Source: an uncultured bacterium
GTDB taxonomy: Bacteria > Lernaellota > Lernaellaia > JACKCT01
DNA length: 64,000 nucleotides
Direction of reading: 5' to 3'
Assembly (NCBI GenBank): GCA_964586775.1
Contig: CAZPJD010000225.1
Location: 464 to 64,463 of the forward strand
Positions 1 through 64,000 of the stretch are shown piece by piece. Position 1 is the first letter of the stretch. Every line of letters begins with the position of its first letter. The position numbers and the translations under genes are program-made. The notes beneath the pieces were generated by a model that was not told the origin of the DNA, made no database searches, and saw nothing but the letters and a program-made list of their open reading frames with translations.

Positions 1-16
1 CGGAAGGGATTTTACG

Positions 17-1492
17 TCAGGAGCGTGAACAAGATCTGGAGTCAGGTTTCTCCACCCGATACACCGCGAAGCGTCCGTCGCCCGAGCGGAAGACGCGCGT
101 GAACGCGAGGCCCAGTCGCTCGGCGGAGGGCGCGTCGGGCAGACCGAGCACCGGCGCAAAATCCACGGGGTTGTCGGGCTCGTAAGCGAGCCAGCGCGCG
201 CACGGATCGTCGAGCAGCTTTCGCAGGCCGGCCTCGTCGAACGCGCCGCCGGGCCCCGGCGCGGCCAGCACCGCGCGGCCATCGCGCAGATTCGCGTGAA
301 CGAGCAGCCACCCTTGCAGGCTCGTGCCGATCACCACGCGCTCGGGGGCTCGCGGCGTCTCGCGCAAGAACGCGGCCTGCTCCACCGCCCCGCCCGGCAC
401 GGCGAAGCGCGCGTTGTCGGCCAATGTGACGAGCGTCGAGAGCCCGATGAGGATCACCGACATCCCCGACGCGATGAACTTCTCGAACCACCGGCCGTCG
501 AGCCGCCTGGCGAGCTCCGCCGCCGCCTGCGGGATCATCATGACCACGAGCGGCATGACGTACTTGGTCTCGTTCGCGCCCATCGCGCCGCGCAGGGCCT
601 GCGTCTCGAAGACCGCGAAGGTCCACGCCGCGCTCGCCATCAGCGCCCACGCCCGGCGCGCGCGACGCAGCGTGATGAACGCGGCGAGGCCCAGCAACGC
701 CGTGGGCAGCGGCGCGTCATGCGCGAGCACCGCGGGCCACGCGATCGCCCGCTCAAAAAGCGATTTGTCCGCCATGTGGATCGCCGACACGCCCTGCGAG
801 ATGCGCAGGAAGTTCAGCGGATCGCCGGTCCGCGTCCATTGCCACGCGCACCACGTGGCGGGGAACGCCGCGCACGCGGCGACGAAGGCGAGCCCCTTGC
901 TGCGCCCGCGCCATAGCGCGAGCGCGCCGAGAATCGGCAGGGCGGCCCAGATCTCGAAGCGCGTGGCCGCCGCGACGGTGAACGCGAACCCGGCGATGGC
1001 CGCGGGCGCGACGCGCTCGGGATTCGTCCACCACGCGTCCCACGCCAAAAACGCGGCCATGACGATCGCGGCGTAGGGCATCATGTCGAGCCCGACGACC
1101 GAAAGGCGGATGCCGTGAGGGTGCGCCGTGAGCAGCACGAGGGCCAGCACGGCCTCGCGCACGCCGAAGATCCGCCGCGCGAGGAGGGCTACGATCCAAA
1201 ACAGCGCGAATGACGATATGAGCGAGAGCACGCGCGGAGCGAGGATTGGATCGGGAACGGCGGCCATGATCGCGGCGGTGAGGTAGTAGCCGACGGGGCC
1301 GTAGGCGGCGTCGGGCACCACCTCGAAATTCGCGAGCCAACGCTCGACGAAGAGGCCGCGGTCGTAAGCGTTGTGATGAAAGTCGATGCCGTTGTCCGAC
1401 GCGGCGAACACCGCGAGACGCACCGCAACGTAAACGGCGAAGACGACGAACGGCGCGACGCGCCAACCCCGCCAATTCTCGTCCGGCAGCAT
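17..1492 (-). CDS. Polytopic membrane protein, putative GT-C-fold glycosyltransferase (ArnT/PMT-like)
   Basis: 491-aa ORF with ATG at 1490-1492. Many hydrophobic helices fill the first ~380 aa, followed by a soluble C-terminal domain. Sits 19 nt upstream of rfbD on the same strand. The architecture resembles ArnT/PMT_2-type enzymes, but no decisive catalytic motif was verified. Confidence 0.45.
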   Translation of the reverse strand: MLPDENWRGWRVAPFVVFAVYVAVRLAVFAASDNGIDFHHNAYDRGLFVERWLANFEVVPDAAYGPVGYYLTAAIMAAVPDPILAPRVLSLISSFALFWIVALLARRIFGVREAVLALVLLTAHPHGIRLSVVGLDMMPYAAIVMAAFLAWDAWWTNPERVAPAAIAGFAFTVAAATRFEIWAALPILGALALWRGRSKGLAFVAACAAFPATWCAWQWTRTGDPLNFLRISQGVSAIHMADKSLFERAIAWPAVLAHDAPLPTALLGLAAFITLRRARRAWALMASAAWTFAVFETQALRGAMGANETKYVMPLVVMMIPQAAAELARRLDGRWFEKFIASGMSVILIGLSTLVTLADNARFAVPGGAVEQAAFLRETPRAPERVVIGTSLQGWLLVHANLRDGRAVLAAPGPGGAFDEAGLRKLLDDPCARWLAYEPDNPVDFAPVLGLPDAPSAERLGLAFTRVFRSGDGRFAVYRVEKPDSRSCSRS

Positions 1493-1511
1493 TACGCCAT
1501 CCCGGCCCGGG

Positions 1512-2372
1512 TCATGCGGGCGATCCGGTGAGGTGATCGCGCAGCGCCTCGCGCCACGGGCGCATCGCGTATCCGGTCTCGCGCGTGAACCGCGAGCCGT
1601 CGAGCACCGAGTAGGCTGGGCGTTTCGCCTTGGTGGGATAGCGATCGCTCGAGCAGGCGACGACCTCGACGCCGTCGATGCCCGCGAATTCCACCACCGC
1701 GCACGCGAGGTCGTACCACGTCGCGAGCCCGGCGTTGACGATGTGGTAGATGCCCGACCCGTGGCCGTGCAGGACGCGCACGATCGCCTCGGCGAGATCC
1801 GCCGCGTAAGTGGGGCAGCCCGTTTGATCGTTCACCACCTCGAGCCGCGCCTGCTCGCGCGCCTTGCGCCGGATGGTGTCGACGAAGTTGCGTCCCAATC
1901 GCCCGTAGAGCCACGCCGTGCGGACGATGACCGCGTTTTGTGCGCCCGCGTCCATCACCGCGCGCTCGCCGTCGAGTTTCGATTGCGCGTAGATCGAAAT
2001 GGGATTCGGCAGGACGTCTTCCGTGATCGGCGCACTCGCCGTTCCGTCGAACACGTAGTCGGTGGAGATGTGCACCAAACGCCCGCTCTTTTTCGCGCAC
2101 GCGCGGGCGAGATGAGCCGGGATATCGACGTTGGCGCGCCTGGCGGCGTCGAGATTCGCCGGGTCTTCCGCGCCCTCGACGTCGGTGTATCCGGCGCAAT
2201 TGATGACCACGCCGGGCCGCAGGTCGTCCATCAACCAAGCGACGGTTTTCTCGTCGGCGAGGTCGCCGTCGGCGAGGTCCCATTCGACGGCGTTGTGACG
2301 ATAGTGTCGCAGCGCGAGAACCACCGCCCGCCCCAGCATGCCCCGCGATCCCGTGACCAGAACCCGCGTCAT
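1512..2372 (-). CDS. rfbD: dTDP-4-dehydrorhamnose reductase
   Basis: 286 aa. Rossmann start VLVTGSRGMLG, then INCAGYTDVEGAE, HISTDYVFDG and YAQSK (YxxxK), all typical of the RmlD family. ATG at 2370-2372, TGA at 1512-1514. Confidence 0.88.
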   Translation of the reverse strand: MTRVLVTGSRGMLGRAVVLALRHYRHNAVEWDLADGDLADEKTVAWLMDDLRPGVVINCAGYTDVEGAEDPANLDAARRANVDIPAHLARACAKKSGRLVHISTDYVFDGTASAPITEDVLPNPISIYAQSKLDGERAVMDAGAQNAVIVRTAWLYGRLGRNFVDTIRRKAREQARLEVVNDQTGCPTYAADLAEAIVRVLHGHGSGIYHIVNAGLATWYDLACAVVEFAGIDGVEVVACSSDRYPTKAKRPAYSVLDGSRFTRETGYAMRPWREALRDHLTGSPA

Positions 2373-2660
2373 GACCTCACCGCATCCCGCGTCATGGCCT
2401 CACCGCGCCGCGCTTCATCGCGCCCCCGCGCCCGTTCGTGTTTCGAATGCCCGAAAGTCGTCGCGATTATAGTTCATCGCGTGGATTTTGCACGGTGGTT
2501 TCGCGACGATCGATCCGCGCTCCAGGTGATCGATGACTTCCCGCGGGTCCGGCACATCGCCCCTATCGCCACGTACGTCCGTTATGCTAGTTTTGAACGC
2601 CTGTTCGACGACGCGAGTGATGAACCGGGTCGTCCCCCTGCGCGGATGGAGGATGTTGTC

Positions 2661-4712
2661 ATGTCCCGCAAAGCGGCGGCGCTGGCCGTCATGTTGACCG
2701 TTCTGGCCGTGTGCGCGGCCGTTTTCCTGGCGTCGCCCCGGGACGACCTCGCGGCGGCGGACGTTTTCGCCAACGGCGCGATCGGCCCGCACGCGATGGA
2801 CCCCGTCCACCCGGTCGTGTTGCCCGCTCCCCAGTGGCCGCCGCGCGTCGTGAGCGCGTTTCCCAACACGTCGTACTTCTACGCCTTCGACAAGATCTAC
2901 CTGTTCGGCTACATCGATGGCACGACCTACACGCTCTACAACGCGGGCGGATCGCCGATCCAGAGCGGCACGCTCAACGACGGCGAGCACGTCGAGTTCG
3001 CCATCCTCACGGGTGTGTATCGCCTCGACGCCTCTGACCTGATCGCCGTGCTCGTGGGCAACGCCGACAACAACATCGTCGGTTACTACGCCGTCAACGA
3101 ACACTCGCTCGCCGTGGGCAACAAGTTCTACAGCTACCAGTACGCCAGCGGCCCCGACATGAAGCAGATCGCGTTCGCCTATCAGAACGGCACGACGATC
3201 CAGGCGTTCAACATGAACACCGGCGCTTCGCTCGGCACCACCACGATCAACGCGGGCGAGCACTGGGTGCTCAACACCGTTGCGAGCCGAAACAAGTACA
3301 TCAAGACGATCGCCGACAAGCCGATCTCGATCCTGAATTTCAGCGACATCGGTTACGCCGTGCCCGCGTCGACGGGCCTGTTCTCGGGCAAGCTCTTCCT
3401 GGGATACGCGGGATCGACGAGCGGCGACGGCGACGTGGTCGTGTCGAGCTTTACCGACGGCAACACCGTGACCGTGACGAACTCCACCACGAACGCCGTC
3501 ATCTTCACCGGCACGCTCGATCGCGGCGAGATGTGGCGGCAGACCTTTGCCGACATGTACTTCAAGGTCGAGTCGTCGGCCAACGTGTCGGTGAGCGTCG
3601 TGCCCTACATCGGCGCGGCGGGCGATTACCACTACATGTCCATCGCGTCGGACGACGTGGGCACGCGCATCGGCATCGATTTCTACTTCACCACCGTGAA
3701 CGGCCAGATCGACGTCTTCGCGTACGAGGACGCGACCAACGTCACCGTCACGGATACGCGCGGCACGGTGGACCCCGGCGACGACCTCGTGGCGTGGTCG
3801 GGCGCGCTCGATCAGGGCGGCCACCAGATGGTGACGTCGTACATGACGCAGTGGCACGTCGCGGCCGACAAAGGCGTGTCGGTGTTCACGAGCTTCGGAA
3901 CGCAGGCGGGTTCGGAGTTCATCCCGCTCTACGGCATCATCCTCGAGTGCGACAACGACGGCGACGGCCACGACGGGCCGCAGTGCGACGGCGACGATTG
4001 CAACGACTGGGACGACACGATCTATCCCGGCGCCGAGGAGATCAACTGCGATCGCATCGATCAGGACTGCGACGGAGAGGACCAGTGCCTGTGCGAAGGT
4101 CCCGAAGACTGCGACGACGGCATCTTCTGCAACGGCGCGGAAGAGTGCGACACGCAGACCGGGCTTTGCGGGCCGGGCGATTTCCCGTGTCCCGACGACG
4201 GCCTGTATTGCACCGGCCGCGAGCAGTGCAACGAAACGACGGACACGTGCGAGCAAAAGCAGGTGCCGAACTGCCCGGACGACGGCGCGTACTGCAACGG
4301 CGACGAGCTGTGTGACGAAGACCTCGACATGTGCGGTCACACCGGCAATCCGTGCCCCGACGACGGAGTGTTCTGCAACGGCTACGAGGAGTGCAACGAG
4401 CTGTCCGACCTGTGCGAGACGAACGTCGTGTGTGAAGACGACGGCGCGTTCTGCAACGGCGCGGAGACGTGCAACGAAGAGGCCCAGACCTGCGACCACG
4501 AGGGCAATCCCTGCCCCTCGGGCGAAATCTGTCTGGAAGACACGGACGAGTGCCTCGCCGGGGACGATGACGACATCGAGCCGCCGGCCGACGATGACGA
4601 AGAAGATCCCGGTCCGACGCCCGCCGGCGAAAAGGAAGAGGATGCGGGCTGGCCCGAGGGTCAGGTGACCGGCGGCTGCTGCGGTTGCGGAGACAACGGC
4701 ACGGACGACTGA
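2661..4712 (+). CDS. Secreted repeat protein with MopE-type and Myxococcus-type cysteine-rich repeats and an acidic Cys-rich C-terminus
   Basis: The real start is an internal ATG (MSRKAAALAVMLTVLAVCAAVFLA, a signal/anchor) within track ORF 1533-4712. About four beta-rich internal repeats of the form xTxVTVTDxxG...GxLxxGE. One CDGDDCNDWDDTIYPGAEEINCDRIDQDCDG motif. Five C(P/D/E)DDGxxC(N/T)GxExC modules. Tail is DDDDIEPPADDDEEDP...GGCCGCGDNGTDD. Confidence 0.75.
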   Translation: MSRKAAALAVMLTVLAVCAAVFLASPRDDLAAADVFANGAIGPHAMDPVHPVVLPAPQWPPRVVSAFPNTSYFYAFDKIYLFGYIDGTTYTLYNAGGSPIQSGTLNDGEHVEFAILTGVYRLDASDLIAVLVGNADNNIVGYYAVNEHSLAVGNKFYSYQYASGPDMKQIAFAYQNGTTIQAFNMNTGASLGTTTINAGEHWVLNTVASRNKYIKTIADKPISILNFSDIGYAVPASTGLFSGKLFLGYAGSTSGDGDVVVSSFTDGNTVTVTNSTTNAVIFTGTLDRGEMWRQTFADMYFKVESSANVSVSVVPYIGAAGDYHYMSIASDDVGTRIGIDFYFTTVNGQIDVFAYEDATNVTVTDTRGTVDPGDDLVAWSGALDQGGHQMVTSYMTQWHVAADKGVSVFTSFGTQAGSEFIPLYGIILECDNDGDGHDGPQCDGDDCNDWDDTIYPGAEEINCDRIDQDCDGEDQCLCEGPEDCDDGIFCNGAEECDTQTGLCGPGDFPCPDDGLYCTGREQCNETTDTCEQKQVPNCPDDGAYCNGDELCDEDLDMCGHTGNPCPDDGVFCNGYEECNELSDLCETNVVCEDDGAFCNGAETCNEEAQTCDHEGNPCPSGEICLEDTDECLAGDDDDIEPPADDDEEDPGPTPAGEKEEDAGWPEGQVTGGCCGCGDNGTDD

Positions 4713-4742
4713 ACGTCAGCCGAATTCGACTCGATCGAAGAG

Positions 4743-4774
4743 ACGGCGTCCCCTTGGGGCCGCCGTTTCCTTTG
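4743..4774. terminator. Candidate bidirectional intrinsic terminator between convergent genes
   Basis: Hairpin ACGGCG-t-CCCC tt GGGG-c-CGCCGT followed by TTCCTTTG. Lies between the stop at 4712 (+) and the stop at 4785 (-). Confidence 0.4.
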
Positions 4775-4784
4775 AGAGCGGCGA

Positions 4785-5771
4785 CTACAAATCCAGCACC
4801 GTCTTAAAGTGCTCGTAGATCTTGCGGTTCGCGTACGATGGAAATCCGATCGAGGTGTAGTGCGTGAGCGGCATGAAGTGGACCGTGGGCTTGCCGTAGG
4901 TGTCGCGCGTTTTCAGCACGAGCTCGCGCGGGATGATGTCGTCGATCGCGCCGTTCACCATCACGAGCCGCGCGGGGTCGATGCGGTCGGCGTAGCGCGC
5001 GGGGTCAACGGGGCCAAAGGCCGGCTCCACCGCGGCGCGAAGCTGCGCGGGCGTGATGTTCTCGCGCTCCATCACCGCGTCGCGCAGCTTGTACACGCGT
5101 GAAAACCCGCTCTCGGCCACGATGTCGGACAGGTGCGCGCCGGTGACCAGAAACCCCGCCGCCTCGACACGCCCGTCGGATTCCATCGTCAGCGCGCCGA
5201 TGATGCCGCCGAGCGAAATGCCCATCACGGCCGTCTTGTTCTTGTCCACGTATGGCAGCGTGTCGAGGTAATCGATCGCCCGGCGCGCGTCGATCACCGC
5301 CTGCCGAATCTGCATGGCGCTGTATTCGAGCGGCTTGTCAGGCTTAAAAAACGTTTCGCGCCGACGCAGCGCGATGACCGTGAAACCGCGTTCGGCGAAA
5401 TACTCGGCGTAGGGTTTGACGATATCATAGGGACCGCCCGTCGGCGGCAGCAGCACCAGCGCGGGAGTCTGCTTGTTCTCGTCCTTGGGCGAATAGAAAA
5501 ACGCCTTCGCGTTCTTCTCCTTCATCTTCTCCATGTCGCGCGCGCGCCATTTGAGGCCGCGTTCGACGTATTTGCCGTGGTCCTTCGTCTTGCCATCGAT
5601 GACGGGCGCAATCGGGTTCGCGCGGTCGTAGGCGAACTCGGGAATCTCCTCGCGCGCGAGCGCCGGCGGCGACGCGGCCATCGTCCCCTCGAAGCGGTAC
5701 GTGGCGCATCCCGACGCGAGCGCGGCAACGGCGAGCGCGAAGACGAACGAAACTCCCGCAAGACGGCGCAT
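4785..5771 (-). CDS. Alpha/beta hydrolase lipoprotein (dienelactone hydrolase-like)
   Basis: 328 aa. Signal peptide plus lipobox (FALAVAALASGC). Nucleophile elbow GISLGG. Overall alpha/beta hydrolase layout. Confidence 0.7.
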   Translation of the reverse strand: MRRLAGVSFVFALAVAALASGCATYRFEGTMAASPPALAREEIPEFAYDRANPIAPVIDGKTKDHGKYVERGLKWRARDMEKMKEKNAKAFFYSPKDENKQTPALVLLPPTGGPYDIVKPYAEYFAERGFTVIALRRRETFFKPDKPLEYSAMQIRQAVIDARRAIDYLDTLPYVDKNKTAVMGISLGGIIGALTMESDGRVEAAGFLVTGAHLSDIVAESGFSRVYKLRDAVMERENITPAQLRAAVEPAFGPVDPARYADRIDPARLVMVNGAIDDIIPRELVLKTRDTYGKPTVHFMPLTHYTSIGFPSYANRKIYEHFKTVLDL

Positions 5772-5855
5772 GGGTGATCCCCCGAATGTGCGCGCACGTT
5801 AGCAAAGGAACGCGCCCGGCGACAACCGACGCGCGGTCCGCCGTGTCGATTCGCG

Positions 5856-5885
5856 TTGACACCGAAAAAACGCGCGTGATATGAA
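5856..5885 (+). promoter_or_regulatory. Candidate sigma70-type promoter for parA
   Basis: TTGACA at 5856-5861, an 18-nt spacer, then TGaTATGAA (extended -10-like) at 5877-5885. About 37 nt upstream of the parA ATG at 5922. Confidence 0.35.
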
Positions 5886-5921
5886 TCGCCGTCTTTCCTC
5901 TCCGGCGGGATTTTCCAGAGC

Positions 5922-6725
5922 ATGGCGGTCATCTCGATCACCAATCAAAAGGGCGGTGTCGGCAAAACGACCACGGCGATCAACCTGGGCGCCGGGCTCG
6001 CCCGCAAGGGCCTGCGCGTGCTGATCGTCGATCTCGACGCCCAGTGCAACGCCACGCAGTTCCTGTACCGCCGACTCGAGGATGACGAGCCGGGCGTGTG
6101 CGAGGCGCTGCTCGAGGAACGCCCCCTCGCAAAGATCGTCGTGAAGACCAATGTGGAGGGCCTCGATCTCGCCCCCGCCGGCGAAAGTCTCGCCAACGCC
6201 GATCTCAACCTCGCGAGCCTGATGGGGCGCGAGCGCTACCTGGCGAATCTGCTGGAAGACAAGACCCTGCGCGCGTACGACCACATCCTCATCGACACCG
6301 GCCCCTATCTGGGGCTGCTCACCATCAACGCCTTCGTCGCCTCCGACGCGCTGATCGTGCCGGTGAGCTGCGAATATCTGCCGCTCCTCGGGCTCAAGTT
6401 CCTGCTCGAAACCGTGGACAAGGTGAAACGCAAGCTGCACCCCGATCTCGAGATCCTGGGATTCCTGCTGACCATGGTGGACCGGCGCGAAAAAATCACG
6501 GGCGAGGTCGAGCAGGTGATGGCGAGCCGGTTCGGGGATCGGTTGTTTCAGACCCGGATTCGGATTAATACCAAGCACAAGAGCGCGCCGCACGCCCGGG
6601 AGACGATCTTCCAGTATGAGGGTTCAGCCTCGGGGAAAGGGACGCAGGATTTTGCGGCCCTGACCGAAGAGGTGCTCGCGCGTCTCGATGGAGGCAAGAC
6701 CCGTCATGGCCAAAAAGCCCGGTAG
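5922..6725 (+). CDS. parA: ParA/Soj-family ATPase (orphan; no ParB in the window)
   Basis: 267 aa. Deviant Walker A NQKGGVGKTTT, then LIVDLDAQ and ILIDTGP (Walker B). Soj-like throughout. Confidence 0.9.
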   Translation: MAVISITNQKGGVGKTTTAINLGAGLARKGLRVLIVDLDAQCNATQFLYRRLEDDEPGVCEALLEERPLAKIVVKTNVEGLDLAPAGESLANADLNLASLMGRERYLANLLEDKTLRAYDHILIDTGPYLGLLTINAFVASDALIVPVSCEYLPLLGLKFLLETVDKVKRKLHPDLEILGFLLTMVDRREKITGEVEQVMASRFGDRLFQTRIRINTKHKSAPHARETIFQYEGSASGKGTQDFAALTEEVLARLDGGKTRHGQKAR

Positions 6726-7374
6726 CAAAGGCTTCGATTCCATCTTCGACGCGACCGACGCCAAGTCGGCCAAGTCGGCGCGCGCGCGCCGGACGACCGC
6801 CAAGTCGACCCCGCCGGCCGCGTCCGCCGCGTCTGCCGCCCACGCGGCCGAGGCCAAGCCCGCGAACGGCAACGGCAACGGCAACGGATTCGAGCCCTAC
6901 GAACTCGATCGCTTCTCGGTGGTGAAAACCCTGCTCAAGACGCACGAAGACGAGGTGATCTACCGCAAGACCAAGGAAGACCGCCTGCTCATCACGGGCA
7001 TCTCCCTCGTCGCGGGCGTCGCCATCGGCGCGTTCCTCATCCGCGCTTTGTGCGGTGGCTGCGCGGGAAGCTGGATCTATTCGTTCCTCTTCCGCGTCTT
7101 TTTCTCGCTCATGGTCGGCCTCACGGGCTTCACCATCGCGGCCATGATGGAACTCAACCGCACGCGCTTGCAGGACCTGCTCGCGATCGTCGTGAAGATC
7201 CACGAACAGTTCCGGCTCTTCGACGACGGCGTGTACGACAAGTCCGGCTCGGCGTTTCTGCCCAGCACCTACAAGTTCGTCGGCAGCATCAACGACGACG
7301 AGACCAACTACGCACTTCTCGTTTTGAAGGTCGCCTCGGTCATCACGGCCGTTTTCGTCCTCTTGTTCGTCTGA
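6706..7374 (+). CDS. Membrane protein with a basic ParB-like N-terminal peptide (candidate ParA partner)
   Basis: GGAGG lies 11 nt upstream of the ATG at 6706 (alternative ATG at 6688). Overlaps the parA 3' end by 20 nt. N-terminus is MAKKPGSKGFDSIFD, followed by a Lys/Arg/Ala-rich stretch, a GNGNGNG tract and about 3 TM helices. Confidence 0.6.
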   Translation: MAKKPGSKGFDSIFDATDAKSAKSARARRTTAKSTPPAASAASAAHAAEAKPANGNGNGNGFEPYELDRFSVVKTLLKTHEDEVIYRKTKEDRLLITGISLVAGVAIGAFLIRALCGGCAGSWIYSFLFRVFFSLMVGLTGFTIAAMMELNRTRLQDLLAIVVKIHEQFRLFDDGVYDKSGSAFLPSTYKFVGSINDDETNYALLVLKVASVITAVFVLLFV

Positions 7375-7395
7375 TCGCAGCGCCGCCGCCAAGGA

Positions 7396-7426
7396 CCGCC
7401 GGGCTCGATCGGGCACCGGCGGTTTT
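7396..7426 (+). terminator. Candidate intrinsic terminator or attenuator
   Basis: CCGCCGG ... CCGGCGG 7-bp stem followed by TTTT, 22 nt after the stop at 7374. Confidence 0.35.
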
Positions 7427-7438
7427 CATTGGGACGCC

Positions 7439-9781
7439 ATGACGGATCGCGAAGCGCATTCCGATTCCCCGGCCCGTCGCGCCCCGCGCGCGTTCGGGGT
7501 GTGGTGCGTCGCGACGGGCGTCCTCACCGCGGTACAGCTCGCGCTGCCACTCGTCGGCGTGCCCGGTTACGAGGCCGCCCAAATCCAGACGATCTGGTTC
7601 GCCGTCGCCGCGGGTCACATCGCCATCGCGTGGGCAAGGCATCGCTCGAACACGCCCCTGCTCGCGACCGCCGCGACCGCCGCGCTGGCGACCGCGCTCG
7701 TCTGGCTGGCGTGCGTCGCGGCGCTGTTCGGCGCGGGATTCGCGCGCGGCGCATGCGACGCATCGCGCGACGTGTGGTGGTTTCTCATTCTGCCCGGCCC
7801 GGCCATTGCGCTGGGCGCGGCGTGGGGCGCGTTTCTGGCATCGCTCGGGCTTTCCGGTCGCCGAACGCACCTCGCTTATGTCGCCGTCGTCGCCGTCCAT
7901 CTCGCGTGGGAGCTCGCCGGCATCCGCACGCAGCCGATGACCTTTTCCTACAACGCGCTCCTCGGCTACTTCCCGGGACCGGTGTACGACCGCGCGGTGC
8001 GCATCGGCGCGACGCTTGCCGCCTCACGCGCGCTCGGCCTTTCCGAGGCGACGGCGCTCTTCGCACTGGCGGCCCTCGTCGAAGGAAAGCGCGGGCGAAA
8101 AGCCCTCGCCGCCGCGCCGGTTGCGTCGTTCGCGGCAGGTTTCGTCGCGGCGGTCGCGCTCGCGATCGTCGGACCGACCCTCGACGCCTCGACCGATCGC
8201 GCGAAGATCGACGCCACCCTCGGCGCGATTGCCCGCGGGCCGAACGTGACGATGCACTTCCCCGAGGATACGCCGCCGGACGAGGCGCGGCTGTTGCTCA
8301 TCGACCTCGAGCACCGGTTTACGCGCCAGGCGCGGTGGCTCGGCCTCGCCGAGCCCGAGCCCGTCGATGCGTACTACTACCGCTCGGCCCGCGAAAAGAA
8401 GCGGCTGACCGGCGCGGGCGACACGCAGTGGGCGAGTTGCTGGAACCGCGAGATGCACATGACGATCGAGCGGCCGCCGCACTCGGTTCTCAAGCACGAG
8501 GTCGTGCACGTGCTGGCCGAGCCGTGGGGAATTCCGGGGCTGGGGTTCTCGCGCGTGCTCGGCCTCACCGAAGGGCTCGCCGTCGCGTCCGAGGTCTGGC
8601 GCGAGGACTGGACGATCCCGTATTGGGCCGCCGCGATGAAATCCGTCGGCCGTCTGCCCGATCTCGCCGACATCTCGGGGCCCACGGGCTTCTGGCGACT
8701 TTCCGGCACACGCAGCTACCTCGCGTGGGGCGGGTTCCTCACGTGGCTGCGCGAGCGTCATTCGAACGACGCCATTGCGCGCGTGTATCGCACGGGCGAC
8801 TTTCGCGAGGCGTTCGGCAAGAGCCTTCGCGAGCTGGTGGACGAGTGGGAATCGTCGCTCGATGCGATTCGGGTCCCGCCCGATCTCCTCCGCGTCGCGG
8901 CGTATCGATTCTTCCGACCGTCTCTCTTCGAGGGCCGCTGCGCGCGAACCGTCGGCACGCTGGAAGAAGACGGCGCACGGGCGCTCGACGCGGGGCGCGC
9001 GCAAAAGTCGGTGCGTCTTTTCGCCGATGCGCTCGAACTTTCCGGCGGCGATTCGCGCAACCGGCGCGACTTCATGGCGGCCCTCGTGTCGGCGCGGAGA
9101 CTCGACCAGGCCGAGCGCGAGGCCGCAGAAATCTTCGCCGCGGAGGGCGCGGAGTTTTTCGCGACGCCCGAGCCTGGCAAGCCCGTTCACGGCAATCTGC
9201 TCGCGGCGACGCAGGCCCGGCTCACGCAGGCCGCCCTCGCGTGGCGTCGCGGAGATCGCGAATCCGCGCGGCGGTTTTACGAAGACGTGCGCGCATTCGG
9301 TGTGGGCGACGCGAATCGACGCGAGGCAATCGTGGCGCTTGACGCGCTCGGTTCCGCCGCGATCGAGCCGATGATTCGCCGCTATCTGGTGGAGCCCGAT
9401 GCCGAGGGCGCGCGTTGGCACGATCTGCACGCGGCGCTGGATGCCCGGCCCGATGACGCGGTGGCGCGTTACCTGCTCGGGCGCAGGCTCTACGGCGCGC
9501 GACGGTTTGACGACGCGGTGACGCACCTCGATGCCGCGCTCACGCTCGGTTTGCCGGACGACGCGCTGACGCGCGAGGCGTGGCGCACGCTGGGCCGCGC
9601 ACACTACGAGGCCGGGCGATTCGAGGACGCGGCGGTGGTGTTCACCGAGCGCCGACCCGCGAGTCTGTCGGAGGGTGCGCGCAAAGACGCCGACGAGTGG
9701 ATCGACCGCTGCCTGTTCGCCGCGACGTTCCCCGAAACCGTTTCGATCGAAAACGTCGGTGGAATGGGCGACGACGACTGA
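7439..9781 (+). CDS. Membrane-anchored MA-clan (gluzincin-like) metallopeptidase with C-terminal TPR region
   Basis: 780 aa. About 6 N-terminal TM helices. HEVVH (HExxH) followed by TEGLA (candidate third-ligand Glu), as in Peptidase_MA_2-type proteins. The C-terminal ~300 aa are TPR-like helical repeats. Confidence 0.6.
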   Translation: MTDREAHSDSPARRAPRAFGVWCVATGVLTAVQLALPLVGVPGYEAAQIQTIWFAVAAGHIAIAWARHRSNTPLLATAATAALATALVWLACVAALFGAGFARGACDASRDVWWFLILPGPAIALGAAWGAFLASLGLSGRRTHLAYVAVVAVHLAWELAGIRTQPMTFSYNALLGYFPGPVYDRAVRIGATLAASRALGLSEATALFALAALVEGKRGRKALAAAPVASFAAGFVAAVALAIVGPTLDASTDRAKIDATLGAIARGPNVTMHFPEDTPPDEARLLLIDLEHRFTRQARWLGLAEPEPVDAYYYRSAREKKRLTGAGDTQWASCWNREMHMTIERPPHSVLKHEVVHVLAEPWGIPGLGFSRVLGLTEGLAVASEVWREDWTIPYWAAAMKSVGRLPDLADISGPTGFWRLSGTRSYLAWGGFLTWLRERHSNDAIARVYRTGDFREAFGKSLRELVDEWESSLDAIRVPPDLLRVAAYRFFRPSLFEGRCARTVGTLEEDGARALDAGRAQKSVRLFADALELSGGDSRNRRDFMAALVSARRLDQAEREAAEIFAAEGAEFFATPEPGKPVHGNLLAATQARLTQAALAWRRGDRESARRFYEDVRAFGVGDANRREAIVALDALGSAAIEPMIRRYLVEPDAEGARWHDLHAALDARPDDAVARYLLGRRLYGARRFDDAVTHLDAALTLGLPDDALTREAWRTLGRAHYEAGRFEDAAVVFTERRPASLSEGARKDADEWIDRCLFAATFPETVSIENVGGMGDDD

Positions 9782-9830
9782 CGGTTCGCCCCTTGCCGCC
9801 GCGCGGCCCGTTCGATAACGTCCGAGACGC

Positions 9831-11189
9831 ATGACGACCGAACTGTCGATCGCCCGCGCGCGTGCCCGCGCCATCTGGCTCATCGCGGCGAGCCTCGCGT
9901 TCTTCGCTTGGATCTCGCCCGCGTTCGCGTTGCTGTTCGCCTTTACGACGCTCGTCGATCGCGCCCTCGCCCGCGCCGCCGCGCGCGAACATTCGCGGTG
10001 GATCGCCGCGGGCGCGAGCGCCCTCATGAACCTCGGCGCGATCCTCGCCTTGCACAACCTGCACCGATTCGCCGACGCCCTCGCGGCATGGCCCTCGCTG
10101 ATGGGCTCGGCGCTCAATGAGGGCGGCACCATCGCGGTGCTGCCGATCGGCTGGTCGCTGCTCTTCGCGCAAAACCTCGCCCATGTTCTGGATGTGGCGC
10201 GCGGGCGCGGGCAACCGACCGAGTGCATCCTCGAGCACGCGCTCGCCGCCGTGTTCTTCCCGCGCATGTGGGCGGGGCCGATGGTCGAACCCGTCGCGTT
10301 TGCCGCGCGAATTCGTCGGCCCGAGCGCCTCACCGGCGAACGCCTCGGCCGCGCGATCTGGCACGGCGCGCTGGGCGCGATCAAGATCGTCGCCGTCGCC
10401 GACTACCTCGCGCTCAACATGGTGGACAAGGTCTTCGATCTGCCCACGCTTTTCTCCACAACCGAGGTGGTTTTCGCGCTGGTCGCGAACGCGCTCGTCA
10501 TCGCCGCGATGTGGTCGGGCGCGTGCGACATCGCCGTCGCCGCCGGACTCGTGCTCGGCTTCGACCTGCCGCAAAGTTTCGCGTCGCCCGCCACGGCGAC
10601 GGGTCCGCGCGACCACTGGCGTCGGTTCCTCGCGCCGCTCACGGCCGCGCTTCGCGAGCACGTTTTCCGCCCGCTCGCGGGCGGGCCGAATGCTTCGCGC
10701 CTGCGCCGTGCACTCGCCGCGTTTGCGCCGCCGCTGCTGGTCGGCTGCGTCGTGGGGCCGAGCGAAACCACGCTCGCCTTCGGCGCGTTTGTCGGCGCGA
10801 CGCTGTTCGTCGCGACGCTCTTCGGACGCAAGACCTCGAACGACAAGCCGGGCATCGGCGCGCGCGCGTTCGGATGGGTTCTCACTTTCCTCGCCATGAC
10901 GGTCGCGTGGACGCTCTGGCGTGCGCACGACCTGCAAACCGTTTCCGATCTCGCGTCGATCCTGCCGCTCGGCATCTACGAAACGCCGAACCTGACCGCA
11001 ACCGTGATCGGCGTTTTTTTCGCGTCCCAGGTGGTCGCGTTCGTGCCCGCGCCATGGGTCGCGAAAACCCGCGATGCATTCGCACGTGCGCCCTGGCCCG
11101 TACAGGTCGCGGCGGGGCTCGCGGTGGCGTGGGCGCTTTGGCGCGTGAACGCGGTGTCGGAAGTGCCCTTCGTCTACGAGCGGATGTGA
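9831..11189 (+). CDS. MBOAT-family membrane O-acyltransferase homologue (AlgI/DltB-like), divergent
   Basis: 452 aa, polytopic. LPIGWSLLFAQNLAHVLDVARG...FFPRMWAGPMVEP parallels the AlgI consensus LPIGISFYTFQ..SY.IDVYRG...FFPQL.AGPI.R. DHWRRFLAPLTAALREHVFRPLAGG parallels DFWRRWHISLS.WLRDY.YIPLGG. Confidence 0.7.
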   Translation: MTTELSIARARARAIWLIAASLAFFAWISPAFALLFAFTTLVDRALARAAAREHSRWIAAGASALMNLGAILALHNLHRFADALAAWPSLMGSALNEGGTIAVLPIGWSLLFAQNLAHVLDVARGRGQPTECILEHALAAVFFPRMWAGPMVEPVAFAARIRRPERLTGERLGRAIWHGALGAIKIVAVADYLALNMVDKVFDLPTLFSTTEVVFALVANALVIAAMWSGACDIAVAAGLVLGFDLPQSFASPATATGPRDHWRRFLAPLTAALREHVFRPLAGGPNASRLRRALAAFAPPLLVGCVVGPSETTLAFGAFVGATLFVATLFGRKTSNDKPGIGARAFGWVLTFLAMTVAWTLWRAHDLQTVSDLASILPLGIYETPNLTATVIGVFFASQVVAFVPAPWVAKTRDAFARAPWPVQVAAGLAVAWALWRVNAVSEVPFVYERM

Positions 11190-11195
11190 GGATCG

Positions 11196-11696
11196 ATGCC
11201 GTCGTTTTTCGCCGATCACACCGACCTGGGCATCGGACATGCGCTCGTGACGATGGGCGATGACGACGTGGCCGCCGTCGCCGACATCATGATGGCCTCG
11301 GAGCCCTGGGCAAACTACGGCTACGAACGACGAACCATCGAGGACTTTCTGCACGGCACGATCGAGGCGGGCATGGCGCGCGTGGTGACGCCGTCGGGCG
11401 GCGCGCGCGAGGTCGTCGGCGTGGCGACGGTGCAGCCGGGTTTTTTAGGCGGGCGCTATCTGGAGCTGCTCGCGCTGCGCGCCGACCGGCGCGGGCGCGG
11501 CCTTGGGCGGCGCGTGATCGAGGCGATCTGCTACGAAATGCCCGTCCACATGCGCGACCTGTTTGTGCTCGTCGCCGATTCCAACGCGAAGGCCGTCGCG
11601 TTCTATCGTCACCTGGGATTTCGCGACGTGGGCGAGCTTCCCGGCCTCATCCGCCTCGGAAAAACCGAGCGCCTGATCTGGCTGCGGTTTCGATGA
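11196..11696 (+). CDS. GNAT-family N-acetyltransferase
   Basis: 166 aa. Motif A LALRADRRGRGLGRRVIEA and AVAFYRHLGF. GAGGA RBS. Starts 6 nt after the MBOAT stop. Confidence 0.8.
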   Translation: MPSFFADHTDLGIGHALVTMGDDDVAAVADIMMASEPWANYGYERRTIEDFLHGTIEAGMARVVTPSGGAREVVGVATVQPGFLGGRYLELLALRADRRGRGLGRRVIEAICYEMPVHMRDLFVLVADSNAKAVAFYRHLGFRDVGELPGLIRLGKTERLIWLRFR

Positions 11697-11826
11697 CGAT
11701 GCGAATCGCATCGCCATTGGTGCCCGAACTCACCGGATCGTGCTTTCGCGGGCGGTATTTTGACATGCGTCAAGGCGGCGCCCGGAGGGGAGCGGTACCG
11801 TGCGGGCGTGTTCAGGGAGTCCGGCG

Positions 11827-12225
11827 ATGAGCCACGCACAGCACGCACCCACAGATTCCGCAGCGAATTCTCCGAAGTCGCCCATCCTTGTTTCCTACCG
11901 AAAGACGCCGCTCACCGCCCGTGACGAACAAAAGCTCGCGACCGACATCGGTATTCTCAGGGCATTCACGCATGTGTATTGCCAAAAGCTCCACGGCGCG
12001 AAAAAGGACGACCTGTGCCCCGACTGCGCGGCGCTGCTCGAGTACTCGATCGAGCGGCGCACGCGCTGTCCTCTCGACCCCAAGCCCAAGTGCAAGGAAT
12101 GCCCGGTCCACTGCTACAAACCGGCGCTGCGCAAAAAGATGCAGGACGTTATGCGCGTCGCCGGGATGCACTTCGTCTTTCGCGGACGCGTGGACTGGCT
12201 CGTGAAGTACTTCCTCGCCTCGTAA
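11827..12225 (+). CDS. Nitrous oxide-stimulated promoter (YgbA_NO) family protein
   Basis: Cys pattern YCQKLHG...LCPDC...RCPLDPKPKCKECPVHCYKP...MRVAGMHFVFR matches my recollection of this family. Internal ATG at 11827 of track ORF 11800-12225. Confidence 0.65.
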   Translation: MSHAQHAPTDSAANSPKSPILVSYRKTPLTARDEQKLATDIGILRAFTHVYCQKLHGAKKDDLCPDCAALLEYSIERRTRCPLDPKPKCKECPVHCYKPALRKKMQDVMRVAGMHFVFRGRVDWLVKYFLAS

Positions 12226-12323
12226 TCCCCGTCGCATCCCGCCTCCACGCCCCGCCGGTCCTTCTCCCGCCGATTGACGAACGCGGGAGGGGTCATCTAA
12301 TGTGTTACCTATCGGGGGGCGCA

Positions 12324-12599
12324 ATGCGGATCCGGGACTTCGAATGGGACGAAGGCAACGAACTGCATCTCGCTCTCGGGCACGGCATCGAGCCGGAGGA
12401 AGCCGAGGAGGTTCTCGCGTGCTCGCCGCTCGTCCGAAAAACGAAAAGGGGTCACTACGCCGCCTTCGGACGCACCGCCGCCGGTCGCCTGCTGGTGATC
12501 GTGTTCGAATTGCGTGATCGCGGCATCGCGCGGGTCATCACCGGCTGGGATATGACCCGGGCGGAACGACGCTGGTACCAAACCCGCGGAAAGGGCTGA
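12324..12599 (+). CDS. brnT: BrnT (DUF497) ribonuclease toxin
   Basis: 91 aa. FEWDEGNELHLALGHGIEPEEAEEV...LLVIVFELRDRGIARVITGWDMTRAERRWY is typical of BrnT. Only the last 91 codons of track ORF 11979-12599 are used. Confidence 0.85.
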   Translation: MRIRDFEWDEGNELHLALGHGIEPEEAEEVLACSPLVRKTKRGHYAAFGRTAAGRLLVIVFELRDRGIARVITGWDMTRAERRWYQTRGKG

Positions 12600-12602
12600 G
12601 CG

Positions 12603-12905
12603 ATGAAGAAATCGACGTCGACGCGCGTCGCCCAGGACGATGCCGCGGCCTACTACGACCGTCACGGCGTGCTCGGCGACGTGATCGATCGTCCCGTGGA
12701 ATTTGCGCTCGATGAGGAACTGCGGGACCAGATTCTCAAAGGCGAACGAAAGCGCCGCTTGAAGAACGTGTCGGTGAAACTCGATGAGGCCCAAATCGTC
12801 GCGCTGCGGAAAATCGCCACGCTCAAGTCGATTCCCTATCAGACGCTGATCCGACTGTGGCTGGCCGAAGGAATCGCGCGCGAACTGCGCATCTCGAGGA
12901 CGTAG
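12603..12905 (+). CDS. brnA: BrnA antitoxin (RHH/CopG-like)
   Basis: 100 aa. Starts 3 nt after the brnT stop. C-terminal VSVKLDEAQIVALRKIATLKSIPYQTLIRLWLAEGI is the BrnA signature. Confidence 0.85.
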   Translation: MKKSTSTRVAQDDAAAYYDRHGVLGDVIDRPVEFALDEELRDQILKGERKRRLKNVSVKLDEAQIVALRKIATLKSIPYQTLIRLWLAEGIARELRISRT

Positions 12906-12930
12906 ATCGAAAAGGCGTCGCCCGACCGCC

Positions 12931-14274
12931 CTACGCCGTCAACTCGGCTTTGCGCGCGAAGCGACGCAGCGCCCGGCGGACGAGTTTGTCGATCGAATAC
13001 GCGACGAAGAGCAGCGAATCGCGCAGATCGAAGACGGGATTCGGCAGTTTGAAATAGAACGGCAGCGTGAACATGAGCTGCTTCGCACCGATAGGGCAGC
13101 CGCCGACGCGCCGGATTTTTTTTGCGCGGATGGTCCCCTCGACGCGCGTGCACGTCCCGATCAGAAACGCCACGCCATCGCCCGCGTCCACGTCGCCCTT
13201 GAATACGCCGGTGACGATCGCGCCCTCGCGCGCCTTGGCCACCGAACCGGGTCGCCGCTTGTCGATGGTGCCCAGGCACCCCTTCACCGCGCCCAAACAC
13301 CCGCCGTGGCACAGCCGCCCGCGCACGGGATCGACGCCGGAGTAAAACCGGATCGGCGTGCGCAGCTTCTGGATGTCCTGATACTCGCTCTCGTGCCCGG
13401 CGGTCGCCGCGCGCAGCTCGTCGATCTCCACATCGCCCTCGACGCGAACATCCTCGATCTGCCGCGGCCCGTAGCCGCGCTCCATGGCCTGCATGAGATG
13501 AACGACTTGATGCGGCTCGCGATGCAACAGACGGCAGGCCACCAGATCCATCGCCACGGGATCGTCGGCCACGAGGATCGCGCCCATGGGAATCGGTCGC
13601 GGCGCGGACTCGAACCCCGTGCCGATCGTCACCGCGTCGACGATGATCGCGTCGGGGTAGCCCATCTCCAGCACGTCCACGACTTTTTCGTCCACGCGGT
13701 CGTCGTGATAGAGCATGCGCTCGTCGTGCGTGAGAATCCCGATGTTGAGTTTGAGCGAGCAGGTGACCTGGCAGAAGATGTGGTACTTCAGCTTCGGCAT
13801 CCAGATCATCGTGTCGGCCTCGGCCAATGAGCGCGCGACCTTCATCGACTTGTGATGCATCGCGCGGCGCAGCGGCACGGTGACGGTGGGCTCGGTGTTG
13901 AAGTCCACCACGCGCGCGCCGGCACGCGCGAGTTCGAAGTACCCCGCTTCGGCAAGAAAGAGCCGCGACGGCACTCCGAAACCGCTGGACTCGCCGACGG
14001 TCACGTCGTCCGCGCCGCCCGCGCGCGCCCAGCGAATCGCCTCGGCGACGATTTTGGGATCGGTGAACGAATCGTGGATGTACTTGCGATTCGCGGTGAC
14101 GACGTTGGGTTTGATGAGCACGCGCCCGCGCGGCCGGATGCCCAGATCCGCGAGGCTTTCGTTCACGATGGCGCGCACGCGGTCCGGCTCGGCGGTTTTG
14201 CAACGCCGCACGAGAACGCGGTAGGAGCGCGGTCGCGCCAGCCGTTCGTCGATCTTCGCGCGCAGATCGCTCAA
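12931..14274 (-). CDS. DUF362 domain-containing protein with Cys-rich C-terminal extension
   Basis: 447 aa. TTG start with GGAG 8 nt upstream. VLIKPNVV...DPKIVEAIRWARAGGADDVTVGESSG is the DUF362 core. CHGGCLGAVKGC cluster near the C-terminus. Confidence 0.65.
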   Translation of the reverse strand: MSDLRAKIDERLARPRSYRVLVRRCKTAEPDRVRAIVNESLADLGIRPRGRVLIKPNVVTANRKYIHDSFTDPKIVAEAIRWARAGGADDVTVGESSGFGVPSRLFLAEAGYFELARAGARVVDFNTEPTVTVPLRRAMHHKSMKVARSLAEADTMIWMPKLKYHIFCQVTCSLKLNIGILTHDERMLYHDDRVDEKVVDVLEMGYPDAIIVDAVTIGTGFESAPRPIPMGAILVADDPVAMDLVACRLLHREPHQVVHLMQAMERGYGPRQIEDVRVEGDVEIDELRAATAGHESEYQDIQKLRTPIRFYSGVDPVRGRLCHGGCLGAVKGCLGTIDKRRPGSVAKAREGAIVTGVFKGDVDAGDGVAFLIGTCTRVEGTIRAKKIRRVGGCPIGAKQLMFTLPFYFKLPNPVFDLRDSLLFVAYSIDKLVRRALRRFARKAELTA

Positions 14275-14359
14275 TCCCGACTCCGATGAACGCGATCAGG
14301 ATGCGCCGCCCGCCGCCGCGCGGTCAAGTCGCACGTTTCACAAGGGCGGCGAATGGGCG

Positions 14360-15538
14360 TCACAAATCCTCCGGCGCGGTGCACAGCGAGACGACCCCCG
14401 ATTCGGTGACGAGGCAGGTGTTCTCGATTCCCGCCGGGCCGATCGTGGGCGAGAGCGCCTTGGGCTCGATCGCGATCACCATCCCCGGTTCCACCACGCC
14501 GTCAAAGCCCGGCGCGATGACCGGCCATTCGTCGAGTTCCAGTCCCACGCCGTGGCCGAAGAAACGCACCCGGTTTTCGCCGAAGCCCATGAAGCCCTCG
14601 GGCTCGCCGCGTTCGGCGAAGATGCGCGCGCACGTATCGTAAATGTCGCGAAACGCCGCGCCGGGGACGAGTCGCGACGAGAGCTCGCGCATCGCCGCGC
14701 GGCACCACTCGTGCGCCATGCGAACCTGCGCGCCCGGTTCGCCGACAGCGAAGACGCGGGCGTCGTCGGCGTGATAGCCCAAGTGATTCGTCACCATATC
14801 GACCATCACCGTCTCGCCCTCGCGCAGCGCGCGCCGCCCCGCGCCCGAGGACCACGCGTGCAGCCCCGCCGAGCCCACGGGCCCGTCGAAGCTTGACGGC
14901 GTCGCGGCGGACTCGGCCGCGCTGACGTAAAGGATGTGCAGCCACGATCCCGGTTTGCGCAGTCGCACGTGGCCGTCATGACCAAGACGGCGCACGAGCG
15001 ACTCGACCTCGACCGAGAGGTCGATCTCCGTCACCCCCGGCGCGATCATTTCACGCACGTGCGCAAACGCCGCGTCGGCCTGCGCGGCGGCGGCGCGCAC
15101 GCACGCGATTTCCCATTCGCTTTTCACCGCGCGAAGCCGCTTCGCATCCGCCGAGATGTCGCCTGCCACCGATCCCGCGGGCAGCGCGTCCAGCACGCGC
15201 CGATACATCGCGGCGGGCCACACGTCGAGGCACGCGCCCACGCGCACCGCGCGCCCCGTGGGCGCGACGATCGCGACGATGTCGCGAATCGAGCGCAGCT
15301 CGCGCACGTCGGCGACGGGCGATTCGGCGCGCGCGCGCGAAAACGACTTGCGCGCGAGCAGCACGGCATCGCCCGAGGCGCGCACCACCAGTGTCGCGTC
15401 CTGCGTCGTGCCCGCGAAATATTGCAGGTCGGTCGGGTGCGAGATCAGCGCGGCGTCGAGCCGGCCGTCGATGCGCGCGGCCAGCGCGCGGATGCGCGAT
15501 GCGATCTCGCCGGGCGGCGGCGCGTTCGGAAAGTCCAT
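14360..15538 (-). CDS. M24-family metallopeptidase (Xaa-Pro aminopeptidase/creatinase-like)
   Basis: 392 aa. MVDMVTNHLGYHADDARVF, HGVGLELDEWP, IAIEPK and AGIENT are the pita-bread metal-ligand motifs. Confidence 0.8.
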   Translation of the reverse strand: MDFPNAPPPGEIASRIRALAARIDGRLDAALISHPTDLQYFAGTTQDATLVVRASGDAVLLARKSFSRARAESPVADVRELRSIRDIVAIVAPTGRAVRVGACLDVWPAAMYRRVLDALPAGSVAGDISADAKRLRAVKSEWEIACVRAAAAQADAAFAHVREMIAPGVTEIDLSVEVESLVRRLGHDGHVRLRKPGSWLHILYVSAAESAATPSSFDGPVGSAGLHAWSSGAGRRALREGETVMVDMVTNHLGYHADDARVFAVGEPGAQVRMAHEWCRAAMRELSSRLVPGAAFRDIYDTCARIFAERGEPEGFMGFGENRVRFFGHGVGLELDEWPVIAPGFDGVVEPGMVIAIEPKALSPTIGPAGIENTCLVTESGVVSLCTAPEDL

Positions 15539-15632
15539 GCTCGGCCCCGTTTCTGAATGGCGATTCAGCGACGCCTTGATCGGCGGCGCGCGCGGTGCTA
15601 TTCGAGGTTGTTATTTCGTGTTTGGGACATTC

Positions 15633-15662
15633 GATTCCTGACGGGATCACCTGATTCCTGAC
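15633..15662 (+). promoter_or_regulatory. Direct repeat GATTCCTGAC x2, candidate operator upstream of fadI
   Basis: Identical 10-mers at 15633-15642 and 15653-15662, exactly 20 bp apart, 66 nt upstream of the fadI ATG. Confidence 0.25.
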
Positions 15663-15727
15663 AATGCGTCCGTGGCGTTTGGGGAGCAAGGCCCCCGCGC
15701 GGCGGCATGCGTCGAGGAGGCACCATC

Positions 15728-17032
15728 ATGGCGAAAAAATCCGCTCCCGCGAACGGTCGGCGCGTCGCGGTCATCGACGGCGTACGCACGCCGTTTCTGC
15801 GCGCGGGCACCGAGTTCAACGACCTCATGGCCTACGATCTGGGCCGCTACGCGGTCTCGGGGCTGCTGGGCAAGAGCGGCCTCGACCCGAACACCGTCGA
15901 CATGGTGATGATGGGGTGCGTGATCGCCGATCCCGCGACGTCGAACGTCGCGCGCGAGATCGTGCTCGCCACCGATCTGCCCGACCGCGTGCCGGCGTAC
16001 ACGATCAGCGAGGCGTGCATCTCGGCGAATCAGGCGATCTGCAACGCGGTGGATCAGATCGCGCGCGGCTACGGCGACGTGGCGATCGCGGGCGGCACCG
16101 ACATCACGTCGGACGTGCCGATCCGCTACCAAAAGCGCATGCGCCAAAAATTCCTGCGCACGCAAAAGGCCAAGGGCCTGAAGGACTACTACGAGATCTT
16201 CCACGACGTGAAGCCCGCGGATCTCGTGCCCGACCCTCCGGGCATCGCGGACTTTTTCACGGGGCTGTCGATGGGCGGCGCGTGCGACCGCATCTGCGCG
16301 CGGCTCGGCGTCACCCGCGAGGAGCAGGACCAGTTCGCGGCGCGCTCGCACCAGCTCGCGCATCAGGCGGCGGAGTCGGGCCTCTTCGACGACGAGGTCC
16401 TGACCGTCGCGCCGCCGCCGCATTTCAAGCCGGTGACGCGCGACAACGGCGTGCGCGGCGACACCACCTACGAAAAGATGGCGAAGCTGCGGCCCGCCTT
16501 CGACAAGAACTACGGCACGGTGACCGCGGGCAACGCGTCGTTTCTGACCGACGGCGCGGCGGCGGTGCTGCTGATGAGCGAGGAGAAGGCGAAGGACCTG
16601 GGCTACAGGCCCAAGGCGTACATCATCGGCCACGCGTTTCGCGGCACCGATCCGCTCGAGGAGATGCTGCTCGGCCAGACCTACGCCACGCCCATGGCGC
16701 TCGAGCGCGCGGGGATCTCGTTCGAGGATCTGGGCGTGCTCGAGATCCACGAGGCATTCGCCGGGCAGATGGTGGCGACGGTCAAGCTGCTCGAGTCGAA
16801 AGAATTCGGCGAGAGCCTCGGCATGGGCCGCGCGATCGCGAAGAAGGTGAATCCGGACATCCTCAACATCCACGGCGGATCGCTGTCGATCGGGCATCCC
16901 TTCGGCGCGACGGGCGCGCGGCTGATCCACACGTGCGCGAACCGGCTGCAACGCGAAAACAAACGCTACGGGCTCGTGGCCGCGTGCGCCCTGTCGGGCC
17001 TCGGCAACGCCACCGTGCTCGAACGGGCCTGA
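15728..17032 (+). CDS. fadI: 3-ketoacyl-CoA thiolase, FadI-type
   Basis: Active-site context ISEACISANQAI. C-terminal GGSLSIGHPFGATGARL and ACALSGLGNA. Has the FadI-type insertion (QKRMRQKFLRTQKAKGLKDYY...PPGIADFFTGLSMG). Gene order thiolase then multifunctional enzyme matches fadIJ. ATG at 15728 (track alternative 15707). Confidence 0.85.
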   Translation: MAKKSAPANGRRVAVIDGVRTPFLRAGTEFNDLMAYDLGRYAVSGLLGKSGLDPNTVDMVMMGCVIADPATSNVAREIVLATDLPDRVPAYTISEACISANQAICNAVDQIARGYGDVAIAGGTDITSDVPIRYQKRMRQKFLRTQKAKGLKDYYEIFHDVKPADLVPDPPGIADFFTGLSMGGACDRICARLGVTREEQDQFAARSHQLAHQAAESGLFDDEVLTVAPPPHFKPVTRDNGVRGDTTYEKMAKLRPAFDKNYGTVTAGNASFLTDGAAAVLLMSEEKAKDLGYRPKAYIIGHAFRGTDPLEEMLLGQTYATPMALERAGISFEDLGVLEIHEAFAGQMVATVKLLESKEFGESLGMGRAIAKKVNPDILNIHGGSLSIGHPFGATGARLIHTCANRLQRENKRYGLVAACALSGLGNATVLERA

Positions 17033-17044
17033 GGGGGGACGACC

Positions 17045-19249
17045 ATGGTGTCGAAAAACGCGGTCGCTTCGGCGAAAAACGTGCTGAAGAACGTGCTCAC
17101 GATCGAGCGACGCGACGGCGGCGTCGCCCTCGTCTGGTTCGACGATCCCGACGACGTCGTCAACAAGCTCTCGACCAGGGTGCTTGGTGAGTTCAACGCC
17201 GTGATGGACGAGCTGGAGGCCGACGTGGCCGTCAAGGCCGTGGTGTGGATCTCGCGCAAACCCGACTGCTTCATCGCGGGGGCCGACATCGCGGAGATCC
17301 AGACGTTTTCCACCGCGGCCGACGCCGAGCGCATCAGCCGCACCGGCCATGCTGGTTTTGCGCGTATCGAAAAGAGCAAGAAGATTCACATCGCGTGCGT
17401 GTGCGGCGCGGCGCTGGGCGGCGGCACCGAGTTCGCCCTCGCCTGCCACTACCGCATCGCCGCCGATGCGCCGAAGACGATGTTCGGCCTGCCCGAGGTC
17501 AAGCTCGGTCTGTTGCCCGGCGGCGGCCGCACGCAGCGCCTTCCCCACGTGGTTGGCCTCGAGGCCGCGCTCGACCTGATGCTCACCGGCAAAAACGTCT
17601 TCGCGAAAAAGGCGCTCAAGATGCGCCTGGTGCACGAGGTCGTCTCGCCGTGGGGCCTGCCCGAGACGGCGGTCAAGGCTGCGGCGCGCCTCATCAAGGA
17701 CGGCATCCCGACGGGCAAGACCGACCCCGACTGGAAAGAGAAGATCAAGCAGGACGTCGGCCCCGCGCGCAACCTGATCCTCAAGACCGCGCTCGAAATG
17801 GTCGAACGAAAGACGTACGGCAACTACCCCGCGCCGGGGCACATCATCCGCGCGGTGCGCGCCGGGCTCGAAACGCCGGGCGAAAAGGGCTACGCGGCGG
17901 AGGCGAAGCTCTTTTCCGAGCTCGTCGTCACGCCGCAGTCCCGCCAGCTCGTGAACCTGTTCTTCGCGATGACCTCGAAAAAGAAGAGCGCGCTCGCGGC
18001 CAAGGCCGCGCCGGTGCGTCATCTGGGCGTGCTCGGCGCGGGGCTCATGGGCTCGGGCATCGCGCTCGTGTCGTCGGAGCAGGCCGAGACGCCGGTGTGC
18101 GTGAAGGACATCAGCCCCGACGCGCTCGCGGCAAGCCAGAAGTACGTGTTCCGCGCGATGGACGAAAAATTCCGCAAGCGCGCGATCAACCGCCGCGTGC
18201 GCGACCGGGTGGTCGCGCGGGTACACGGCGTGCTCGATTACGACGCCCTCGGCCGCTGCGATCTCGTCGTCGAAGCCGTCTTCGAGGACATCAAGATCAA
18301 GCACCAGGTGCTGCGCGAGGTCGAGGCCGTCACGCGCCGCGACTGCGTCTTCGCGTCGAACACGTCGGCGCTGCCCATCACGCAGATCGCCGCGGCCTCG
18401 AAGCGGCCCGAAAACGTGCTGGGCATGCACTACTTCTCGCCGGTCGAGAAGATGCCGCTGCTCGAGGTGATCCGCACCGAAAGAACGAGCGAGAGGGCGC
18501 TCGCCACCGCCGTCGCCTTCGGCATGAAACAGGGCAAGACGGTGATCGTCGTTCAGGACGGCCCGGGCTTTTACACCACACGCATCCTCGCGCCTTACAT
18601 GAACGAAACGTGCCTGCTGCTCGCCGAGGGCGCGACGATCCCCGATCTCGACCGCGCCATGCTCGCGTGGGGATTCCCCGTCGGGCCCGCGGCGCTCTTC
18701 GACGAGGTGGGCATCGACGTGGCGGCGCACGTGGCGGGGTTTTTGGGCGAGGCGCTGGCCAAAATCCACGGTCCCACGCCGACCAGCGACGGCATGATCA
18801 AGCTCGCCGCCGCCGGATACAAAGGACGCAAGAACAAGAAGGGCTTCTACCGCTACGACGCCGCGCCCGCGTCGCGCCTGCCGCTGGGGCTGGGCAAAAA
18901 GAAGGGCAAGCTGCCGAACGAGGCCGTGTACGCATTCTTCGGCGATCGGCCGCGCAAGACCGTGAGCGCCGCCGAGATTTCGGACCGGCTCGGCCTGGTG
19001 ATGGTGAACGAGGCGGCGTCGTGCCTGCAGGAAAAGGTGATCGAGACGCCGCAGGACGGCGACCTCGGCGCGATCCTGGGCCTCGGGTTCCCGCCGTTTC
19101 GCGGCGGGCCGTTCCGTTATGTTGACGAGCTCGGCGTGGCGAAGGTGGTGGAAAAACTCGAGCGCCTCGCCGACGCGCACGGTGCGCAGTTCGCGCCCGC
19201 GAAGATTCTGGTCGAATACGCCAAGAAGGGGCGGACGTTTTACAAATAA
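17045..19249 (+). CDS. fadJ: Fatty-acid oxidation complex alpha subunit (enoyl-CoA hydratase / 3-hydroxyacyl-CoA dehydrogenase)
   Basis: 734 aa. N-terminal crotonase fold (FIAGADI, GAALGGGTEFALACH), then the Rossmann motif LGVLGAGLMGSGIA of the 3-hydroxyacyl-CoA dehydrogenase domain. Starts 12 nt after fadI. Confidence 0.85.
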   Translation: MVSKNAVASAKNVLKNVLTIERRDGGVALVWFDDPDDVVNKLSTRVLGEFNAVMDELEADVAVKAVVWISRKPDCFIAGADIAEIQTFSTAADAERISRTGHAGFARIEKSKKIHIACVCGAALGGGTEFALACHYRIAADAPKTMFGLPEVKLGLLPGGGRTQRLPHVVGLEAALDLMLTGKNVFAKKALKMRLVHEVVSPWGLPETAVKAAARLIKDGIPTGKTDPDWKEKIKQDVGPARNLILKTALEMVERKTYGNYPAPGHIIRAVRAGLETPGEKGYAAEAKLFSELVVTPQSRQLVNLFFAMTSKKKSALAAKAAPVRHLGVLGAGLMGSGIALVSSEQAETPVCVKDISPDALAASQKYVFRAMDEKFRKRAINRRVRDRVVARVHGVLDYDALGRCDLVVEAVFEDIKIKHQVLREVEAVTRRDCVFASNTSALPITQIAAASKRPENVLGMHYFSPVEKMPLLEVIRTERTSERALATAVAFGMKQGKTVIVVQDGPGFYTTRILAPYMNETCLLLAEGATIPDLDRAMLAWGFPVGPAALFDEVGIDVAAHVAGFLGEALAKIHGPTPTSDGMIKLAAAGYKGRKNKKGFYRYDAAPASRLPLGLGKKKGKLPNEAVYAFFGDRPRKTVSAAEISDRLGLVMVNEAASCLQEKVIETPQDGDLGAILGLGFPPFRGGPFRYVDELGVAKVVEKLERLADAHGAQFAPAKILVEYAKKGRTFYK

Positions 19250-19400
19250 CGCGAACGCACCAGCAAACGCGCTTGCCAACGCGTCCCCGCGTGCGCACCA
19301 TCGGCCCGACGGGAAGCGGGAGCCGGGACTCCCCGCGGGCTGCAAACTCGCCGGGAACGCCGGGCAGGCGTTCCGTTCGGTTCGACTCCGAATCCCGTCT

Positions 19401-19575
19401 GTGCGGAACCCTCGCAGGTCATGTGGCACAGCCGCCCCCGGCGGTGCGGAACCTTTGCGGGTCATGTGGCACAGCCGCCCCCGCGGTGCGGAACCTTTGC
19501 GGGTCATGTGGCACAGCTGCCCCCCGGCTGTGCGGAACTCTTGCGGGTCATTTGGCACAGCCGCCCCCGGCTGTG
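19401..19575 (+). repeat. Tandem REP array, 4 copies, 42-44 bp period
   Basis: Consensus GTGCGGAACCtTtGCgGGTCATGTGGCACAGCCGCCCCCGGC. Copies start at 19401, 19444, 19486 and 19530. Junctions form a GCACAGC(N8-9)GCTGTGC hairpin. Confidence 0.85.
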
Positions 19576-19588
19576 TAAAACTCCGTTC

Positions 19589-20089
19589 ATGTCGCAACGT
19601 GAACCCAAAGCCCGATACCGGAGAAACCTTCCGCACATACAGGCTGCCGGAAAGACATTCTTCATCACGTTTCGAACGCGCCGGGATGTCGAATTGCCCG
19701 GGGACGCTCGCTCGCTGGTGCTTCAGCATTGTCTGTACGATCACGGGCGGCGCTACGAACTGATCGCCGCCGTGGTGATGCCGGATCACGTGCATCTCCT
19801 GCTCACGCCGAGACTCGAAGACGCGCTCGCCCCGTTCAGACTCGCCGCCCTCATGTCGGGAATCAAAGGATCGTCGGCACATTCCGTGAACAAAGCCATG
19901 GGACGACGCGGCCCATTGTGGCAGGACGAATCATTCGACCATGTCCTGCGTTCTGACGAAGATGCGCGTCAGGTCGGGGAATACATTTCGCTCAACCCGG
20001 TGCGCAAGGGGCTCGCCGAAACGCCCGAAGGGTATCCATGGCTTTGGCGGCGGTGGGTGGAGGGAGAAAGAGTCCAGCAGGGGCCATGA
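19589..20089 (+). CDS. REP-associated tyrosine transposase (RAYT; IS200/IS605-like Y1 HUH family)
   Basis: 166 aa. YRRNLPH near the N-terminus, HUH motif MPDHVHLLL, WQDESFDH, and a Tyr helix in GEYISLNPVRKGL. Internal ATG at 19589 of track ORF 19421-20089. Confidence 0.85.
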   Translation: MSQREPKARYRRNLPHIQAAGKTFFITFRTRRDVELPGDARSLVLQHCLYDHGRRYELIAAVVMPDHVHLLLTPRLEDALAPFRLAALMSGIKGSSAHSVNKAMGRRGPLWQDESFDHVLRSDEDARQVGEYISLNPVRKGLAETPEGYPWLWRRWVEGERVQQGP

Positions 20090-20096
20090 GGCAAGA

Positions 20097-20213
20097 GCAC
20101 AGCCGGGGGCGGCTGTGCCACATGTCCCGCTAGGGTCCTTGCCTTTGAATGTGGAACAGGCGCCCTCGCCTGTTCGGCACTCGCACAGCCGGGGGCGACT
20201 GTGCCACATGATC
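20097..20213 (-). repeat. Two inverted REP copies plus an intervening perfect hairpin
   Basis: GCACAGCCGGGGGCGGCTGTGCCACATG (20097-) and GCACAGCCGGGGGCGACTGTGCCACATG (20183-) are reverse complements of the upstream REP core. Hairpin GAACAGGCG-ccct-CGCCTGTTC at 20154-20175. Confidence 0.75.
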
Positions 20214-20220
20214 TTGTTCC

Positions 20221-22560
20221 TCAGATCTCGTACCAGCAGCCGTCGGCGGCGGTCATGAAGGCGTCGTCGTCGCTGTCGAGCTCGCCGGACTGATCGAGGT
20301 CCGCGCCATCGCACCAGCTATTGCCGGCGTCGCACGACGCACCCTCACCGAAGTTCGTCCACGCCGTGTCGAAGTCGGCCTGATCGTCGGCGTCCACATC
20401 GCCGTCGCCGTCGAGGTCGGGCCGCTCGCAACCCAGAACCGCCCACGAGCAGTCGAGCACGGTGGGTTCCATCGCGCAGTTGGGGATCTCGTTCAGATAG
20501 ATCGCCCCGCCGAAGCCCTGGTGCGTGATGTTGGGAATCTCCTCCCAGTCGCCGTCGACGTTGACGACCTCGTAATGATCGCCGTTGCGCTTGATCGGCT
20601 TGTCGGCCTCGGTGGGGAAGCGGTCCCAATAGCGGTCGTAGGTTTCCGGCCGATCGGCGTAGCCGTTCACCTCGGCGAGGATCTGGCTCCACAAATCCGC
20701 GTCGCTCCACAGCGCGCGCGGCGTGCTGTCGCCGCGATTCAGCACGTCCTCGAACACATCCTGATAGCGCTCGGCGCGCACCCAGCCCTGCGGGTCGTAA
20801 TCGGCGTTGCCCACGCCCGCGATGTGCGCGTACTGGGCGACCTTCTGGAGTTCCTCGATCGCCTCGTTCACGTAATTCGATGGCGGCACGGGCTGCGCCT
20901 GCGCCCAGTCGAGCGTGAGCTGCGCGCTGATGCGGTGCAGCTCGGTGATGTGGAAGAGCGCCTCGCGCGCCTCCTGCAGCAGATCGCCCTTGTTGGCGAG
21001 CTGCGCGTAATACACCAGCGCGAAGGCGGCCATCTCGGGCTGGTCGGTCGCGTCGGCGATCTGCATCAGGATGTCGGCCACGCTCGACCCGCCCAGGTTG
21101 ACGGCGATGCGCATGAGGTCTTCGAGCGACTGGCCGAGGATGTTGAGGTTGTAAATGTCGCCCCAGCCGAGGCCGATGTAGGCGTCATCCATGTTTTCGC
21201 AGGTCTTCGTCAGGTTGCCGGGAACCGGGATGCCCAGCGCCTCGAGCAGCATCTTGATCGCGATGATCTCATACGACCCCGGCGTCTCGACGGGCTCCGT
21301 GGGCGAGGTCAGGCCGTCCGCCGACATCGCCTTGGCCATGTACGACATCTGGCAGGAATTCATCGAGCCGAGCCACTCGGGGCCCTCATCCGCGCCGTCG
21401 GGGCGGATTTCGCCGGCGACGATCAGGTGGTCCTCGTCATAGGGCTCGAACTCGCCCACCGTCATCAGGTTGTAGCCCTCGCCGATGGTGCGATCGCCGA
21501 TGCGCTGCCCGGCGGCCCACGCGCGCTCGGCCGAGGCGCGCACGTCGGCGTCGGCGCCGGCGTCGTTCATCGCCTCGAGCGCGGCGAAGTAGCCCACGCC
21601 GAAATCGGGGAAGTTGTCGCGGCTGTTGTGATTGCCCCAGAAGTAGCCCTCGAAGGGCCCGAGCTGGCTGATCATGTACGACGAGCAGCAGTTCGAGATG
21701 CGCAGGTAGTAGGGCATCTCCTCGAAGACGAATGTCACGGCGTAGTCGCCGGGGCGCAGGATCGACTCGATGCGGAAGTAGTGGTCCGTCGGTTCGCCGT
21801 TGATGGCATACACACCATCGGAGAAGAACGCGTTGATGATCTCTTCTTCGAGCGTGGGCGAGTAGTCCTCGGCGGGGTCGATGGGCGCGCCGTCCAGCGT
21901 GCGCGTCACGGTGCCGCCGGGGCCGTCGATGGTGACGGTAAATCCGGTCTGCCACTCGCGGCAGGTGAGACCGTCGATGCCCTGGATTTCCTCGGCGTAG
22001 GCGAGGCCCTCGAACTGGCGGATCGCGGTGAGGGCCAGTTCGCGCGTGCGGAAGATCTTGTAGGCCTGATACGCGTTGAAGGCTGAGAAGCCGATCCAGT
22101 TGTTGTCCACCGGGTGGAGCTGGACTTCGTAGTCGCTGCCGTCCTTGGCGATGTTCGTGTGGCCCAGCGTGTGCGCGGGCACCACGTCGCCGACGAGCAT
22201 GAAGCGGTTGTACGCCTTGAGCGTGCGGCCGATGCGCTCCTTGTAATAGAGCTTGAAGGCGTCGGCCTTCGTGGTCGGATTCACCCACGGATCGAAGGGG
22301 ATGTCGTCGTCGGCGTCGTCGTCCGTCGTATCGTCGTCGGTCGTGTCGTCATCCGAGGTGTCGTCGTCGCCGGTGTCGTCATCCGGCAGCGGGGGGAACG
22401 TGTCGTCGTCGCCCGTGTCGTCGTCCGCGGCGTCGTCATCCGCCGCGTCGTCGTCCGGGGTGATCGTCGTCGGCCCGGAATCGTCGTCGTCATCGCCGCC
22501 GCACCCCGCGACAAACGCCAGAGCCATCACCACCGCCACCGCCCAACCCCACCTGTTCAT
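20221..22560 (-). CDS. Large lipoprotein of unknown function with N-terminal Asp-rich linker and C-terminal EF-hand/dockerin-like Ca-binding loops
   Basis: Start MNRWGWAVAVVMALAFVAGCGGDDDDD, with GGGAG RBS 8 nt upstream of the ATG at 22560. About 70-aa (D3-x)n linker. C-terminal DLDGDGDVDADD and DLDQSGELDSDD. Confidence 0.7.
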   Translation of the reverse strand: MNRWGWAVAVVMALAFVAGCGGDDDDDSGPTTITPDDDAADDDAADDDTGDDDTFPPLPDDDTGDDDTSDDDTTDDDTTDDDADDDIPFDPWVNPTTKADAFKLYYKERIGRTLKAYNRFMLVGDVVPAHTLGHTNIAKDGSDYEVQLHPVDNNWIGFSAFNAYQAYKIFRTRELALTAIRQFEGLAYAEEIQGIDGLTCREWQTGFTVTIDGPGGTVTRTLDGAPIDPAEDYSPTLEEEIINAFFSDGVYAINGEPTDHYFRIESILRPGDYAVTFVFEEMPYYLRISNCCSSYMISQLGPFEGYFWGNHNSRDNFPDFGVGYFAALEAMNDAGADADVRASAERAWAAGQRIGDRTIGEGYNLMTVGEFEPYDEDHLIVAGEIRPDGADEGPEWLGSMNSCQMSYMAKAMSADGLTSPTEPVETPGSYEIIAIKMLLEALGIPVPGNLTKTCENMDDAYIGLGWGDIYNLNILGQSLEDLMRIAVNLGGSSVADILMQIADATDQPEMAAFALVYYAQLANKGDLLQEAREALFHITELHRISAQLTLDWAQAQPVPPSNYVNEAIEELQKVAQYAHIAGVGNADYDPQGWVRAERYQDVFEDVLNRGDSTPRALWSDADLWSQILAEVNGYADRPETYDRYWDRFPTEADKPIKRNGDHYEVVNVDGDWEEIPNITHQGFGGAIYLNEIPNCAMEPTVLDCSWAVLGCERPDLDGDGDVDADDQADFDTAWTNFGEGASCDAGNSWCDGADLDQSGELDSDDDAFMTAADGCWYEI

Positions 22561-22754
22561 CGCATGTCTCCCGGTACCGAGTCCTTGAGGGATCGACATG
22601 CTACCAGAGTCGCGTCCCGCGCCCAAGGGTCGGTCGGCACACGCCCCAATCCGCTCCTAATGTCCCGCACGCCACGAACAAACCGATCGGTTCTGGATAT
22701 TCTTGTCCGGATAGGGCTCAATGACATCCCTTAGTGATTTTCATTACACGTCGA

Positions 22755-22770
22755 TTTGACCTCGGTCAAA
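22755..22770. promoter_or_regulatory. CRP/FNR-family-type palindrome TTTGAC-N4-GTCAAA upstream of nrfH
   Basis: Perfect 6-4-6 inverted repeat in a locally AT-richer segment, centred ~77 nt upstream of the nrfH ATG. A TGaTAAGAG -10-like element lies at 22792-22800. Confidence 0.4.
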
Positions 22771-22839
22771 GACGGATGAACCGCGATTCAGTGATAAGAG
22801 GCCGAACGCCGGGCGAACCGGCGCGCGACGGGGGACGCA

Positions 22840-23343
22840 ATGACGCAAGGCGCGGGCACGGCGGACTCGGGAACGGCAAGAGCGGGACGGGTCACTCCGC
22901 TGATGATCGCCGCGATCGCCGCGGCGCTGACCGTGGGCATGGCGGCGGGGCTCGGCGCGTACACGTTTGTTTATGCCAAGGGCTATTCTTACATGGGCAA
23001 TGATCCGGCGTCGTGCGTGAACTGCCACATCATGAAAGACCAGTACGAGGCATGGGCGCGCAGCAGCCATCACGCGGTCGCGACCTGCAACGATTGCCAC
23101 GCGCCGCACGACCTCGTCGGCAAGTATCGTGTCAAGGCGACGAACGGCTATCACCACTCGCTCGCGTTCACGACCGGCGAATTCGCCGATCCGATCCACA
23201 TCAAGCCCGGCAACCGCGCCGTCACCGAGGCGCAGTGCCGTCACTGCCACGCCGACATCGTCCACGGCATCGACACCACGCCCGAGCCCGGCGAGGAGAT
23301 GTCGTGCGTGCGGTGCCACGCGTCGGTGGGGCATCTGCATTAG
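22840..23343 (+). CDS. nrfH: Cytochrome c nitrite reductase small subunit NrfH (NapC/NirT family tetraheme quinol dehydrogenase)
   Basis: 167 aa. One N-terminal TM helix. Four CxxCH motifs (CVNCH, CNDCH, CRHCH, CVRCH). The first occurs as CxxCHxM, as in NrfH. Confidence 0.9.
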   Translation: MTQGAGTADSGTARAGRVTPLMIAAIAAALTVGMAAGLGAYTFVYAKGYSYMGNDPASCVNCHIMKDQYEAWARSSHHAVATCNDCHAPHDLVGKYRVKATNGYHHSLAFTTGEFADPIHIKPGNRAVTEAQCRHCHADIVHGIDTTPEPGEEMSCVRCHASVGHLH

Positions 23344-23425
23344 GAATTTCGCGCGGCCGTCGTGCGGTCGCGCCGGGTCTTTCGAGATTGGGTCCTGTAC
23401 GGCTAACCGTCCCGGGGAGGTCCTC

Positions 23426-24940
23426 ATGAGTCCGGAAACCACGAAGAGACGCTGGCTCTCGCTGTTCCTGATGTTCGCCGTCGTCGCGGCGGTCGCCGCT
23501 GGCCTGTCGGCTTACGTGCTCACGAGCGTGATGGAGCACAAGCAGGAGGCGAAAAATCCGTTCTTCCGCGTCGTCGAGATCACCGACGACACGGGAGATC
23601 CGGCGATCTGGGGAAAGAACTTCCCGCTGCACTACGATCGCTATCTGCGCACGGCGGACATGGTGCGTACGCGTCGGGGAGGCAGCGAGGCGTTGCCGCA
23701 CACGCCGACCGACGCCGACCCGCGCAGCGTCGTGACGGTGTCGAAGATCGAGGATGACACGCGCCTGAAGCGGATGTGGGCGGGCTACGCGTTTTCCAAG
23801 GACTTTCGCGAAGAGCGCGGCCACGCCTACATGCTCGAAGACCAGATCTACACCGAGCGCCAGAAAGTCGGCCAGCCGGGCACGTGTCTGAACTGCCACG
23901 CGTCGACGTACCTGATCTACAAAGAGCTGGGCAACGGCGACATCATGGCCGGCTTCGACAAGATGAACTCGATGAAATACGACGAGGCCAAGACCTACGC
24001 CAAGCACCCGGTGGCGTGCATCGATTGCCACGACGCGCAGACCATGCAGCTTCGCATCACGCGCCCGGCGTTTATCGAGGGTATCAAGGCGCTCAAGGCG
24101 TCGCAGGGCGTGGCCGACTACGACGTGAACAAGATGGCGACGCGCCAGGAGATGCGGTCGTTCGTGTGCGGCCAGTGCCACGTCGAGTATTACTTCAAGG
24201 GCACCGAGAAGCGCCTGACCTTCCCGTGGCACGAGGGCGTGGGCGGCGAGGACATCCTCGACTACTACAACGAGCAGGGCTTCAAGGACTGGGTGCATGC
24301 CGACACGGGTGCGCCGATGCTCAAGGCGCAGCACCCCGAGTTCGAGATGTGGAACAAGGGCATTCACTCCAAGGCGGGAGTCACGTGCGCCGACTGCCAC
24401 ATGCCCTACATGCGTGAAGGCGCGATGAAGATCAGTGACCACCACGTGCGCAGCCCGCTGCTCAACATCAACAAGTCGTGCGGCACCTGCCACCGCGCCT
24501 CGGAAGAGGAACTCAAGGCGCGCGCCGAGAACATCCAGGAGACATTCTTTGGCCTGCGCAATCAGGCGATGGACGCGCTGATGGATCTGATCGACGACCT
24601 GAAGGCCGCGAAGGACGCGGGGCGGCCCGACGCCGAACTCGCCGCCGCGCGCGAATTGCAGCGCCGCGCGAGCTTCCTGATCGACTTCTGCGAGGCCGAG
24701 AACTCGACGGGCTTCCACGCGCCGCAGGAATCGACGCGCCTGCTCGGCGTGGCGATCAACTACGCCCGCGACGGCCAGCTCTCCGTGCGCGACCCGAATT
24801 ACAAGCCGAAGACCATCGCGGCGCACGAGGCCGCGATGGCGGCGAAGGCCGCGGCGACGCCCGCCGCCGCTCCAGCCGAGAAAAAGGCCGAGGGCCAGAC
24901 GGCCGCCAACGAGAAATCCCCCGGCGCAAGCGCGCTGTAA
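23426..24940 (+). CDS. nrfA: Pentaheme cytochrome c nitrite reductase NrfA (CxxCH variant at heme 1)
   Basis: 504 aa. GGGGAGG RBS. N-terminal anchor/signal. Five heme motifs: CLNCH, CIDCH, CGQCH, CADCH and CGTCH. The RGHAYMLED...QPGTCLNCH context corresponds to the NrfA catalytic heme site. Confidence 0.9.
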   Translation: MSPETTKRRWLSLFLMFAVVAAVAAGLSAYVLTSVMEHKQEAKNPFFRVVEITDDTGDPAIWGKNFPLHYDRYLRTADMVRTRRGGSEALPHTPTDADPRSVVTVSKIEDDTRLKRMWAGYAFSKDFREERGHAYMLEDQIYTERQKVGQPGTCLNCHASTYLIYKELGNGDIMAGFDKMNSMKYDEAKTYAKHPVACIDCHDAQTMQLRITRPAFIEGIKALKASQGVADYDVNKMATRQEMRSFVCGQCHVEYYFKGTEKRLTFPWHEGVGGEDILDYYNEQGFKDWVHADTGAPMLKAQHPEFEMWNKGIHSKAGVTCADCHMPYMREGAMKISDHHVRSPLLNINKSCGTCHRASEEELKARAENIQETFFGLRNQAMDALMDLIDDLKAAKDAGRPDAELAAARELQRRASFLIDFCEAENSTGFHAPQESTRLLGVAINYARDGQLSVRDPNYKPKTIAAHEAAMAAKAAATPAAAPAEKKAEGQTAANEKSPGASAL

Positions 24941-24964
24941 CGAAAGGGACCTCTCCACTGCTGC

Positions 24965-25000
24965 GCGGCGATCGGGAACCCGGTCGCCGCGATTTTTTTT
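24965..25000 (+). terminator. Rho-independent terminator after nrfA
   Basis: GCGGCGATCGGG-aa-CCCGGTCGCCGC stem followed by GATTTTTTTT, 25 nt after the nrfA stop. Confidence 0.7.
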
Positions 25001-25012
25001 ATGGGCGGGGAC

Positions 25013-27862
25013 TCAACAGCCGCAGCCGTCGTCGTCGTCATCGCCGCCGCCGTCCGCCGCCGACGCGTCGTCGTCCGACGTATCGTCGTCCATCGAATCG
25101 TCGTCGGTGATGTCGTCGTCCGCCGTGTCATCGTCGACCGTGTCGTCGTCGTCGGTGTCGTCGTCCAACGTATCGTCATCCGTCGTGTCGTCATCGACGG
25201 TGTCGTCGTCGACGTCGTCATCCGCGTCGTCGTCGGTATCGTCGTCGCCGGGGATCGTGGTCGTCGTGGTCGATGTCGTGGACGTGGTGGTTGCAGTCGT
25301 GGACGTGGTGGTCGTTGTCGGCGTGCCGGTGCTCGGCCATCCCACGACCTCGATGTTGTCGAGGCCCCAGTACTGCGCGTCGAGCCCCGCGTTCTTGTAA
25401 TAGAAACGCACGAAGACCTGCGGATACAGATCGGCTTCGGGCAGGTCGAAGGTCACCGCGCCCTCCTGATCCGCACCCCAGTTCACCAGATTCGTCCACG
25501 TCACCCCGTCGTAGGACCACGCCACCTGCGCGCGGTCGAGCAGGCCGTGCCGATACTCGTGCCGGAAACGCAGTTCGATGCCCTCGTGGTGCGAGCAGTC
25601 GAGCGCGGGCGTGATGAGCTGTTCGTCGAGACGCTGGAACTCGCCCGTCGTCTCCTTATCCGCGGCGACGAAGCGGTCCATCCAATGCGGCGAGCTGCGC
25701 GATCCCGCGTTGTCGCTGTTCCACGTCACGGTGTTCGATCCGCCGTCCACGATCTGCCAGGGACGCGGCTCGAGATCGAAGTTGTCGAAGAAGATGCGGT
25801 CGGGCCCGGTGGGCGACGCGGTCACCTCCACCGTGTTGCCGTCGCAGTTGCCGAAGGGATCGCACGCGCGCACCACGTAGTACCAATCCGCGCCGTTGGG
25901 CGCCCATTGATCGAGCCAGGGCGACTCGGTCGCGGTGTCGATGGGGTCGTCGAAATCCTGAGCCCCGGACGCGTCCGCGCGGTAGATGCTGTAGACCACC
26001 ACGCCCGTGTCGGCCGCGGGATCCCACGTGATCTCGGCCTCGTTGTCGAGGCCCGTCGCGCCGGTCGCGCCCGCGAATGTCGGCGCGGCGCAGTCGGCGC
26101 TTGCGATTTTCGTCTCGACGACGTTGATGCCGCCCTCGCCGTCGTTGGCGTCGGTGTAGGTGACCGTGATCGTGTCGCCGTTCGCGAGTTGCAGCACGCC
26201 GTCGGCCGCGGGCGCGCCGGTCGCGGTGGCGATCTGGCCGCGGAAGAGGCCGTCCACTTCCGCGTCCTCGGTCAGGGCGAGCGTCTCGCCGCCAGGCTCG
26301 GTCGTGCTCTTCACGTTCACGTTCAGCGTGCCCGACAGATCGCCCTCGGTCACGGTGACGCGCACGACGTCGTCGCACGAGTACAGCGCACGGTCGATGG
26401 AGAGCGTCGCGTTCGACGTGACCATCTCGGCGAGCAGCCACCAGTACGCCTCGACCACGTCGATGCGCCCGCGCCCGTAGACGTTGTCCTCGCCGGCCGC
26501 GCCCAGATCGACGGCGGTCTCGTAGAGCGCCATCTTCACCTGCTCCACCGTCGCCTCGGGAAAAGCGCCGCGCAGCAGGATCGCCGCGCCGGTCACCGCG
26601 GGCGTGGCCATCGAGGTGCCGCTCATGGTGCTGTAGTTGTTGCCCGGCACCGACGACATGACGTTGTCGCCGATCGCCGAAACCTCGGGCTTGAGCGTCA
26701 GATTGTCGCAGCGCGACGGCCCGCGCGACGAAAAACTCGTGATCGTCGTGTTGTCCTGCTTGAGCGCGCCCACCGCAAAGGTGTTGAGCGACGTCGTGAT
26801 GCGATTCCCCGGCGAACGCAGCGATTTCGCCGTGGGTCCCTCGTTGCCCGCCGCGAAGAGCACCACCACGCCCGCGGCCTCGGCCGCGTCGATCGCCGCG
26901 TAAAAGTCGTTCGCGCACGACGGATTCGGGATGCCCCACGAGTTGTTCACCGCGTCGGGCACGTCGTCCACCGTGCCGGGGTTGCCGTCGGGATCCGCCA
27001 TCCACTCGAACGCGCCGATCGCGTCGCTGTAGATGTTGCCGCCGGGTACGTCGATCGTCTTCGCGCCGATCCACTTCGCGCCCGGGGCCATGCCGATCTG
27101 GTGCCCCGCGCCGTCGTCGCCCAGGATCGTGCCGAGGGTGTGCGTGCCGTGCGAGCCGGAGTCCGTCGGGAAGGTCTCGCTGCCGACGGGATCGAACCAC
27201 GCGTGCTCGGGCAGCACGCCGCCGTCGAGCCCGCGCCACCGATCGGCGAACGCGGGGTGCGTGGCATCCGCGCCCGTGTCCTGATCGCAGGCCAGCGCGC
27301 CCGTGCCGTCGTAGCCCATCGCCCACAGCTCCGGCGCGCGCGACGCCGTGATGCTGCCCAATATGCCCGTGGCCACGTCATCGGCGGCGATCGCGTCGCC
27401 CACGGCGACCGGTTCGATCAGCTCCAGCGGCGGATCGAGATAGACATTCGCGATGTCGCGCCGCGCGCGCAGCGTTTCGATGTACGCCGCGTCGGCCTCG
27501 ATCGCGACCGCGTTGGCGATCCAGAATGGACGCACCCGGCGCACCGCCGCCCCCGCGCCCGCGAGCGTGCCCAACAGCGCGCCCTGCGTGGACGCGGCCA
27601 TGTCCTGCAATTCCTCGATGACGAGCGCGTGGCGCTGCGCCCGGGTCAGGCGCGCGTCGTCCATGAACGCGGTGAGCGCGGCCAGATCCACCGATTCGGC
27701 CATCGTGAGGTAGATGTTCAGCGTTTCGCCGGGCGCGGCGGCGGCCAGCACGTCCTCGAGCGCGTCGTCGAAACGCGCGGCGTTCGCGACGGAGGGCGAA
27801 ATCGCGAGAAGAATCAGCAGAGCGACAAAGGAAACATGGCGGGAAAAACGCAACGTGGACAT
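25013..27862 (-). CDS. Secreted subtilisin-like (S8) serine protease with MAM-like C-terminal domain, Thr-rich and Asp-rich tail ending GCGC
   Basis: Signal peptide MSTLRFSRHVSFVALLILLAISPSVANA, with GGGAG RBS (track alternative start 27874). Catalytic triad contexts DQDTGAD, GSHGTHTLG and GTSMATPAVTG. Tail is T-rich, then (DDDx)n, then GGGDDDDDGCGC-stop. Confidence 0.85.
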   Translation of the reverse strand: MSTLRFSRHVSFVALLILLAISPSVANAARFDDALEDVLAAAAPGETLNIYLTMAESVDLAALTAFMDDARLTRAQRHALVIEELQDMAASTQGALLGTLAGAGAAVRRVRPFWIANAVAIEADAAYIETLRARRDIANVYLDPPLELIEPVAVGDAIAADDVATGILGSITASRAPELWAMGYDGTGALACDQDTGADATHPAFADRWRGLDGGVLPEHAWFDPVGSETFPTDSGSHGTHTLGTILGDDGAGHQIGMAPGAKWIGAKTIDVPGGNIYSDAIGAFEWMADPDGNPGTVDDVPDAVNNSWGIPNPSCANDFYAAIDAAEAAGVVVLFAAGNEGPTAKSLRSPGNRITTSLNTFAVGALKQDNTTITSFSSRGPSRCDNLTLKPEVSAIGDNVMSSVPGNNYSTMSGTSMATPAVTGAAILLRGAFPEATVEQVKMALYETAVDLGAAGEDNVYGRGRIDVVEAYWWLLAEMVTSNATLSIDRALYSCDDVVRVTVTEGDLSGTLNVNVKSTTEPGGETLALTEDAEVDGLFRGQIATATGAPAADGVLQLANGDTITVTYTDANDGEGGINVVETKIASADCAAPTFAGATGATGLDNEAEITWDPAADTGVVVYSIYRADASGAQDFDDPIDTATESPWLDQWAPNGADWYYVVRACDPFGNCDGNTVEVTASPTGPDRIFFDNFDLEPRPWQIVDGGSNTVTWNSDNAGSRSSPHWMDRFVAADKETTGEFQRLDEQLITPALDCSHHEGIELRFRHEYRHGLLDRAQVAWSYDGVTWTNLVNWGADQEGAVTFDLPEADLYPQVFVRFYYKNAGLDAQYWGLDNIEVVGWPSTGTPTTTTTSTTATTTSTTSTTTTTIPGDDDTDDDADDDVDDDTVDDDTTDDDTLDDDTDDDDTVDDDTADDDITDDDSMDDDTSDDDASAADGGGDDDDDGCGC

Positions 27863-27967
27863 GGCAACTCCCATCGGGACCGGACCCGGCGGGATTCTAG
27901 CGCAATTCGCGGCGGAATTGCAGGGAGGTTGAGGGCGATTTGGTAGCGTGTCAGCGCAGTTCGACGC

Positions 27968-28231
27968 TCACGCGCTTGTCCGCGGCCGTAGCGGAATGAA
28001 GACGACCTCGGACTGCGCGCCGACTTCGGGCTTTTTGGAATGCGGAGGCGGAGCGAGCCCGCGCTCAAACTCGACGATCAGGGTCTCGTTGAGCGCGTCT
28101 TCGGCCATCTCCACGGCGTGCTCGCGCGTTTCGCCGAACGTGTTGATGTGCGGATGGTCGGGAAAAGAGACGATCACCGTTCCGCTTCGCCGGTCTTTCT
28201 TCAGGATCGCGAAGTATCCATCGTTGTCCAT
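27968..28231 (-). CDS. HicB-like antitoxin-domain protein (orphan)
   Basis: 87 aa. YFAILKKDRRSGTVIVSFPDHPHINTFGETREHAVEMAEDALNETL matches the HicB N-terminal fold pattern. No HicA-sized ORF is adjacent. Confidence 0.55.
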   Translation of the reverse strand: MDNDGYFAILKKDRRSGTVIVSFPDHPHINTFGETREHAVEMAEDALNETLIVEFERGLAPPPHSKKPEVGAQSEVVFIPLRPRTSA

Positions 28232-28244
28232 CGCTCACTGATTC

Positions 28245-29897
28245 CTACATCGCCTCGGGCGCGGCGATGCCGAGAATGGCGAGCGCGTTCGCCGTCGCCT
28301 GTTTCACCGCGGCGCATAGCGCCAGGCGCGCGGCGGTGAGGGCCGCGTCGTCGGTCAGGATGCGGTGCTGGAAGTAGTAGGGGTGGAAGAGCCCGGCGAG
28401 CTCGGACAGGTAAACGGTGAGCCGGTGCGGCTCGCGCCCCTGCGCCGACTGCGTGACGATGTTCGGCAGCTCGGCGAGGCGCTGCGCGATCTCGAGTTCC
28501 TGGGGCGCGGCGAGTTTCGCGAAGTCCACGTCCGCCGCGCGGGGAATCGCCACGCCGGCCTCGGCGGCCTTGGCGAAGATGGAGCAGATGCGCGCATGCA
28601 TATACTGCACGTAAAAGACCGGGTTCTTGTTCGACTGTTCCTTGGCGAGATCGACATCGAAGTCGAGCTGCGCGTCGTAGCGGCGCATGAGGAAGAACCA
28701 GCGCGTGGCGTCGCGGCCGACCTCTTCGCGCAATTCCTGCAACGTGTAGAACTCGCCCGCCCGGGTGGACATGCTCACGCGCTCGCCGCCGCGCATCAGG
28801 CTCACCATCTGGATCAGCAGCACCGACAGCGCGTTCGGATCGAGGCCGAGCGACGCGATCGCCGCCTTCATCCGCGCCACGTAGCCGTGGTGATCGGCGC
28901 CCCAGATGTCGATCAGCTCGTCGAAGCCGCGCGCGATCTTGTCGGCGTGATACGCCACGTCGCCCGCGAGATAGGTCTTTTCGCCGTTGCTCTTGACGAG
29001 CACGCGGTTTTTCTCGTCGCCGAAACGCATGGTGTCGAGCCATAGCGCGCCGTCGTCGTCGAACGCGAATCCGCCCTCGCGCAGCGTGCGCAGCGTGGCA
29101 TCCACCGTGCCCGCGTCGTAGAGCGTCTTCTCCGAAAAACAGCGGTCGAAACGCACCCCGAGGGCTTCGAGGTCGTCGAGAATTTCGCGCAGGATGCGCC
29201 CGCCGGTCCACAGCGAGATCTCGGGGATGTCGGCCTCGGTCACGCCGTCGCCGCGCTCGGCGCGCAGGGCGCGGGCGTGGTCGATCATGTAATCGCCCTG
29301 ATAGAGCCCCTGCTCCAGCGGCCCGGTCTTTCCCTCGATGAGCTGCCGGTAACGCAGAACCGTCGAACGCCCGAGGGTCTGGATCTGCAGGCCAGCGTCG
29401 TTGACGTAGTACTCGCGTTCGACCGCGAATCCCGCCGCGGCGATCAGGTTGGCGAGCGCGTCGCCCACCACCGCCCCGCGCCCGTGGCCGATGTGCAGAG
29501 GGCCCGTGGGATTGGCCGAGACGAACTCCACCAGCACGCGCTTCCCCGCGCCCGCCGTCGTGCGGCCGAAGTTCGCGCCCTCGGCCTCGATGCGACGCAC
29601 CACCTCGAAGACGCTCGCGGTGTTGACGAAGAGATTGATGAAGCCCGGCCCGGCGATCTCGCAGCGGCGCACCAGCCCGTCGGCGTCGCCGAGTTCTTCG
29701 ACGAGGGCGGTCGCGATTTCGCGGGGATTTTTCCCGACGGCTTTGGCGAACATCATCGCCACGTTGGTGGCATAGTCGCCGTGGTCGGCGTGCTTGGGGA
29801 TGGTGAGCTGCACGTCGGGGACGCGCGCGTCCGTGCCCCACTTCGTCGCCGCGCGCCCGAGCGCCTCGCCGATCCTCGCCGCCAGTTGCTCCTTCAT
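28245..29897 (-). CDS. argS: Arginine--tRNA ligase
   Basis: Class I HIGH motif (ANPTGPLHIGHGRG) and SMSTRAGEF (the KMSKS equivalent in ArgS). C-terminal anticodon-binding domain ends in M. ATG at 29897 with GGAG upstream; the track start at 29915 is TTG. Confidence 0.9.
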   Translation of the reverse strand: MKEQLAARIGEALGRAATKWGTDARVPDVQLTIPKHADHGDYATNVAMMFAKAVGKNPREIATALVEELGDADGLVRRCEIAGPGFINLFVNTASVFEVVRRIEAEGANFGRTTAGAGKRVLVEFVSANPTGPLHIGHGRGAVVGDALANLIAAAGFAVEREYYVNDAGLQIQTLGRSTVLRYRQLIEGKTGPLEQGLYQGDYMIDHARALRAERGDGVTEADIPEISLWTGGRILREILDDLEALGVRFDRCFSEKTLYDAGTVDATLRTLREGGFAFDDDGALWLDTMRFGDEKNRVLVKSNGEKTYLAGDVAYHADKIARGFDELIDIWGADHHGYVARMKAAIASLGLDPNALSVLLIQMVSLMRGGERVSMSTRAGEFYTLQELREEVGRDATRWFFLMRRYDAQLDFDVDLAKEQSNKNPVFYVQYMHARICSIFAKAAEAGVAIPRAADVDFAKLAAPQELEIAQRLAELPNIVTQSAQGREPHRLTVYLSELAGLFHPYYFQHRILTDDAALTAARLALCAAVKQATANALAILGIAAPEAM

Positions 29898-29978
29898 CGT
29901 TCGTTCTCGCTCCAAATATTGTTTCTCGACCGCGCGATCGTCGCGGCCCTCATAACACGGTGTTCGAGACCAGACCCG

Positions 29979-31547
29979 CTAGCACCCGCATCCGTCGTCG
30001 TCGTCATCGTCGTCGTCGTCGCCGTACGCGGGGATGTCGGTGGACGTGTCGTCGTCACCGGAATCGTCATCCGCCGTATCGTCATCCGCGGTGTCGTCGT
30101 CGGAATCGTCGTCCGCCGTATCGTCGTCGCTATCGTCGTCGCTGTCGTCATCGGTGTCGTCATCGTCGGGTTCGATCAGATCGTCGTCGCCGAAGGGTCC
30201 GCCGCCGGGCAGGATGCCGTAGTACACGCCCATCCAGTAGCCGACGAGGTAGTCCATACCCGGGCCCACATAGCGCTGGTCCTCGCCGTGGTTGCAGCCC
30301 GTCTCGAAGGGCGTCGACTGCCAATACATGTCGGTCCAGTGCCGGTCGTCCAGCTCGCGCGCCTCGGCGGTGATCGGGTCGATGTTGATGAGATCGTTCA
30401 GCCACGGGTACTGGTTGCCCAGCTCGTCGAGCAGCACCGACAGCGGATCGAGCGGCATGTCCGAGCACGTGCGCGCGCGGCGGTAGCTCGGCGCGTCCCA
30501 ATATCGGCCCAACGTGTTGAAGTGGTCGTCCTCGATCCAGTCGTAATCGTCTTCCACGCAATTGCCGAGACGCAGGCAGCCGGTCACGTGCGTCGAATCG
30601 AACCAGGGGTTGTGCGTTCGTTCCACATAGGGGCGGTTGTAGGTCATCCACAGATCGTAGAGTTCCTCGAGCCGCTCGCGATCCGGCCACAGGCGAAACA
30701 CCGCCTGAAAATCCAAATGACGCAGGTTGTTGCCGTAGTACTCGGTGTACTTGTTGTATCCGGCCCAGATGTCCACCGCGAGCACGGGCCGCCACAGGTT
30801 GTACTGCTGGTCGAGCAGTTCCCAAATCTCGGGTGTGTCGATCACGTACGCGGCCTGCACGAGCCACGCGATGCGCTTCATCGGGCCGATCCACGCCGCG
30901 CCGTTGCCCGTGTATTCGCCGTTCTGGTCGGTGATGTTCCAGTCGTTCGTCGTGAGCATCTCGATCACGTCGATGATGTCGTCGCGGATGCCCGCGCGCA
31001 CGTCCTCGTGCTCGGCGAGTCCTTCGAGCGCCTGATACGAGAGCACCATGCCCCACCACCAGCCGCTGTATTGGTCGCGGCTCGTGTGATCGACCCAGTA
31101 GAGCCCCGCGAACTCGCCCTCGCCGTGATTTTTCCAGTCGTTGTCATCGCCCTGGCCGCAGTTCCACGGGGCGATGTCCTCGCCCGCGAAGCGAGCGATG
31201 TAGCCCAGCGTCTGCGTGATCGCCATGGCGGTGCGCATGTATTCGACCACGCGCAGCACCTCGTCGAGCGCGCCCTCGTCGCCCGTGGCCATGTAGCGCA
31301 GCGCCTCGGCGCCCAGGTACATGCCCGTCCAGATCATGCTGTCGCCCTGATGGTGCAGGCAGCCGATCTCGGTACGCGTCTCGTCGGTGAACTCGACCGC
31401 GCCGGTGAGCGCACCGAGGCTTCCGTTGTGCCAGGTCTCGATCCACTCCTGATACGCCTCGGCTTTGGCGTGCAGATCGGGATCGAAATCGGCCCACGCG
31501 GGGGAAACCGCGAGACAAATCGTCAGAATCAACAGCGCGCGTCGCAT
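29979..31547 (-). CDS. Secreted protein of unknown function with C-terminal poly-Asp tail ending GCGC
   Basis: 522 aa. Signal peptide MRRALLILTICLAVSPAWA. Trp/Tyr-rich helical body. 70-aa tail GDDDLIEPDDDDTDDDSDDD...YGDDDDDDDDDGCGC-stop. Confidence 0.7.
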   Translation of the reverse strand: MRRALLILTICLAVSPAWADFDPDLHAKAEAYQEWIETWHNGSLGALTGAVEFTDETRTEIGCLHHQGDSMIWTGMYLGAEALRYMATGDEGALDEVLRVVEYMRTAMAITQTLGYIARFAGEDIAPWNCGQGDDNDWKNHGEGEFAGLYWVDHTSRDQYSGWWWGMVLSYQALEGLAEHEDVRAGIRDDIIDVIEMLTTNDWNITDQNGEYTGNGAAWIGPMKRIAWLVQAAYVIDTPEIWELLDQQYNLWRPVLAVDIWAGYNKYTEYYGNNLRHLDFQAVFRLWPDRERLEELYDLWMTYNRPYVERTHNPWFDSTHVTGCLRLGNCVEDDYDWIEDDHFNTLGRYWDAPSYRRARTCSDMPLDPLSVLLDELGNQYPWLNDLINIDPITAEARELDDRHWTDMYWQSTPFETGCNHGEDQRYVGPGMDYLVGYWMGVYYGILPGGGPFGDDDLIEPDDDDTDDDSDDDSDDDTADDDSDDDTADDDTADDDSGDDDTSTDIPAYGDDDDDDDDDGCGC

Positions 31548-31578
31548 CGTTCACCTCGCGAAAAGGGGTCTCGCCATG

Positions 31579-31917
31579 TCACGGCAGGCCCGGAAAGTTC
31601 TCGACGAACTGGATCTTGAGATCGGGGAAGGAATCGACGTACTGCACCTTCAGGTCCGGGAAGTTTTCGACGAACTGCCACTTGCCGCACGCATCGGGGA
31701 AGTGCTCGACGTGCTTGACCTTCAGGTCGGGGAACGACTGCACCGTCTGGATCTTGATGTCGGGGAAATTCGAGACGATCTTGACCTTGCCGTAGAGCTT
31801 GAAGCCCTTGAACGTGCAGTCGGGTCCGACCTTCTTGTCCGACGAACCCGCCGACGACGCGACCAGCGACAGCGCAATCGCGACGATCACCAGACGAACG
31901 AAAGACGGGGTGCGCAT
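31579..31917 (-). CDS. Small secreted protein made of six 11-residue K(V/I)xxVxxFPD(L/I) repeats
   Basis: 112 aa. Signal peptide MRTPSFVRLVIVAIALSLVASSAG. 33-nt periodicity is visible in the DNA. Only the 3' 112 codons of track ORF 31579-32658 are used; ATG at 31915-31917. Confidence 0.7.
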   Translation of the reverse strand: MRTPSFVRLVIVAIALSLVASSAGSSDKKVGPDCTFKGFKLYGKVKIVSNFPDIKIQTVQSFPDLKVKHVEHFPDACGKWQFVENFPDLKVQYVDSFPDLKIQFVENFPGLP

Positions 31918-32006
31918 GCTCCTCCCTCCCAAGGCGAGCGGGAGTTTTCCAGAACGCGAAGCGAATGTCCATGCAAAGCGCGTGAAAAGAGCGAAGGAAG
32001 AGGGAA

Positions 32007-33020
32007 TCAGATCTCGCCGCGGCCCTTCGCCGAATCGGTCAGATCGATCAACTCCGCGGGATACGGACGCAGCAGGCTCTGGCGGCGCAGGTAGTCGTAG
32101 CCTTCGCGCTCGGACCACGACGCCAGCAGGGCGATCGGCGCGGCGAGCGGCGCGCGGCGTTCGCGGTATCGCCGCACGAGCTGAAGGTAGTGGCTCTTCT
32201 CGGCGTGCGATAGCGACTTCTTGAAAAACCCGAACGCGTGCTCCAGCGCGTTGATGACCGCGCCGCGCCGCCACGGCGCGTCGAAGACCCCGGCCAGCGT
32301 TTCGGCGTAGGCGGCGAACACGTCGTCGGGCGCAAGGGCGTCGCGATTCGCCACGACGTTGCCAAGCGCTCGCATCGCCGATTCGCGTGCGGCCATGAGC
32401 AGGAACTTGTGGCGGGCGTGAAAGTCGACGAGCGCGCTGATGCGGCCGGTCGCCCTTGCGGCGCGCAGCTCGGCAAACGTGAAGATGCGAATCAGAAAGC
32501 GCTCGCGGATCACGAAGTTCGACAACCGCCCTTCGTCCTCGACCGCGCCCTCGCCGAACCGTTGCAGCACCTCGGCGGCGAACAGCCCCGCGCCCTTGCC
32601 CGACGCCATCGCATCGGCGCCGGCGTGCGCGTAGTGCTTCACGTCGCGCGGGCCGCACGAGGGCGAGCGCGACTTGAGGAGAAAGCCGTCGATCGGCCCG
32701 AGTGCGTCAAGCGTCGTCCTCGTCCACGCGCGCATGTCGTCGGTGACGTCGCGGCCCGATTCGGGCTGCACCAGTCGCGGCTCGTCGCCGCGCAGGGTGA
32801 TGCGCACCGGCGGGCGTGGCGTGCCCAGACCGATCTCGGCTTCGGGGCAGTGCGTCACGAGGTCCGCGTGCGCCGCGAGTCGCTCGACAAAGTCGTCGCG
32901 CAGAATCGCCCCGTCCCAACGGCACGCCTCGAAACCCAAACACCGGCTGACAAAGACACGGGGCCGCGCGAATGTGAGTTCGTCGGGATCGACGGTGGTG
33001 GTGCGAGGGGTCATGCGCAC
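32007..33020 (-). CDS. DUF523 (TudS-like) + DUF1722 (YbgA-like) fusion protein
   Basis: 337 aa. N-terminal VFVSRCLGFEACRWDG...CPEAEIGLGTPR...SPSCG is the DUF523 Cys pattern. The C-terminal helical half has the YbgA-like HAFGFFKK...EKSHYLQLVRRYR. GTG at 33020 or ATG at 33014. Confidence 0.7.
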   Translation of the reverse strand: MRMTPRTTTVDPDELTFARPRVFVSRCLGFEACRWDGAILRDDFVERLAAHADLVTHCPEAEIGLGTPRPPVRITLRGDEPRLVQPESGRDVTDDMRAWTRTTLDALGPIDGFLLKSRSPSCGPRDVKHYAHAGADAMASGKGAGLFAAEVLQRFGEGAVEDEGRLSNFVIRERFLIRIFTFAELRAARATGRISALVDFHARHKFLLMAARESAMRALGNVVANRDALAPDDVFAAYAETLAGVFDAPWRRGAVINALEHAFGFFKKSLSHAEKSHYLQLVRRYRERRAPLAAPIALLASWSEREGYDYLRRQSLLRPYPAELIDLTDSAKGRGEI

Positions 33021-33103
33021 GTTTTAGCGCGAACGCGATGCGGTGACCAGAAAGAGGGTTGGAGTATCAGGATCAGACCTCGGCGCCCGACAGCACACGA
33101 AGC

Positions 33104-33319
33104 CTAGCCAACGGCGATCTCGAGCTGCGTGACGAAGACATCGCGGCGAAGTCGTCGGCTCACCTCTTCCGCGGGCGCCGCCTCGAAAAACAACTCCAAC
33201 GCTTCGCGAAGGTTGTCGCGCGCTTCCTCGATCGTGTCGCCCTGACTGGCGATGTCCAATTCCGGACACAACGCGACGTATCCCTCTTCGTCCTGCTCGA
33301 TCACCGCGGTCATGCGCAT
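33104..33319 (-). CDS. HicB/UPF0150-family antitoxin-like protein (orphan)
   Basis: 71 aa. VIEQDEEGYVALCPELDIASQGDTIEEARDNLREALELFFE is the canonical UPF0150/HicB pattern. No HicA-sized ORF is adjacent. Confidence 0.7.
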   Translation of the reverse strand: MRMTAVIEQDEEGYVALCPELDIASQGDTIEEARDNLREALELFFEAAPAEEVSRRLRRDVFVTQLEIAVG

Positions 33320-33471
33320 GGCGGACTCTCCTTGGATCTGTTGAATAGACTCCGGCGCTCGCGCGGCGTTGTCAATTGTTCGGGCTCGCCGTCGTCTTCG
33401 TGTTCCCCGTCTTCATTGACAGTGCCCCGCGCGCCGCTAACATCGGCGCCACGGGGAGGGCGCGCTCGCCC

Positions 33472-33894
33472 ATGTTCGACGTCGGCGGCTCCGAAATCCT
33501 GCTCATTCTCTTCCTCACGCTGCTCGTGATGGGGCCGAAGAATATCCCCAAGATCGCGCGCACGCTGGGCAAGACCATGCAGCAGGTCCGGCGCATCACC
33601 AACGAATTCAAGCATGCGATGGAAGACGAGATCCGAGTGCTGGAACTCGAGGAACTCAAGACGGAGCGCGCCAAAACTTCGGCAAATCGCCCCGCCGAGC
33701 CCGTCGCCGCGCGGTCGAATTCCGCCGATGCCGAGGGTCCCGCCACACCCGCCACGCCGGCGGGGGAGCCGGTCGTCGAGACCGTCAATCCGGCGGCGGA
33801 GATCCCGGTCGAGCGCGAGCGAACGGGAGCGCATCCCACCACGCCGTCCACCGAGACGGCGGCGCGTGGCGCGAACGACGGGGGCGCGGCGTGA
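33472..33894 (+). CDS. tatB: Twin-arginine translocase TatA/TatB-family protein (TatB-like)
   Basis: 140 aa. MFDVGGSEILLILFLTLLVMGPKNIPKIAR shows Glu8 and the GP hinge typical of TatB. GGGGAGGG RBS. Track ORF 33376 (TTG) would add 32 aa. Confidence 0.75.
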   Translation: MFDVGGSEILLILFLTLLVMGPKNIPKIARTLGKTMQQVRRITNEFKHAMEDEIRVLELEELKTERAKTSANRPAEPVAARSNSADAEGPATPATPAGEPVVETVNPAAEIPVERERTGAHPTTPSTETAARGANDGGAA

Positions 33895-34673
33895 AGGAGC
33901 GCGACGCCGAGCTCGCCGGCCACATGACGCTGACGGAGCACCTGACCGAGCTGCGCAAGCGGCTGCTGTGGTGCGTGGGCGCGATCGGCGTGTGCTTTTT
34001 CGCCGCGTGGAATTTTGCGCCGCGCATCTTCGCCCTGTTCATGGAGCCGCTCACGCGCGTGCTGGGCGAGGGCCGGCAGGTGGTGTTCACGTCGCCCGCC
34101 GAGGCGTTCATCACCTACATGAAGGTCGCCGTGACGGTGGGCGTATTCGCGTCGGCGCCGGTGATCTTCTGGCAGATTTGGCGCTTCGTCGCGCCGGGGC
34201 TGTACCGCCGCGAGCGCGCGTATTTCGGCGCGGTGGTGATCGTCGGATCGTTCTTCTTCGTGGGCGGCGCGCTCTTCGGCTACTTCAGCGTCTTCCCCAT
34301 CGGATTCGCCTACTTCATCAAGACCTTCGAGACCGAAACCATCCGCGCGATGATCAGCGTGAAAGAATACTGGAGTTTCGCGCTCACGATGCTCGTGTGC
34401 TTCGGCGTCGCGTTCGAGCTTCCCGTCTTCGTGTTCTTTCTCGCGAGGGTCGGTATCGTCACGCCGCAGTGGCTCTGGAAAAACTTCCGCTACGCCGTGC
34501 TCGTCATCTTCATCGCGGCGGCGATCTTTACGCCGCCCGACATCATCTCGCAGATCACCCTCGGCGTGCCGCTCGTCATCCTCTACCTGCTCGCCACCGG
34601 CGCGGCGTATCTGTTCGGCTCGAGAAAAAAGCCGGTCGAATCCGCGGCCGACGCCGCATCCGCCGACGAGTAG
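33891..34673 (+). CDS. tatC: Twin-arginine translocase subunit TatC
   Basis: 260 aa. LTEHLTELRKRLL start motif and six TM helices. The GTG start overlaps the tatB stop (GTGA). Alternative ATG at 33924. Confidence 0.9.
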   Translation: MKERDAELAGHMTLTEHLTELRKRLLWCVGAIGVCFFAAWNFAPRIFALFMEPLTRVLGEGRQVVFTSPAEAFITYMKVAVTVGVFASAPVIFWQIWRFVAPGLYRRERAYFGAVVIVGSFFFVGGALFGYFSVFPIGFAYFIKTFETETIRAMISVKEYWSFALTMLVCFGVAFELPVFVFFLARVGIVTPQWLWKNFRYAVLVIFIAAAIFTPPDIISQITLGVPLVILYLLATGAAYLFGSRKKPVESAADAASADE

Positions 34674-34680
34674 GCCCCCT

Positions 34681-35325
34681 TCACCGCTTTCGCACGCGGC
34701 CCGTGCTCACGGCCCACCAGCCGTAGGCGAATCCGCCGATGTGCGCCCACCACGCCACACCCGGCGCGCCGGGGTCGCTCATGATCGATCCGAGGATTTG
34801 CATGCCGAGCCAAAGACCGATGAAGATGCGCGCACGCCAGATGAAAAAGATCGGGTAGATGACAATGAGAAAAAATCCCTTGATGCGCGCGGCGGGAAAC
34901 AGATGCAGGTATGCGCCCAGCACCGCCGCCACCGCGCCCGACGCCCCGACCATCGGCACGCGCGATCCCCGCTGCACCACCGCGTGCGCGAGGCACGCGA
35001 CCATCGCGGCGACGAGATAGAAACGCACGAACGCGCCGCGCCCCAGCCGGTCCTCGACGTTGTCGCCGAAGACCCACAGGAACAGCATGTTTCCCGCCAG
35101 ATGCGCGATGCCGCCATGCAGGAACGCGCTGGTGATCGCCGTGACCGGTGTGAGGACCGAATCCCATGCCCACGGATGCAGCAGCTGATAGGGCACCGCC
35201 GCGAAACGCAACCCCGCATCCCGCGCGCCGAGCTGCCACACGAATGCGGCGACATTCGCCGCGATGAGCAGCGTCGTCATCACCGGCGCGCGGCGCGTGG
35301 GGTTGAGGTCGCGATAGGGAATCAT
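34681..35325 (-). CDS. Rhomboid-family intramembrane serine protease
   Basis: HGGIAHLAGNMLFLWVFG, GASGAVAAVLGAY (GxSG, catalytic Ser) and AHIGGFAYG (catalytic His). Six TM helices. ATG at 35325. Converges on tatC with a 7-nt gap. Confidence 0.85.
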   Translation of the reverse strand: MIPYRDLNPTRRAPVMTTLLIAANVAAFVWQLGARDAGLRFAAVPYQLLHPWAWDSVLTPVTAITSAFLHGGIAHLAGNMLFLWVFGDNVEDRLGRGAFVRFYLVAAMVACLAHAVVQRGSRVPMVGASGAVAAVLGAYLHLFPAARIKGFFLIVIYPIFFIWRARIFIGLWLGMQILGSIMSDPGAPGVAWWAHIGGFAYGWWAVSTGRVRKR

Positions 35326-35432
35326 GCCCGGGCAGGAATAGCACAACGGTCGCGCGGGCGCGACGTGTCGCGCCGATCTTGTTGACGCCGACGCGGCGCG
35401 CGAGAATGATGTGGCGCGACTTTGGGGGTCGA

Positions 35433-36485
35433 ATGTCCATCGCCGCGACGACCGTGACCGAGATGTACGAACGCATGCGCGAGCGCTTGGCGCGCCTCGT
35501 GCCCGAGGCCGAGCTGCGCCTGAAGGCCGAGATCGCGTTCGAGGTCAATCGCCTCAAGGCCGAGCGCGGCGCGATCGTCCTCGGCCACAACTACATGGAG
35601 CCCGCGCTCTTCCACTCGGTCTGCGACGTGGTGGGCGATTCGCTGGAACTCTCGCGGCGCGCCGCGGCGGCGAGCGCGGACCCGATTGTGTTTTGCGGCG
35701 TGCGTTTCATGGCCGAAACGGCGAAGATCCTGAATCCCGAACGCACCGTTTTGCTGCCCGCGAAAAAAGCGGGGTGTTCGCTCGCCGACGGCATCACCGC
35801 CGAAGACGTGCGCCGACTGCGCGAGGCGTATCCCGGCGTGCCGATCGTCACCTACATCAACACCTACGCCGACGTGAAGGCCGAGGTGGACGTGGTGTGC
35901 ACGTCGGGCAACGCGGTGCGCGTGGTGAGGGCGCTCGATTCCGACCTCGTGATTTTCCTGCCCGACGAATACCTGGCGCGCAACGTCGCCGCCGAGACGG
36001 GCAAGACGATTCTCGTGCCGACGGGCGATCTGGATTCGCTCGGGGACGTGCGCGCGCGCGGCATCGGCATGATCGGCTGGCGCGCCCGCTGCGAGGTCCA
36101 CGAAAAATACACGGTGGACGACATCGCGAATGTGCGGCGGCAGTTCCCCGACGTGTACGTGCTCGCGCATCCCGAGTGCCGCCCCGAGGTCGTCGAGGCC
36201 GCGGACTATTCCGGCAGCACGACGCAGATGGTACACCAGGTGAAACAGCACGACGCGGCGCACTATCTGCTGCTCACCGAATGCAGCATGGGCGACAACA
36301 TCATCGCCGAGAACCCCGAGCGCGACATTTTGCGGATGTGCTCGGTGCGCTGCCCGCACATGAACGAGATCACGCTCGAAAACGTGCTCGATTCGCTGCG
36401 CCACGACGCGGAGACGATCGAGGTCGAGGAATCGGTGCGTGTGCGCGCGCGCAAATCGCTCGACCGGATGCTGGCGATCGGGTGA
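35433..36485 (+). CDS. nadA: Quinolinate synthase
   Basis: VLGHNYMEP, FCGVRFMAETAKIL, GCSLADG, VCTSGNAV, AHPEC and TECSMG are NadA hallmarks. ATG at 35433; the track start at 35379 is TTG. Confidence 0.9.
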   Translation: MSIAATTVTEMYERMRERLARLVPEAELRLKAEIAFEVNRLKAERGAIVLGHNYMEPALFHSVCDVVGDSLELSRRAAAASADPIVFCGVRFMAETAKILNPERTVLLPAKKAGCSLADGITAEDVRRLREAYPGVPIVTYINTYADVKAEVDVVCTSGNAVRVVRALDSDLVIFLPDEYLARNVAAETGKTILVPTGDLDSLGDVRARGIGMIGWRARCEVHEKYTVDDIANVRRQFPDVYVLAHPECRPEVVEAADYSGSTTQMVHQVKQHDAAHYLLLTECSMGDNIIAENPERDILRMCSVRCPHMNEITLENVLDSLRHDAETIEVEESVRVRARKSLDRMLAIG

Positions 36486-36507
36486 GGGCCGAAGGAGAAT
36501 CACGAAG

Positions 36508-37902
36508 ATGCGGACCTACTGCCGGAAGGTTTTGTTCCTTCCCCTCTTGGCCGTATTGCTTCTCACCGGCTGCACAGGAGACGACGATTCGCCTTCGTCG
36601 GACTCCGGCGTAACAAGCGATGACGACTCGGCGTCGGACGACGACACGACCGCCGATGACGACGCGGCGGACGACGATCTCGCGGACGATGACGACGACG
36701 GGCCGAGTTATCGCCCGATCCTGTTCGTGCATGGATTCCTCGAAGACGGCGACGCCTTTCACGCGCAGTCGCAGCGCTTCGCCACGAACGACTACGACCT
36801 CGATCGCGTCTTCGCCGTCGATTACAACACGCTCTGGGCGACGCCGGACGCCGTCGATCTGATCGGCGGGGCGATCGACGAGATCCGCGCGCTCACCGGC
36901 GCCGACGACGTCGACCTGATCGGCCACTCGATGGGCGGGTCGATGGGCGCGGATTATCTGCAGGGCGCCCCCGCGCCGAACCACGTCGCCCACTACGCCC
37001 ACGTGGCGTCCTTCGATTTCGAAACGGCGGGCATCGACGCGCCGATCCTCAATCTGTCGTCCGAGGCCGATGCGGTGGTCGGTGCGCGAGAGATCGACGG
37101 CGCGACCAACGTGGTGCTGCCCGGCCTCGACCACCTGCAACTCGCGACGTCGCCCGAGACCTTCGAGCAGCTCTTCACCTTCTTCAACGGCGAGCCGCCC
37201 GCGACGCTCGAGGTCGAGCCCGCCTCGCCCATCACGCTCTCGGGACGCACACTCGTCTTCGGCACGAACGAGCCCGCGCCCGCGCAGATCGTGCGCATCT
37301 TCGCGGTCGATCCCGCGACGGGGGAGCGCGACGCCGCCGAGCCCGACGCGGTTTTCACGTCCGACGCGACCGGCGCGTGGGGCCCATTCGATGCTGAGCC
37401 GGACACGCACTACGAGTTCGAGATCCGCGACGAGGCCGGGCGCTGGCCGGCGGTGCGTTATTACCGCGAGCCGTTTATGCGTTCGAGCCGCCTCGTGCAC
37501 TTTCGCGTGTTGCCCGATTTCGATTCGGCGTTCGCGGTGCCGTTCAAGCTGCTACCGCTGCTGGGTGATCGCGTCGCCTTTGCCTCGCTCAACCTCAACC
37601 GCGCGGCGATCGCCGGGCGCGACACCTTCACCGTGGACGGAATCGACCTGGCGACCGAAGACGTTACGCCCGCCGACCAGAGCGTTCTCGCGGCGGTGTT
37701 CGCCGATCTCAACTTCAACGGCGCCACCGACGGACCGATCCTGCCCGGCATCGTCGGCCTCTTTCCGTTCTTCACGATCTACGATCTTTTCGCCGATCCC
37801 GGCGTCGGCGATCCCATCCCGATCGAATTCAACGGACGCACTCTGACGATCCGAGGGGACGAGGGCCCCGCCGAGTCGCTCTCCATCGCTCAATTCGACT
37901 GA
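36508..37902 (+). CDS. Lipoprotein alpha/beta hydrolase (lipase/esterase-like) with N-terminal Asp-rich linker
   Basis: GAAGGAG RBS. Lipobox LLLTGC followed by TGDDDSPSSDSGVTSDDDSASDDDTTADDDAADDDLADDDDD. ILFVHGF and LIGHSMGG (GxSxG). Confidence 0.7.
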   Translation: MRTYCRKVLFLPLLAVLLLTGCTGDDDSPSSDSGVTSDDDSASDDDTTADDDAADDDLADDDDDGPSYRPILFVHGFLEDGDAFHAQSQRFATNDYDLDRVFAVDYNTLWATPDAVDLIGGAIDEIRALTGADDVDLIGHSMGGSMGADYLQGAPAPNHVAHYAHVASFDFETAGIDAPILNLSSEADAVVGAREIDGATNVVLPGLDHLQLATSPETFEQLFTFFNGEPPATLEVEPASPITLSGRTLVFGTNEPAPAQIVRIFAVDPATGERDAAEPDAVFTSDATGAWGPFDAEPDTHYEFEIRDEAGRWPAVRYYREPFMRSSRLVHFRVLPDFDSAFAVPFKLLPLLGDRVAFASLNLNRAAIAGRDTFTVDGIDLATEDVTPADQSVLAAVFADLNFNGATDGPILPGIVGLFPFFTIYDLFADPGVGDPIPIEFNGRTLTIRGDEGPAESLSIAQFD

Positions 37903-37962
37903 GCGCCGCGTCGCGCGATCCACGCGGTTGCGCGCCGTGCGCGGTTTCCCGATCATGACGCG

Positions 37963-39978
37963 GTGGGCAAGATGAACATCACGGAGCGCCGCGCGTGGAC
38001 GATCTACGGTGCGGCGTGGTGCGTCTGGCATCTGCTCGTTTTTCTCTCGACGCCCGACACCGGCCTGCACATCGGGAATCACGAAGAGGCGATGAGCGGC
38101 AACCTCGCGCGGGCGCTCGTCGAGGGCCTCGCCCTGCCCGCGTGGCATTATCAATACGCCCATCACACGCACGGCACGTTCCTTTACGGCCTGCTGCTCG
38201 CGCCGATCTACGCGATTGGCGGATCATCGATTCTGTGGGTCAAGGCGCTGGGGCTCGCGTTCGCCGCGGCAGGAACGGCGCTGTGGATCGCCCTGGTGCG
38301 CCGCGCCTTCGGGCCGCGAACGGCGGCGATCTTCGCGGCGTGGTGGCTCGTCGCCCCGCCCGCGCTGATGCGGATGCAGCACCTCGCGTGGGCGAATCAC
38401 ATGGAGAGCATCGCGTGGATCGGTGCGATGCTGCTCGTCTTCGCGGGTGCGGACGACTCCGAACCTTCTCCGAAACGCTTCGCGTGGCTCGGCGCGCTCG
38501 CGGGATTCGCGAGTTTCTTCTGCCTGCAGAGCCTGCTCGTCGCCGTGCCGCTCGCGGTCCTGACACTCTGGCGTTGGCGTCGCGCGGCAATTCGGCCCCT
38601 CGCCGCCGCCGTGCCCGCGTTCGTCGCCGCCTACAGCCCCCACTGGCTTTACCAACACGCGATGTATCGCTCCCTCAACCTCGAAGCGAAGCACCCCGAT
38701 CTCGTCGCCCGCGCACGCGCATTCGCCGAGGTCGTCCCCGAGGCGCTCGCCTACGCGTGGCCGATCGTGACATGGCTCGCGGTCGCCGCGGTCGCGGTCG
38801 CGCTCATCTTCGCCATTCGCGAATTCGCGCGCCCGGCTCGCCGCTACACCGATCGCTCCGGGCCGTGGGTGCTGCGCGCGCTCGTGCTCCACATCGCCGC
38901 GTTTTTTGCCGCCAATGTGCTGTCGACCTTTGCCGTCGAGCCCTACGCGCTCGACGTCTATCGATTCCGGTACGTCACGCCGCTCTTTCCCACGGCCATG
39001 GCGATCGCCGCGTGGGCGCTCGCGGCGTGGCCGCGATTCGCCGCCATCGTACTCGCGCCGCTGATCGTCGCCGGTGCGTTCGACGCCCGCGTGCCGCAGA
39101 CGATCGCGTCGGTGGCGGCGCAGGCGCGCGACGGGATTCCCGGCGCGTGGATGTGGGAACTGCGCGGCGACAACCTGCGCCCGATCGTCGAGCAGAACGC
39201 GCCGTTTGCGTGGGGCAACGCGCTGGAGATTCGCGGCGACCGCGACGAGACGTGGCGCGAGATCGCCGACCAGATCGGTCGTTTGCCGACCGAGTGGCGC
39301 GCGCTCGCCTGCGAGACCCTCGCGCTCGATCGCGGCGAGACCGCGCCCGATTTCGTGCGCGCGTCGTGCGGGCCGACCGCCGACGCCTCGTGGCGGCGCG
39401 GACTCGGCCGCCGACAATTACGAATCGTGTTCAACGGCATGTTCCAGGACCCGAGCCCCGAAGCCATCGGCCGCGCGTTTGGGGGCGTTTGCGCGAAGGC
39501 CGACGCCGATCTCGCGCGCGGATTCGCCTACGAATTTCTCGCGCAATACGAGGTGCGCACACACGCGCGTTTTCGCATCGAGGACGCCGCGCAGACGCGC
39601 GCGGCGGTCTCGTCGGTGCTCGCGAGCACGGACGCCGAGGCGTGCGCGGGCGCGGCGATCGCGAACGGGATGGGGCGCTTCGTCGCCGAGCTGGAGATCG
39701 ACCGCGCGCCGTTCACGACACTGTCGCGCTTCACGCCGCTCGATCCCACGCCGGAACGAATGGCGGAGTTCGAGAGCGGTTACGCCTCGGGCATGGCTCT
39801 CGCGTTCATCGCGAAGTGGCGCTGCGCGCCCGGCGATCTGCCACTGCTGCGCACGCCGCAACTCGCCCCGCGCCTTGCCGACATGAGCCTTCGTCTCGAA
39901 GCGCGCGGCGAACGCATGTGCCTCGCGCGGATGCCGGCCGACTGGACAGCGCCGGGCGCGGCCCCGACAATGCCGTGA
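37963..39978 (+). CDS. Polytopic membrane protein, putative GT-C-like glycosyltransferase, with soluble C-terminal domain
   Basis: 671 aa. About 11 TM helices over the first ~390 aa. An acidic loop (HEEAMSGNLARAL) follows TM1, as in GT-C enzymes. No catalytic motif was verified. Confidence 0.5.
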   Translation: MGKMNITERRAWTIYGAAWCVWHLLVFLSTPDTGLHIGNHEEAMSGNLARALVEGLALPAWHYQYAHHTHGTFLYGLLLAPIYAIGGSSILWVKALGLAFAAAGTALWIALVRRAFGPRTAAIFAAWWLVAPPALMRMQHLAWANHMESIAWIGAMLLVFAGADDSEPSPKRFAWLGALAGFASFFCLQSLLVAVPLAVLTLWRWRRAAIRPLAAAVPAFVAAYSPHWLYQHAMYRSLNLEAKHPDLVARARAFAEVVPEALAYAWPIVTWLAVAAVAVALIFAIREFARPARRYTDRSGPWVLRALVLHIAAFFAANVLSTFAVEPYALDVYRFRYVTPLFPTAMAIAAWALAAWPRFAAIVLAPLIVAGAFDARVPQTIASVAAQARDGIPGAWMWELRGDNLRPIVEQNAPFAWGNALEIRGDRDETWREIADQIGRLPTEWRALACETLALDRGETAPDFVRASCGPTADASWRRGLGRRQLRIVFNGMFQDPSPEAIGRAFGGVCAKADADLARGFAYEFLAQYEVRTHARFRIEDAAQTRAAVSSVLASTDAEACAGAAIANGMGRFVAELEIDRAPFTTLSRFTPLDPTPERMAEFESGYASGMALAFIAKWRCAPGDLPLLRTPQLAPRLADMSLRLEARGERMCLARMPADWTAPGAAPTMP

Positions 39979-40967
39979 TGTCATTAGTCGATCCATTGAG
40001 CGATTCGGTTTCGCGCGCTCTCTCGGACGCGTTCGCGGGCGTATCGGGCCCGTTCTTTTTCGTGGGGTCCGGCAAGAACGCGGGCAAGACGACCGCGATG
40101 AACGCGGCGAACCGCGTGTTGGCGACGCGCGGCGCCGACGTGGGCGTGACGACGATCGGCCACGACGGCGAGGGGCGCGACGCGATCCTGGGCACCGAAA
40201 AGCCGCCGGTCGAGGTCTTCGCCGGCAACCTCGTGTGCCTCACGCGCCGGATGATGGACGACGCGGGCGACGCGCTCGCCCCCGTGGCGTCCACCGGATT
40301 TGTCACGCCGATGGGCGCGCTCGAGATCGCCCGCGCGCTTTACCCGGCGAACGTCGAGATCCTCGGACCCGAGACCAACGCGCGCTGTGCGGCGGTGTGC
40401 GACCAGATGCGGAGGCTGGGCGCGCGCATCGTGCTGGTCGACGGTGCGTTTTCGCGGCGCACGCAGATCGCGATGCACGACGAATCGCCGCTCGCCCTGA
40501 TTGCGTCGGGCGATTTGGGGGCGACGACCGGCGAGGTGAGGGCGACGATCCGCTATTGGGTGGAGTTGCTCGATCTGCCGCGCGCGGGCGAACCCGACGA
40601 CGAAGCGGCGGGTATCGAAACGCCGGGGGGCGTAACGGGGGCGTCGATCCTGTTCACTGACGCATGCGTGCGCGTGCGCGGTCCGCTGCTGGGCGAGACG
40701 GCGGCGAAGCTCGCGCGAATGGCGCGCAGGCGGCGGGTCGTGCTCGACGATGCCACCAAGGTGTTTTGCGAGGAGCGCGAATGGCGGGCGCTTCGCGACG
40801 CGTGCGCGTCGGTCAATGTCGTCCGCTCGTTCGATTTGCGGTTCGTCGCCGCGAACCCGACCGCGCGTTTCAAGGGGGCGTTCGACGCGGATGAGTTCGC
40901 ACGCGCGCTCAAAGACGCCGCGCCGAACAAGCCGGTGATCGATGTCGTTGCCCGAATCGTTCTTTGA
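39978..40967 (+). CDS. P-loop-like protein of unknown function
   Basis: 329 aa. The ATG overlaps the upstream stop (GTGATG). FFFVGSGKNAGKTTAMNAA is a Mur-ligase/MobB-like P-loop. Only the last 329 codons of track ORF 37995-40967 are used. Confidence 0.5.
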   Translation: MSLVDPLSDSVSRALSDAFAGVSGPFFFVGSGKNAGKTTAMNAANRVLATRGADVGVTTIGHDGEGRDAILGTEKPPVEVFAGNLVCLTRRMMDDAGDALAPVASTGFVTPMGALEIARALYPANVEILGPETNARCAAVCDQMRRLGARIVLVDGAFSRRTQIAMHDESPLALIASGDLGATTGEVRATIRYWVELLDLPRAGEPDDEAAGIETPGGVTGASILFTDACVRVRGPLLGETAAKLARMARRRRVVLDDATKVFCEEREWRALRDACASVNVVRSFDLRFVAANPTARFKGAFDADEFARALKDAAPNKPVIDVVARIVL

Positions 40968-40985
40968 CGCGTCGACGATTCCCGC

Positions 40986-41996
40986 TTACGGGAACAGCGG
41001 ATACGGCTTGCCGAGCTTGTAGCTGAGATTCGCGAAGAATCGCGTTTCGTCGTCCATATCCCGCGCCTCGAGGTAGACCTGCTCCGCGCCCGCGGTCACG
41101 TTGATGTGGTGCGTCGTGAAACGCAGCGCACCGACGATGCCGTTGCGATCTTCCTCGTTCGTGGTGCCGCGCATGAGCACGCCGTCGTATTCGACGATGA
41201 GCGTGACGAAGTTGCGCGGGTGCAGCGGGAACACCATGCCCAGATGCACCTCGCCGCTCTTTTCCTCGTAATCGCGCCCGCTCACGCCCAGGTCGCGCAG
41301 CACGAGCTGGCCGTCGGCCATGATGGCGAACGCGTACTCGGTGAAAAACAGGTCGTTGATCTCGACGCCGGTGGCGACCAGCAGCCGCGCGCCCCACGAT
41401 TTCACGTCGGATACGCCGTCCTCGTATTCGATGCCGGGCGCGATGCCGCCGAGCCCGATGGCGAGCGGCGGGAGAAAGAGCGAGGGGTGCGCATAGCCCC
41501 ACTTGAACATGCCCTCGACGCTGCCGATGCCCGCGTGGCTGGTCTGGCCGAACACGCGCTCGCGACGACCGAACTCGTCGATGCGCTCGCCGACGGCCAG
41601 GTCGGATTCGACGTAGGGGATGTGAAGTCCGAACTCGAATCCGGCGGGAATCCCCACGCCCGCATTGAAGACGTATTCGGTGCGCGTGTAATCGGGGTCG
41701 GGGTTCGTCTGCTGCAGATACGCGGTGCCGACCTCCACGGTGCCGGGATCCAGCGTGCGCGACGACGTGGTGAAGAACAGGCCCGACATGCCTTTGTAGT
41801 TTTGCGGCAGGTTGTTGACCTTGGGCTTCGCGTCCTGCACCTGCGGGCCCGACGGCGCGGCGGGTTCGACATCGGTCGTCGCCGGAGCCGCACCCTCGTC
41901 CTCATCCTCGTCCTGCGCCCACGCCGGCGCGGCGATCGTCATGATCGCGAATACGGCGACCGCGCCCCACGCCCCCATGCGCATTCCCGATTTCAT
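40986..41996 (-). CDS. Putative outer-membrane beta-barrel protein
   Basis: 336 aa. Signal peptide ...AIMTIAAPAWA, then an acidic QDEDEDEG stretch. Alternating hydrophobic beta-strand pattern with aromatic girdles. The ATG overlaps the capD-like stop (ATGA). This is the 3' part of track ORF 40986-43733. Confidence 0.5.
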   Translation of the reverse strand: MKSGMRMGAWGAVAVFAIMTIAAPAWAQDEDEDEGAAPATTDVEPAAPSGPQVQDAKPKVNNLPQNYKGMSGLFFTTSSRTLDPGTVEVGTAYLQQTNPDPDYTRTEYVFNAGVGIPAGFEFGLHIPYVESDLAVGERIDEFGRRERVFGQTSHAGIGSVEGMFKWGYAHPSLFLPPLAIGLGGIAPGIEYEDGVSDVKSWGARLLVATGVEINDLFFTEYAFAIMADGQLVLRDLGVSGRDYEEKSGEVHLGMVFPLHPRNFVTLIVEYDGVLMRGTTNEEDRNGIVGALRFTTHHINVTAGAEQVYLEARDMDDETRFFANLSYKLGKPYPLFP

Positions 41997-43930
41997 CCAT
42001 CTCTCCGCGGCGTATGCAGAACCGCCGGGGGATGCTCGTCCGTCGCCGTTTCGGCCATCCCCTGGCGCGTCAATTCTCGCATCAAAACAACCGTCTCGTC
42101 CACGCGTTCCTCGCCGGACAGCTCGATCAGCCGCCGGACCCGCTGGTCGAAATCGCGCGTGACGCCGAGCTGCGCCGCGGGTTCGGCGTAGATCTTGTCG
42201 TGCGCCGTGCGCTCCATCTTCTCCTTGCCCGTGAACAGCTCTTCGGAGAGCTTTTCGCCGGGGCGAAGGCCCACGAACTTGATCTCGATATCCTTGTCGG
42301 CGTCGAGCCCGGACAGGCGGATCAAATTGCGCGCGAGTTCCAGAATGTTGATCTGCTCGCCCATCTCCAGCACGAAGATCTCGCCACCCTGGCCCATCGC
42401 CGCCGCTTGCATCACGAGCTGCGTCGCCTCGGTGACGGTCATGAAGTAGCGCTGCGCCTTGGGGTGCGTCACCGTCACCGGCCCGCCCTCGGAAATCTGC
42501 CGGTGGAAGAGCGGAATCACCGAGCCCGACGAGCCCATCACGTTGCCGAAACGCACCGCGATGAATTTCGTCTTCGGCTGCTTTTGAGCGAGCGATTGCA
42601 GGATCATCTCGCCGATGCGCTTGGTCATGCCCATGACGTTGGTCGGGCGCACGGCCTTGTCGGTGGAGATGAAGACGAAGCGTTCGACATCGCGCTCGAT
42701 CGCGGCCATCGCCACGTTGAGCGTTCCCTCGACGTTGTTGCGCAGCGCCTCGATGGGGTGCAGCTCCATCATGGGCACATGCTTGTATGCGGCGGCGTGA
42801 AAGACCACCTGCGGCTTGTGCTCCGCCATCACCGCCAGCAGCTTCTGGCGGTCGAGAATGTCGCCGATGATGGGCAGCGTGCGGACGTGCGGGAAGTGTT
42901 GAACGAGTTCCCACTGGATCATGAACAGCGCGTTTTCGTTGCGCTCGAACAGCACGATCGTGTCGGGGTCGACGGCCGCGATCTGGCGGCACAGCTCGCT
43001 GCCGATCGAACCGCCCGCGCCGGTGATCAGAATCGTGCGTCCTTCGAGCTGCGAGCGGATCAGATCCTGATCGAGGCGCACGGTTTTGCGCCCCAGCAGG
43101 TCCTCGACCGACACCTCGCGAAGCTGCTTGACCGATACGCGCTCGTTGAGGATGTCCGCCATCGGCGGCACGATCTTGAAGCGCACGTTCGTTTCGCGGA
43201 AGCGGCTGATGAGGTCCTTGAGTTCCTTGGGCTTGAGCGACGGCGACGTGATGATGATCTCGTCGACCTTGTGGCGTTCCAGAATGCGCGGGATCTCTTC
43301 GCGACCGCCGAGGATCGACACACCGTGGATCTTGAAGCCCTTCTTCGGCGCGAAGTCGTCGATGAAACCGATCACGTTCAGGCGCAGCGCCTCGTTGTTG
43401 CGGATCTCCTTGAGCAGCTCCACGCCGATCTGACGGCTGCCGTAGATCAGCACGTTCGACCCGGCGGGGGTGCGTTCGTTGAGGAGCTTTTCGCGAAACG
43501 CGCGAAGCGAGAAACGGATGCCGCCGATGAACGTGATCGTGATGAACCAGTCGATCATGAAGATCGAGCGGGGGAAGCCCGGGAAGAAGAAGACCGCGAC
43601 GACGATGAAGGCGAGCGTCGAAACCGTGCTGGCGCGGATGATGTCCGACAGGTCGTCCATGCCGACGTACCGCCACCAGCCGCGGTACAGATCGAAGTAG
43701 TAGAACACCGCGATCTTGATCAGGATGATCCACGGTGCACTGCGCCAGAACAGACGGCCCGCCCAGCCGGAGAGATCCGAATCGAAACGCAGTGAAAACG
43801 CGAGAAAATAGCCGAAAACGATCAGGACGATCTGGCTGGAGACGATAAACACGCGCCGAAATCGCAGCACGCTGTGCCCGAACGGCGTATCCAGAAAATT
43901 TCGTCCGCGTAAATCTTCGCGAAGACCCAT
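41993..43930 (-). CDS. Membrane-bound nucleoside-diphosphate-sugar 4,6-dehydratase/epimerase (CapD/WbpM/PglF family)
   Basis: 645 aa. Four N-terminal TM helices, ILITGAGGSIGSELCRQI, and FISTDKAVRPTNVMGMTKR. Confidence 0.85.
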   Translation of the reverse strand: MGLREDLRGRNFLDTPFGHSVLRFRRVFIVSSQIVLIVFGYFLAFSLRFDSDLSGWAGRLFWRSAPWIILIKIAVFYYFDLYRGWWRYVGMDDLSDIIRASTVSTLAFIVVAVFFFPGFPRSIFMIDWFITITFIGGIRFSLRAFREKLLNERTPAGSNVLIYGSRQIGVELLKEIRNNEALRLNVIGFIDDFAPKKGFKIHGVSILGGREEIPRILERHKVDEIIITSPSLKPKELKDLISRFRETNVRFKIVPPMADILNERVSVKQLREVSVEDLLGRKTVRLDQDLIRSQLEGRTILITGAGGSIGSELCRQIAAVDPDTIVLFERNENALFMIQWELVQHFPHVRTLPIIGDILDRQKLLAVMAEHKPQVVFHAAAYKHVPMMELHPIEALRNNVEGTLNVAMAAIERDVERFVFISTDKAVRPTNVMGMTKRIGEMILQSLAQKQPKTKFIAVRFGNVMGSSGSVIPLFHRQISEGGPVTVTHPKAQRYFMTVTEATQLVMQAAAMGQGGEIFVLEMGEQINILELARNLIRLSGLDADKDIEIKFVGLRPGEKLSEELFTGKEKMERTAHDKIYAEPAAQLGVTRDFDQRVRRLIELSGEERVDETVVLMRELTRQGMAETATDEHPPAVLHTPRRDG

Positions 43931-44066
43931 GGCGGGTGGTCGTCCCTTTCCGGCCCCGATCCCATCACATATCGAATCAAAATCGAGGGAAGTTTAGCGG
44001 GAGCCGCACGGAAGGGCAACACCCGAGCCAAGAAAAGTGACCGACTGGACGAATCGGTCAGACCGT

Positions 44067-44804
44067 TCAGCCCATCTTTTCGATCAGGTCCTCGGACTCG
44101 ACGACCCGGCTCACCGGCGATGGATCGATCGCGATGCGCAGAAGCGCCAGGCCGAGCTGCGCTCCAGTGATCGTCCGCCAGCGGCGACCGAAGCGCGCGA
44201 GCCCCACCGCGCCCGCCGCGCCCGAGAACGCGTCGAAAAACGTTGCGGCCGCGCGCTCGGCGGGCCGGGCGTCGTCGCGATCCGCGCCGCTGATGAACGC
44301 GGGGCGCACGATGGAGTACGGCAACCCCGAGCCGCGCACGGCCTCTTCGGCCATCCAGCGTGCCCGGCCATAGGGCGAGGTCGAGCTGGCGTTCGTGCCA
44401 ATCGCCGAGAGATACACGATGCGCGGCGAGAGTCCCGACGCCTTCGCCGCGTCGACGGTCATTTTCGTCAGCCCGAAATCCACCGCCATGTAGCTCTGCG
44501 CGCTCGCGTCGCCCCCCGCGCGGGCCACGTGCTTCGCCCGGTCGCGCGTGGTGCCGATGGCGATGACGATCGCGGCGGGTCGCTCCCGGCGAAACGTCGC
44601 CGCCAGCGATTCGGTTTCCCAAGGGGTCGCATCGACCCGAGCGCCGATGCCCTCGAACCGGCTCGACCACTCGCCGAGGCGCGGCGAATCGGGGCGAACG
44701 TGCGCGATCGTGTCGATTTCGGCGTCGCGCGCCGCGCGCACCACCTCGCGCCCGGTGTAGCCGGTCGCCCCAAGAACGAAGAGGGCGTTCGAAAAATTGG
44801 TCAT
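44067..44804 (-). CDS. NAD(P)-binding atypical SDR (NmrA-like)
   Basis: 245 aa. N-terminal LFVLGATGYTGREVV Rossmann motif. Confidence 0.7.
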   Translation of the reverse strand: MTNFSNALFVLGATGYTGREVVRAARDAEIDTIAHVRPDSPRLGEWSSRFEGIGARVDATPWETESLAATFRRERPAAIVIAIGTTRDRAKHVARAGGDASAQSYMAVDFGLTKMTVDAAKASGLSPRIVYLSAIGTNASSTSPYGRARWMAEEAVRGSGLPYSIVRPAFISGADRDDARPAERAAATFFDAFSGAAGAVGLARFGRRWRTITGAQLGLALLRIAIDPSPVSRVVESEDLIEKMG

Positions 44805-45080
44805 GATCTCGCGAGTTTACCACGCGTTTCGGCCCGATGTCGTGGTTATTTGGCCGTTTGCGGAATTTTCGGGCGAATCTACGGATAGAGCTTATAGAAC
44901 TTTTCATTCAGGACTTCGCGGGCGCTTCCGACAACCCAAGGGAGCAAACGTCCCGATCGAAAAACTTCGAGCCCGCCAAAACGAGACCACACGCGCTGCG
45001 CGTGGTCCGTTTATCGATTCCGAGGGTTGTCTTTGTGCGTTTTTCGGTCGGCTCAGGGATTGAGCCGTGAGGGAGGTATC

Positions 45081-47390
45081 ATGTCCCGTCTGCGTTTCCG
45101 GTCCATCAGGTCCAAGCTGCTCGCCATGGGCGTCGCGCTCGTCGCCATGCCGGTCTTCGCCCTCACCGCGATCGCCCTTTACCTGGGCGGCGGCATGCAG
45201 GGAGAGGTCGGCGAACAGATGAGTGGCATGACGAACGCGAGCCTCGGCGCGGTGCTGCAGGGCGTCAATCACATGATCGACGCGCATGTGGCGACCGTGA
45301 AACAAGAGCTGCTGTCCGGATTCAACGTCGCCAAGCGCGTGCTGGCCGATGGCGGCGGCGCCGGTCTTTCCGCCGACCAGGTCGTCGAATGGCATGCCGA
45401 GAACCAGTTCACCAAACAGGCGCAGGCGCTGAAACTGCCCCGACTGACGCTCGGGGCCGCGGCGGTCGAGCCGCTCGCGGATTTCGCGAAACGCGCGCCC
45501 GTGGTGGACGACGTGCGCGACCTGATCGGCGCGTCTTGCACCATCTTCCAGAAGATGAACGACCAGGGCGATCTTCTGCGCGTGGCGACGAACGTGAAAA
45601 AGGCCGACGGCAAACGCGCGGTGGGCACTTACATCCCCGCCGTGAACCCCGACGGCAAGCCGAACCCCGTCGCGGCGGCGATCGCGCGCGGCGAGCGCTA
45701 CGAGGGCCGTGCGAAGGTCGTCGACACGTGGATGTCCACGGTGTACGAACCGCTCAAGGACGGCGCGGGCAAGACGATCGGCGCGCTCTTCATCGGCGTA
45801 CCCATCGAGGGAAGCGGCGCGCTGCGCAAGGCGATCTACGAAACGGTTGTGGGCAAGTCGGGCTACGTGTTCGTGATCGGCGGCTCGGGCGACGAGATGG
45901 GCCACTACGTCGTCTCGAAAAACGGCGAGCGCGACGGCGAGAACATCTGGGACGCGAAGGACGCCGACGGCAAGACGTTCATTCAGGAGATGGTGAACGA
46001 AGGCAAGAAGAAAAAGCCGGGCGAGTTCGGCATCATCCGCTACGCGTGGAAGAACAAAGACGAAACCAAGGCGCGCATGAAGATCAGCGCTTACACCTAC
46101 TACGAGCCGTGGGACTGGGTCATCGGCGCCGGCGCGTATGAGGACGACTTCCACGACGTGAACCAGCGCCTCGCGGCGGGCTTCGGGCGCATGCGCAACG
46201 GCTTCATCGTCGCGGGCGTGCTGACGACGCTGCTGGGCGTGGTGTTCACCCTGATCGTCGGCAACGCCATCGCCAAGCCGGTTCGCGTGACGAACACGGT
46301 GCTCAAAGACATCGCCGAGGGCGAGGGCGATCTGACGCGCCGCCTCGACGTGACGACCGCGGACGAAGTGGGCGAGCTCGCGCGCAATTTCAATGTCTTC
46401 GCCGAAAAACTCCAGAAGTCGGTGCGCAGCGTGCTCGAAAACACCGGCGCGCTTCGCCAAACGGTGTCGAAGCTCTCCACGGTGTCGTCGGGCCTCGCGA
46501 GCGGCGCGGAAGAAACCAACACGCAGACCAACGCGGTGGCCGCGGCGACCGAGCAGATCACGGCCAACGTTTCGCACGTCAACGGCGTCACGCAGAACAT
46601 GACGACGGGCGTGAACACCATCGCATCGTCGTCGGAAGAGGTGGCGTCGAGCGTCAACTCGGTGGTGGCGTCGATCGAGGAAATGTCGGGGAGCCTGAAC
46701 GAGGTCGCGCGCAACTGCGCGAACGCGTCGACGATCGCGGGCAAGGCGGCGACCATCGCGCGGGACGCGACGGACGTGATCCAGCGCCTGGCCGAAGCCT
46801 CGAAGCGCATCGACGTTGTGGTGGAGACGATCAGCGATATCGCGGACCAGACGAACCTGCTGGCGCTCAACGCGACGATCGAGGCGGCGAGCGCGGGCGA
46901 CGCGGGCAAGGGTTTCGCGGTGGTGGCCAACGAGGTGAAGGAACTGGCGAAACAGACCGCGACGGCGACGGGCGAGATCGCGGAGCAGATCCGCGAGATG
47001 CAGGAACGCACGGGCAAGGCGGTCGAGAGCATCACGGCGGTGGTCGGCGTGGTCGGCGAGATCGACGAGATCACGCACACGATCGCCGCGACGGTGGAGG
47101 AGCAGACCGCGGCGACGAACGAGATCGCGCGGGCGATGTCGTCGGCAGCGGGCGGCGTGGCGGGCATGTCGCGCAGCGTGCAGGAACTGCGCGATCACAT
47201 CCGCAACGACGTGGCGCGGGGCATCGAGGACGTGGCGACGACTGTGACCAGCGTGTCGCGCAACATTCAGAACGTGCACCTCGCGGCGCAGGAAACGGCG
47301 CGCGGCGCGGCGGTGACGAACGAGGTTTCGGAACAGATGACCATGCTCGCCGACGAGCTCGGCCGCGTCGTCGATCAGTTCCGCGTTTAG
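45081..47390 (+). CDS. Methyl-accepting chemotaxis protein with double Cache-type periplasmic sensor and HAMP
   Basis: GAGGGAGG RBS. TM1, a ~300-aa Cache-like ectodomain ([19 protein letters not shown]..., [19 protein letters not shown]), TM2 and HAMP. Signalling hairpin [37 protein letters not shown]. Confidence 0.9.
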
Positions 47391-47412
47391 GCTTCCGATA
47401 GATTCGCGATTC

Positions 47413-47434
47413 GGGGACGGGCTCGCCCGTCCCC
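47413..47434. terminator. Hairpin between convergent genes (candidate terminator)
   Basis: GGGGACGGG-ctcg-CCCGTCCCC followed by ATCTTCATT. Lies between the MCP stop (47390) and the DUF1015 stop (47439). Confidence 0.45.
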
Positions 47435-47438
47435 ATCT

Positions 47439-48674
47439 TCATTGGCGCGCGATGCGGCGCACCACGAGCCCCGAACGCAATTTGGGCTCGAACCACGTGG
47501 ACTTGGGCGGCATGACCTCGCCCGCGTCGGCGACGGCGAGCAGGTCGTCCATCGAGGTGGCGAAACACGCGATCGCGAGGCCCGACGGCGACGCGGCGAC
47601 GCGCTGTTCCAGCTCGGCGAGCGGCCGTGCGCCGCCGACGAACTCGATGCGCGGATTCGTGCGTGGGTTGTCGATGCCCAGGATCGGCCCGAGCAACTCG
47701 TCCTGCAAAACGGCCACGTCGAGCCGCGACGCGACGGACGTGCCGTTCGGTTTTTTCTTGGGCGCGATGCGAACCCACGAACCGTCGATGAAAAGGCCGA
47801 ATTCGCCCGGGCGCTCCGGCGCGGGCGTCGCCGCGCGTTTCACGTCGAACACCCATTCGACGCGCGCCATGACGTCGGCGACCGTTCGCGACTCGAGATC
47901 CGTGACGACCCGGTGATACGGTAGGATGCGAAGCTGGTTGTGCGGAAAGATCGTGGCCATCACGCGGGCGGCGGGCGATTCGGGTGAACCGTCGCCGACG
48001 CGCCCCTCGCGCCACACACGGGTCGAAGCGGCGATGCGGTGGTGGCCGTCGGCCACATAGAGCGATTCCACGTCGGCGAAGGCCGCGAGCAGGTTCTTCA
48101 CGTCGTCGTCGCGATCCACCACCCACAGCCGGTGGCGCACGCCGTCGGCCGCGCGAAACGCGATCGTGGGTTCGGTGCGCGCATGGCCGAGGATCGCGGC
48201 ATCCACGGAAGGGTCGGAGCGGTACGCCAGATAGACCTGCCCGGTATTGGCACCCGTCGTCGCGATGTGCCGCGTGCGGTCGAGCTCCTTGTCGGGGCGC
48301 GTGAATTCGTGGCGCTTGATGACGCCCGCCTCGTATTCGGCGAGGCTCACCTCGGCGATGAGGCCGGTCTGCGTGCGCCCCTCGCGTTCGAGCTCGTACA
48401 CGTAAAACTCGGGGCGCTCGCTTTCGCGAAGAGTTCCCGCCGAGACGAGGCGGTCGAGTTCGGCGCGTGCGCGCGCGTACACGGCGTCGCCGTAGGGGTC
48501 CTCGCTCTCGGCCATGGCGGCCTCGGAACGGACCACGCGCATGAAGCTGTCGGGGTGCGTCGCCGCGATTTGCCGCGCCTCGGCGGCGTTCACGACGTCA
48601 TAGGGCGGGCACGACACATTGGCCGCGCAATCGGCCCGAACCACATCGCCTCGAAAAGGCGCGACGAACACCAT
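47439..48674 (-). CDS. DUF1015 domain-containing protein
   Basis: Start MVFVAPFRGDVV, then CPPYDVV, GVIKRHEFTRPDKELDR and YVADGHHR, all as I recall for the DUF1015 family. ATG at 48674; the track start at 48749 is less likely. Confidence 0.75.
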   Translation of the reverse strand: MVFVAPFRGDVVRADCAANVSCPPYDVVNAAEARQIAATHPDSFMRVVRSEAAMAESEDPYGDAVYARARAELDRLVSAGTLRESERPEFYVYELEREGRTQTGLIAEVSLAEYEAGVIKRHEFTRPDKELDRTRHIATTGANTGQVYLAYRSDPSVDAAILGHARTEPTIAFRAADGVRHRLWVVDRDDDVKNLLAAFADVESLYVADGHHRIAASTRVWREGRVGDGSPESPAARVMATIFPHNQLRILPYHRVVTDLESRTVADVMARVEWVFDVKRAATPAPERPGEFGLFIDGSWVRIAPKKKPNGTSVASRLDVAVLQDELLGPILGIDNPRTNPRIEFVGGARPLAELEQRVAASPSGLAIACFATSMDDLLAVADAGEVMPPKSTWFEPKLRSGLVVRRIARQ

Positions 48675-48788
48675 GACGACTCCGGCGGCAAAACACCCAG
48701 GAACGGGGACGAGAAAGGGGCGAAAAAGCCGCCGGATTATAAGGAGCAAGGCCCGCGGCGCAAGGGCGCGGCAACGCCATGCCCGGAA

Positions 48789-50033
48789 TCAGGCGCAGCC
48801 GCCTCCGCCGTCCGACCCGCCGCCGTCGTCGTCGCCGCCCCCGTTTCCGCCGCCGACGCCTCCGAGACCCGTGTCGCTGTCGTCGTCATCATCGTCGTCG
48901 TCACCGGGGAACCAGCCGTCGTCGTCATCGTCGTCGGACGGCTGCGTGGTGGTGGTGGTCGAGGTCGGGATCGAGGTTGTCGTCGGGCTCGTCGTCGTGG
49001 TCGTGCCCGGGTTCGTCGTGGTCGTCGTCGCGTGCGTGGTTGTCGTCGTGTGCGTCGTGGTGGTCACGTGCGTCGTGGTGGTGGTCGTCGTCGTGGTGAC
49101 GACAACCGTGTACTTCTCCATCACATCCGACGGAAAACCCAGAGGGCCGATCGGATCGCCGCCTGCCACCCACAGTGCGTTCTGCGACACCGCCCAGCCC
49201 ACGCGGTAGCGGTTTTGCACGACGTTCGTCGTCTGCGTCCACGATCCCCCGGGGGTCGCGGTGTAACCCTTGTTCACCCAACCGCCGCTGCCGTTTTCGC
49301 CGTGCGAAAAGATCAGCTTGCCGTTCGCCGTTCCCGACGCGCCGCCCCACCAGATCGTCGGCAGGTTCGGGCACGTGTCCCACGAGTCCGTCCCCGGCGT
49401 GTACACGTCGCAGGTGTTGAGCTCCGTGTCCGTCTCATCGACGCCGCCGAACACATAGAGCTTGCCGCCCGCGACGCCGCTTCCGTGGAACCGCCGCGAG
49501 GTGGGCATGGGCGTGAGCGCTAGCCATTCGTCGTTGTCGGGATCGTAGGACCAGCACTCGGGGTGCGACAAATCATTCTGATCGCCACCGCCGCACAGGT
49601 AGAGCAATGTGCCGATCTTGTCGAAGGTGTAGGCGTAGCGCGGCCCCGGCACCGTCGCCGTCATCGTCTCGAAAAGATTCCACGTGGTCTGGTATCGATA
49701 CACCGTGCCGACCACGTTCGTGCCATCGAAACCGCCCGGGATGTAGATCCAGCCGCCCAGCTCCGTGCCGTGGCCGAGCGCCAGGGCCGCCGGAAGGTTC
49801 GCCGCGTTCGACCATGTCAGTGTCGAGATCTTGTATTTATCCGACGAACGCAGGTAGCTGCCCAGCCAGTCCATTCCGCCGAACACATAGATGTTCTGGG
49901 CATCCGCAGCCATGATCGGATCAAAGCGCTGGGTGTCCATGCCCGACATCTGCGTCCATTGGGCAGCCGCGGGCGATGCCGCGACGATTGCGAACGCGAA
50001 CGCAACAAACCACAGAAAAGCGCGAGAGCGCAT
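48789..50033 (-). CDS. Secreted Kelch-repeat beta-propeller protein with Thr-rich and Asp/Gly-rich tail ending GGGGCA
   Basis: Signal peptide MRSRAFLWFVAFAFAIVAASPAAA. Repeated YDPxxDxW...P..R..H....GGKLYVFGG units. Tail is TTTTTTTTTHVTTTTHTTTTTH..., then DDDDDDGWFPGDDDDDDDD..., then GGGDDDGGGSDGGGGCA. Confidence 0.8.
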   Translation of the reverse strand: MRSRAFLWFVAFAFAIVAASPAAAQWTQMSGMDTQRFDPIMAADAQNIYVFGGMDWLGSYLRSSDKYKISTLTWSNAANLPAALALGHGTELGGWIYIPGGFDGTNVVGTVYRYQTTWNLFETMTATVPGPRYAYTFDKIGTLLYLCGGGDQNDLSHPECWSYDPDNDEWLALTPMPTSRRFHGSGVAGGKLYVFGGVDETDTELNTCDVYTPGTDSWDTCPNLPTIWWGGASGTANGKLIFSHGENGSGGWVNKGYTATPGGSWTQTTNVVQNRYRVGWAVSQNALWVAGGDPIGPLGFPSDVMEKYTVVVTTTTTTTTTHVTTTTHTTTTTHATTTTTNPGTTTTTSPTTTSIPTSTTTTTQPSDDDDDDGWFPGDDDDDDDDSDTGLGGVGGGNGGGDDDGGGSDGGGGCA

Positions 50034-50280
50034 TGTTCCGTCTCCCCAAAGCGGAATCACGCGTTGCCGACCACGGCCTGTGTAACACAACTGACCGGCG
50101 GTTCTCAACGGGGACGCGTGGGGGCCGCCTCCTCGCCGCCCACGGTCTGGGCAGGTGTGGGTCGTGAAGAATTCCGCCACTTGGCTTGATATCGATGTCA
50201 TCTATACTGAGTGCGATCATTGTCCATTTTCCGGGCGAGCCCCTACGCGTCCGCGCCGGCTCGTCCACGGAAGGGACCCC

Positions 50281-51987
50281 ATGACCGACGAACAAGAAGC
50301 TTTGGTCGAATCGATCGCGAAATCCACGAAGCGAACCATATCGCTCCTCTACGTTCAGCTCAGTCTGTGCCTTTATGTGTGCGTGATGCTCGCGGGCAAC
50401 GGGGCGCGAGGATATCTCGGCGCGGGCAAGGAAGTGCGGCTGCCCATTATCGATTTTCCAATCCATTATCGGGCGTTTTCCGTCATCGGGCCGTGGATGG
50501 TCGTCTCGACCTCGATGTGCCTGTATTTCGAACTGCGTCGACTGTATCGCTGGTATCAAGAACTTGCGGCGACGCGGTGCGACACCCCTCGCGATTGGAG
50601 CATCGTCGTCGAGCCGTCGATATTCGGGTCGCTGGTCCTCGATCGAGGAATGAAGAGCACCGACCGGCTGGTGCTGTCGGTGCTAGTGGGCGCGGCGATG
50701 TGGCTCGTCCCGGTCTTCACGGTATGGCTCTTCGCATGGGAGTTTTCAGCGCTCCACGGTTTCTGGTCGTCGACCTACCACGCACTGGTCGTGTTGGTGA
50801 TGACCGGGGCCGCCTTCGTCTCGGGTTTGCGTTGCGACGTTTGGGTCGATACGCAGAAGCGACGAACGCGGGCTCTCGTTTACGCCCTCCGGATCGTGCT
50901 CGCGTTCGTGCCGGTCGGCCTTGCGGCAAACTACGCGGTTGCCGCCGCGCGGGGCGAGTTCCCTCCGTTCGCCGAAGGTCGGTTCGAGTCGTTCGTTGCG
51001 CGGGCAAGCTTGCCGCTGAATCTGTCGGCGGAGCGCGCGGCGTTCGAAACCCTCGATCGCGCCGCGGAGCGACCGTCCCCCTCCGCCGAAAGGGAAATGG
51101 GCTTCGCGGAAGGGGAACGCGACGCGGGGGCCGGTGCGCCGCAATTCATCGGGGTCGAGTTGTCAGCGATGCCACTGCAATCCGCGGATCTGCGCGGGGC
51201 GGATCTGCGCGGTGTGGACTTCCGGGGTTCGGATCTCAGCGGAGCGATGCTCGAGGGTGCCGATCTGCGCGATGCGAACTTCACGAGGAGGCGCGTGGAA
51301 TATTCGGGCGATCCGCTTTCGCGGCTCGGCGTCTGGATGAGTCCCGCACATCGGCACATGGAAAAGCGGTCGGCCGCCATTGCCACCCGATGCGCTGATG
51401 AGGATGCAGACGAAGCGACCGAACCGGACGTTTGGGTCCGCTCGATCCGGGTGCCCGCGACACTGGAGCATGCACGAATGGAGAATGTGTTGGCGTCGAA
51501 CGCCCGCTTCGGTTGCGCACAGATGTCCCAAGCCCGAATGCGTCGCATCGACCTGACCCGCGCGAGCCTCAACCGCGCGGATCTGACCGGAGTGAAATTG
51601 AATGAAGCCATGATGCGAAACTCCAACCTTCGCCGGGTCGATTTGACCTGCGCGGCGCTCGACAACGCCGATCTCGGCGGCGCGGACATTTTCGGCGCCC
51701 GTCTCGATCGAACATCCCTGTGCAATGCCATCCTCGCCGTACGCGTGGTAGAGTCCGTGCAATCCGACTGCACCCCCGCATTTTCTTCCGAAGCGGACGC
51801 GGCCTTGACGCGGACACTTGGTCGGGCAGGCGTCGTACGCGATGCCCTCGTCGACGACCGGGCGATCGCGAGCATCACGAAGTCGTGGAATGCGTTGGCC
51901 AACCGCAAATGGCGCGTCACAAGGTCGAATGGATGCTGGACCGCGCGGCAGGTTCGGCCCGACGATCCCGATCCCTGCGCCGACTAA
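50281..51987 (+). CDS. Membrane protein with C-terminal pentapeptide-repeat domains
   Basis: 568 aa from the ATG at 50281. About 5 TM helices, then LQSADLRGADLRGVDFRGSDLSGAMLEGADLRDANF, plus a second block RIDLTRASLNRADLTGVKLNEAMMRNSNLRRVDLTCAALDNADLGGADIFGARL. Confidence 0.75.
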   Translation: MTDEQEALVESIAKSTKRTISLLYVQLSLCLYVCVMLAGNGARGYLGAGKEVRLPIIDFPIHYRAFSVIGPWMVVSTSMCLYFELRRLYRWYQELAATRCDTPRDWSIVVEPSIFGSLVLDRGMKSTDRLVLSVLVGAAMWLVPVFTVWLFAWEFSALHGFWSSTYHALVVLVMTGAAFVSGLRCDVWVDTQKRRTRALVYALRIVLAFVPVGLAANYAVAAARGEFPPFAEGRFESFVARASLPLNLSAERAAFETLDRAAERPSPSAEREMGFAEGERDAGAGAPQFIGVELSAMPLQSADLRGADLRGVDFRGSDLSGAMLEGADLRDANFTRRRVEYSGDPLSRLGVWMSPAHRHMEKRSAAIATRCADEDADEATEPDVWVRSIRVPATLEHARMENVLASNARFGCAQMSQARMRRIDLTRASLNRADLTGVKLNEAMMRNSNLRRVDLTCAALDNADLGGADIFGARLDRTSLCNAILAVRVVESVQSDCTPAFSSEADAALTRTLGRAGVVRDALVDDRAIASITKSWNALANRKWRVTRSNGCWTARQVRPDDPDPCAD

Positions 51988-52053
51988 GGAGGCGGGACGA
52001 ATCCCTGGTCGCGCGGAAATCGCGCCGCTGCGCGCGAGCCCCGAACCACATCG

Positions 52054-52728
52054 ATGTCCGACCCGTTTGACAACGTCTCCCGGCGGCGCAATCTTTTTGC
52101 GACAGGATCGCCAATGGACGAAAGCCCGCACGACATCCTGCGCTTTCGGCACGCCATCGACCGCATCGACGCGGCGAACGACGACGATCCGCGTCGCGTG
52201 CACGACGAACGCACCGGGCGACCGATCGCCCGCGAGCGGCTGTATTCGCGGCGCATGACCGAAGCCTTGGGACGCCTCGATCGCGATGCGTCGGTCGCGC
52301 AACGGCTCGCGGTGCGCGCGCAGCACATCCGGCGCTGGATGATCGGACGCGACGAATACCCCTTGGACCGCTCCGGGTATCTGCGCTGGCGCGAAGCCCT
52401 CAAGCGTTTCCACGCTGAAACAGTGGCGGCGATCCTGCGCGATGTGGGCTATGACGAAGCGACGATCGCGCGCGTTTCGTCGCTGCTCAAAAAGGAGCGC
52501 CTTCGCACCGATCCCGAGACGCAGACCCTCGAAGACGCGGCGTGCCTCGTTTTTCTGGAGTACGAGTTTGCCGAATTCGCGCCGCGCCACGACGATGCGA
52601 AGATCGTCGAGATCGTGCGCAAGACCTGGGGCAAGATGAGTGAACGAGGCCGCGCCGCCGCGCATCAGATTGTGCCGCGGCTCGACGACTCCCTGCGATT
52701 TCTCGTCGAACGCGCGCTCGCCGAATAG
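52054..52728 (+). CDS. DUF4202 domain-containing protein
   Basis: 224 aa. AQHIRRW...YLRWREALKRFHAETVAAILRDVGYDE...LEDAACLVFLE matches my recollection of DUF4202. Confidence 0.65.
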   Translation: MSDPFDNVSRRRNLFATGSPMDESPHDILRFRHAIDRIDAANDDDPRRVHDERTGRPIARERLYSRRMTEALGRLDRDASVAQRLAVRAQHIRRWMIGRDEYPLDRSGYLRWREALKRFHAETVAAILRDVGYDEATIARVSSLLKKERLRTDPETQTLEDAACLVFLEYEFAEFAPRHDDAKIVEIVRKTWGKMSERGRAAAHQIVPRLDDSLRFLVERALAE

Positions 52729-52731
52729 ATC

Positions 52732-54009
52732 TTACTTCCCGATCGCCGCCGTCAGCACGCGCGGGCCATCCGCCGTGACGAGGATGTCGTCCTCGATGCG
52801 CACACCGCCCACATCACGCCACGCGCCCAGGGCGTCCCAATTCACGCGGTCGCGGTGCGTTTCGCGGCGAACCGGGTCGTCCAGAATCGCGGGCACGAAA
52901 TAGATCCCCGGTTCGACGGTCATCAGAAAGTTCTCGGCAAGCGGCAGATCGACGCGCACGCGCGCGCCGCAGCACATTCGCCCCTCGGGCCGGCCCGACG
53001 CGCGGCCGCCCACGTCGCGCACGCTGAGGCCCACCATGTGGCCGACGCCGTGCGGGAAAAACAGCGCGATCGCACCCGACTCGAGCAGCTCGTCGTCGCC
53101 ACCGCGCACGAGGCCCGCGTCGCGCAGCCCCGTCGCCATCACGCGCGCGGCGGCGCGGTGCACGTCGTGCCATTCGACGCCGACGCGGCAGCCCTCGATG
53201 GCCGCGAGCTGCGCCGCAAGCACGATGTCGAAGATCGCCTGTTGTCGCCCGTTGAACGCGCCGGCGGCCGCGAATGTGCGCGTCACGTCGGCGGTGTAGC
53301 CGTCGATCTCGCCGCCCGCGTCCACGAGCACCACGTCGTTCTCGCCGATGACGCGCGCGCCGGGCTCGAAGTGCAGCACCGCCGCGTTCGAACCCGCGCC
53401 GACGATCGTGCCGTAGCCAACGCCGGTCGCGCCGCTGCGAAAGAACTCGGCCTCGATCTCGATCGCGACCTCGCGTTCCGTGCGCCCCGGGCGAATCATT
53501 TCGCGCGCTTTCGCGTAACCCGCCGCGGTCGCGGCGACGGCGCGTTCGACGAGCGCGATCTCGGCCGCGTCCTTGGGCCGGCGTGCCGCATCGAATCGAT
53601 CCTGAACGCTCGCCGAGATTTCGGCCTCGAACGCGATGCCGGGTACGGGCGCGCCGAGCGACGCGATGCGCCGTCCCGCCCGCGCACGCAGCCACGCGTC
53701 GAGGTGGGCGATGTCCTCACCCGGGGGCACGTCGGGCTCGCCCTCCCACAGACGTTCGTCGGCCGACGCGGGGCGTACGAAGTGCGTCCATCCGCCCATC
53801 GCGTCCCACGCCATCACGCCGCCGGGCCGACGCGAACCCGTGAGCCAGTAGTATTCGGGGTACGGGATGAAGGGATAGGTTTGATCGAGCCCACCGGGCT
53901 TGCCGATCGGCTCGCCCGCGCCGACGCACACCACGTCCGCCGCGCCGCCCATCGCGTCCGCAGCGCGCCGTTTTCTCGCTTTCAGAACGTCATCCGAAAA
54001 AACTGCCAT
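52732..54009 (-). CDS. pepP: Xaa-Pro aminopeptidase (M24B)
   Basis: 425 aa. DVVLVDAGGEIDGYTADVTRTF, HGVGHMVGLSVRD, VEPGIYF and GGVRIEDDILVT are the M24B metal-ligand motifs. Confidence 0.85.
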   Translation of the reverse strand: MAVFSDDVLKARKRRAADAMGGAADVVCVGAGEPIGKPGGLDQTYPFIPYPEYYWLTGSRRPGGVMAWDAMGGWTHFVRPASADERLWEGEPDVPPGEDIAHLDAWLRARAGRRIASLGAPVPGIAFEAEISASVQDRFDAARRPKDAAEIALVERAVAATAAGYAKAREMIRPGRTEREVAIEIEAEFFRSGATGVGYGTIVGAGSNAAVLHFEPGARVIGENDVVLVDAGGEIDGYTADVTRTFAAAGAFNGRQQAIFDIVLAAQLAAIEGCRVGVEWHDVHRAAARVMATGLRDAGLVRGGDDELLESGAIALFFPHGVGHMVGLSVRDVGGRASGRPEGRMCCGARVRVDLPLAENFLMTVEPGIYFVPAILDDPVRRETHRDRVNWDALGAWRDVGGVRIEDDILVTADGPRVLTAAIGK

Positions 54010-54128
54010 GTGGCCTCCCGTGCGCGCGCATCATACGCCGAACGACGCGAGGTGCGAACATCGAGACGGGTTCGCGGTGGCATCATCGACGCAAATGGGT
54101 GGGAGCGGTTGCGGAAAGCGCCACGGCG

Positions 54129-55397
54129 CTAGGAGAGTATCCTTTTCGGGCGCGGGCGACTTTTGGCGGTCGCGACACCTCGCCGCTCGATCAACGCGCG
54201 CGTACGCTCCACTTCCGCGGCCAGTAACTTTTCGTCGGGCAGCGCGAGACGGTACTGCGCGGCCACGACCTTGTTCGGCAAGCCCTCGAGGGCATAGCGA
54301 GCGAGCGCCGCACCCCTGCTCGTACATAGGATCAGGCCCACGGGCGGGTTCTCGTCGTCGGCCATCCAATGCTCCCGCGCGTAGTTCAGATACATATGCA
54401 TCTGCCCGGCGTCGGCGTGCGTGAACTTGCCGACCTTGAGATCGATCACGACCAGACAGCGCAGGCGGCGGTGGAAGAACAACAGATCGACGCGATACCA
54501 CTCGTCGTCGATGCGCAGACGGCGCTGGCGGCCGACGAACGCGAAGTCGCCGCCCAGTTCGAGCAGGAAGCGCTCGAGTTGTTCGATGAGCGCGCCTTCG
54601 AGTTCGCTCTCGGAATATTCGTCGCGCAGCCCCAGGAATTCGAGCACCAGCGGGTCCTTGATCTCCTCCTCGGGCGTGACGGCATCGCCGGGTCTCGGCT
54701 TCGCCCCCTTGCGGAGCATCGCCGCCTTGTTGCGCGACATCAGGGTGCGTTCGTAGAACAGGCTCGAGATCTGGCGGTCGAGCTGGCGCACGGTCCATCC
54801 GCCGCGCAGCGCCTCGGTCTCGTAGAAACGGCGCGCGTCTTCGGACACGACGGAGAGCAGGCGAACGTAGTGCGACCAAGGGAGCGGGAACGCTTGCGCC
54901 AATTCGTGTAGGCCAAGTTTCCGCGAGGAGGTCACAGGCCCAAAGGTCGAGCGGTCGCTCGCGGCGGATTTTCCAGACAGTGTCTGGCGATTCGAGGTCC
55001 CCACGCTTTTCGAAGATTTGCCAGACAGTGTCTGGCAAATGTTCTCCGGCGGATACGACTCGAAAAATGACCTCATGTTCTGAAGATTCTGACGCGAGAA
55101 TCCCCGACCGATTTTTTTCGTCAAATCACCGGCAAGCATTTCCAGCAGCCGCTTGCCGTAAGTCGCCCTCGTCTCGCCGCCCTGCTCGGTCTCGACGATC
55201 CTCCGCCCGATTTCCCAGTAGGTCGCGGTCATGACCGCATTGACGGCTCTGGCCGACGCACGCCGGGCGGACTCCAGCAGCGCCACGACATCGGAGAGGA
55301 CGCGGTCGTAGCCGCCGACCGGATTGCCGCTCGACGCGCCCGGCACCGCCGCCCGTTTTCGCGCGGGCGGAGTCCGCTTTCGCTCAGTAGCTGCCAT
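54129..55397 (-). CDS. YhcG/DUF1016 family PD-(D/E)xK nuclease-domain protein
   Basis: 422 aa. YWEIGRRIV...GFSRQNLQNMRSFF...WSHYVRLLSV...FYETEALRGGWTVRQLDRQI... The C-terminal core is RVDLLFFHRRLRCLVVIDLKVGKF (D...D-L-K). Overlaps the upstream gene's 3' end by 14 nt. Confidence 0.85.
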   Translation of the reverse strand: MAATERKRTPPARKRAAVPGASSGNPVGGYDRVLSDVVALLESARRASARAVNAVMTATYWEIGRRIVETEQGGETRATYGKRLLEMLAGDLTKKIGRGFSRQNLQNMRSFFESYPPENICQTLSGKSSKSVGTSNRQTLSGKSAASDRSTFGPVTSSRKLGLHELAQAFPLPWSHYVRLLSVVSEDARRFYETEALRGGWTVRQLDRQISSLFYERTLMSRNKAAMLRKGAKPRPGDAVTPEEEIKDPLVLEFLGLRDEYSESELEGALIEQLERFLLELGGDFAFVGRQRRLRIDDEWYRVDLLFFHRRLRCLVVIDLKVGKFTHADAGQMHMYLNYAREHWMADDENPPVGLILCTSRGAALARYALEGLPNKVVAAQYRLALPDEKLLAAEVERTRALIERRGVATAKSRPRPKRILS

Positions 55398-57606
55398 ACG
55401 CCGCGTTGAGTTCGCCGAAGTCGTAGAACAGGTCCCCGACGCCGTCGGGCGTCCACAGACTCCAGGCGAGTTCCTCGGTCGCGGGCAGCCACAGCCAGTT
55501 CGGATCGGCGAAGTCGTCGCTCGTGCCCGGCGTCGGTTTGCCGATGAAGCCCGAGCCGCCGAAGTCGCTCGCGTTCTTCATCCACATGAAGCTCTGGCTC
55601 ACGTTGTCGCCGCCGGGGCCGCCCACGTAGGACGCGATGCCCGCCGCCGAGAATTCCGTGAACGTCGAAAACGCGTAGACGTAGTTGAGGATCGCCGAGC
55701 CGTTGGCAAGCCACGCGCACCAGGTGATGCCGTCGTCTTTGGGAATCAGGCCGTAGACGCTCGGCGGCTCGGGCGGATTCTCGCCCGGCGCGGGCGCGGC
55801 GAGGCGCGAGCCGTTCTGCATCGACGCGATCATGTCGGCCCACACGAAGACGTGCGTGCCCGGCATCTGCGAACGCACCCGGCGCACGACCTCGCTCACC
55901 GAATAGCCGAACAGCTCGGCGGGGGATTTTGCCGCCGACGCGCAGACGGGGTTTTCGTTGAAGCGCGCGATGTCGGTGTGGCCGATGTGGATCGCAGTGG
56001 GTGCGAGCACATCGCGGATGTTCGCGAGCATCGGCTCTAAAATGTCCGTGTACATTCCTTCGACGAGCGGGCAGGTGTCGTCGCTATCGCCTTCGGCGCA
56101 GTCGTATCCGCGCAGCGCGCACTCGGCGATCACGCGATCGGCGTGGCCGTACCACGAAAATGCGGGCACGGGTTCCATGCCGTGGGCGCGCACGAATTCG
56201 AACAGTTCGGAGCCGTCCTCGCGCACGAACTCGTTATCGAGATCGAAGTACCAGTCGCCGGGGATGACGAGGTGCGTGAGCTTGAGCTCGCCGAGGTAGC
56301 GGATGCGGCGCTTGGCCTCGTCGGTGAGCGGCAACAGGTTTTCAACGACCGTGCCGCGGATCGGGAAATCGGGCCGATCGGCGACGGTGATCGCGGGGAT
56401 CGCTTCGGCGCTTTCGTGCTGGTTGACGACGCGCAACAGGCTGCCCGTGCCGTAGATGGCGCCGGCGAAATCCGCGCCCGCCACGGCGATGCCGCTCGCC
56501 GAGACCTCGAGCAAGTACGAACCGGGCACGGTGCCCGCGGGCAGAAAGCGCGCGTCGTTCATGGCGCGCAGCACGCCGTTGTCGTCGAGGGTGCCGATGG
56601 CGATGACGTTATCCGCGCCGGTCACATCGACCGATGGCGCGAGCGCGGGCCGCGAGCCGGTCATGCGCTCGATGGCGTCCTGCAGAAACGACGCGACATC
56701 GGCGTAGCGCGACATCTGGTCGGGCGGCAGGGCGATCACGGTTTCGGCGTTCGGGGTAAAGCCCGCCTCGGGGCGGAAGCCCGCGGGGTGCGGCTCGGGC
56801 ACGATCGCCAGCTTGTAGGGACTTTGCACATCGGCGCGGAAGCCGCGGTCGTAAATTTCGGCCTCGCTCATCGCGCGATTCCACACACGCAGGTCGTCGA
56901 CCAGCGCGTCGGGCGCGGAGCCGGTTTGCAGGCCGCCCAACAGGATCGGCACGTCGGCGTCGAAGCCGGAGACGGGGCCGCGCATCTCGGCGACGAGCGA
57001 TCCGTCGAGATACAGGCGACGCACGGCGTCGTGATCGCGGTCGCCCACGCCCTTCCACGTGACGGCGAAGTGCGTCCATCCGCTGCGCCAGATCCACGGC
57101 TTGCGGATCGAGAAGCCATAGTAGTCGAGCACGGGGCGGTCGTCGGTGGGCGTCACGCCCGCGCCGCCGATGGCGAAGACGGGCTTGTTCTTCAGGCCGT
57201 CCTTGAACATCGAAAAATTCGTCTCGTCGCCGATGGCGAGCAGGTGGCGCTTGATGCCGTCGTGCCAGACGGTCTTGGGCAGCACCCACATCTCGAGCGT
57301 GCCGTCGGTCGAGGGCACGCGGCCGATGGCCGGGGCGACGAGCTGCACGCCCTCGCCCAGCGCGATCGCGTTGCCGGTCAAACCCGGCACAAACGCCGCG
57401 TCGGCGTCGCCCGCGACCAGCGTCGCGCCCTTGGCGGCCAAGTCGTCGGCGCTCTCGAAGTCGAGCGACCACACGAGCTCGCCGCCATCGTCGTCATCGT
57501 CGTCGTCATCGCCGCCGGAGCAAGCCGACGCAATCAGCGCGACGCACGCCGCCACGCACCAAATCCCCAGCGCGCCGAATCGCGCGTCGCGAAGTTTTCG
57601 CGTCAT
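55384..57606 (-). CDS. Lipoprotein with poly-Asp linker, LamG/ConA-like lectin domain and putative TIM-barrel glycoside-hydrolase-like domain
   Basis: GGAGGAG RBS. Lipobox LIASAC followed by SGGDDDDDDDDGG. LamG pattern LYLDGSLVAE...DDLRVWNRAMSEAEI. The later ADRPDFPIRG boundary and IHIGHTD are reminiscent of GH20-like enzymes, with low certainty. Confidence 0.6.
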   Translation of the reverse strand: MTRKLRDARFGALGIWCVAACVALIASACSGGDDDDDDDDGGELVWSLDFESADDLAAKGATLVAGDADAAFVPGLTGNAIALGEGVQLVAPAIGRVPSTDGTLEMWVLPKTVWHDGIKRHLLAIGDETNFSMFKDGLKNKPVFAIGGAGVTPTDDRPVLDYYGFSIRKPWIWRSGWTHFAVTWKGVGDRDHDAVRRLYLDGSLVAEMRGPVSGFDADVPILLGGLQTGSAPDALVDDLRVWNRAMSEAEIYDRGFRADVQSPYKLAIVPEPHPAGFRPEAGFTPNAETVIALPPDQMSRYADVASFLQDAIERMTGSRPALAPSVDVTGADNVIAIGTLDDNGVLRAMNDARFLPAGTVPGSYLLEVSASGIAVAGADFAGAIYGTGSLLRVVNQHESAEAIPAITVADRPDFPIRGTVVENLLPLTDEAKRRIRYLGELKLTHLVIPGDWYFDLDNEFVREDGSELFEFVRAHGMEPVPAFSWYGHADRVIAECALRGYDCAEGDSDDTCPLVEGMYTDILEPMLANIRDVLAPTAIHIGHTDIARFNENPVCASAAKSPAELFGYSVSEVVRRVRSQMPGTHVFVWADMIASMQNGSRLAAPAPGENPPEPPSVYGLIPKDDGITWCAWLANGSAILNYVYAFSTFTEFSAAGIASYVGGPGGDNVSQSFMWMKNASDFGGSGFIGKPTPGTSDDFADPNWLWLPATEELAWSLWTPDGVGDLFYDFGELNAAYGSY

Positions 57607-57610
57607 GGAT

Positions 57611-60400
57611 CTACTCCTCCAACACGTCTGGATCGAGCGGGTCGGCCAGCCATTCGGGATCGACCAGCATGTAGAGGTTGTCCTCAATGATCTGGCCTTG
57701 GCTCTTGAGGAACAACGCGGCCTGACGGCGCGCGGCGATGGAATACATGATGGAGTAGGGGTCGAAGCGCGGGGCGAGCATGTACTCGTGGTTGTATCCC
57801 GGGTGCACGCGCCACGCCTGATGCGCCACGCTCTGCAACGGCAGGTTGCCGTTGGCGAACGACACGCGGATCTCGTTGAGCGCGCCGCGGTCGAGCAGAT
57901 TGTCCATGTGCCAATCGTCGATGACGCCCGCCGCGCGGATGATCGCCGTGCCCGCCTGCAGAGGAATCGCCGAGTCGGGCGAGCACACCTGCATGATGAA
58001 GTTCTTCGGGCCCGCCTCGGTCACCGGATCGAGGAACAGGTGCGGCGCGAAGCTGATGGGGTCGGACAGGCCGACGGCCCACTGCGCGTTGTCGATGAAC
58101 GAGCGCGCCTCGGGCGTGTTGCGATCGACGCCCAGGCCCCGGTACTCGGTGGCGAACTCGAACTTGCCGATGGGCTTCTCGGTCGCCGGATCGGTCACCG
58201 TCAGCCGCAGCCAGTCGCCCTTGTCCGCGCCCACCGCGATGGCGAAATTCCCCGTCGCGTCCACCGTCTTGTGCTTGATGACGCCGGTCTTGGTGTTTTC
58301 CATGCTGATGCGCTTGCCCGCCGCGAGGGGCACGTCGCCGATGAAGGTGTTGAACACCTCGCTGCCGAATTCGAGATCGAGCGCCTCGGCGTGATAGTTG
58401 AGGTGCGTCACGCCCTTGGCCGCGTCGGGCGTGCCGATGATCATGGGACCGAGCAGGTCGGCGCGCACGCCGTAGTTGACGTTGGGGATCGTCGTGCGCT
58501 GCAAAATGTCGGTGAGACCGCCGCCGGGCACGTTGAACACGGCGGACTTGATCTCGGGCTCCAGCGACACGAAGGGAATGCCGATCAGCGAGCCGAGGCT
58601 CATGCCGACGAACGAGATTTCACCGTCCGGCCCGGCCACGTCGAGCACGCCGTCGAGGTTGAAATCGCCCTCCTCCAGATCCAGCTTGCCGTTGCCGTTC
58701 CAATCCGTGCCCATGTTGCGCAGCACGCGCACGGCCTGGAAAAGATCGAACACGGTTTGGTGCGAGATCGCCACCGTGCGGAAGATGTCGGCCGAATAAA
58801 AGCTCTGGCCCGAGATGATGAGCCCGTCGCCGTCGAAGTCCGGCGTGCGCCCGTGCAGCATCGCGCCCAGGAACGTCTTGTCCTTCAGCACCTGCACCAG
58901 CTCTTTCGAATCGAGGCCGCTGATGTCGATGTTGGGGTAGAAGATCCCCATGATGATCTTGACAAGCAGGCTCGCCGGCACGTCGCCCAGCGGGCCGATC
59001 TCAAGGTCGTTGAAGCTGTCGAGCGCGTAGTAGATGGCGCTCACGTAAGTCTCGGGGCCGTGCTCCGCCGCGTCGATACCGATCGTCGCGATGCCCTGCT
59101 CGGCCATGTGGTTCGCCAGCGCCAGCATGTCGAGCCGGTTGCGGATGTTGGCGTGCTGGTGGAACGTGATCGGGTACGGCGGCTGCGCATAGTTGTTCTT
59201 GGCGCACGGCTTGGGCACCGCGATGTAGAACGGCACCTCCTCGGGCGCCCACTCGGCCTCGCCGGTTTCGTAGTTCACGTGAAAGACGCGGTCGTGCGTT
59301 TCGAGGAAGCTCGCGGTCGTGAACGATCCCGAGACGATGTAGTCCACGCTGTCGGTGCCGAACATGACGTCGAGCGGCACGTTCTGGCCGCCCTCGATGA
59401 ATCCGCCGATCAGATCCATGAAGCTGCCGAAGGCCCGCGCGTCCATGACGTAGTCGTTGCCGTCGGTCTCGGTGCCCATCGAGAACGGATCGAGCTGCGT
59501 GATCTTGGGGACGAGATCGTCGGCGAGGTAGTCGAATGGGCCCTCGCCGTGAAGTCCGCGCCGCAGCTCCTGCAAATGATCGGTGATCGTCGCCGTCGTG
59601 AATTCCCAACCAAACGCGATGTCCTCGGGATTCACGCCTTTTTTCGTCGCCAGAATCTCGGCGGCGTCGGTGAGCGAATCGAACTGCTCGGGGAACGTGA
59701 CCTTTTCAAAATAATCCGGCGGGCGCACCGGGAAACCGTTCTCGCCCTTCAGGCCGGTCGTCAGCACCACGGCGTATTTGCTGGCCTGCTTGAGCGGCAC
59801 GAGCGGGCGGATCAGCAGCGTGTTCGTCGCGTCCTCATACCACTCCACGCGGTTGTCCGCGGCGAAGATGACCGTGGGGTTGTCGGCGTTTTCGTCGTTC
59901 GGGAAAAACGCCTCGGGGTCCACCATGTTCTTGGGGTAGTAGCCCTTGCCCAGGTCGAGCTCGACGATGTCGCCGTAGTACTTGGAGTCGCGCTGCACGT
60001 TGACGAGGTAGATGTTCTCGTCGCGGATCGTGAACAGGTTGATCGGCATCGAGAACGACACGGCGACGTGCGAGAAGTTCGCGAAACCGTCGAGCTGACG
60101 AAGCCTCGAGCGCAGGTCGCGCCCGAGCTGCGTCTCGGCCTCCTGCGGAATGTTGACGCGAAGGCCGGTGCGCGTCGTCGGGTCGTCTTTGGCGAGGATG
60201 TTGTTGGGCTGCGGGATCAGCGAAATCGGTTTCGCGCCCGGCTCGAAGAGCACCTCGGGGCCGTCGCCGCCGGGGTTCTCGAAGTCGTAGCCCTCGGGCC
60301 GCTCATCGTCCGATTCGCCGCGGGTGCATCCCCCCGCCGTCACGAGCGCGAGCGCCAGCACCGCCAAACCTACCCACGACCAATTCGCTTTCACCACCAT
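57611..60400 (-). CDS. Large lipoprotein, putative secreted alpha/beta hydrolase (lipase-like) with Ca-binding-type loops
   Basis: Start MVVKANWSWVGLAVLALALVTAGGC (alternative ATG at 60436). ISFVGMSLGSLIG (GxSxG). DFDGDG and NGNGKLDLEEGDFNLDGVLD loops. Track ORF 57611-60685 is over-extended at the 5' end. Confidence 0.55.
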   Translation of the reverse strand: MVVKANWSWVGLAVLALALVTAGGCTRGESDDERPEGYDFENPGGDGPEVLFEPGAKPISLIPQPNNILAKDDPTTRTGLRVNIPQEAETQLGRDLRSRLRQLDGFANFSHVAVSFSMPINLFTIRDENIYLVNVQRDSKYYGDIVELDLGKGYYPKNMVDPEAFFPNDENADNPTVIFAADNRVEWYEDATNTLLIRPLVPLKQASKYAVVLTTGLKGENGFPVRPPDYFEKVTFPEQFDSLTDAAEILATKKGVNPEDIAFGWEFTTATITDHLQELRRGLHGEGPFDYLADDLVPKITQLDPFSMGTETDGNDYVMDARAFGSFMDLIGGFIEGGQNVPLDVMFGTDSVDYIVSGSFTTASFLETHDRVFHVNYETGEAEWAPEEVPFYIAVPKPCAKNNYAQPPYPITFHQHANIRNRLDMLALANHMAEQGIATIGIDAAEHGPETYVSAIYYALDSFNDLEIGPLGDVPASLLVKIIMGIFYPNIDISGLDSKELVQVLKDKTFLGAMLHGRTPDFDGDGLIISGQSFYSADIFRTVAISHQTVFDLFQAVRVLRNMGTDWNGNGKLDLEEGDFNLDGVLDVAGPDGEISFVGMSLGSLIGIPFVSLEPEIKSAVFNVPGGGLTDILQRTTIPNVNYGVRADLLGPMIIGTPDAAKGVTHLNYHAEALDLEFGSEVFNTFIGDVPLAAGKRISMENTKTGVIKHKTVDATGNFAIAVGADKGDWLRLTVTDPATEKPIGKFEFATEYRGLGVDRNTPEARSFIDNAQWAVGLSDPISFAPHLFLDPVTEAGPKNFIMQVCSPDSAIPLQAGTAIIRAAGVIDDWHMDNLLDRGALNEIRVSFANGNLPLQSVAHQAWRVHPGYNHEYMLAPRFDPYSIMYSIAARRQAALFLKSQGQIIEDNLYMLVDPEWLADPLDPDVLEE

Positions 60401-60627
60401 CCCCCAAGCCGAAGCGCGCCCCACGCACGCGCGCATCGCGACCGATGCCCTTCGCGCGGGGGTCGTCACAGGGGCGAAAGTGTACCGCTCGCGCCAAGTG
60501 CTCGCAAGCCGTTTTGAAAGGTTATTCAAATGGACGGTGTGGCGCGGCCGAGCTCGGGGACATGCAGCGCGAAGCGATGCGTGTCCCCGACCGATCAAGC
60601 CAAGCGAAGCGAGACGGGGCGCGGGCC

Positions 60628-61368
60628 TCAGCCCGGCGTGCCCCCGTTCACGATCACGGGCAGCTTCGATTTCCAGTTGTTCCAAACATCATCGTTTGTG
60701 GCGAGATCGCACATGAAGTGCGCCACATTCGCCATGTTGGTGCTGCCGGGCGCGAAGAGGCTGTTCACGAGGCCCTCGTGCGTCGCGTAGGGCGTCACGT
60801 CGCCATCCAGCAGCGAGTCGGGCCGGAGGGCCACCCACTCGACGCACGGGTTCGCCTCGCCGATGCGCTGTATCAAGAAATCCGCCGCGCGCTGGTTGTC
60901 CTTTGCCGGCGGAACCAAGGCTCGGATCAGGCCGACCACCGCCCTCTCGAACGCGCCCCGGCGCGTGTCGAGCCCGCCCGGGCGATTGACCGAGACGCTG
61001 CTCATCAGGATGAACCGCACGGGCCGCGCGGGACGCGTCGCCTCGATCGCGCGGCACAGGCGCTCGGTCGCCCGCGCCACCAGATCGCGCGGCGGGCCGA
61101 AGACGCCCCTGAAGCTGAGGACGTGGCCGAGGCACGAGATCACCGCGACGCACCCGCTCGTGTGGCGCGAAAGCTCGTCGTCCGAAAGCGAGAGCAAATC
61201 GGCGACGATCACGTCGAGGTCGGCGTGCCCCGCCACGCCCGGCGGGAGCCGATCGGCGGAACGCACGATGGCGCGCACGCGAACGCCCCGGGCGAGGAGC
61301 TGCGTCAACACGCGCCCGCCCGTGCGCCCGGTGCCGCCGACGAGAAGAACGGGTTGTGGTGTGGTCAT
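60628..61368 (-). CDS. NAD(P)-binding atypical SDR (NmrA/BVR-B-like)
   Basis: 246 aa. VLLVGGTGRTGGRVLTQLLARG Rossmann motif. Confidence 0.7.
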   Translation of the reverse strand: MTTPQPVLLVGGTGRTGGRVLTQLLARGVRVRAIVRSADRLPPGVAGHADLDVIVADLLSLSDDELSRHTSGCVAVISCLGHVLSFRGVFGPPRDLVARATERLCRAIEATRPARPVRFILMSSVSVNRPGGLDTRRGAFERAVVGLIRALVPPAKDNQRAADFLIQRIGEANPCVEWVALRPDSLLDGDVTPYATHEGLVNSLFAPGSTNMANVAHFMCDLATNDDVWNNWKSKLPVIVNGGTPG

Positions 61369-61530
61369 TTATCGAACCCCTCCGACCGTCTTGTAAGGCT
61401 CAATACACAAGTGCCGCAAGAGGTGGACCGGGGCGAGGCGCACGGATCACGCGCGATGTCGGCCTGACGCAACGTTTTTCGCGCGAATACCGCGGCGAAC
61501 CGGCTCGCGCTGGACGCCCCTCGTCGGCCT

Positions 61531-63078
61531 TCAGCGCGCGGAGGCCGGCGCCGGCGTTTTGGCCGGCGGCGCGTCGGCGCGTTCGCGCAGCCGCTCGAAC
61601 GCGCGTTCCACCTGCACCTGAACGTCGCGATACGACGCGAGGGGGTGGAAACCGACGGAAATGCGCGAGCCCTTTTCCACGATGGCGCTTTCGGCGCGGC
61701 GGGCCAGCTTGATCGCCTGAAGGTAGTAGCGGTTTTCGCGCAGCCAATTTCGGCCCACGCGCTTGGCATAGGATTGAATCGCCGCGCGGTAGAAGTCCAG
61801 CCGGAAGACCGACTTGATGCGTTCGCGCCACGAATAGTAGCAGCGGTGCGCGCGGATCTGGCTCCACTGCAATTCGGTCGGGCTGAGGCGTTGCGGCCGG
61901 AACACGACATGATGCCCGTCGTAAAAACTCCAGTCGCGCACGACGAGTCGATCCTCGCGCTCCAACTCGCGAAAGGTCTCGGTGCCGGGCATCGGCGTGA
62001 GGATCATGAACTGCGCGGTACGCAGCCGCTGTTTCATGGCGTATCGCCACGTGCGCCTCAGATCCGCTCCCGTGTCGGTGTCGAAGCCGAACACGAACAT
62101 GCCGTGGATGCCGATTTTGTGGCGGTGAATCGCCGCGATCGCGTTCGTGGCCTGCTCGCTCGTCTGGGCTTTTTTCATCAGGCCGAGCGTTTCGTCGGAA
62201 ATCGATTCGAACCCGATGTAGACGTGACGGCACCCGGCGGCGCTCATCAGGCGAAGGAATTCCTCGTCGCGGGCGAAGTCGATGCGCACCTGCGCGGACC
62301 ATCGCAGACCGGGGCACCGCTCGATCATCCCTTCCAGAATCCGCCGGGTACGCGGGATGTTCACGCAGAAGTTGTCGTCATAAAAGAACGCGAAATCGCG
62401 CTTGGGATCGCATTGCGCGACCTCGTTCAGCACGTCGTCGACGTCGCGATAGCGCATGCCGCGGCCGAACATGCGCGTGACGGAACAGAACGAACACGCG
62501 AACGGACAGCCGCGCGACGTCTGGATCGGTACGATACGCCAGCGCGTAACGCCGCGGCGCGCCTGGTAACCCTCAACGAGACCCATGTCGGGGATCGGAT
62601 TCGCGCGAAGGTCCACCGGCGTGAAATCCAGCGGGTTGTGGACGACTTCGCCGTCGCGCCGATATGAAAGCCCGGGCACGCCGTCGAACGGGCCGCCCGC
62701 TTCCCACGCGGTCATGAACGCCAACATCGAGCGTTCGGCTTCGCCCCGCAGGACGAAGTCGCAGTGCCGCAGAGCTTCCTCGGGCAGAAAAGTGACATGC
62801 GGCCCGCCCATGATGACGGGCACTCCGCGGGCGCGGATCTGCCGCGCCATTTCATAACCGCGCGGCGCGGTGGGGGTCAGGACCGAGATGGCCGCGAGAT
62901 CGGCGGACAGCACGGACTCGAAATCGATGTCGAGAATGTCCTCGACGTAAACGCGCGTGCGATGGCCGTGCCCGCGCAGGATCGTCGCCAACAGCACGGG
63001 ACCCAGGCGCGGAATCCCGAAGCCGGAGAAGATGTGCGAGTTCGGTGACCGGGGCTCGAGAAAAACGACGTTCGCCAT
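61531..63078 (-). CDS. B12-binding-domain radical SAM protein
   Basis: N-terminal Rossmann-like cobalamin-binding-type domain (VPVIMGGPHVTF). SRGCPFACSFCSV (CxxxCxxC). Long helical C-terminal extension. ATG at 63078 with GGAAG RBS. Confidence 0.8.
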   Translation of the reverse strand: MANVVFLEPRSPNSHIFSGFGIPRLGPVLLATILRGHGHRTRVYVEDILDIDFESVLSADLAAISVLTPTAPRGYEMARQIRARGVPVIMGGPHVTFLPEEALRHCDFVLRGEAERSMLAFMTAWEAGGPFDGVPGLSYRRDGEVVHNPLDFTPVDLRANPIPDMGLVEGYQARRGVTRWRIVPIQTSRGCPFACSFCSVTRMFGRGMRYRDVDDVLNEVAQCDPKRDFAFFYDDNFCVNIPRTRRILEGMIERCPGLRWSAQVRIDFARDEEFLRLMSAAGCRHVYIGFESISDETLGLMKKAQTSEQATNAIAAIHRHKIGIHGMFVFGFDTDTGADLRRTWRYAMKQRLRTAQFMILTPMPGTETFRELEREDRLVVRDWSFYDGHHVVFRPQRLSPTELQWSQIRAHRCYYSWRERIKSVFRLDFYRAAIQSYAKRVGRNWLRENRYYLQAIKLARRAESAIVEKGSRISVGFHPLASYRDVQVQVERAFERLRERADAPPAKTPAPASAR

Positions 63079-63246
63079 GCGGGTACTTCCTGACATCGAC
63101 GGCGCCAGCGGGCCGGATATGCCGCCAGGTGGAAAACGCCCGTGGCATGCGGCCCGCTCAAGATGACGCGTTCTCCGATCGCCACCATTGTACGCGCATT
63201 TCGCCTCTTCGGCGCAAGTCTTGTTGCCCCGAGACCGCGCGCCCCG

Positions 63247-64000
63247 TTATCTCGACGGCGACCGACGCCGTTCGAATCGCTTGGGCGCGCCGGAGAAGCG
63301 CGACGGCGCGGACGGGCGGCGCGATTTGAGCGACACGTCCGGTTCGCCGCCGATCGCGCGGGTCTGCGCCACAGCCAGCGCCACGGCGTCCGGCTCGGGC
63401 GGGGCCATGCGCGCCTGGGGCAGATGCGCCGCGTTTTCGAGCGGCAGGCGCTTTTGAATCAGCTTCTCGATGGAGCGCAGCGTGGTGCGTTCGTCGGAGC
63501 CGCAAAACGACAGCGCAATGCCCGACGCCCCCGCGCGCGCGGTGCGCCCGATGCGGTGCACGTAGGATTCGGCGTCCATGGGCAGGTCATAGTTGACGAC
63601 GTGGCTGACCTCGTCGATGTCGAGGCCCCGGGCGGCGATGTCGGTGGCCACGAGCACGCGGGCCGCGCCGCTCTTGAAGGCGCGCAGGGCGTTTTCGCGC
63701 TGGCTCTGCGACTTGTTGCCGTGAATCGCGCCCGCGGCGATGGCGTAGCGCGACAGGTGCTTCACCACCTTGTCGGCGCCGTGCTTGGTCTTGGTGAAGA
63801 CGAGCGCCCGCGTCACGTCCTTCGTGTCCAGCACGCGCAGCAGCAGGCGGATCTTTTCGGGTTTTTCCACCAGATAGACCGACTGGCGAATGCGCTCGAC
63901 CGTCGTGGCCGGGGGTGTGACGGCGACGCACTCGGGCCGGTCGAGCAGGGTGTTCGCCAGCTCGCGGATGGCCGGCGGCATGGTGGCCGAAAACATCAAC
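63247..64000 (-). CDS. DEAD-box RNA helicase (RhlE-like), 5'-truncated by the window edge
   Basis: Motif III SAT (MMFSATMPP), motif V VLVATDIAARGLDI, motif VI HRIGRTARAG, and a basic C-terminal tail. The reading frame is open to position 64000. Confidence 0.85.
   Translation of the reverse strand, partial: LMFSATMPPAIRELANTLLDRPECVAVTPPATTVERIRQSVYLVEKPEKIRLLLRVLDTKDVTRALVFTKTKHGADKVVKHLSRYAIAAGAIHGNKSQSQRENALRAFKSGAARVLVATDIAARGLDIDEVSHVVNYDLPMDAESYVHRIGRTARAGASGIALSFCGSDERTTLRSIEKLIQKRLPLENAAHLPQARMAPPEPDAVALAVAQTRAIGGEPDVSLKSRRPSAPSRFSGAPKRFERRRSPSR

What the first reader, a model, noticed from the sequence alone, without database searches (positions are those of the whole stretch)
25013..25335. 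Recurrent C-terminal tag on secreted proteins: Thr-rich, then poly-Asp, then terminal GCGC
Seen: four signal-peptide proteins with unrelated catalytic bodies end in the same kind of tail.
- S8 protease (25013-27862): ...TTTTTSTTATTTSTTSTTTTT, then ~70 aa of (DDDx)n, then GGGDDDDDGCGC-stop
- Unknown secreted protein (29979-31547; tail at 29979-30191): (DDDx)n, then YGDDDDDDDDDGCGC-stop
- Kelch propeller (48789-50033; tail about 48789-49100): poly-Thr, then DDDDDDGWFPGDDDDDDDD, then GGGDDDGGGSDGGGGCA-stop
- Cys-repeat protein (tail 4560-4712): acidic, then GGCCGCGDNGTDD-stop
Two of the tails terminate in the identical hexapeptide DDGCGC, with no hydrophobic helix or basic cluster after it. So it is unlike the PEP-CTERM, GlyGly-CTERM, MYXO-CTERM, LPXTG or T9SS CTD signals I know. 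It is the mirror image of the N-terminal GC-poly-Asp lipoprotein tethers in the same window. Inference: it is a candidate new C-terminal sorting or attachment tag. Possible roles are thiol-based lipidation (a CxC terminus is reminiscent of eukaryotic Rab prenylation motifs), disulfide or thioether coupling to a surface component, or metal and mineral binding by the Cys pair plus poly-Asp. No processing enzyme can be assigned from this window. The rhomboid at 34681-35325 is only a weak candidate.
Basis: partly seen in the sequence, partly recalled or inferred. Interest (0 to 1): 0.72.

Follow-up and report, generated by a model that had tools for sequence, protein, structure and literature searches.

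The report
MYXO-CTERM-like Cys tail lacking its helix
Many secreted enzymes of this uncultured bacterial lineage (Lernaellota/FEN-1099) end in a poly-aspartate spacer plus Gly-Cys-Gly-Cys. This matches the signature motif of the known MYXO-CTERM surface-anchoring signal, but the protein stops where that signal's membrane helix would begin, so a cysteine-based anchor may work without a helix.

Summary
All four tails are in the window. The same ending recurs on at least 95 long ORFs in seven related MAGs. Among Asp-rich tails not selected by my scan, 22 of 27 have Cys in the last five residues, against 26 of 372 other ORFs (p = 2e-18). Carriers are unrelated hydrolases with ordinary type-I signal peptides.

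Within one protein family the tail never occurs with an N-terminal lipobox-Cys plus poly-Asp tether (0 of 30 against 47 of 62). In S8 homologues it sits where T9SS, IPTL-CTERM or tripartite signals sit. It therefore behaves as an anchor or sorting module.

Relatives carry long forms: poly-Asp, [G/A]CxC, spacer, TM helix, basic cluster. One passes the curated MYXO-CTERM model. The short tails stop at the second Cys column of those long forms.

Best reading: a helix-less short form of a MYXO-CTERM-class, Cys-dependent anchoring signal. The Cys modification is inferred and no processing enzyme was found. It is a new variant of a known kind.

The parts
25013..27874 (-). S8 subtilase gene. It has a type-I signal peptide, a Peptidase_S8 domain, a choice-of-anchor J domain (aa 697-843) and the C-terminal tail.
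   Evidence: NF038128: 30.7 bits, cutoff 30; PF00082: 153.8 bits
25256..25324 (-). Thr/Ser-rich linker of the S8 protein (TPTTTTTSTTATTTSTTSTTTTT)
25028..25249 (-). (DDDx)n poly-Asp spacer of the S8 protein, 74 aa
25013..25027 (-). Terminal Gly-Cys-Gly-Cys plus TGA stop of the S8 protein. This is the signature element.
29979..31547 (-). Secreted protein of an uncharacterised family (no Pfam or NCBIfam hit) with a type-I signal peptide and the tail
29994..30191 (-). (DDDx)n poly-Asp spacer of the uncharacterised protein, 66 aa
29979..29993 (-). Terminal Gly-Cys-Gly-Cys plus TAG stop of the uncharacterised protein
48789..50033 (-). Kelch beta-propeller protein with a type-I signal peptide. Thr-rich linker at 48936-49106, acidic/Gly-rich spacer at 48801-48935, single-Cys ending GGGGCA at 48789-48800.
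   Evidence: GGCA is a recurrent ending in related MAGs.
2661..4712 (+). Cys-repeat protein. Acidic spacer at 4560-4670, GGCCGCG at 4671-4691, then DNGTDD-stop. It is an atypical variant because residues follow the Cys cluster.
   Evidence: A comparable ending, ECCGGYDS, occurs in S8 homologue P0104.
22480..22512 (-). N-terminal lipobox VAGC followed by GGDDDDD, in the lipoprotein at 20221-22626. This is the N-terminal counterpart tether.
36562..36588 (+). N-terminal lipobox LTGC followed by TGDDD and (DDDx)n, in the lipase-like lipoprotein at 36439-37902
57487..57531 (-). N-terminal lipobox ASAC followed by SGGDDDDDDDD, in the GH20b/LamG lipoprotein at 55384-57687

Best explanation
The tail is a short, helix-less form of a MYXO-CTERM-class, cysteine-dependent C-terminal anchoring signal.

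Anatomy (shown):
- a type-I Sec signal peptide;
- a catalytic or binding body;
- a disordered spacer, sometimes Thr-rich, then (DDDx)n;
- a terminal [G/A]-C-x-x-COOH, most often GCGC, with the first Cys fixed three residues from the end.

Relatives carry the same poly-Asp-[G/A]CxC continued by a spacer, a TM helix and a basic cluster. That is the tripartite MYXO-CTERM design. The short form stops at the second Cys column of those long forms (shown).

Mechanism (inferred):
1. The protein is exported by Sec and its signal peptide is removed.
2. The thiol of the conserved Cys receives the same, still unidentified, modification that is proposed for the MYXO-CTERM Cys. A lipid is the most likely candidate.
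3. There is no helix to remove, so the myxosortase-type (CPBP/Rce1-like) cleavage is either unnecessary or reduced to trimming the last 0-2 residues, as Rce1 trims -aaX from CaaX proteins.
4. The modified C-terminus tethers the enzyme to the envelope through a long polyanionic spacer. This is equivalent to the lipid-Cys plus poly-Asp tether of the N-terminal lipoproteins in the same genomes.
5. The protein may reach the cell surface by a T2SS-like route, as proposed for MYXO-CTERM cargo.
For: 1. The motif is the same. [quoted passage not shown] 7 legend). The NCBIfam model TIGR03382 is named GC_trans_RRR.

2. Long forms occur in relatives.
- L113 4798-9877 holds six tandem paralogues ending poly-Asp-SACGC/ACSC/ACFC, spacer, TM, RRR. 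The first scores 24.6 on TIGR03901 against a cutoff of 20.
- P0365 and its neighbour end ...DDDDNDDGCGC-AVSERNPAAP-TM-KRR.
- S8 homologues P0120 and P0097 carry tripartite Cys tails that score 17.3 and 15.8, below the cutoff.
- In alignment A3 the short tails end at the second Cys column of the long forms.
- A chimera of the window tail plus the TraA helix and Arg cluster scores 29.6 on TIGR03901. Native TraA scores 20.6.

3. Both forms occur in one genome. L111 has three short tails and a PslG-like glycosidase with GGGCGG...TM...RRKKR within 11 kb. About 25 close homologues of that glycosidase carry a Cys-containing tripartite end.

4. The tail behaves as an anchor.
- In the 92-member family of the 29979-31547 protein, the N-terminal lipobox-plus-poly-Asp form and the C-terminal tail never co-occur: 0 of 30 against 47 of 62, p = 2e-13.
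- 57-60 of 60 complete carriers have type-I, not lipoprotein, signal peptides.
- Homologous S8 proteases end instead in about 42 T9SS-CTD-like ends (my regex), IPTL-CTERM (38.9 bits, cutoff 20.5), dockerin-like or TM-plus-Arg ends.
- The window S8 has a choice-of-anchor J domain directly upstream of the tail.

5. There are many diverse carriers per genome, as for other sorting signals. One MAG has at least about 30 with the strictest ending. Their bodies include S8, M14, C25, M28 and M36-like peptidases, kelch, BNR, PKD and purple acid phosphatase.

6. The terminal motif is conserved while the spacer varies freely in length and sequence.
Against: - The defining TM helix and Arg cluster are absent. 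Nothing obvious holds the Cys at the membrane, and a poly-Asp chain should be repelled by an anionic bilayer.
- Lipidation of the MYXO-CTERM Cys is itself only a model. Its authors mark the step as speculative and the enzyme is unknown.
- No CPBP (PF02517) gene, Lgt paralogue or other candidate transferase was found in the window or in about 0.75 Mb of related DNA. The sample covers only a few percent of those genomes, so this is uninformative rather than negative.
- The shared element is only 4-5 residues, so convergence cannot be excluded from sequence alone.
- No NCBIfam or Pfam model hits the short tails.
- 15 of 58 tails have a single Cys. A few have up to 9 residues after the Cys cluster, including the window's Cys-repeat protein.
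- The lineage is not Myxococcota, where MYXO-CTERM has so far been delimited.
Confidence: 0.5

Rival explanations
1. The tail is a release variant. Loss of the TM helix and Arg cluster turns formerly anchored MYXO-CTERM-type enzymes into freely secreted ones. The poly-Asp-GCGC remnant is kept for another reason, such as recognition by the outer-membrane export step, solubility, or Cys-Cys dimerisation.
For: TraA lacking its MYXO-CTERM is released into the medium through the T2SS. The short tails have no membrane-spanning element. Most carriers are degradative hydrolases that could act at a distance.
Against: A leftover motif should decay. Instead the terminal [G/A]-C-x-x is the most conserved part of otherwise hypervariable tails. 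It is also strictly exclusive with the N-terminal lipid tether in one family. Soluble homologues with neither tether exist (for example P0034 and P0036-38), so release needs no tail.
Confidence: 0.17
2. The terminal Cys or Cys pair attaches to something other than a lipid. Candidates are a disulfide or thioether bond to a surface or S-layer protein or a polymer, or coordination of a metal or metal-sulfide surface together with the cation-binding poly-Asp chain.
For: CxC and CC pairs are classic redox and metal ligands (established chemistry, not tested here). 41 of 58 tails carry two Cys. Poly-Asp binds divalent cations and mineral surfaces (established knowledge). Described members of the lineage come from anoxic water of an Antarctic lake.
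Against: 15 of 58 functional-looking tails have a single Cys. Disulfides are unstable in reducing, sulfidic habitats (inference). The N-terminal lipoproteins use the same poly-Asp spacer, so the spacer is not specific to this tail. The tail interchanges with lipid or TM anchors in homologues, which points to membrane tethering.
Confidence: 0.15
3. The tail is an independent invention unrelated to MYXO-CTERM. It would be a new tag whose GCGC ending converged on the same four residues, with its own dedicated machinery. One possibility is an extracytoplasmic enzyme that reads the free C-terminus at a fixed distance, like CaaX or Rab CXC prenyltransferases.
For: The Cys lies at a fixed -3 position from the free carboxylate in 46 of 58 tails. 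That geometry is irrelevant in a tripartite signal. The endings CXC, CCX and CC mimic Rab motifs. The curated MYXO-CTERM model does not hit the short tails.
Against: Long forms have an identical poly-Asp-GCGC context and pass or nearly pass the MYXO-CTERM model in relatives. A Cys-containing tripartite signal also occurs in the same genomes. Carriers are Sec-exported, so cytosolic prenyltransferases are implausible.
Confidence: 0.12
4. The tail is an artefact: low-complexity GAC repeats read in the wrong frame, assembly or frameshift errors, or stop-codon recoding that hides a downstream helix.
For: The region is a degenerate tandem repeat of period 3/12/15. Long alternative ORFs overlap it on both strands.
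Against: GC3 is 0.87-0.90 in the tail frame. The same ending appears in independent assemblies from many samples. All three stop codons are used, and no TM-like segment lies downstream in any frame. The two window tails use different codons.
Confidence: 0.01

Closest known systems
MYXO-CTERM sorting signal and myxosortase (TIGR03901 / TIGR03382 'GC_trans_RRR'; MrtX, MrtC, MrtP; Myxococcota)
   Same: - Sec-exported carriers with an N-terminal signal peptide.
- A disordered linker before the signal.
- A signature with an invariant Cys and a frequent second Cys (GCGC).
- Dozens of unrelated carriers per genome, including M36-like, phytase-like and protease bodies.
- Long forms in relatives of this lineage pass the curated model.
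   Different: - The short tail has no TM helix and no Arg cluster. The protein ends at the second Cys column of the long forms.
- The lineage is FEN-1099/Lernaellota-like, not Myxococcota.
- The linker is an extreme (DDDx)n.
- No myxosortase has been identified here.
Eukaryotic/archaeal CaaX processing (Cys prenylation, then Rce1/CPBP removal of -aaX) and Rab CXC/CC motifs
   Same: - A Cys at a fixed short distance from the free C-terminus with no hydrophobic helix.
- The endings CXC, CCX and CC resemble Rab motifs.
- Myxosortases are Rce1 homologues.
   Different: - The Cys is at -3, not -4.
- The following residues are Gly, Cys or Ser, not aliphatic.
- The substrates are exported by Sec, so any modification is extracytoplasmic.
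- No prenyltransferase was looked for or found.
Bacterial N-terminal lipoproteins (Lgt/Lsp/Lnt), including the acidic lipoprotein export signal next to the lipid-Cys in Bacteroidota (PMC5080379, PMC6222051; titles seen, details from my own knowledge)
   Same: - A small residue precedes the Cys.
- An acidic stretch lies directly next to the Cys.
- The same (DDDx)n spacer is used.
- The two tethers are interchangeable and mutually exclusive within one family.
   Different: - The Cys is at the opposite end of the protein.
- There is no h-region or lipobox context, so canonical Lgt recognition is not expected.
- Carriers have type-I signal peptides.
T9SS C-terminal domain with PorU; GlyGly-CTERM with rhombosortase; PEP-CTERM with exosortase; IPTL-CTERM; LPXTG with sortase
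   Same: They occupy the same slot at the end of homologous S8 proteases and follow choice-of-anchor domains. Carriers are surface-displayed hydrolases.
   Different: The tail has no folded CTD, no TM helix, none of the signature motifs and no model hit.
NCBIfam NF058595 'lipo-invert putative C-terminal anchoring domain'
   Same: By its name, it is conceptually a lipoprotein-like anchor at the C-terminus.
   Different: The model only weakly matches the N-terminal lipoprotein signal of the 20221-22626 protein (13.8-16.2 bits, cutoff 37). It does not match any tail. I found no publication on it.

Membership tests
MYXO-CTERM (TIGR03901 / TIGR03382) | Signature motif with an invariant Cys, often a second Cys (GCGC) | tested here: met
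   GCGC at 25016-25027 and 29982-29993. GCGC is the ending of 25 of 58 homology-derived tails, and a Cys lies in the last 4 residues in 56 of 58.
MYXO-CTERM (TIGR03901 / TIGR03382) | Transmembrane helix immediately after the signature motif | tested here: not met
   A stop codon follows the second Cys. No TM-like segment lies downstream in any frame for 92 of 95 tails, and the other 3 read as the next gene's signal peptide.
MYXO-CTERM (TIGR03901 / TIGR03382) | Arg-rich cytoplasmic cluster at the extreme C-terminus | tested here: not met
   Absent from all short tails.
MYXO-CTERM (TIGR03901 / TIGR03382) | Score at or above the curated HMM cutoff (20 bits) | tested here: not met
   The short tails get no hit even at E = 10. 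Long-form relative L113:4798-5676 scores 24.6. P0120 scores 17.3 and P0097 scores 15.8.
MYXO-CTERM (TIGR03901 / TIGR03382) | N-terminal Sec signal peptide on carriers, and many unrelated carriers per genome | tested here: met
   57-60 of 60 carriers have type-I signal peptides. One MAG has at least about 30 strict-pattern carriers. The bodies are diverse.
MYXO-CTERM (TIGR03901 / TIGR03382) | Cognate CPBP-family myxosortase (MrtX/MrtC/MrtP) in the same genome | tested here: inconclusive
   No PF02517 hit among 58 multi-TM ORFs and no motif hit in about 0.75 Mb. The sample is only a few percent of the genomes. One YhfC-type (PF10086) gene was seen.
MYXO-CTERM (TIGR03901 / TIGR03382) | Taxonomic range limited to Myxococcota | tested here: not met
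   Named carriers are Ca. Lernaella, Ca. Alcyoniella, the FR-FEN-1099-1 MAG and unclassified MAGs.
Bacterial lipoprotein signal (Lgt/Lsp lipobox) | An n-region and h-region followed by [LVI][ASTVI][GAS]-C near the N-terminus | tested here: not met
   Tail carriers have AxA-type type-I signals. The 3 regex hits have the Cys inside the h-region. At the C-terminus only the Gly-Cys dipeptide resembles a lipobox.
Rab-type CXC/CC or CaaX prenylation | Cys at a fixed distance from the free C-terminus | tested here: met
   The first Cys is at -3 in 46 of 58 tails. Endings include CXC, CCX and CC.
Rab-type CXC/CC or CaaX prenylation | A cytosolic substrate and a cytosolic prenyltransferase (plus REP for Rab proteins) | tested here: not met
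   Carriers have Sec signal peptides. Prenyltransferase genes were not searched for.
T9SS CTD, PEP-CTERM, GlyGly-CTERM, LPXTG, IPTL-CTERM | The respective signature motif or domain, recognised by curated models | tested here: not met
   No such model hits the tails or recurs among the 60 carriers. As a positive control, P0159 scores 38.9 on IPTL_CTERM.
   TIGR03902 scores 16.9 against a cutoff of 84. The protein is a generic PF01694 rhomboid. The tails have no TM helix.

The most novel reading that the evidence does not exclude
A helix-independent, extracytoplasmic C-terminal cysteine lipidation pathway, a prokaryotic periplasmic counterpart of CaaX processing. An enzyme would read [G/A]-C-x-x-COOH on soluble, already exported proteins and attach a lipid. 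This would anchor roughly 5% of the genes of a whole candidate phylum. It would also expose the still unknown enzyme that modifies the MYXO-CTERM cysteine, and show that this enzyme does not need the TM helix.
Probability: 0.3. Interest if true: 0.85.

Novelty: new variant of a known kind. Interest (0 to 1): 0.66.

Why it matters
All described small C-terminal sorting signals of prokaryotes are tripartite: a motif, a TM helix and a basic cluster. These include LPXTG, PEP-CTERM, PGF-CTERM, GlyGly-CTERM, MYXO-CTERM, JDVT-, Synerg- and CGP-CTERM.

Here the MYXO-CTERM signature motif is conserved at the very end of roughly one gene in twenty in a candidate phylum, with nothing after it. If these proteins are anchored, the Cys modification cannot depend on the helix or on myxosortase cleavage. 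That bears directly on the open question in the MYXO-CTERM model: what modifies the Cys, and in what order.

It also provides natural 'pre-cleaved' substrates, and a sharp phylogenetic profile for finding the enzyme.

In practice, annotation pipelines currently see nothing in these tails. The surface proteome of Lernaellota, mostly proteases, glycosidases and phosphatases, is therefore mis-described as simply 'secreted'.

Tried and rejected
1. NCBIfam and Pfam scans of the isolated tails, the four whole proteins and 60 carriers found no model covering the tail.
2. NF058595 'lipo-invert' looked promising by name but only weakly matches an N-terminal signal peptide. A literature search for the term found nothing.
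3. Literature searches for poly-Asp linkers or C-terminal Cys sorting found nothing on this motif. The phylum description (PMC9324843) does not mention it.
4. I guessed that a conserved 744-aa carrier was the C25/PorU-like one. It is an S8 protease. The four C25 carriers were not examined individually.
5. The hunt for a CPBP/myxosortase gene failed. Regex scans, a Pfam scan of 58 multi-TM ORFs and the neighbourhoods of tripartite proteins gave none.
6. The CreD-like genes next to the M14 carriers are not acyltransferases.
7. The YhfC-like protein has no sequence match to a solved structure and no orthologue in the other loci.
8. A homologue search with the L113 long-form protein returned only one weak hit, although that hit (P0365) proved useful.
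9. An exact look-up of the window protein in the assemblies found nothing, so the source genome is not identified.
10. Cluster look-ups gave no informative taxonomy.
The taxonomic range is therefore a lower bound, and absence from Myxococcota or other phyla is not shown.
12. Rejected explanations: frame or assembly artefact and stop-codon recoding, and the rhomboid as processing enzyme.

Full report

Yes.
- The S8 subtilase (25013-27874, minus strand) ends in a Thr-rich stretch, then 74 residues of (DDDx)n, then GGGDDDDDGCGC and a TGA stop.
- The uncharacterised secreted protein (29979-31547, minus strand) ends in 66 residues of (DDDx)n, then YGDDDDDDDDDGCGC and a TAG stop.
- The kelch protein (48789-50033, minus strand) ends in poly-Thr, then an acidic and Gly-rich stretch, then GGGGCA.
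- The Cys-repeat protein (about 2661-4712, plus strand) ends in an acidic stretch, then GGCCGCGDNGTDD.

The two GCGC ends use different codons and different stop codons. The tail frames have GC3 of 0.87-0.90.

**2. Is it more than chance?**

A homologue search with the 29979-31547 protein places the window among FEN-1099/Lernaellota MAGs and unclassified relatives, including Ca. Lernaella stagnicola and Ca. Alcyoniella australis.

- About 95 matches are the ends of long ORFs with Asp-rich tails. All lie in seven MAGs: DAIMDW, DAIPLW, DAINPV, JAOSJX 'FR-FEN-1099-1', CAYSHR, CAXXWT and CAZQAE.
- About 20 matches lie in Bacteroidales, Nocardia, Rhodobacteraceae and other taxa. These are short ORFs with no Asp-rich tail.
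- The same pattern has no match in 2.9 million viral contigs.

I then looked at ORFs in those loci that were not selected by the pattern. Of 27 Asp-rich tails, 22 have a Cys within the last five residues, against 26 of 372 other ORFs (p = 1.9e-18).

In 58 tails found purely through homology of the protein bodies:
- the first Cys is at position -3 in 46;
- it is preceded by Gly in 44 and by Ala in 6;
- the residues after it are almost only Gly, Cys or Ser;
- 41 tails have two Cys.

Endings seen include GCGC (dominant), GCCG, ACGC, GCGG, GCSC, GGCA, GCAC and GGCG.

Recoding or pseudogene remnants are excluded. Across 95 tails the stops are TGA 66, TAA 20 and TAG 9, and no TM-plus-basic segment lies downstream in any frame.

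About 5% of ORFs in unbiased samples carry the tail: 22 of about 399 in the loci, and 3-4 of about 45 in the window.

**3. What kind of thing is it?**

Three lines of evidence show that it behaves as an anchoring or sorting module.

(a) Carriers.
- 57-60 of 60 complete carriers have ordinary AxA-type signal peptides, not lipoprotein signals.
- Their bodies are unrelated. They include S8, M14, C25, M28 and M36-like peptidases, kelch, BNR/sortilin, PKD and purple acid phosphatase.
- The closest NCBIfam families for many of these bodies are ones named for their dependence on myxosortase, rhombosortase, T9SS or LPXTG.

(b) Mutual exclusivity.
- In the 92-member family of the 29979-31547 protein, 30 members have an N-terminal lipobox Cys followed by poly-Asp, and none of these has a C-terminal tail.
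- 47 members have the poly-Asp-Cys tail, and none of these has a true lipobox (p = 2e-13).
- Both types occur as paralogues within a single MAG.
- One homologue, P0039, has a plain C-terminal TM helix plus RRRR instead.

(c) Choice of anchor.
- The 150 best representatives of the S8 family share the N-terminal architecture but end differently.
- About 42 have T9SS-CTD-like ends (my regex). Others have IPTL-CTERM (confirmed at 38.9 bits against a cutoff of 20.5), dockerin-like repeats, or a TM helix plus Arg cluster.
- In the closest relatives the end is the poly-Asp-Cys tail.
- The window S8 carries a choice-of-anchor J domain just upstream of the tail (30.7 bits, cutoff 30).

**4.

The published description of MYXO-CTERM is a short signature with an invariant Cys, then a TM helix, then an Arg-rich cluster. 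[quoted passage not shown] A sister model is named GC_trans_RRR. The tail therefore ends in the MYXO-CTERM signature.

Relatives of this lineage carry the full-length version in the same context.
- On an 833-kb metagenome contig, six tandem choice-of-anchor-J-like paralogues end in ...DDDDNDDDSACGC-ATSSSDPGPG-LFAVMLLVGLFAMGMSL-RRRGKK and variants (L113 4798-9877).
- The first of these passes the curated MYXO-CTERM cutoff (24.6 against 20). The sixth passes choice_anchor_J (41 against 30).
- P0365 and its neighbour end in ...DDDDNDDGCGC-AVSERNPAAP-LAAVMLLIGLALMVLG-KRR.
- Two S8 homologues, P0120 and P0097, have sub-threshold MYXO-CTERM tails (17.3 and 15.8 bits).

In a small alignment the short tails stop at the second Cys column of the long forms. 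A chimera of the window tail with the TraA helix and Arg cluster scores 29.6 bits on TIGR03901, higher than native TraA at 20.6. Most of that score comes from the borrowed part, so this only shows that the junction is compatible.

Short and tripartite signals also coexist in one genome.
- Within 11 kb, L111 encodes three short-tail proteins and a PslG-like glycosidase ending GGGCGG...TM...RRKKR.
- About 25 close homologues of that glycosidase carry a Cys-containing tripartite end.
- In about 0.66 Mb of the seven MAGs I found about 100 short tails and a single tripartite Cys signal.

**5. How it most likely works**

Shown:
- Sec-type signal peptides on the carriers;
- a disordered Thr-rich and/or poly-Asp spacer;
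- a conserved [G/A]-C-x-x-COOH;
- interchange with the N-terminal lipid tether and with TM-type anchors;
- identity of the motif and its context with long-form MYXO-CTERM signals.

Inferred:
- After export, the Cys thiol receives the same modification that is postulated for the MYXO-CTERM Cys. Guo et al. propose lipidation by an unidentified, possibly Lgt-like, enzyme, followed by cleavage distal to the Cys by the CPBP/Rce1-like protease MrtX and T2SS-dependent surface display. They mark these steps as speculative.
- The short form has no helix, so cleavage is either bypassed or reduced to trimming 0-2 residues, much as Rce1 trims -aaX.
- The result would be a C-terminal lipid-Cys at the end of a polyanionic spacer, the counterpart of the N-terminal lipid-Cys plus poly-Asp tether.

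I put 0.5 on this overall reading. I put about 0.65 on the narrower claim that the tail is a functional sorting or anchoring signal homologous to the MYXO-CTERM signature. I put about 0.35 on the narrower claim that the Cys is lipidated.

The main difficulties are these.
- Nothing obvious brings a soluble polyanionic C-terminus to a membrane enzyme.
- The lipidation step is unproven even in Myxococcus.
- I found no CPBP gene or transferase in the window or in about 0.75 Mb of related DNA. That sample is far too small to count as a negative result.
- One YhfC-type gene (PF10086, 1e-33) is present. I know this family as a distant member of the type II CAAX protease superfamily (own knowledge, not tested here).
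- By its EExxR and HxxxN motifs I place it at L080:5655-6440, convergent with a tail gene. It is only a lead.

**6. Rival explanations**

- A release variant that keeps the motif for another reason (0.17).
- Thiol attachment to a non-lipid partner, metal or mineral (0.15).
- Convergent, unrelated new tag read from the free C-terminus (0.12).
- Artefact (0.01).

The fixed -3 position of the Cys is the best argument for an enzyme that reads the free C-terminus. It fits both the best explanation and the convergent-tag rival.

**7. Novelty and verdict**

I found no curated model and no paper that describes a helix-less Cys-terminal signal.
- Haft's survey treats all four Cys-containing signals as tripartite.
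- It delimits MYXO-CTERM to Myxococcota.

The feature fails two defining features of MYXO-CTERM, the helix and the Arg cluster, so it should not be filed as a member. It shares the signature motif, the context and the carrier logic, and long forms occur in relatives. I therefore class it as a new variant of a known kind. It is of clear interest to people working on prokaryotic protein sorting.

Noticed in passing
window 19394-19575: An intergenic tandem repeat of 43 nt x 4.2 copies with 89% matches (consensus CCCGGCTGTGCGGAACCCTTGCGGGTCATGTGGCACAGCCGCC). It lies between the gene ending at 19249 and the lipoprotein gene at 20221-22626.
   Followed up: no
window 9831-11189 (+), with 7439-9781 (+), 17-1492 (-) and 37963-39978 (+): A divergent MBOAT/DltB-like membrane protein (28.5 bits, E = 8.8e-7) sits behind a TPR membrane protein. 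There is also a PMT_2-like GT-C protein and a large membrane protein with no hits. These could be envelope-modifying enzymes, for example for O-glycosylation of the Thr-rich linkers or for acyl transfer. No link to the tails was shown.
   Followed up: partly
window 23129-24940 (+): This ORF has five CxxCH haem motifs (CLNCH, CIDCH, CGQCH, CADCH, CGTCH) and looks like an NrfA-type cytochrome c nitrite reductase. It lies directly downstream of the S8 gene's 3' end. I read this from the translation only.
   Followed up: no
window 29979-31547 (-) and P0001-P0092: The body of this protein belongs to a sizeable family with no Pfam or NCBIfam hit. A conserved ...DYLVAYWMxxYYGxLPG marks the end of the body. 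The family switches freely between N-terminal lipoprotein, C-terminal Cys tail, TM anchor and untethered forms.
   Followed up: partly
L113 4798-9877: A tandem array of six paralogues, 231-293 aa each. Each has a signal peptide, a choice-of-anchor-J-like domain, an acidic linker and a CxC-TM-basic tail. The array lies just upstream of a PslG-like glycosidase that has its own Cys-containing tripartite tail.
   Followed up: partly
L080 5655-6440 (-): A YhfC-type intramembrane protease-like gene (EExxR, GHGG and HxxxN motifs). It is convergent with, and 150 nt from, the end of a tail-bearing phosphatase-like gene at L080:4083-5507. I assigned it to the single PF10086 hit by motif only. It has no orthologue in the other loci.
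   Followed up: partly
P0039 (homologue of the 29979-31547 protein): It ends in a TM helix, then RRRR, then CGA. A Cys therefore lies at -3 on what should be the cytoplasmic side of a C-terminal anchor. This could be coincidence or another variant.
   Followed up: no
window 20221-22626 (-), N-terminus: The new NCBIfam model NF058595 ('lipo-invert putative C-terminal anchoring domain') weakly matches this N-terminal lipoprotein signal plus its GC-poly-Asp (13.8-16.2 bits, cutoff 37). What that model describes could not be established from the tools or the literature.
   Followed up: partly
window 34681-35346 (-) and 33376-34673 (+): A generic rhomboid protease (PF01694, 108.9 bits) lies next to ORFs that read as tatB-like and tatC-like. 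One TatC hit appeared in the membrane-ORF scan. The rhomboid is not a rhombosortase.
   Followed up: partly
L109 20073-22398 and 6245-8367 (MAG GCA_020633875.1): Clusters of small, Cys-rich secreted paralogues with no Pfam hits. They are in the MAG that carries the tripartite-tailed S8 homologue P0120. No short tails occur in this 24-kb sample.
   Followed up: no
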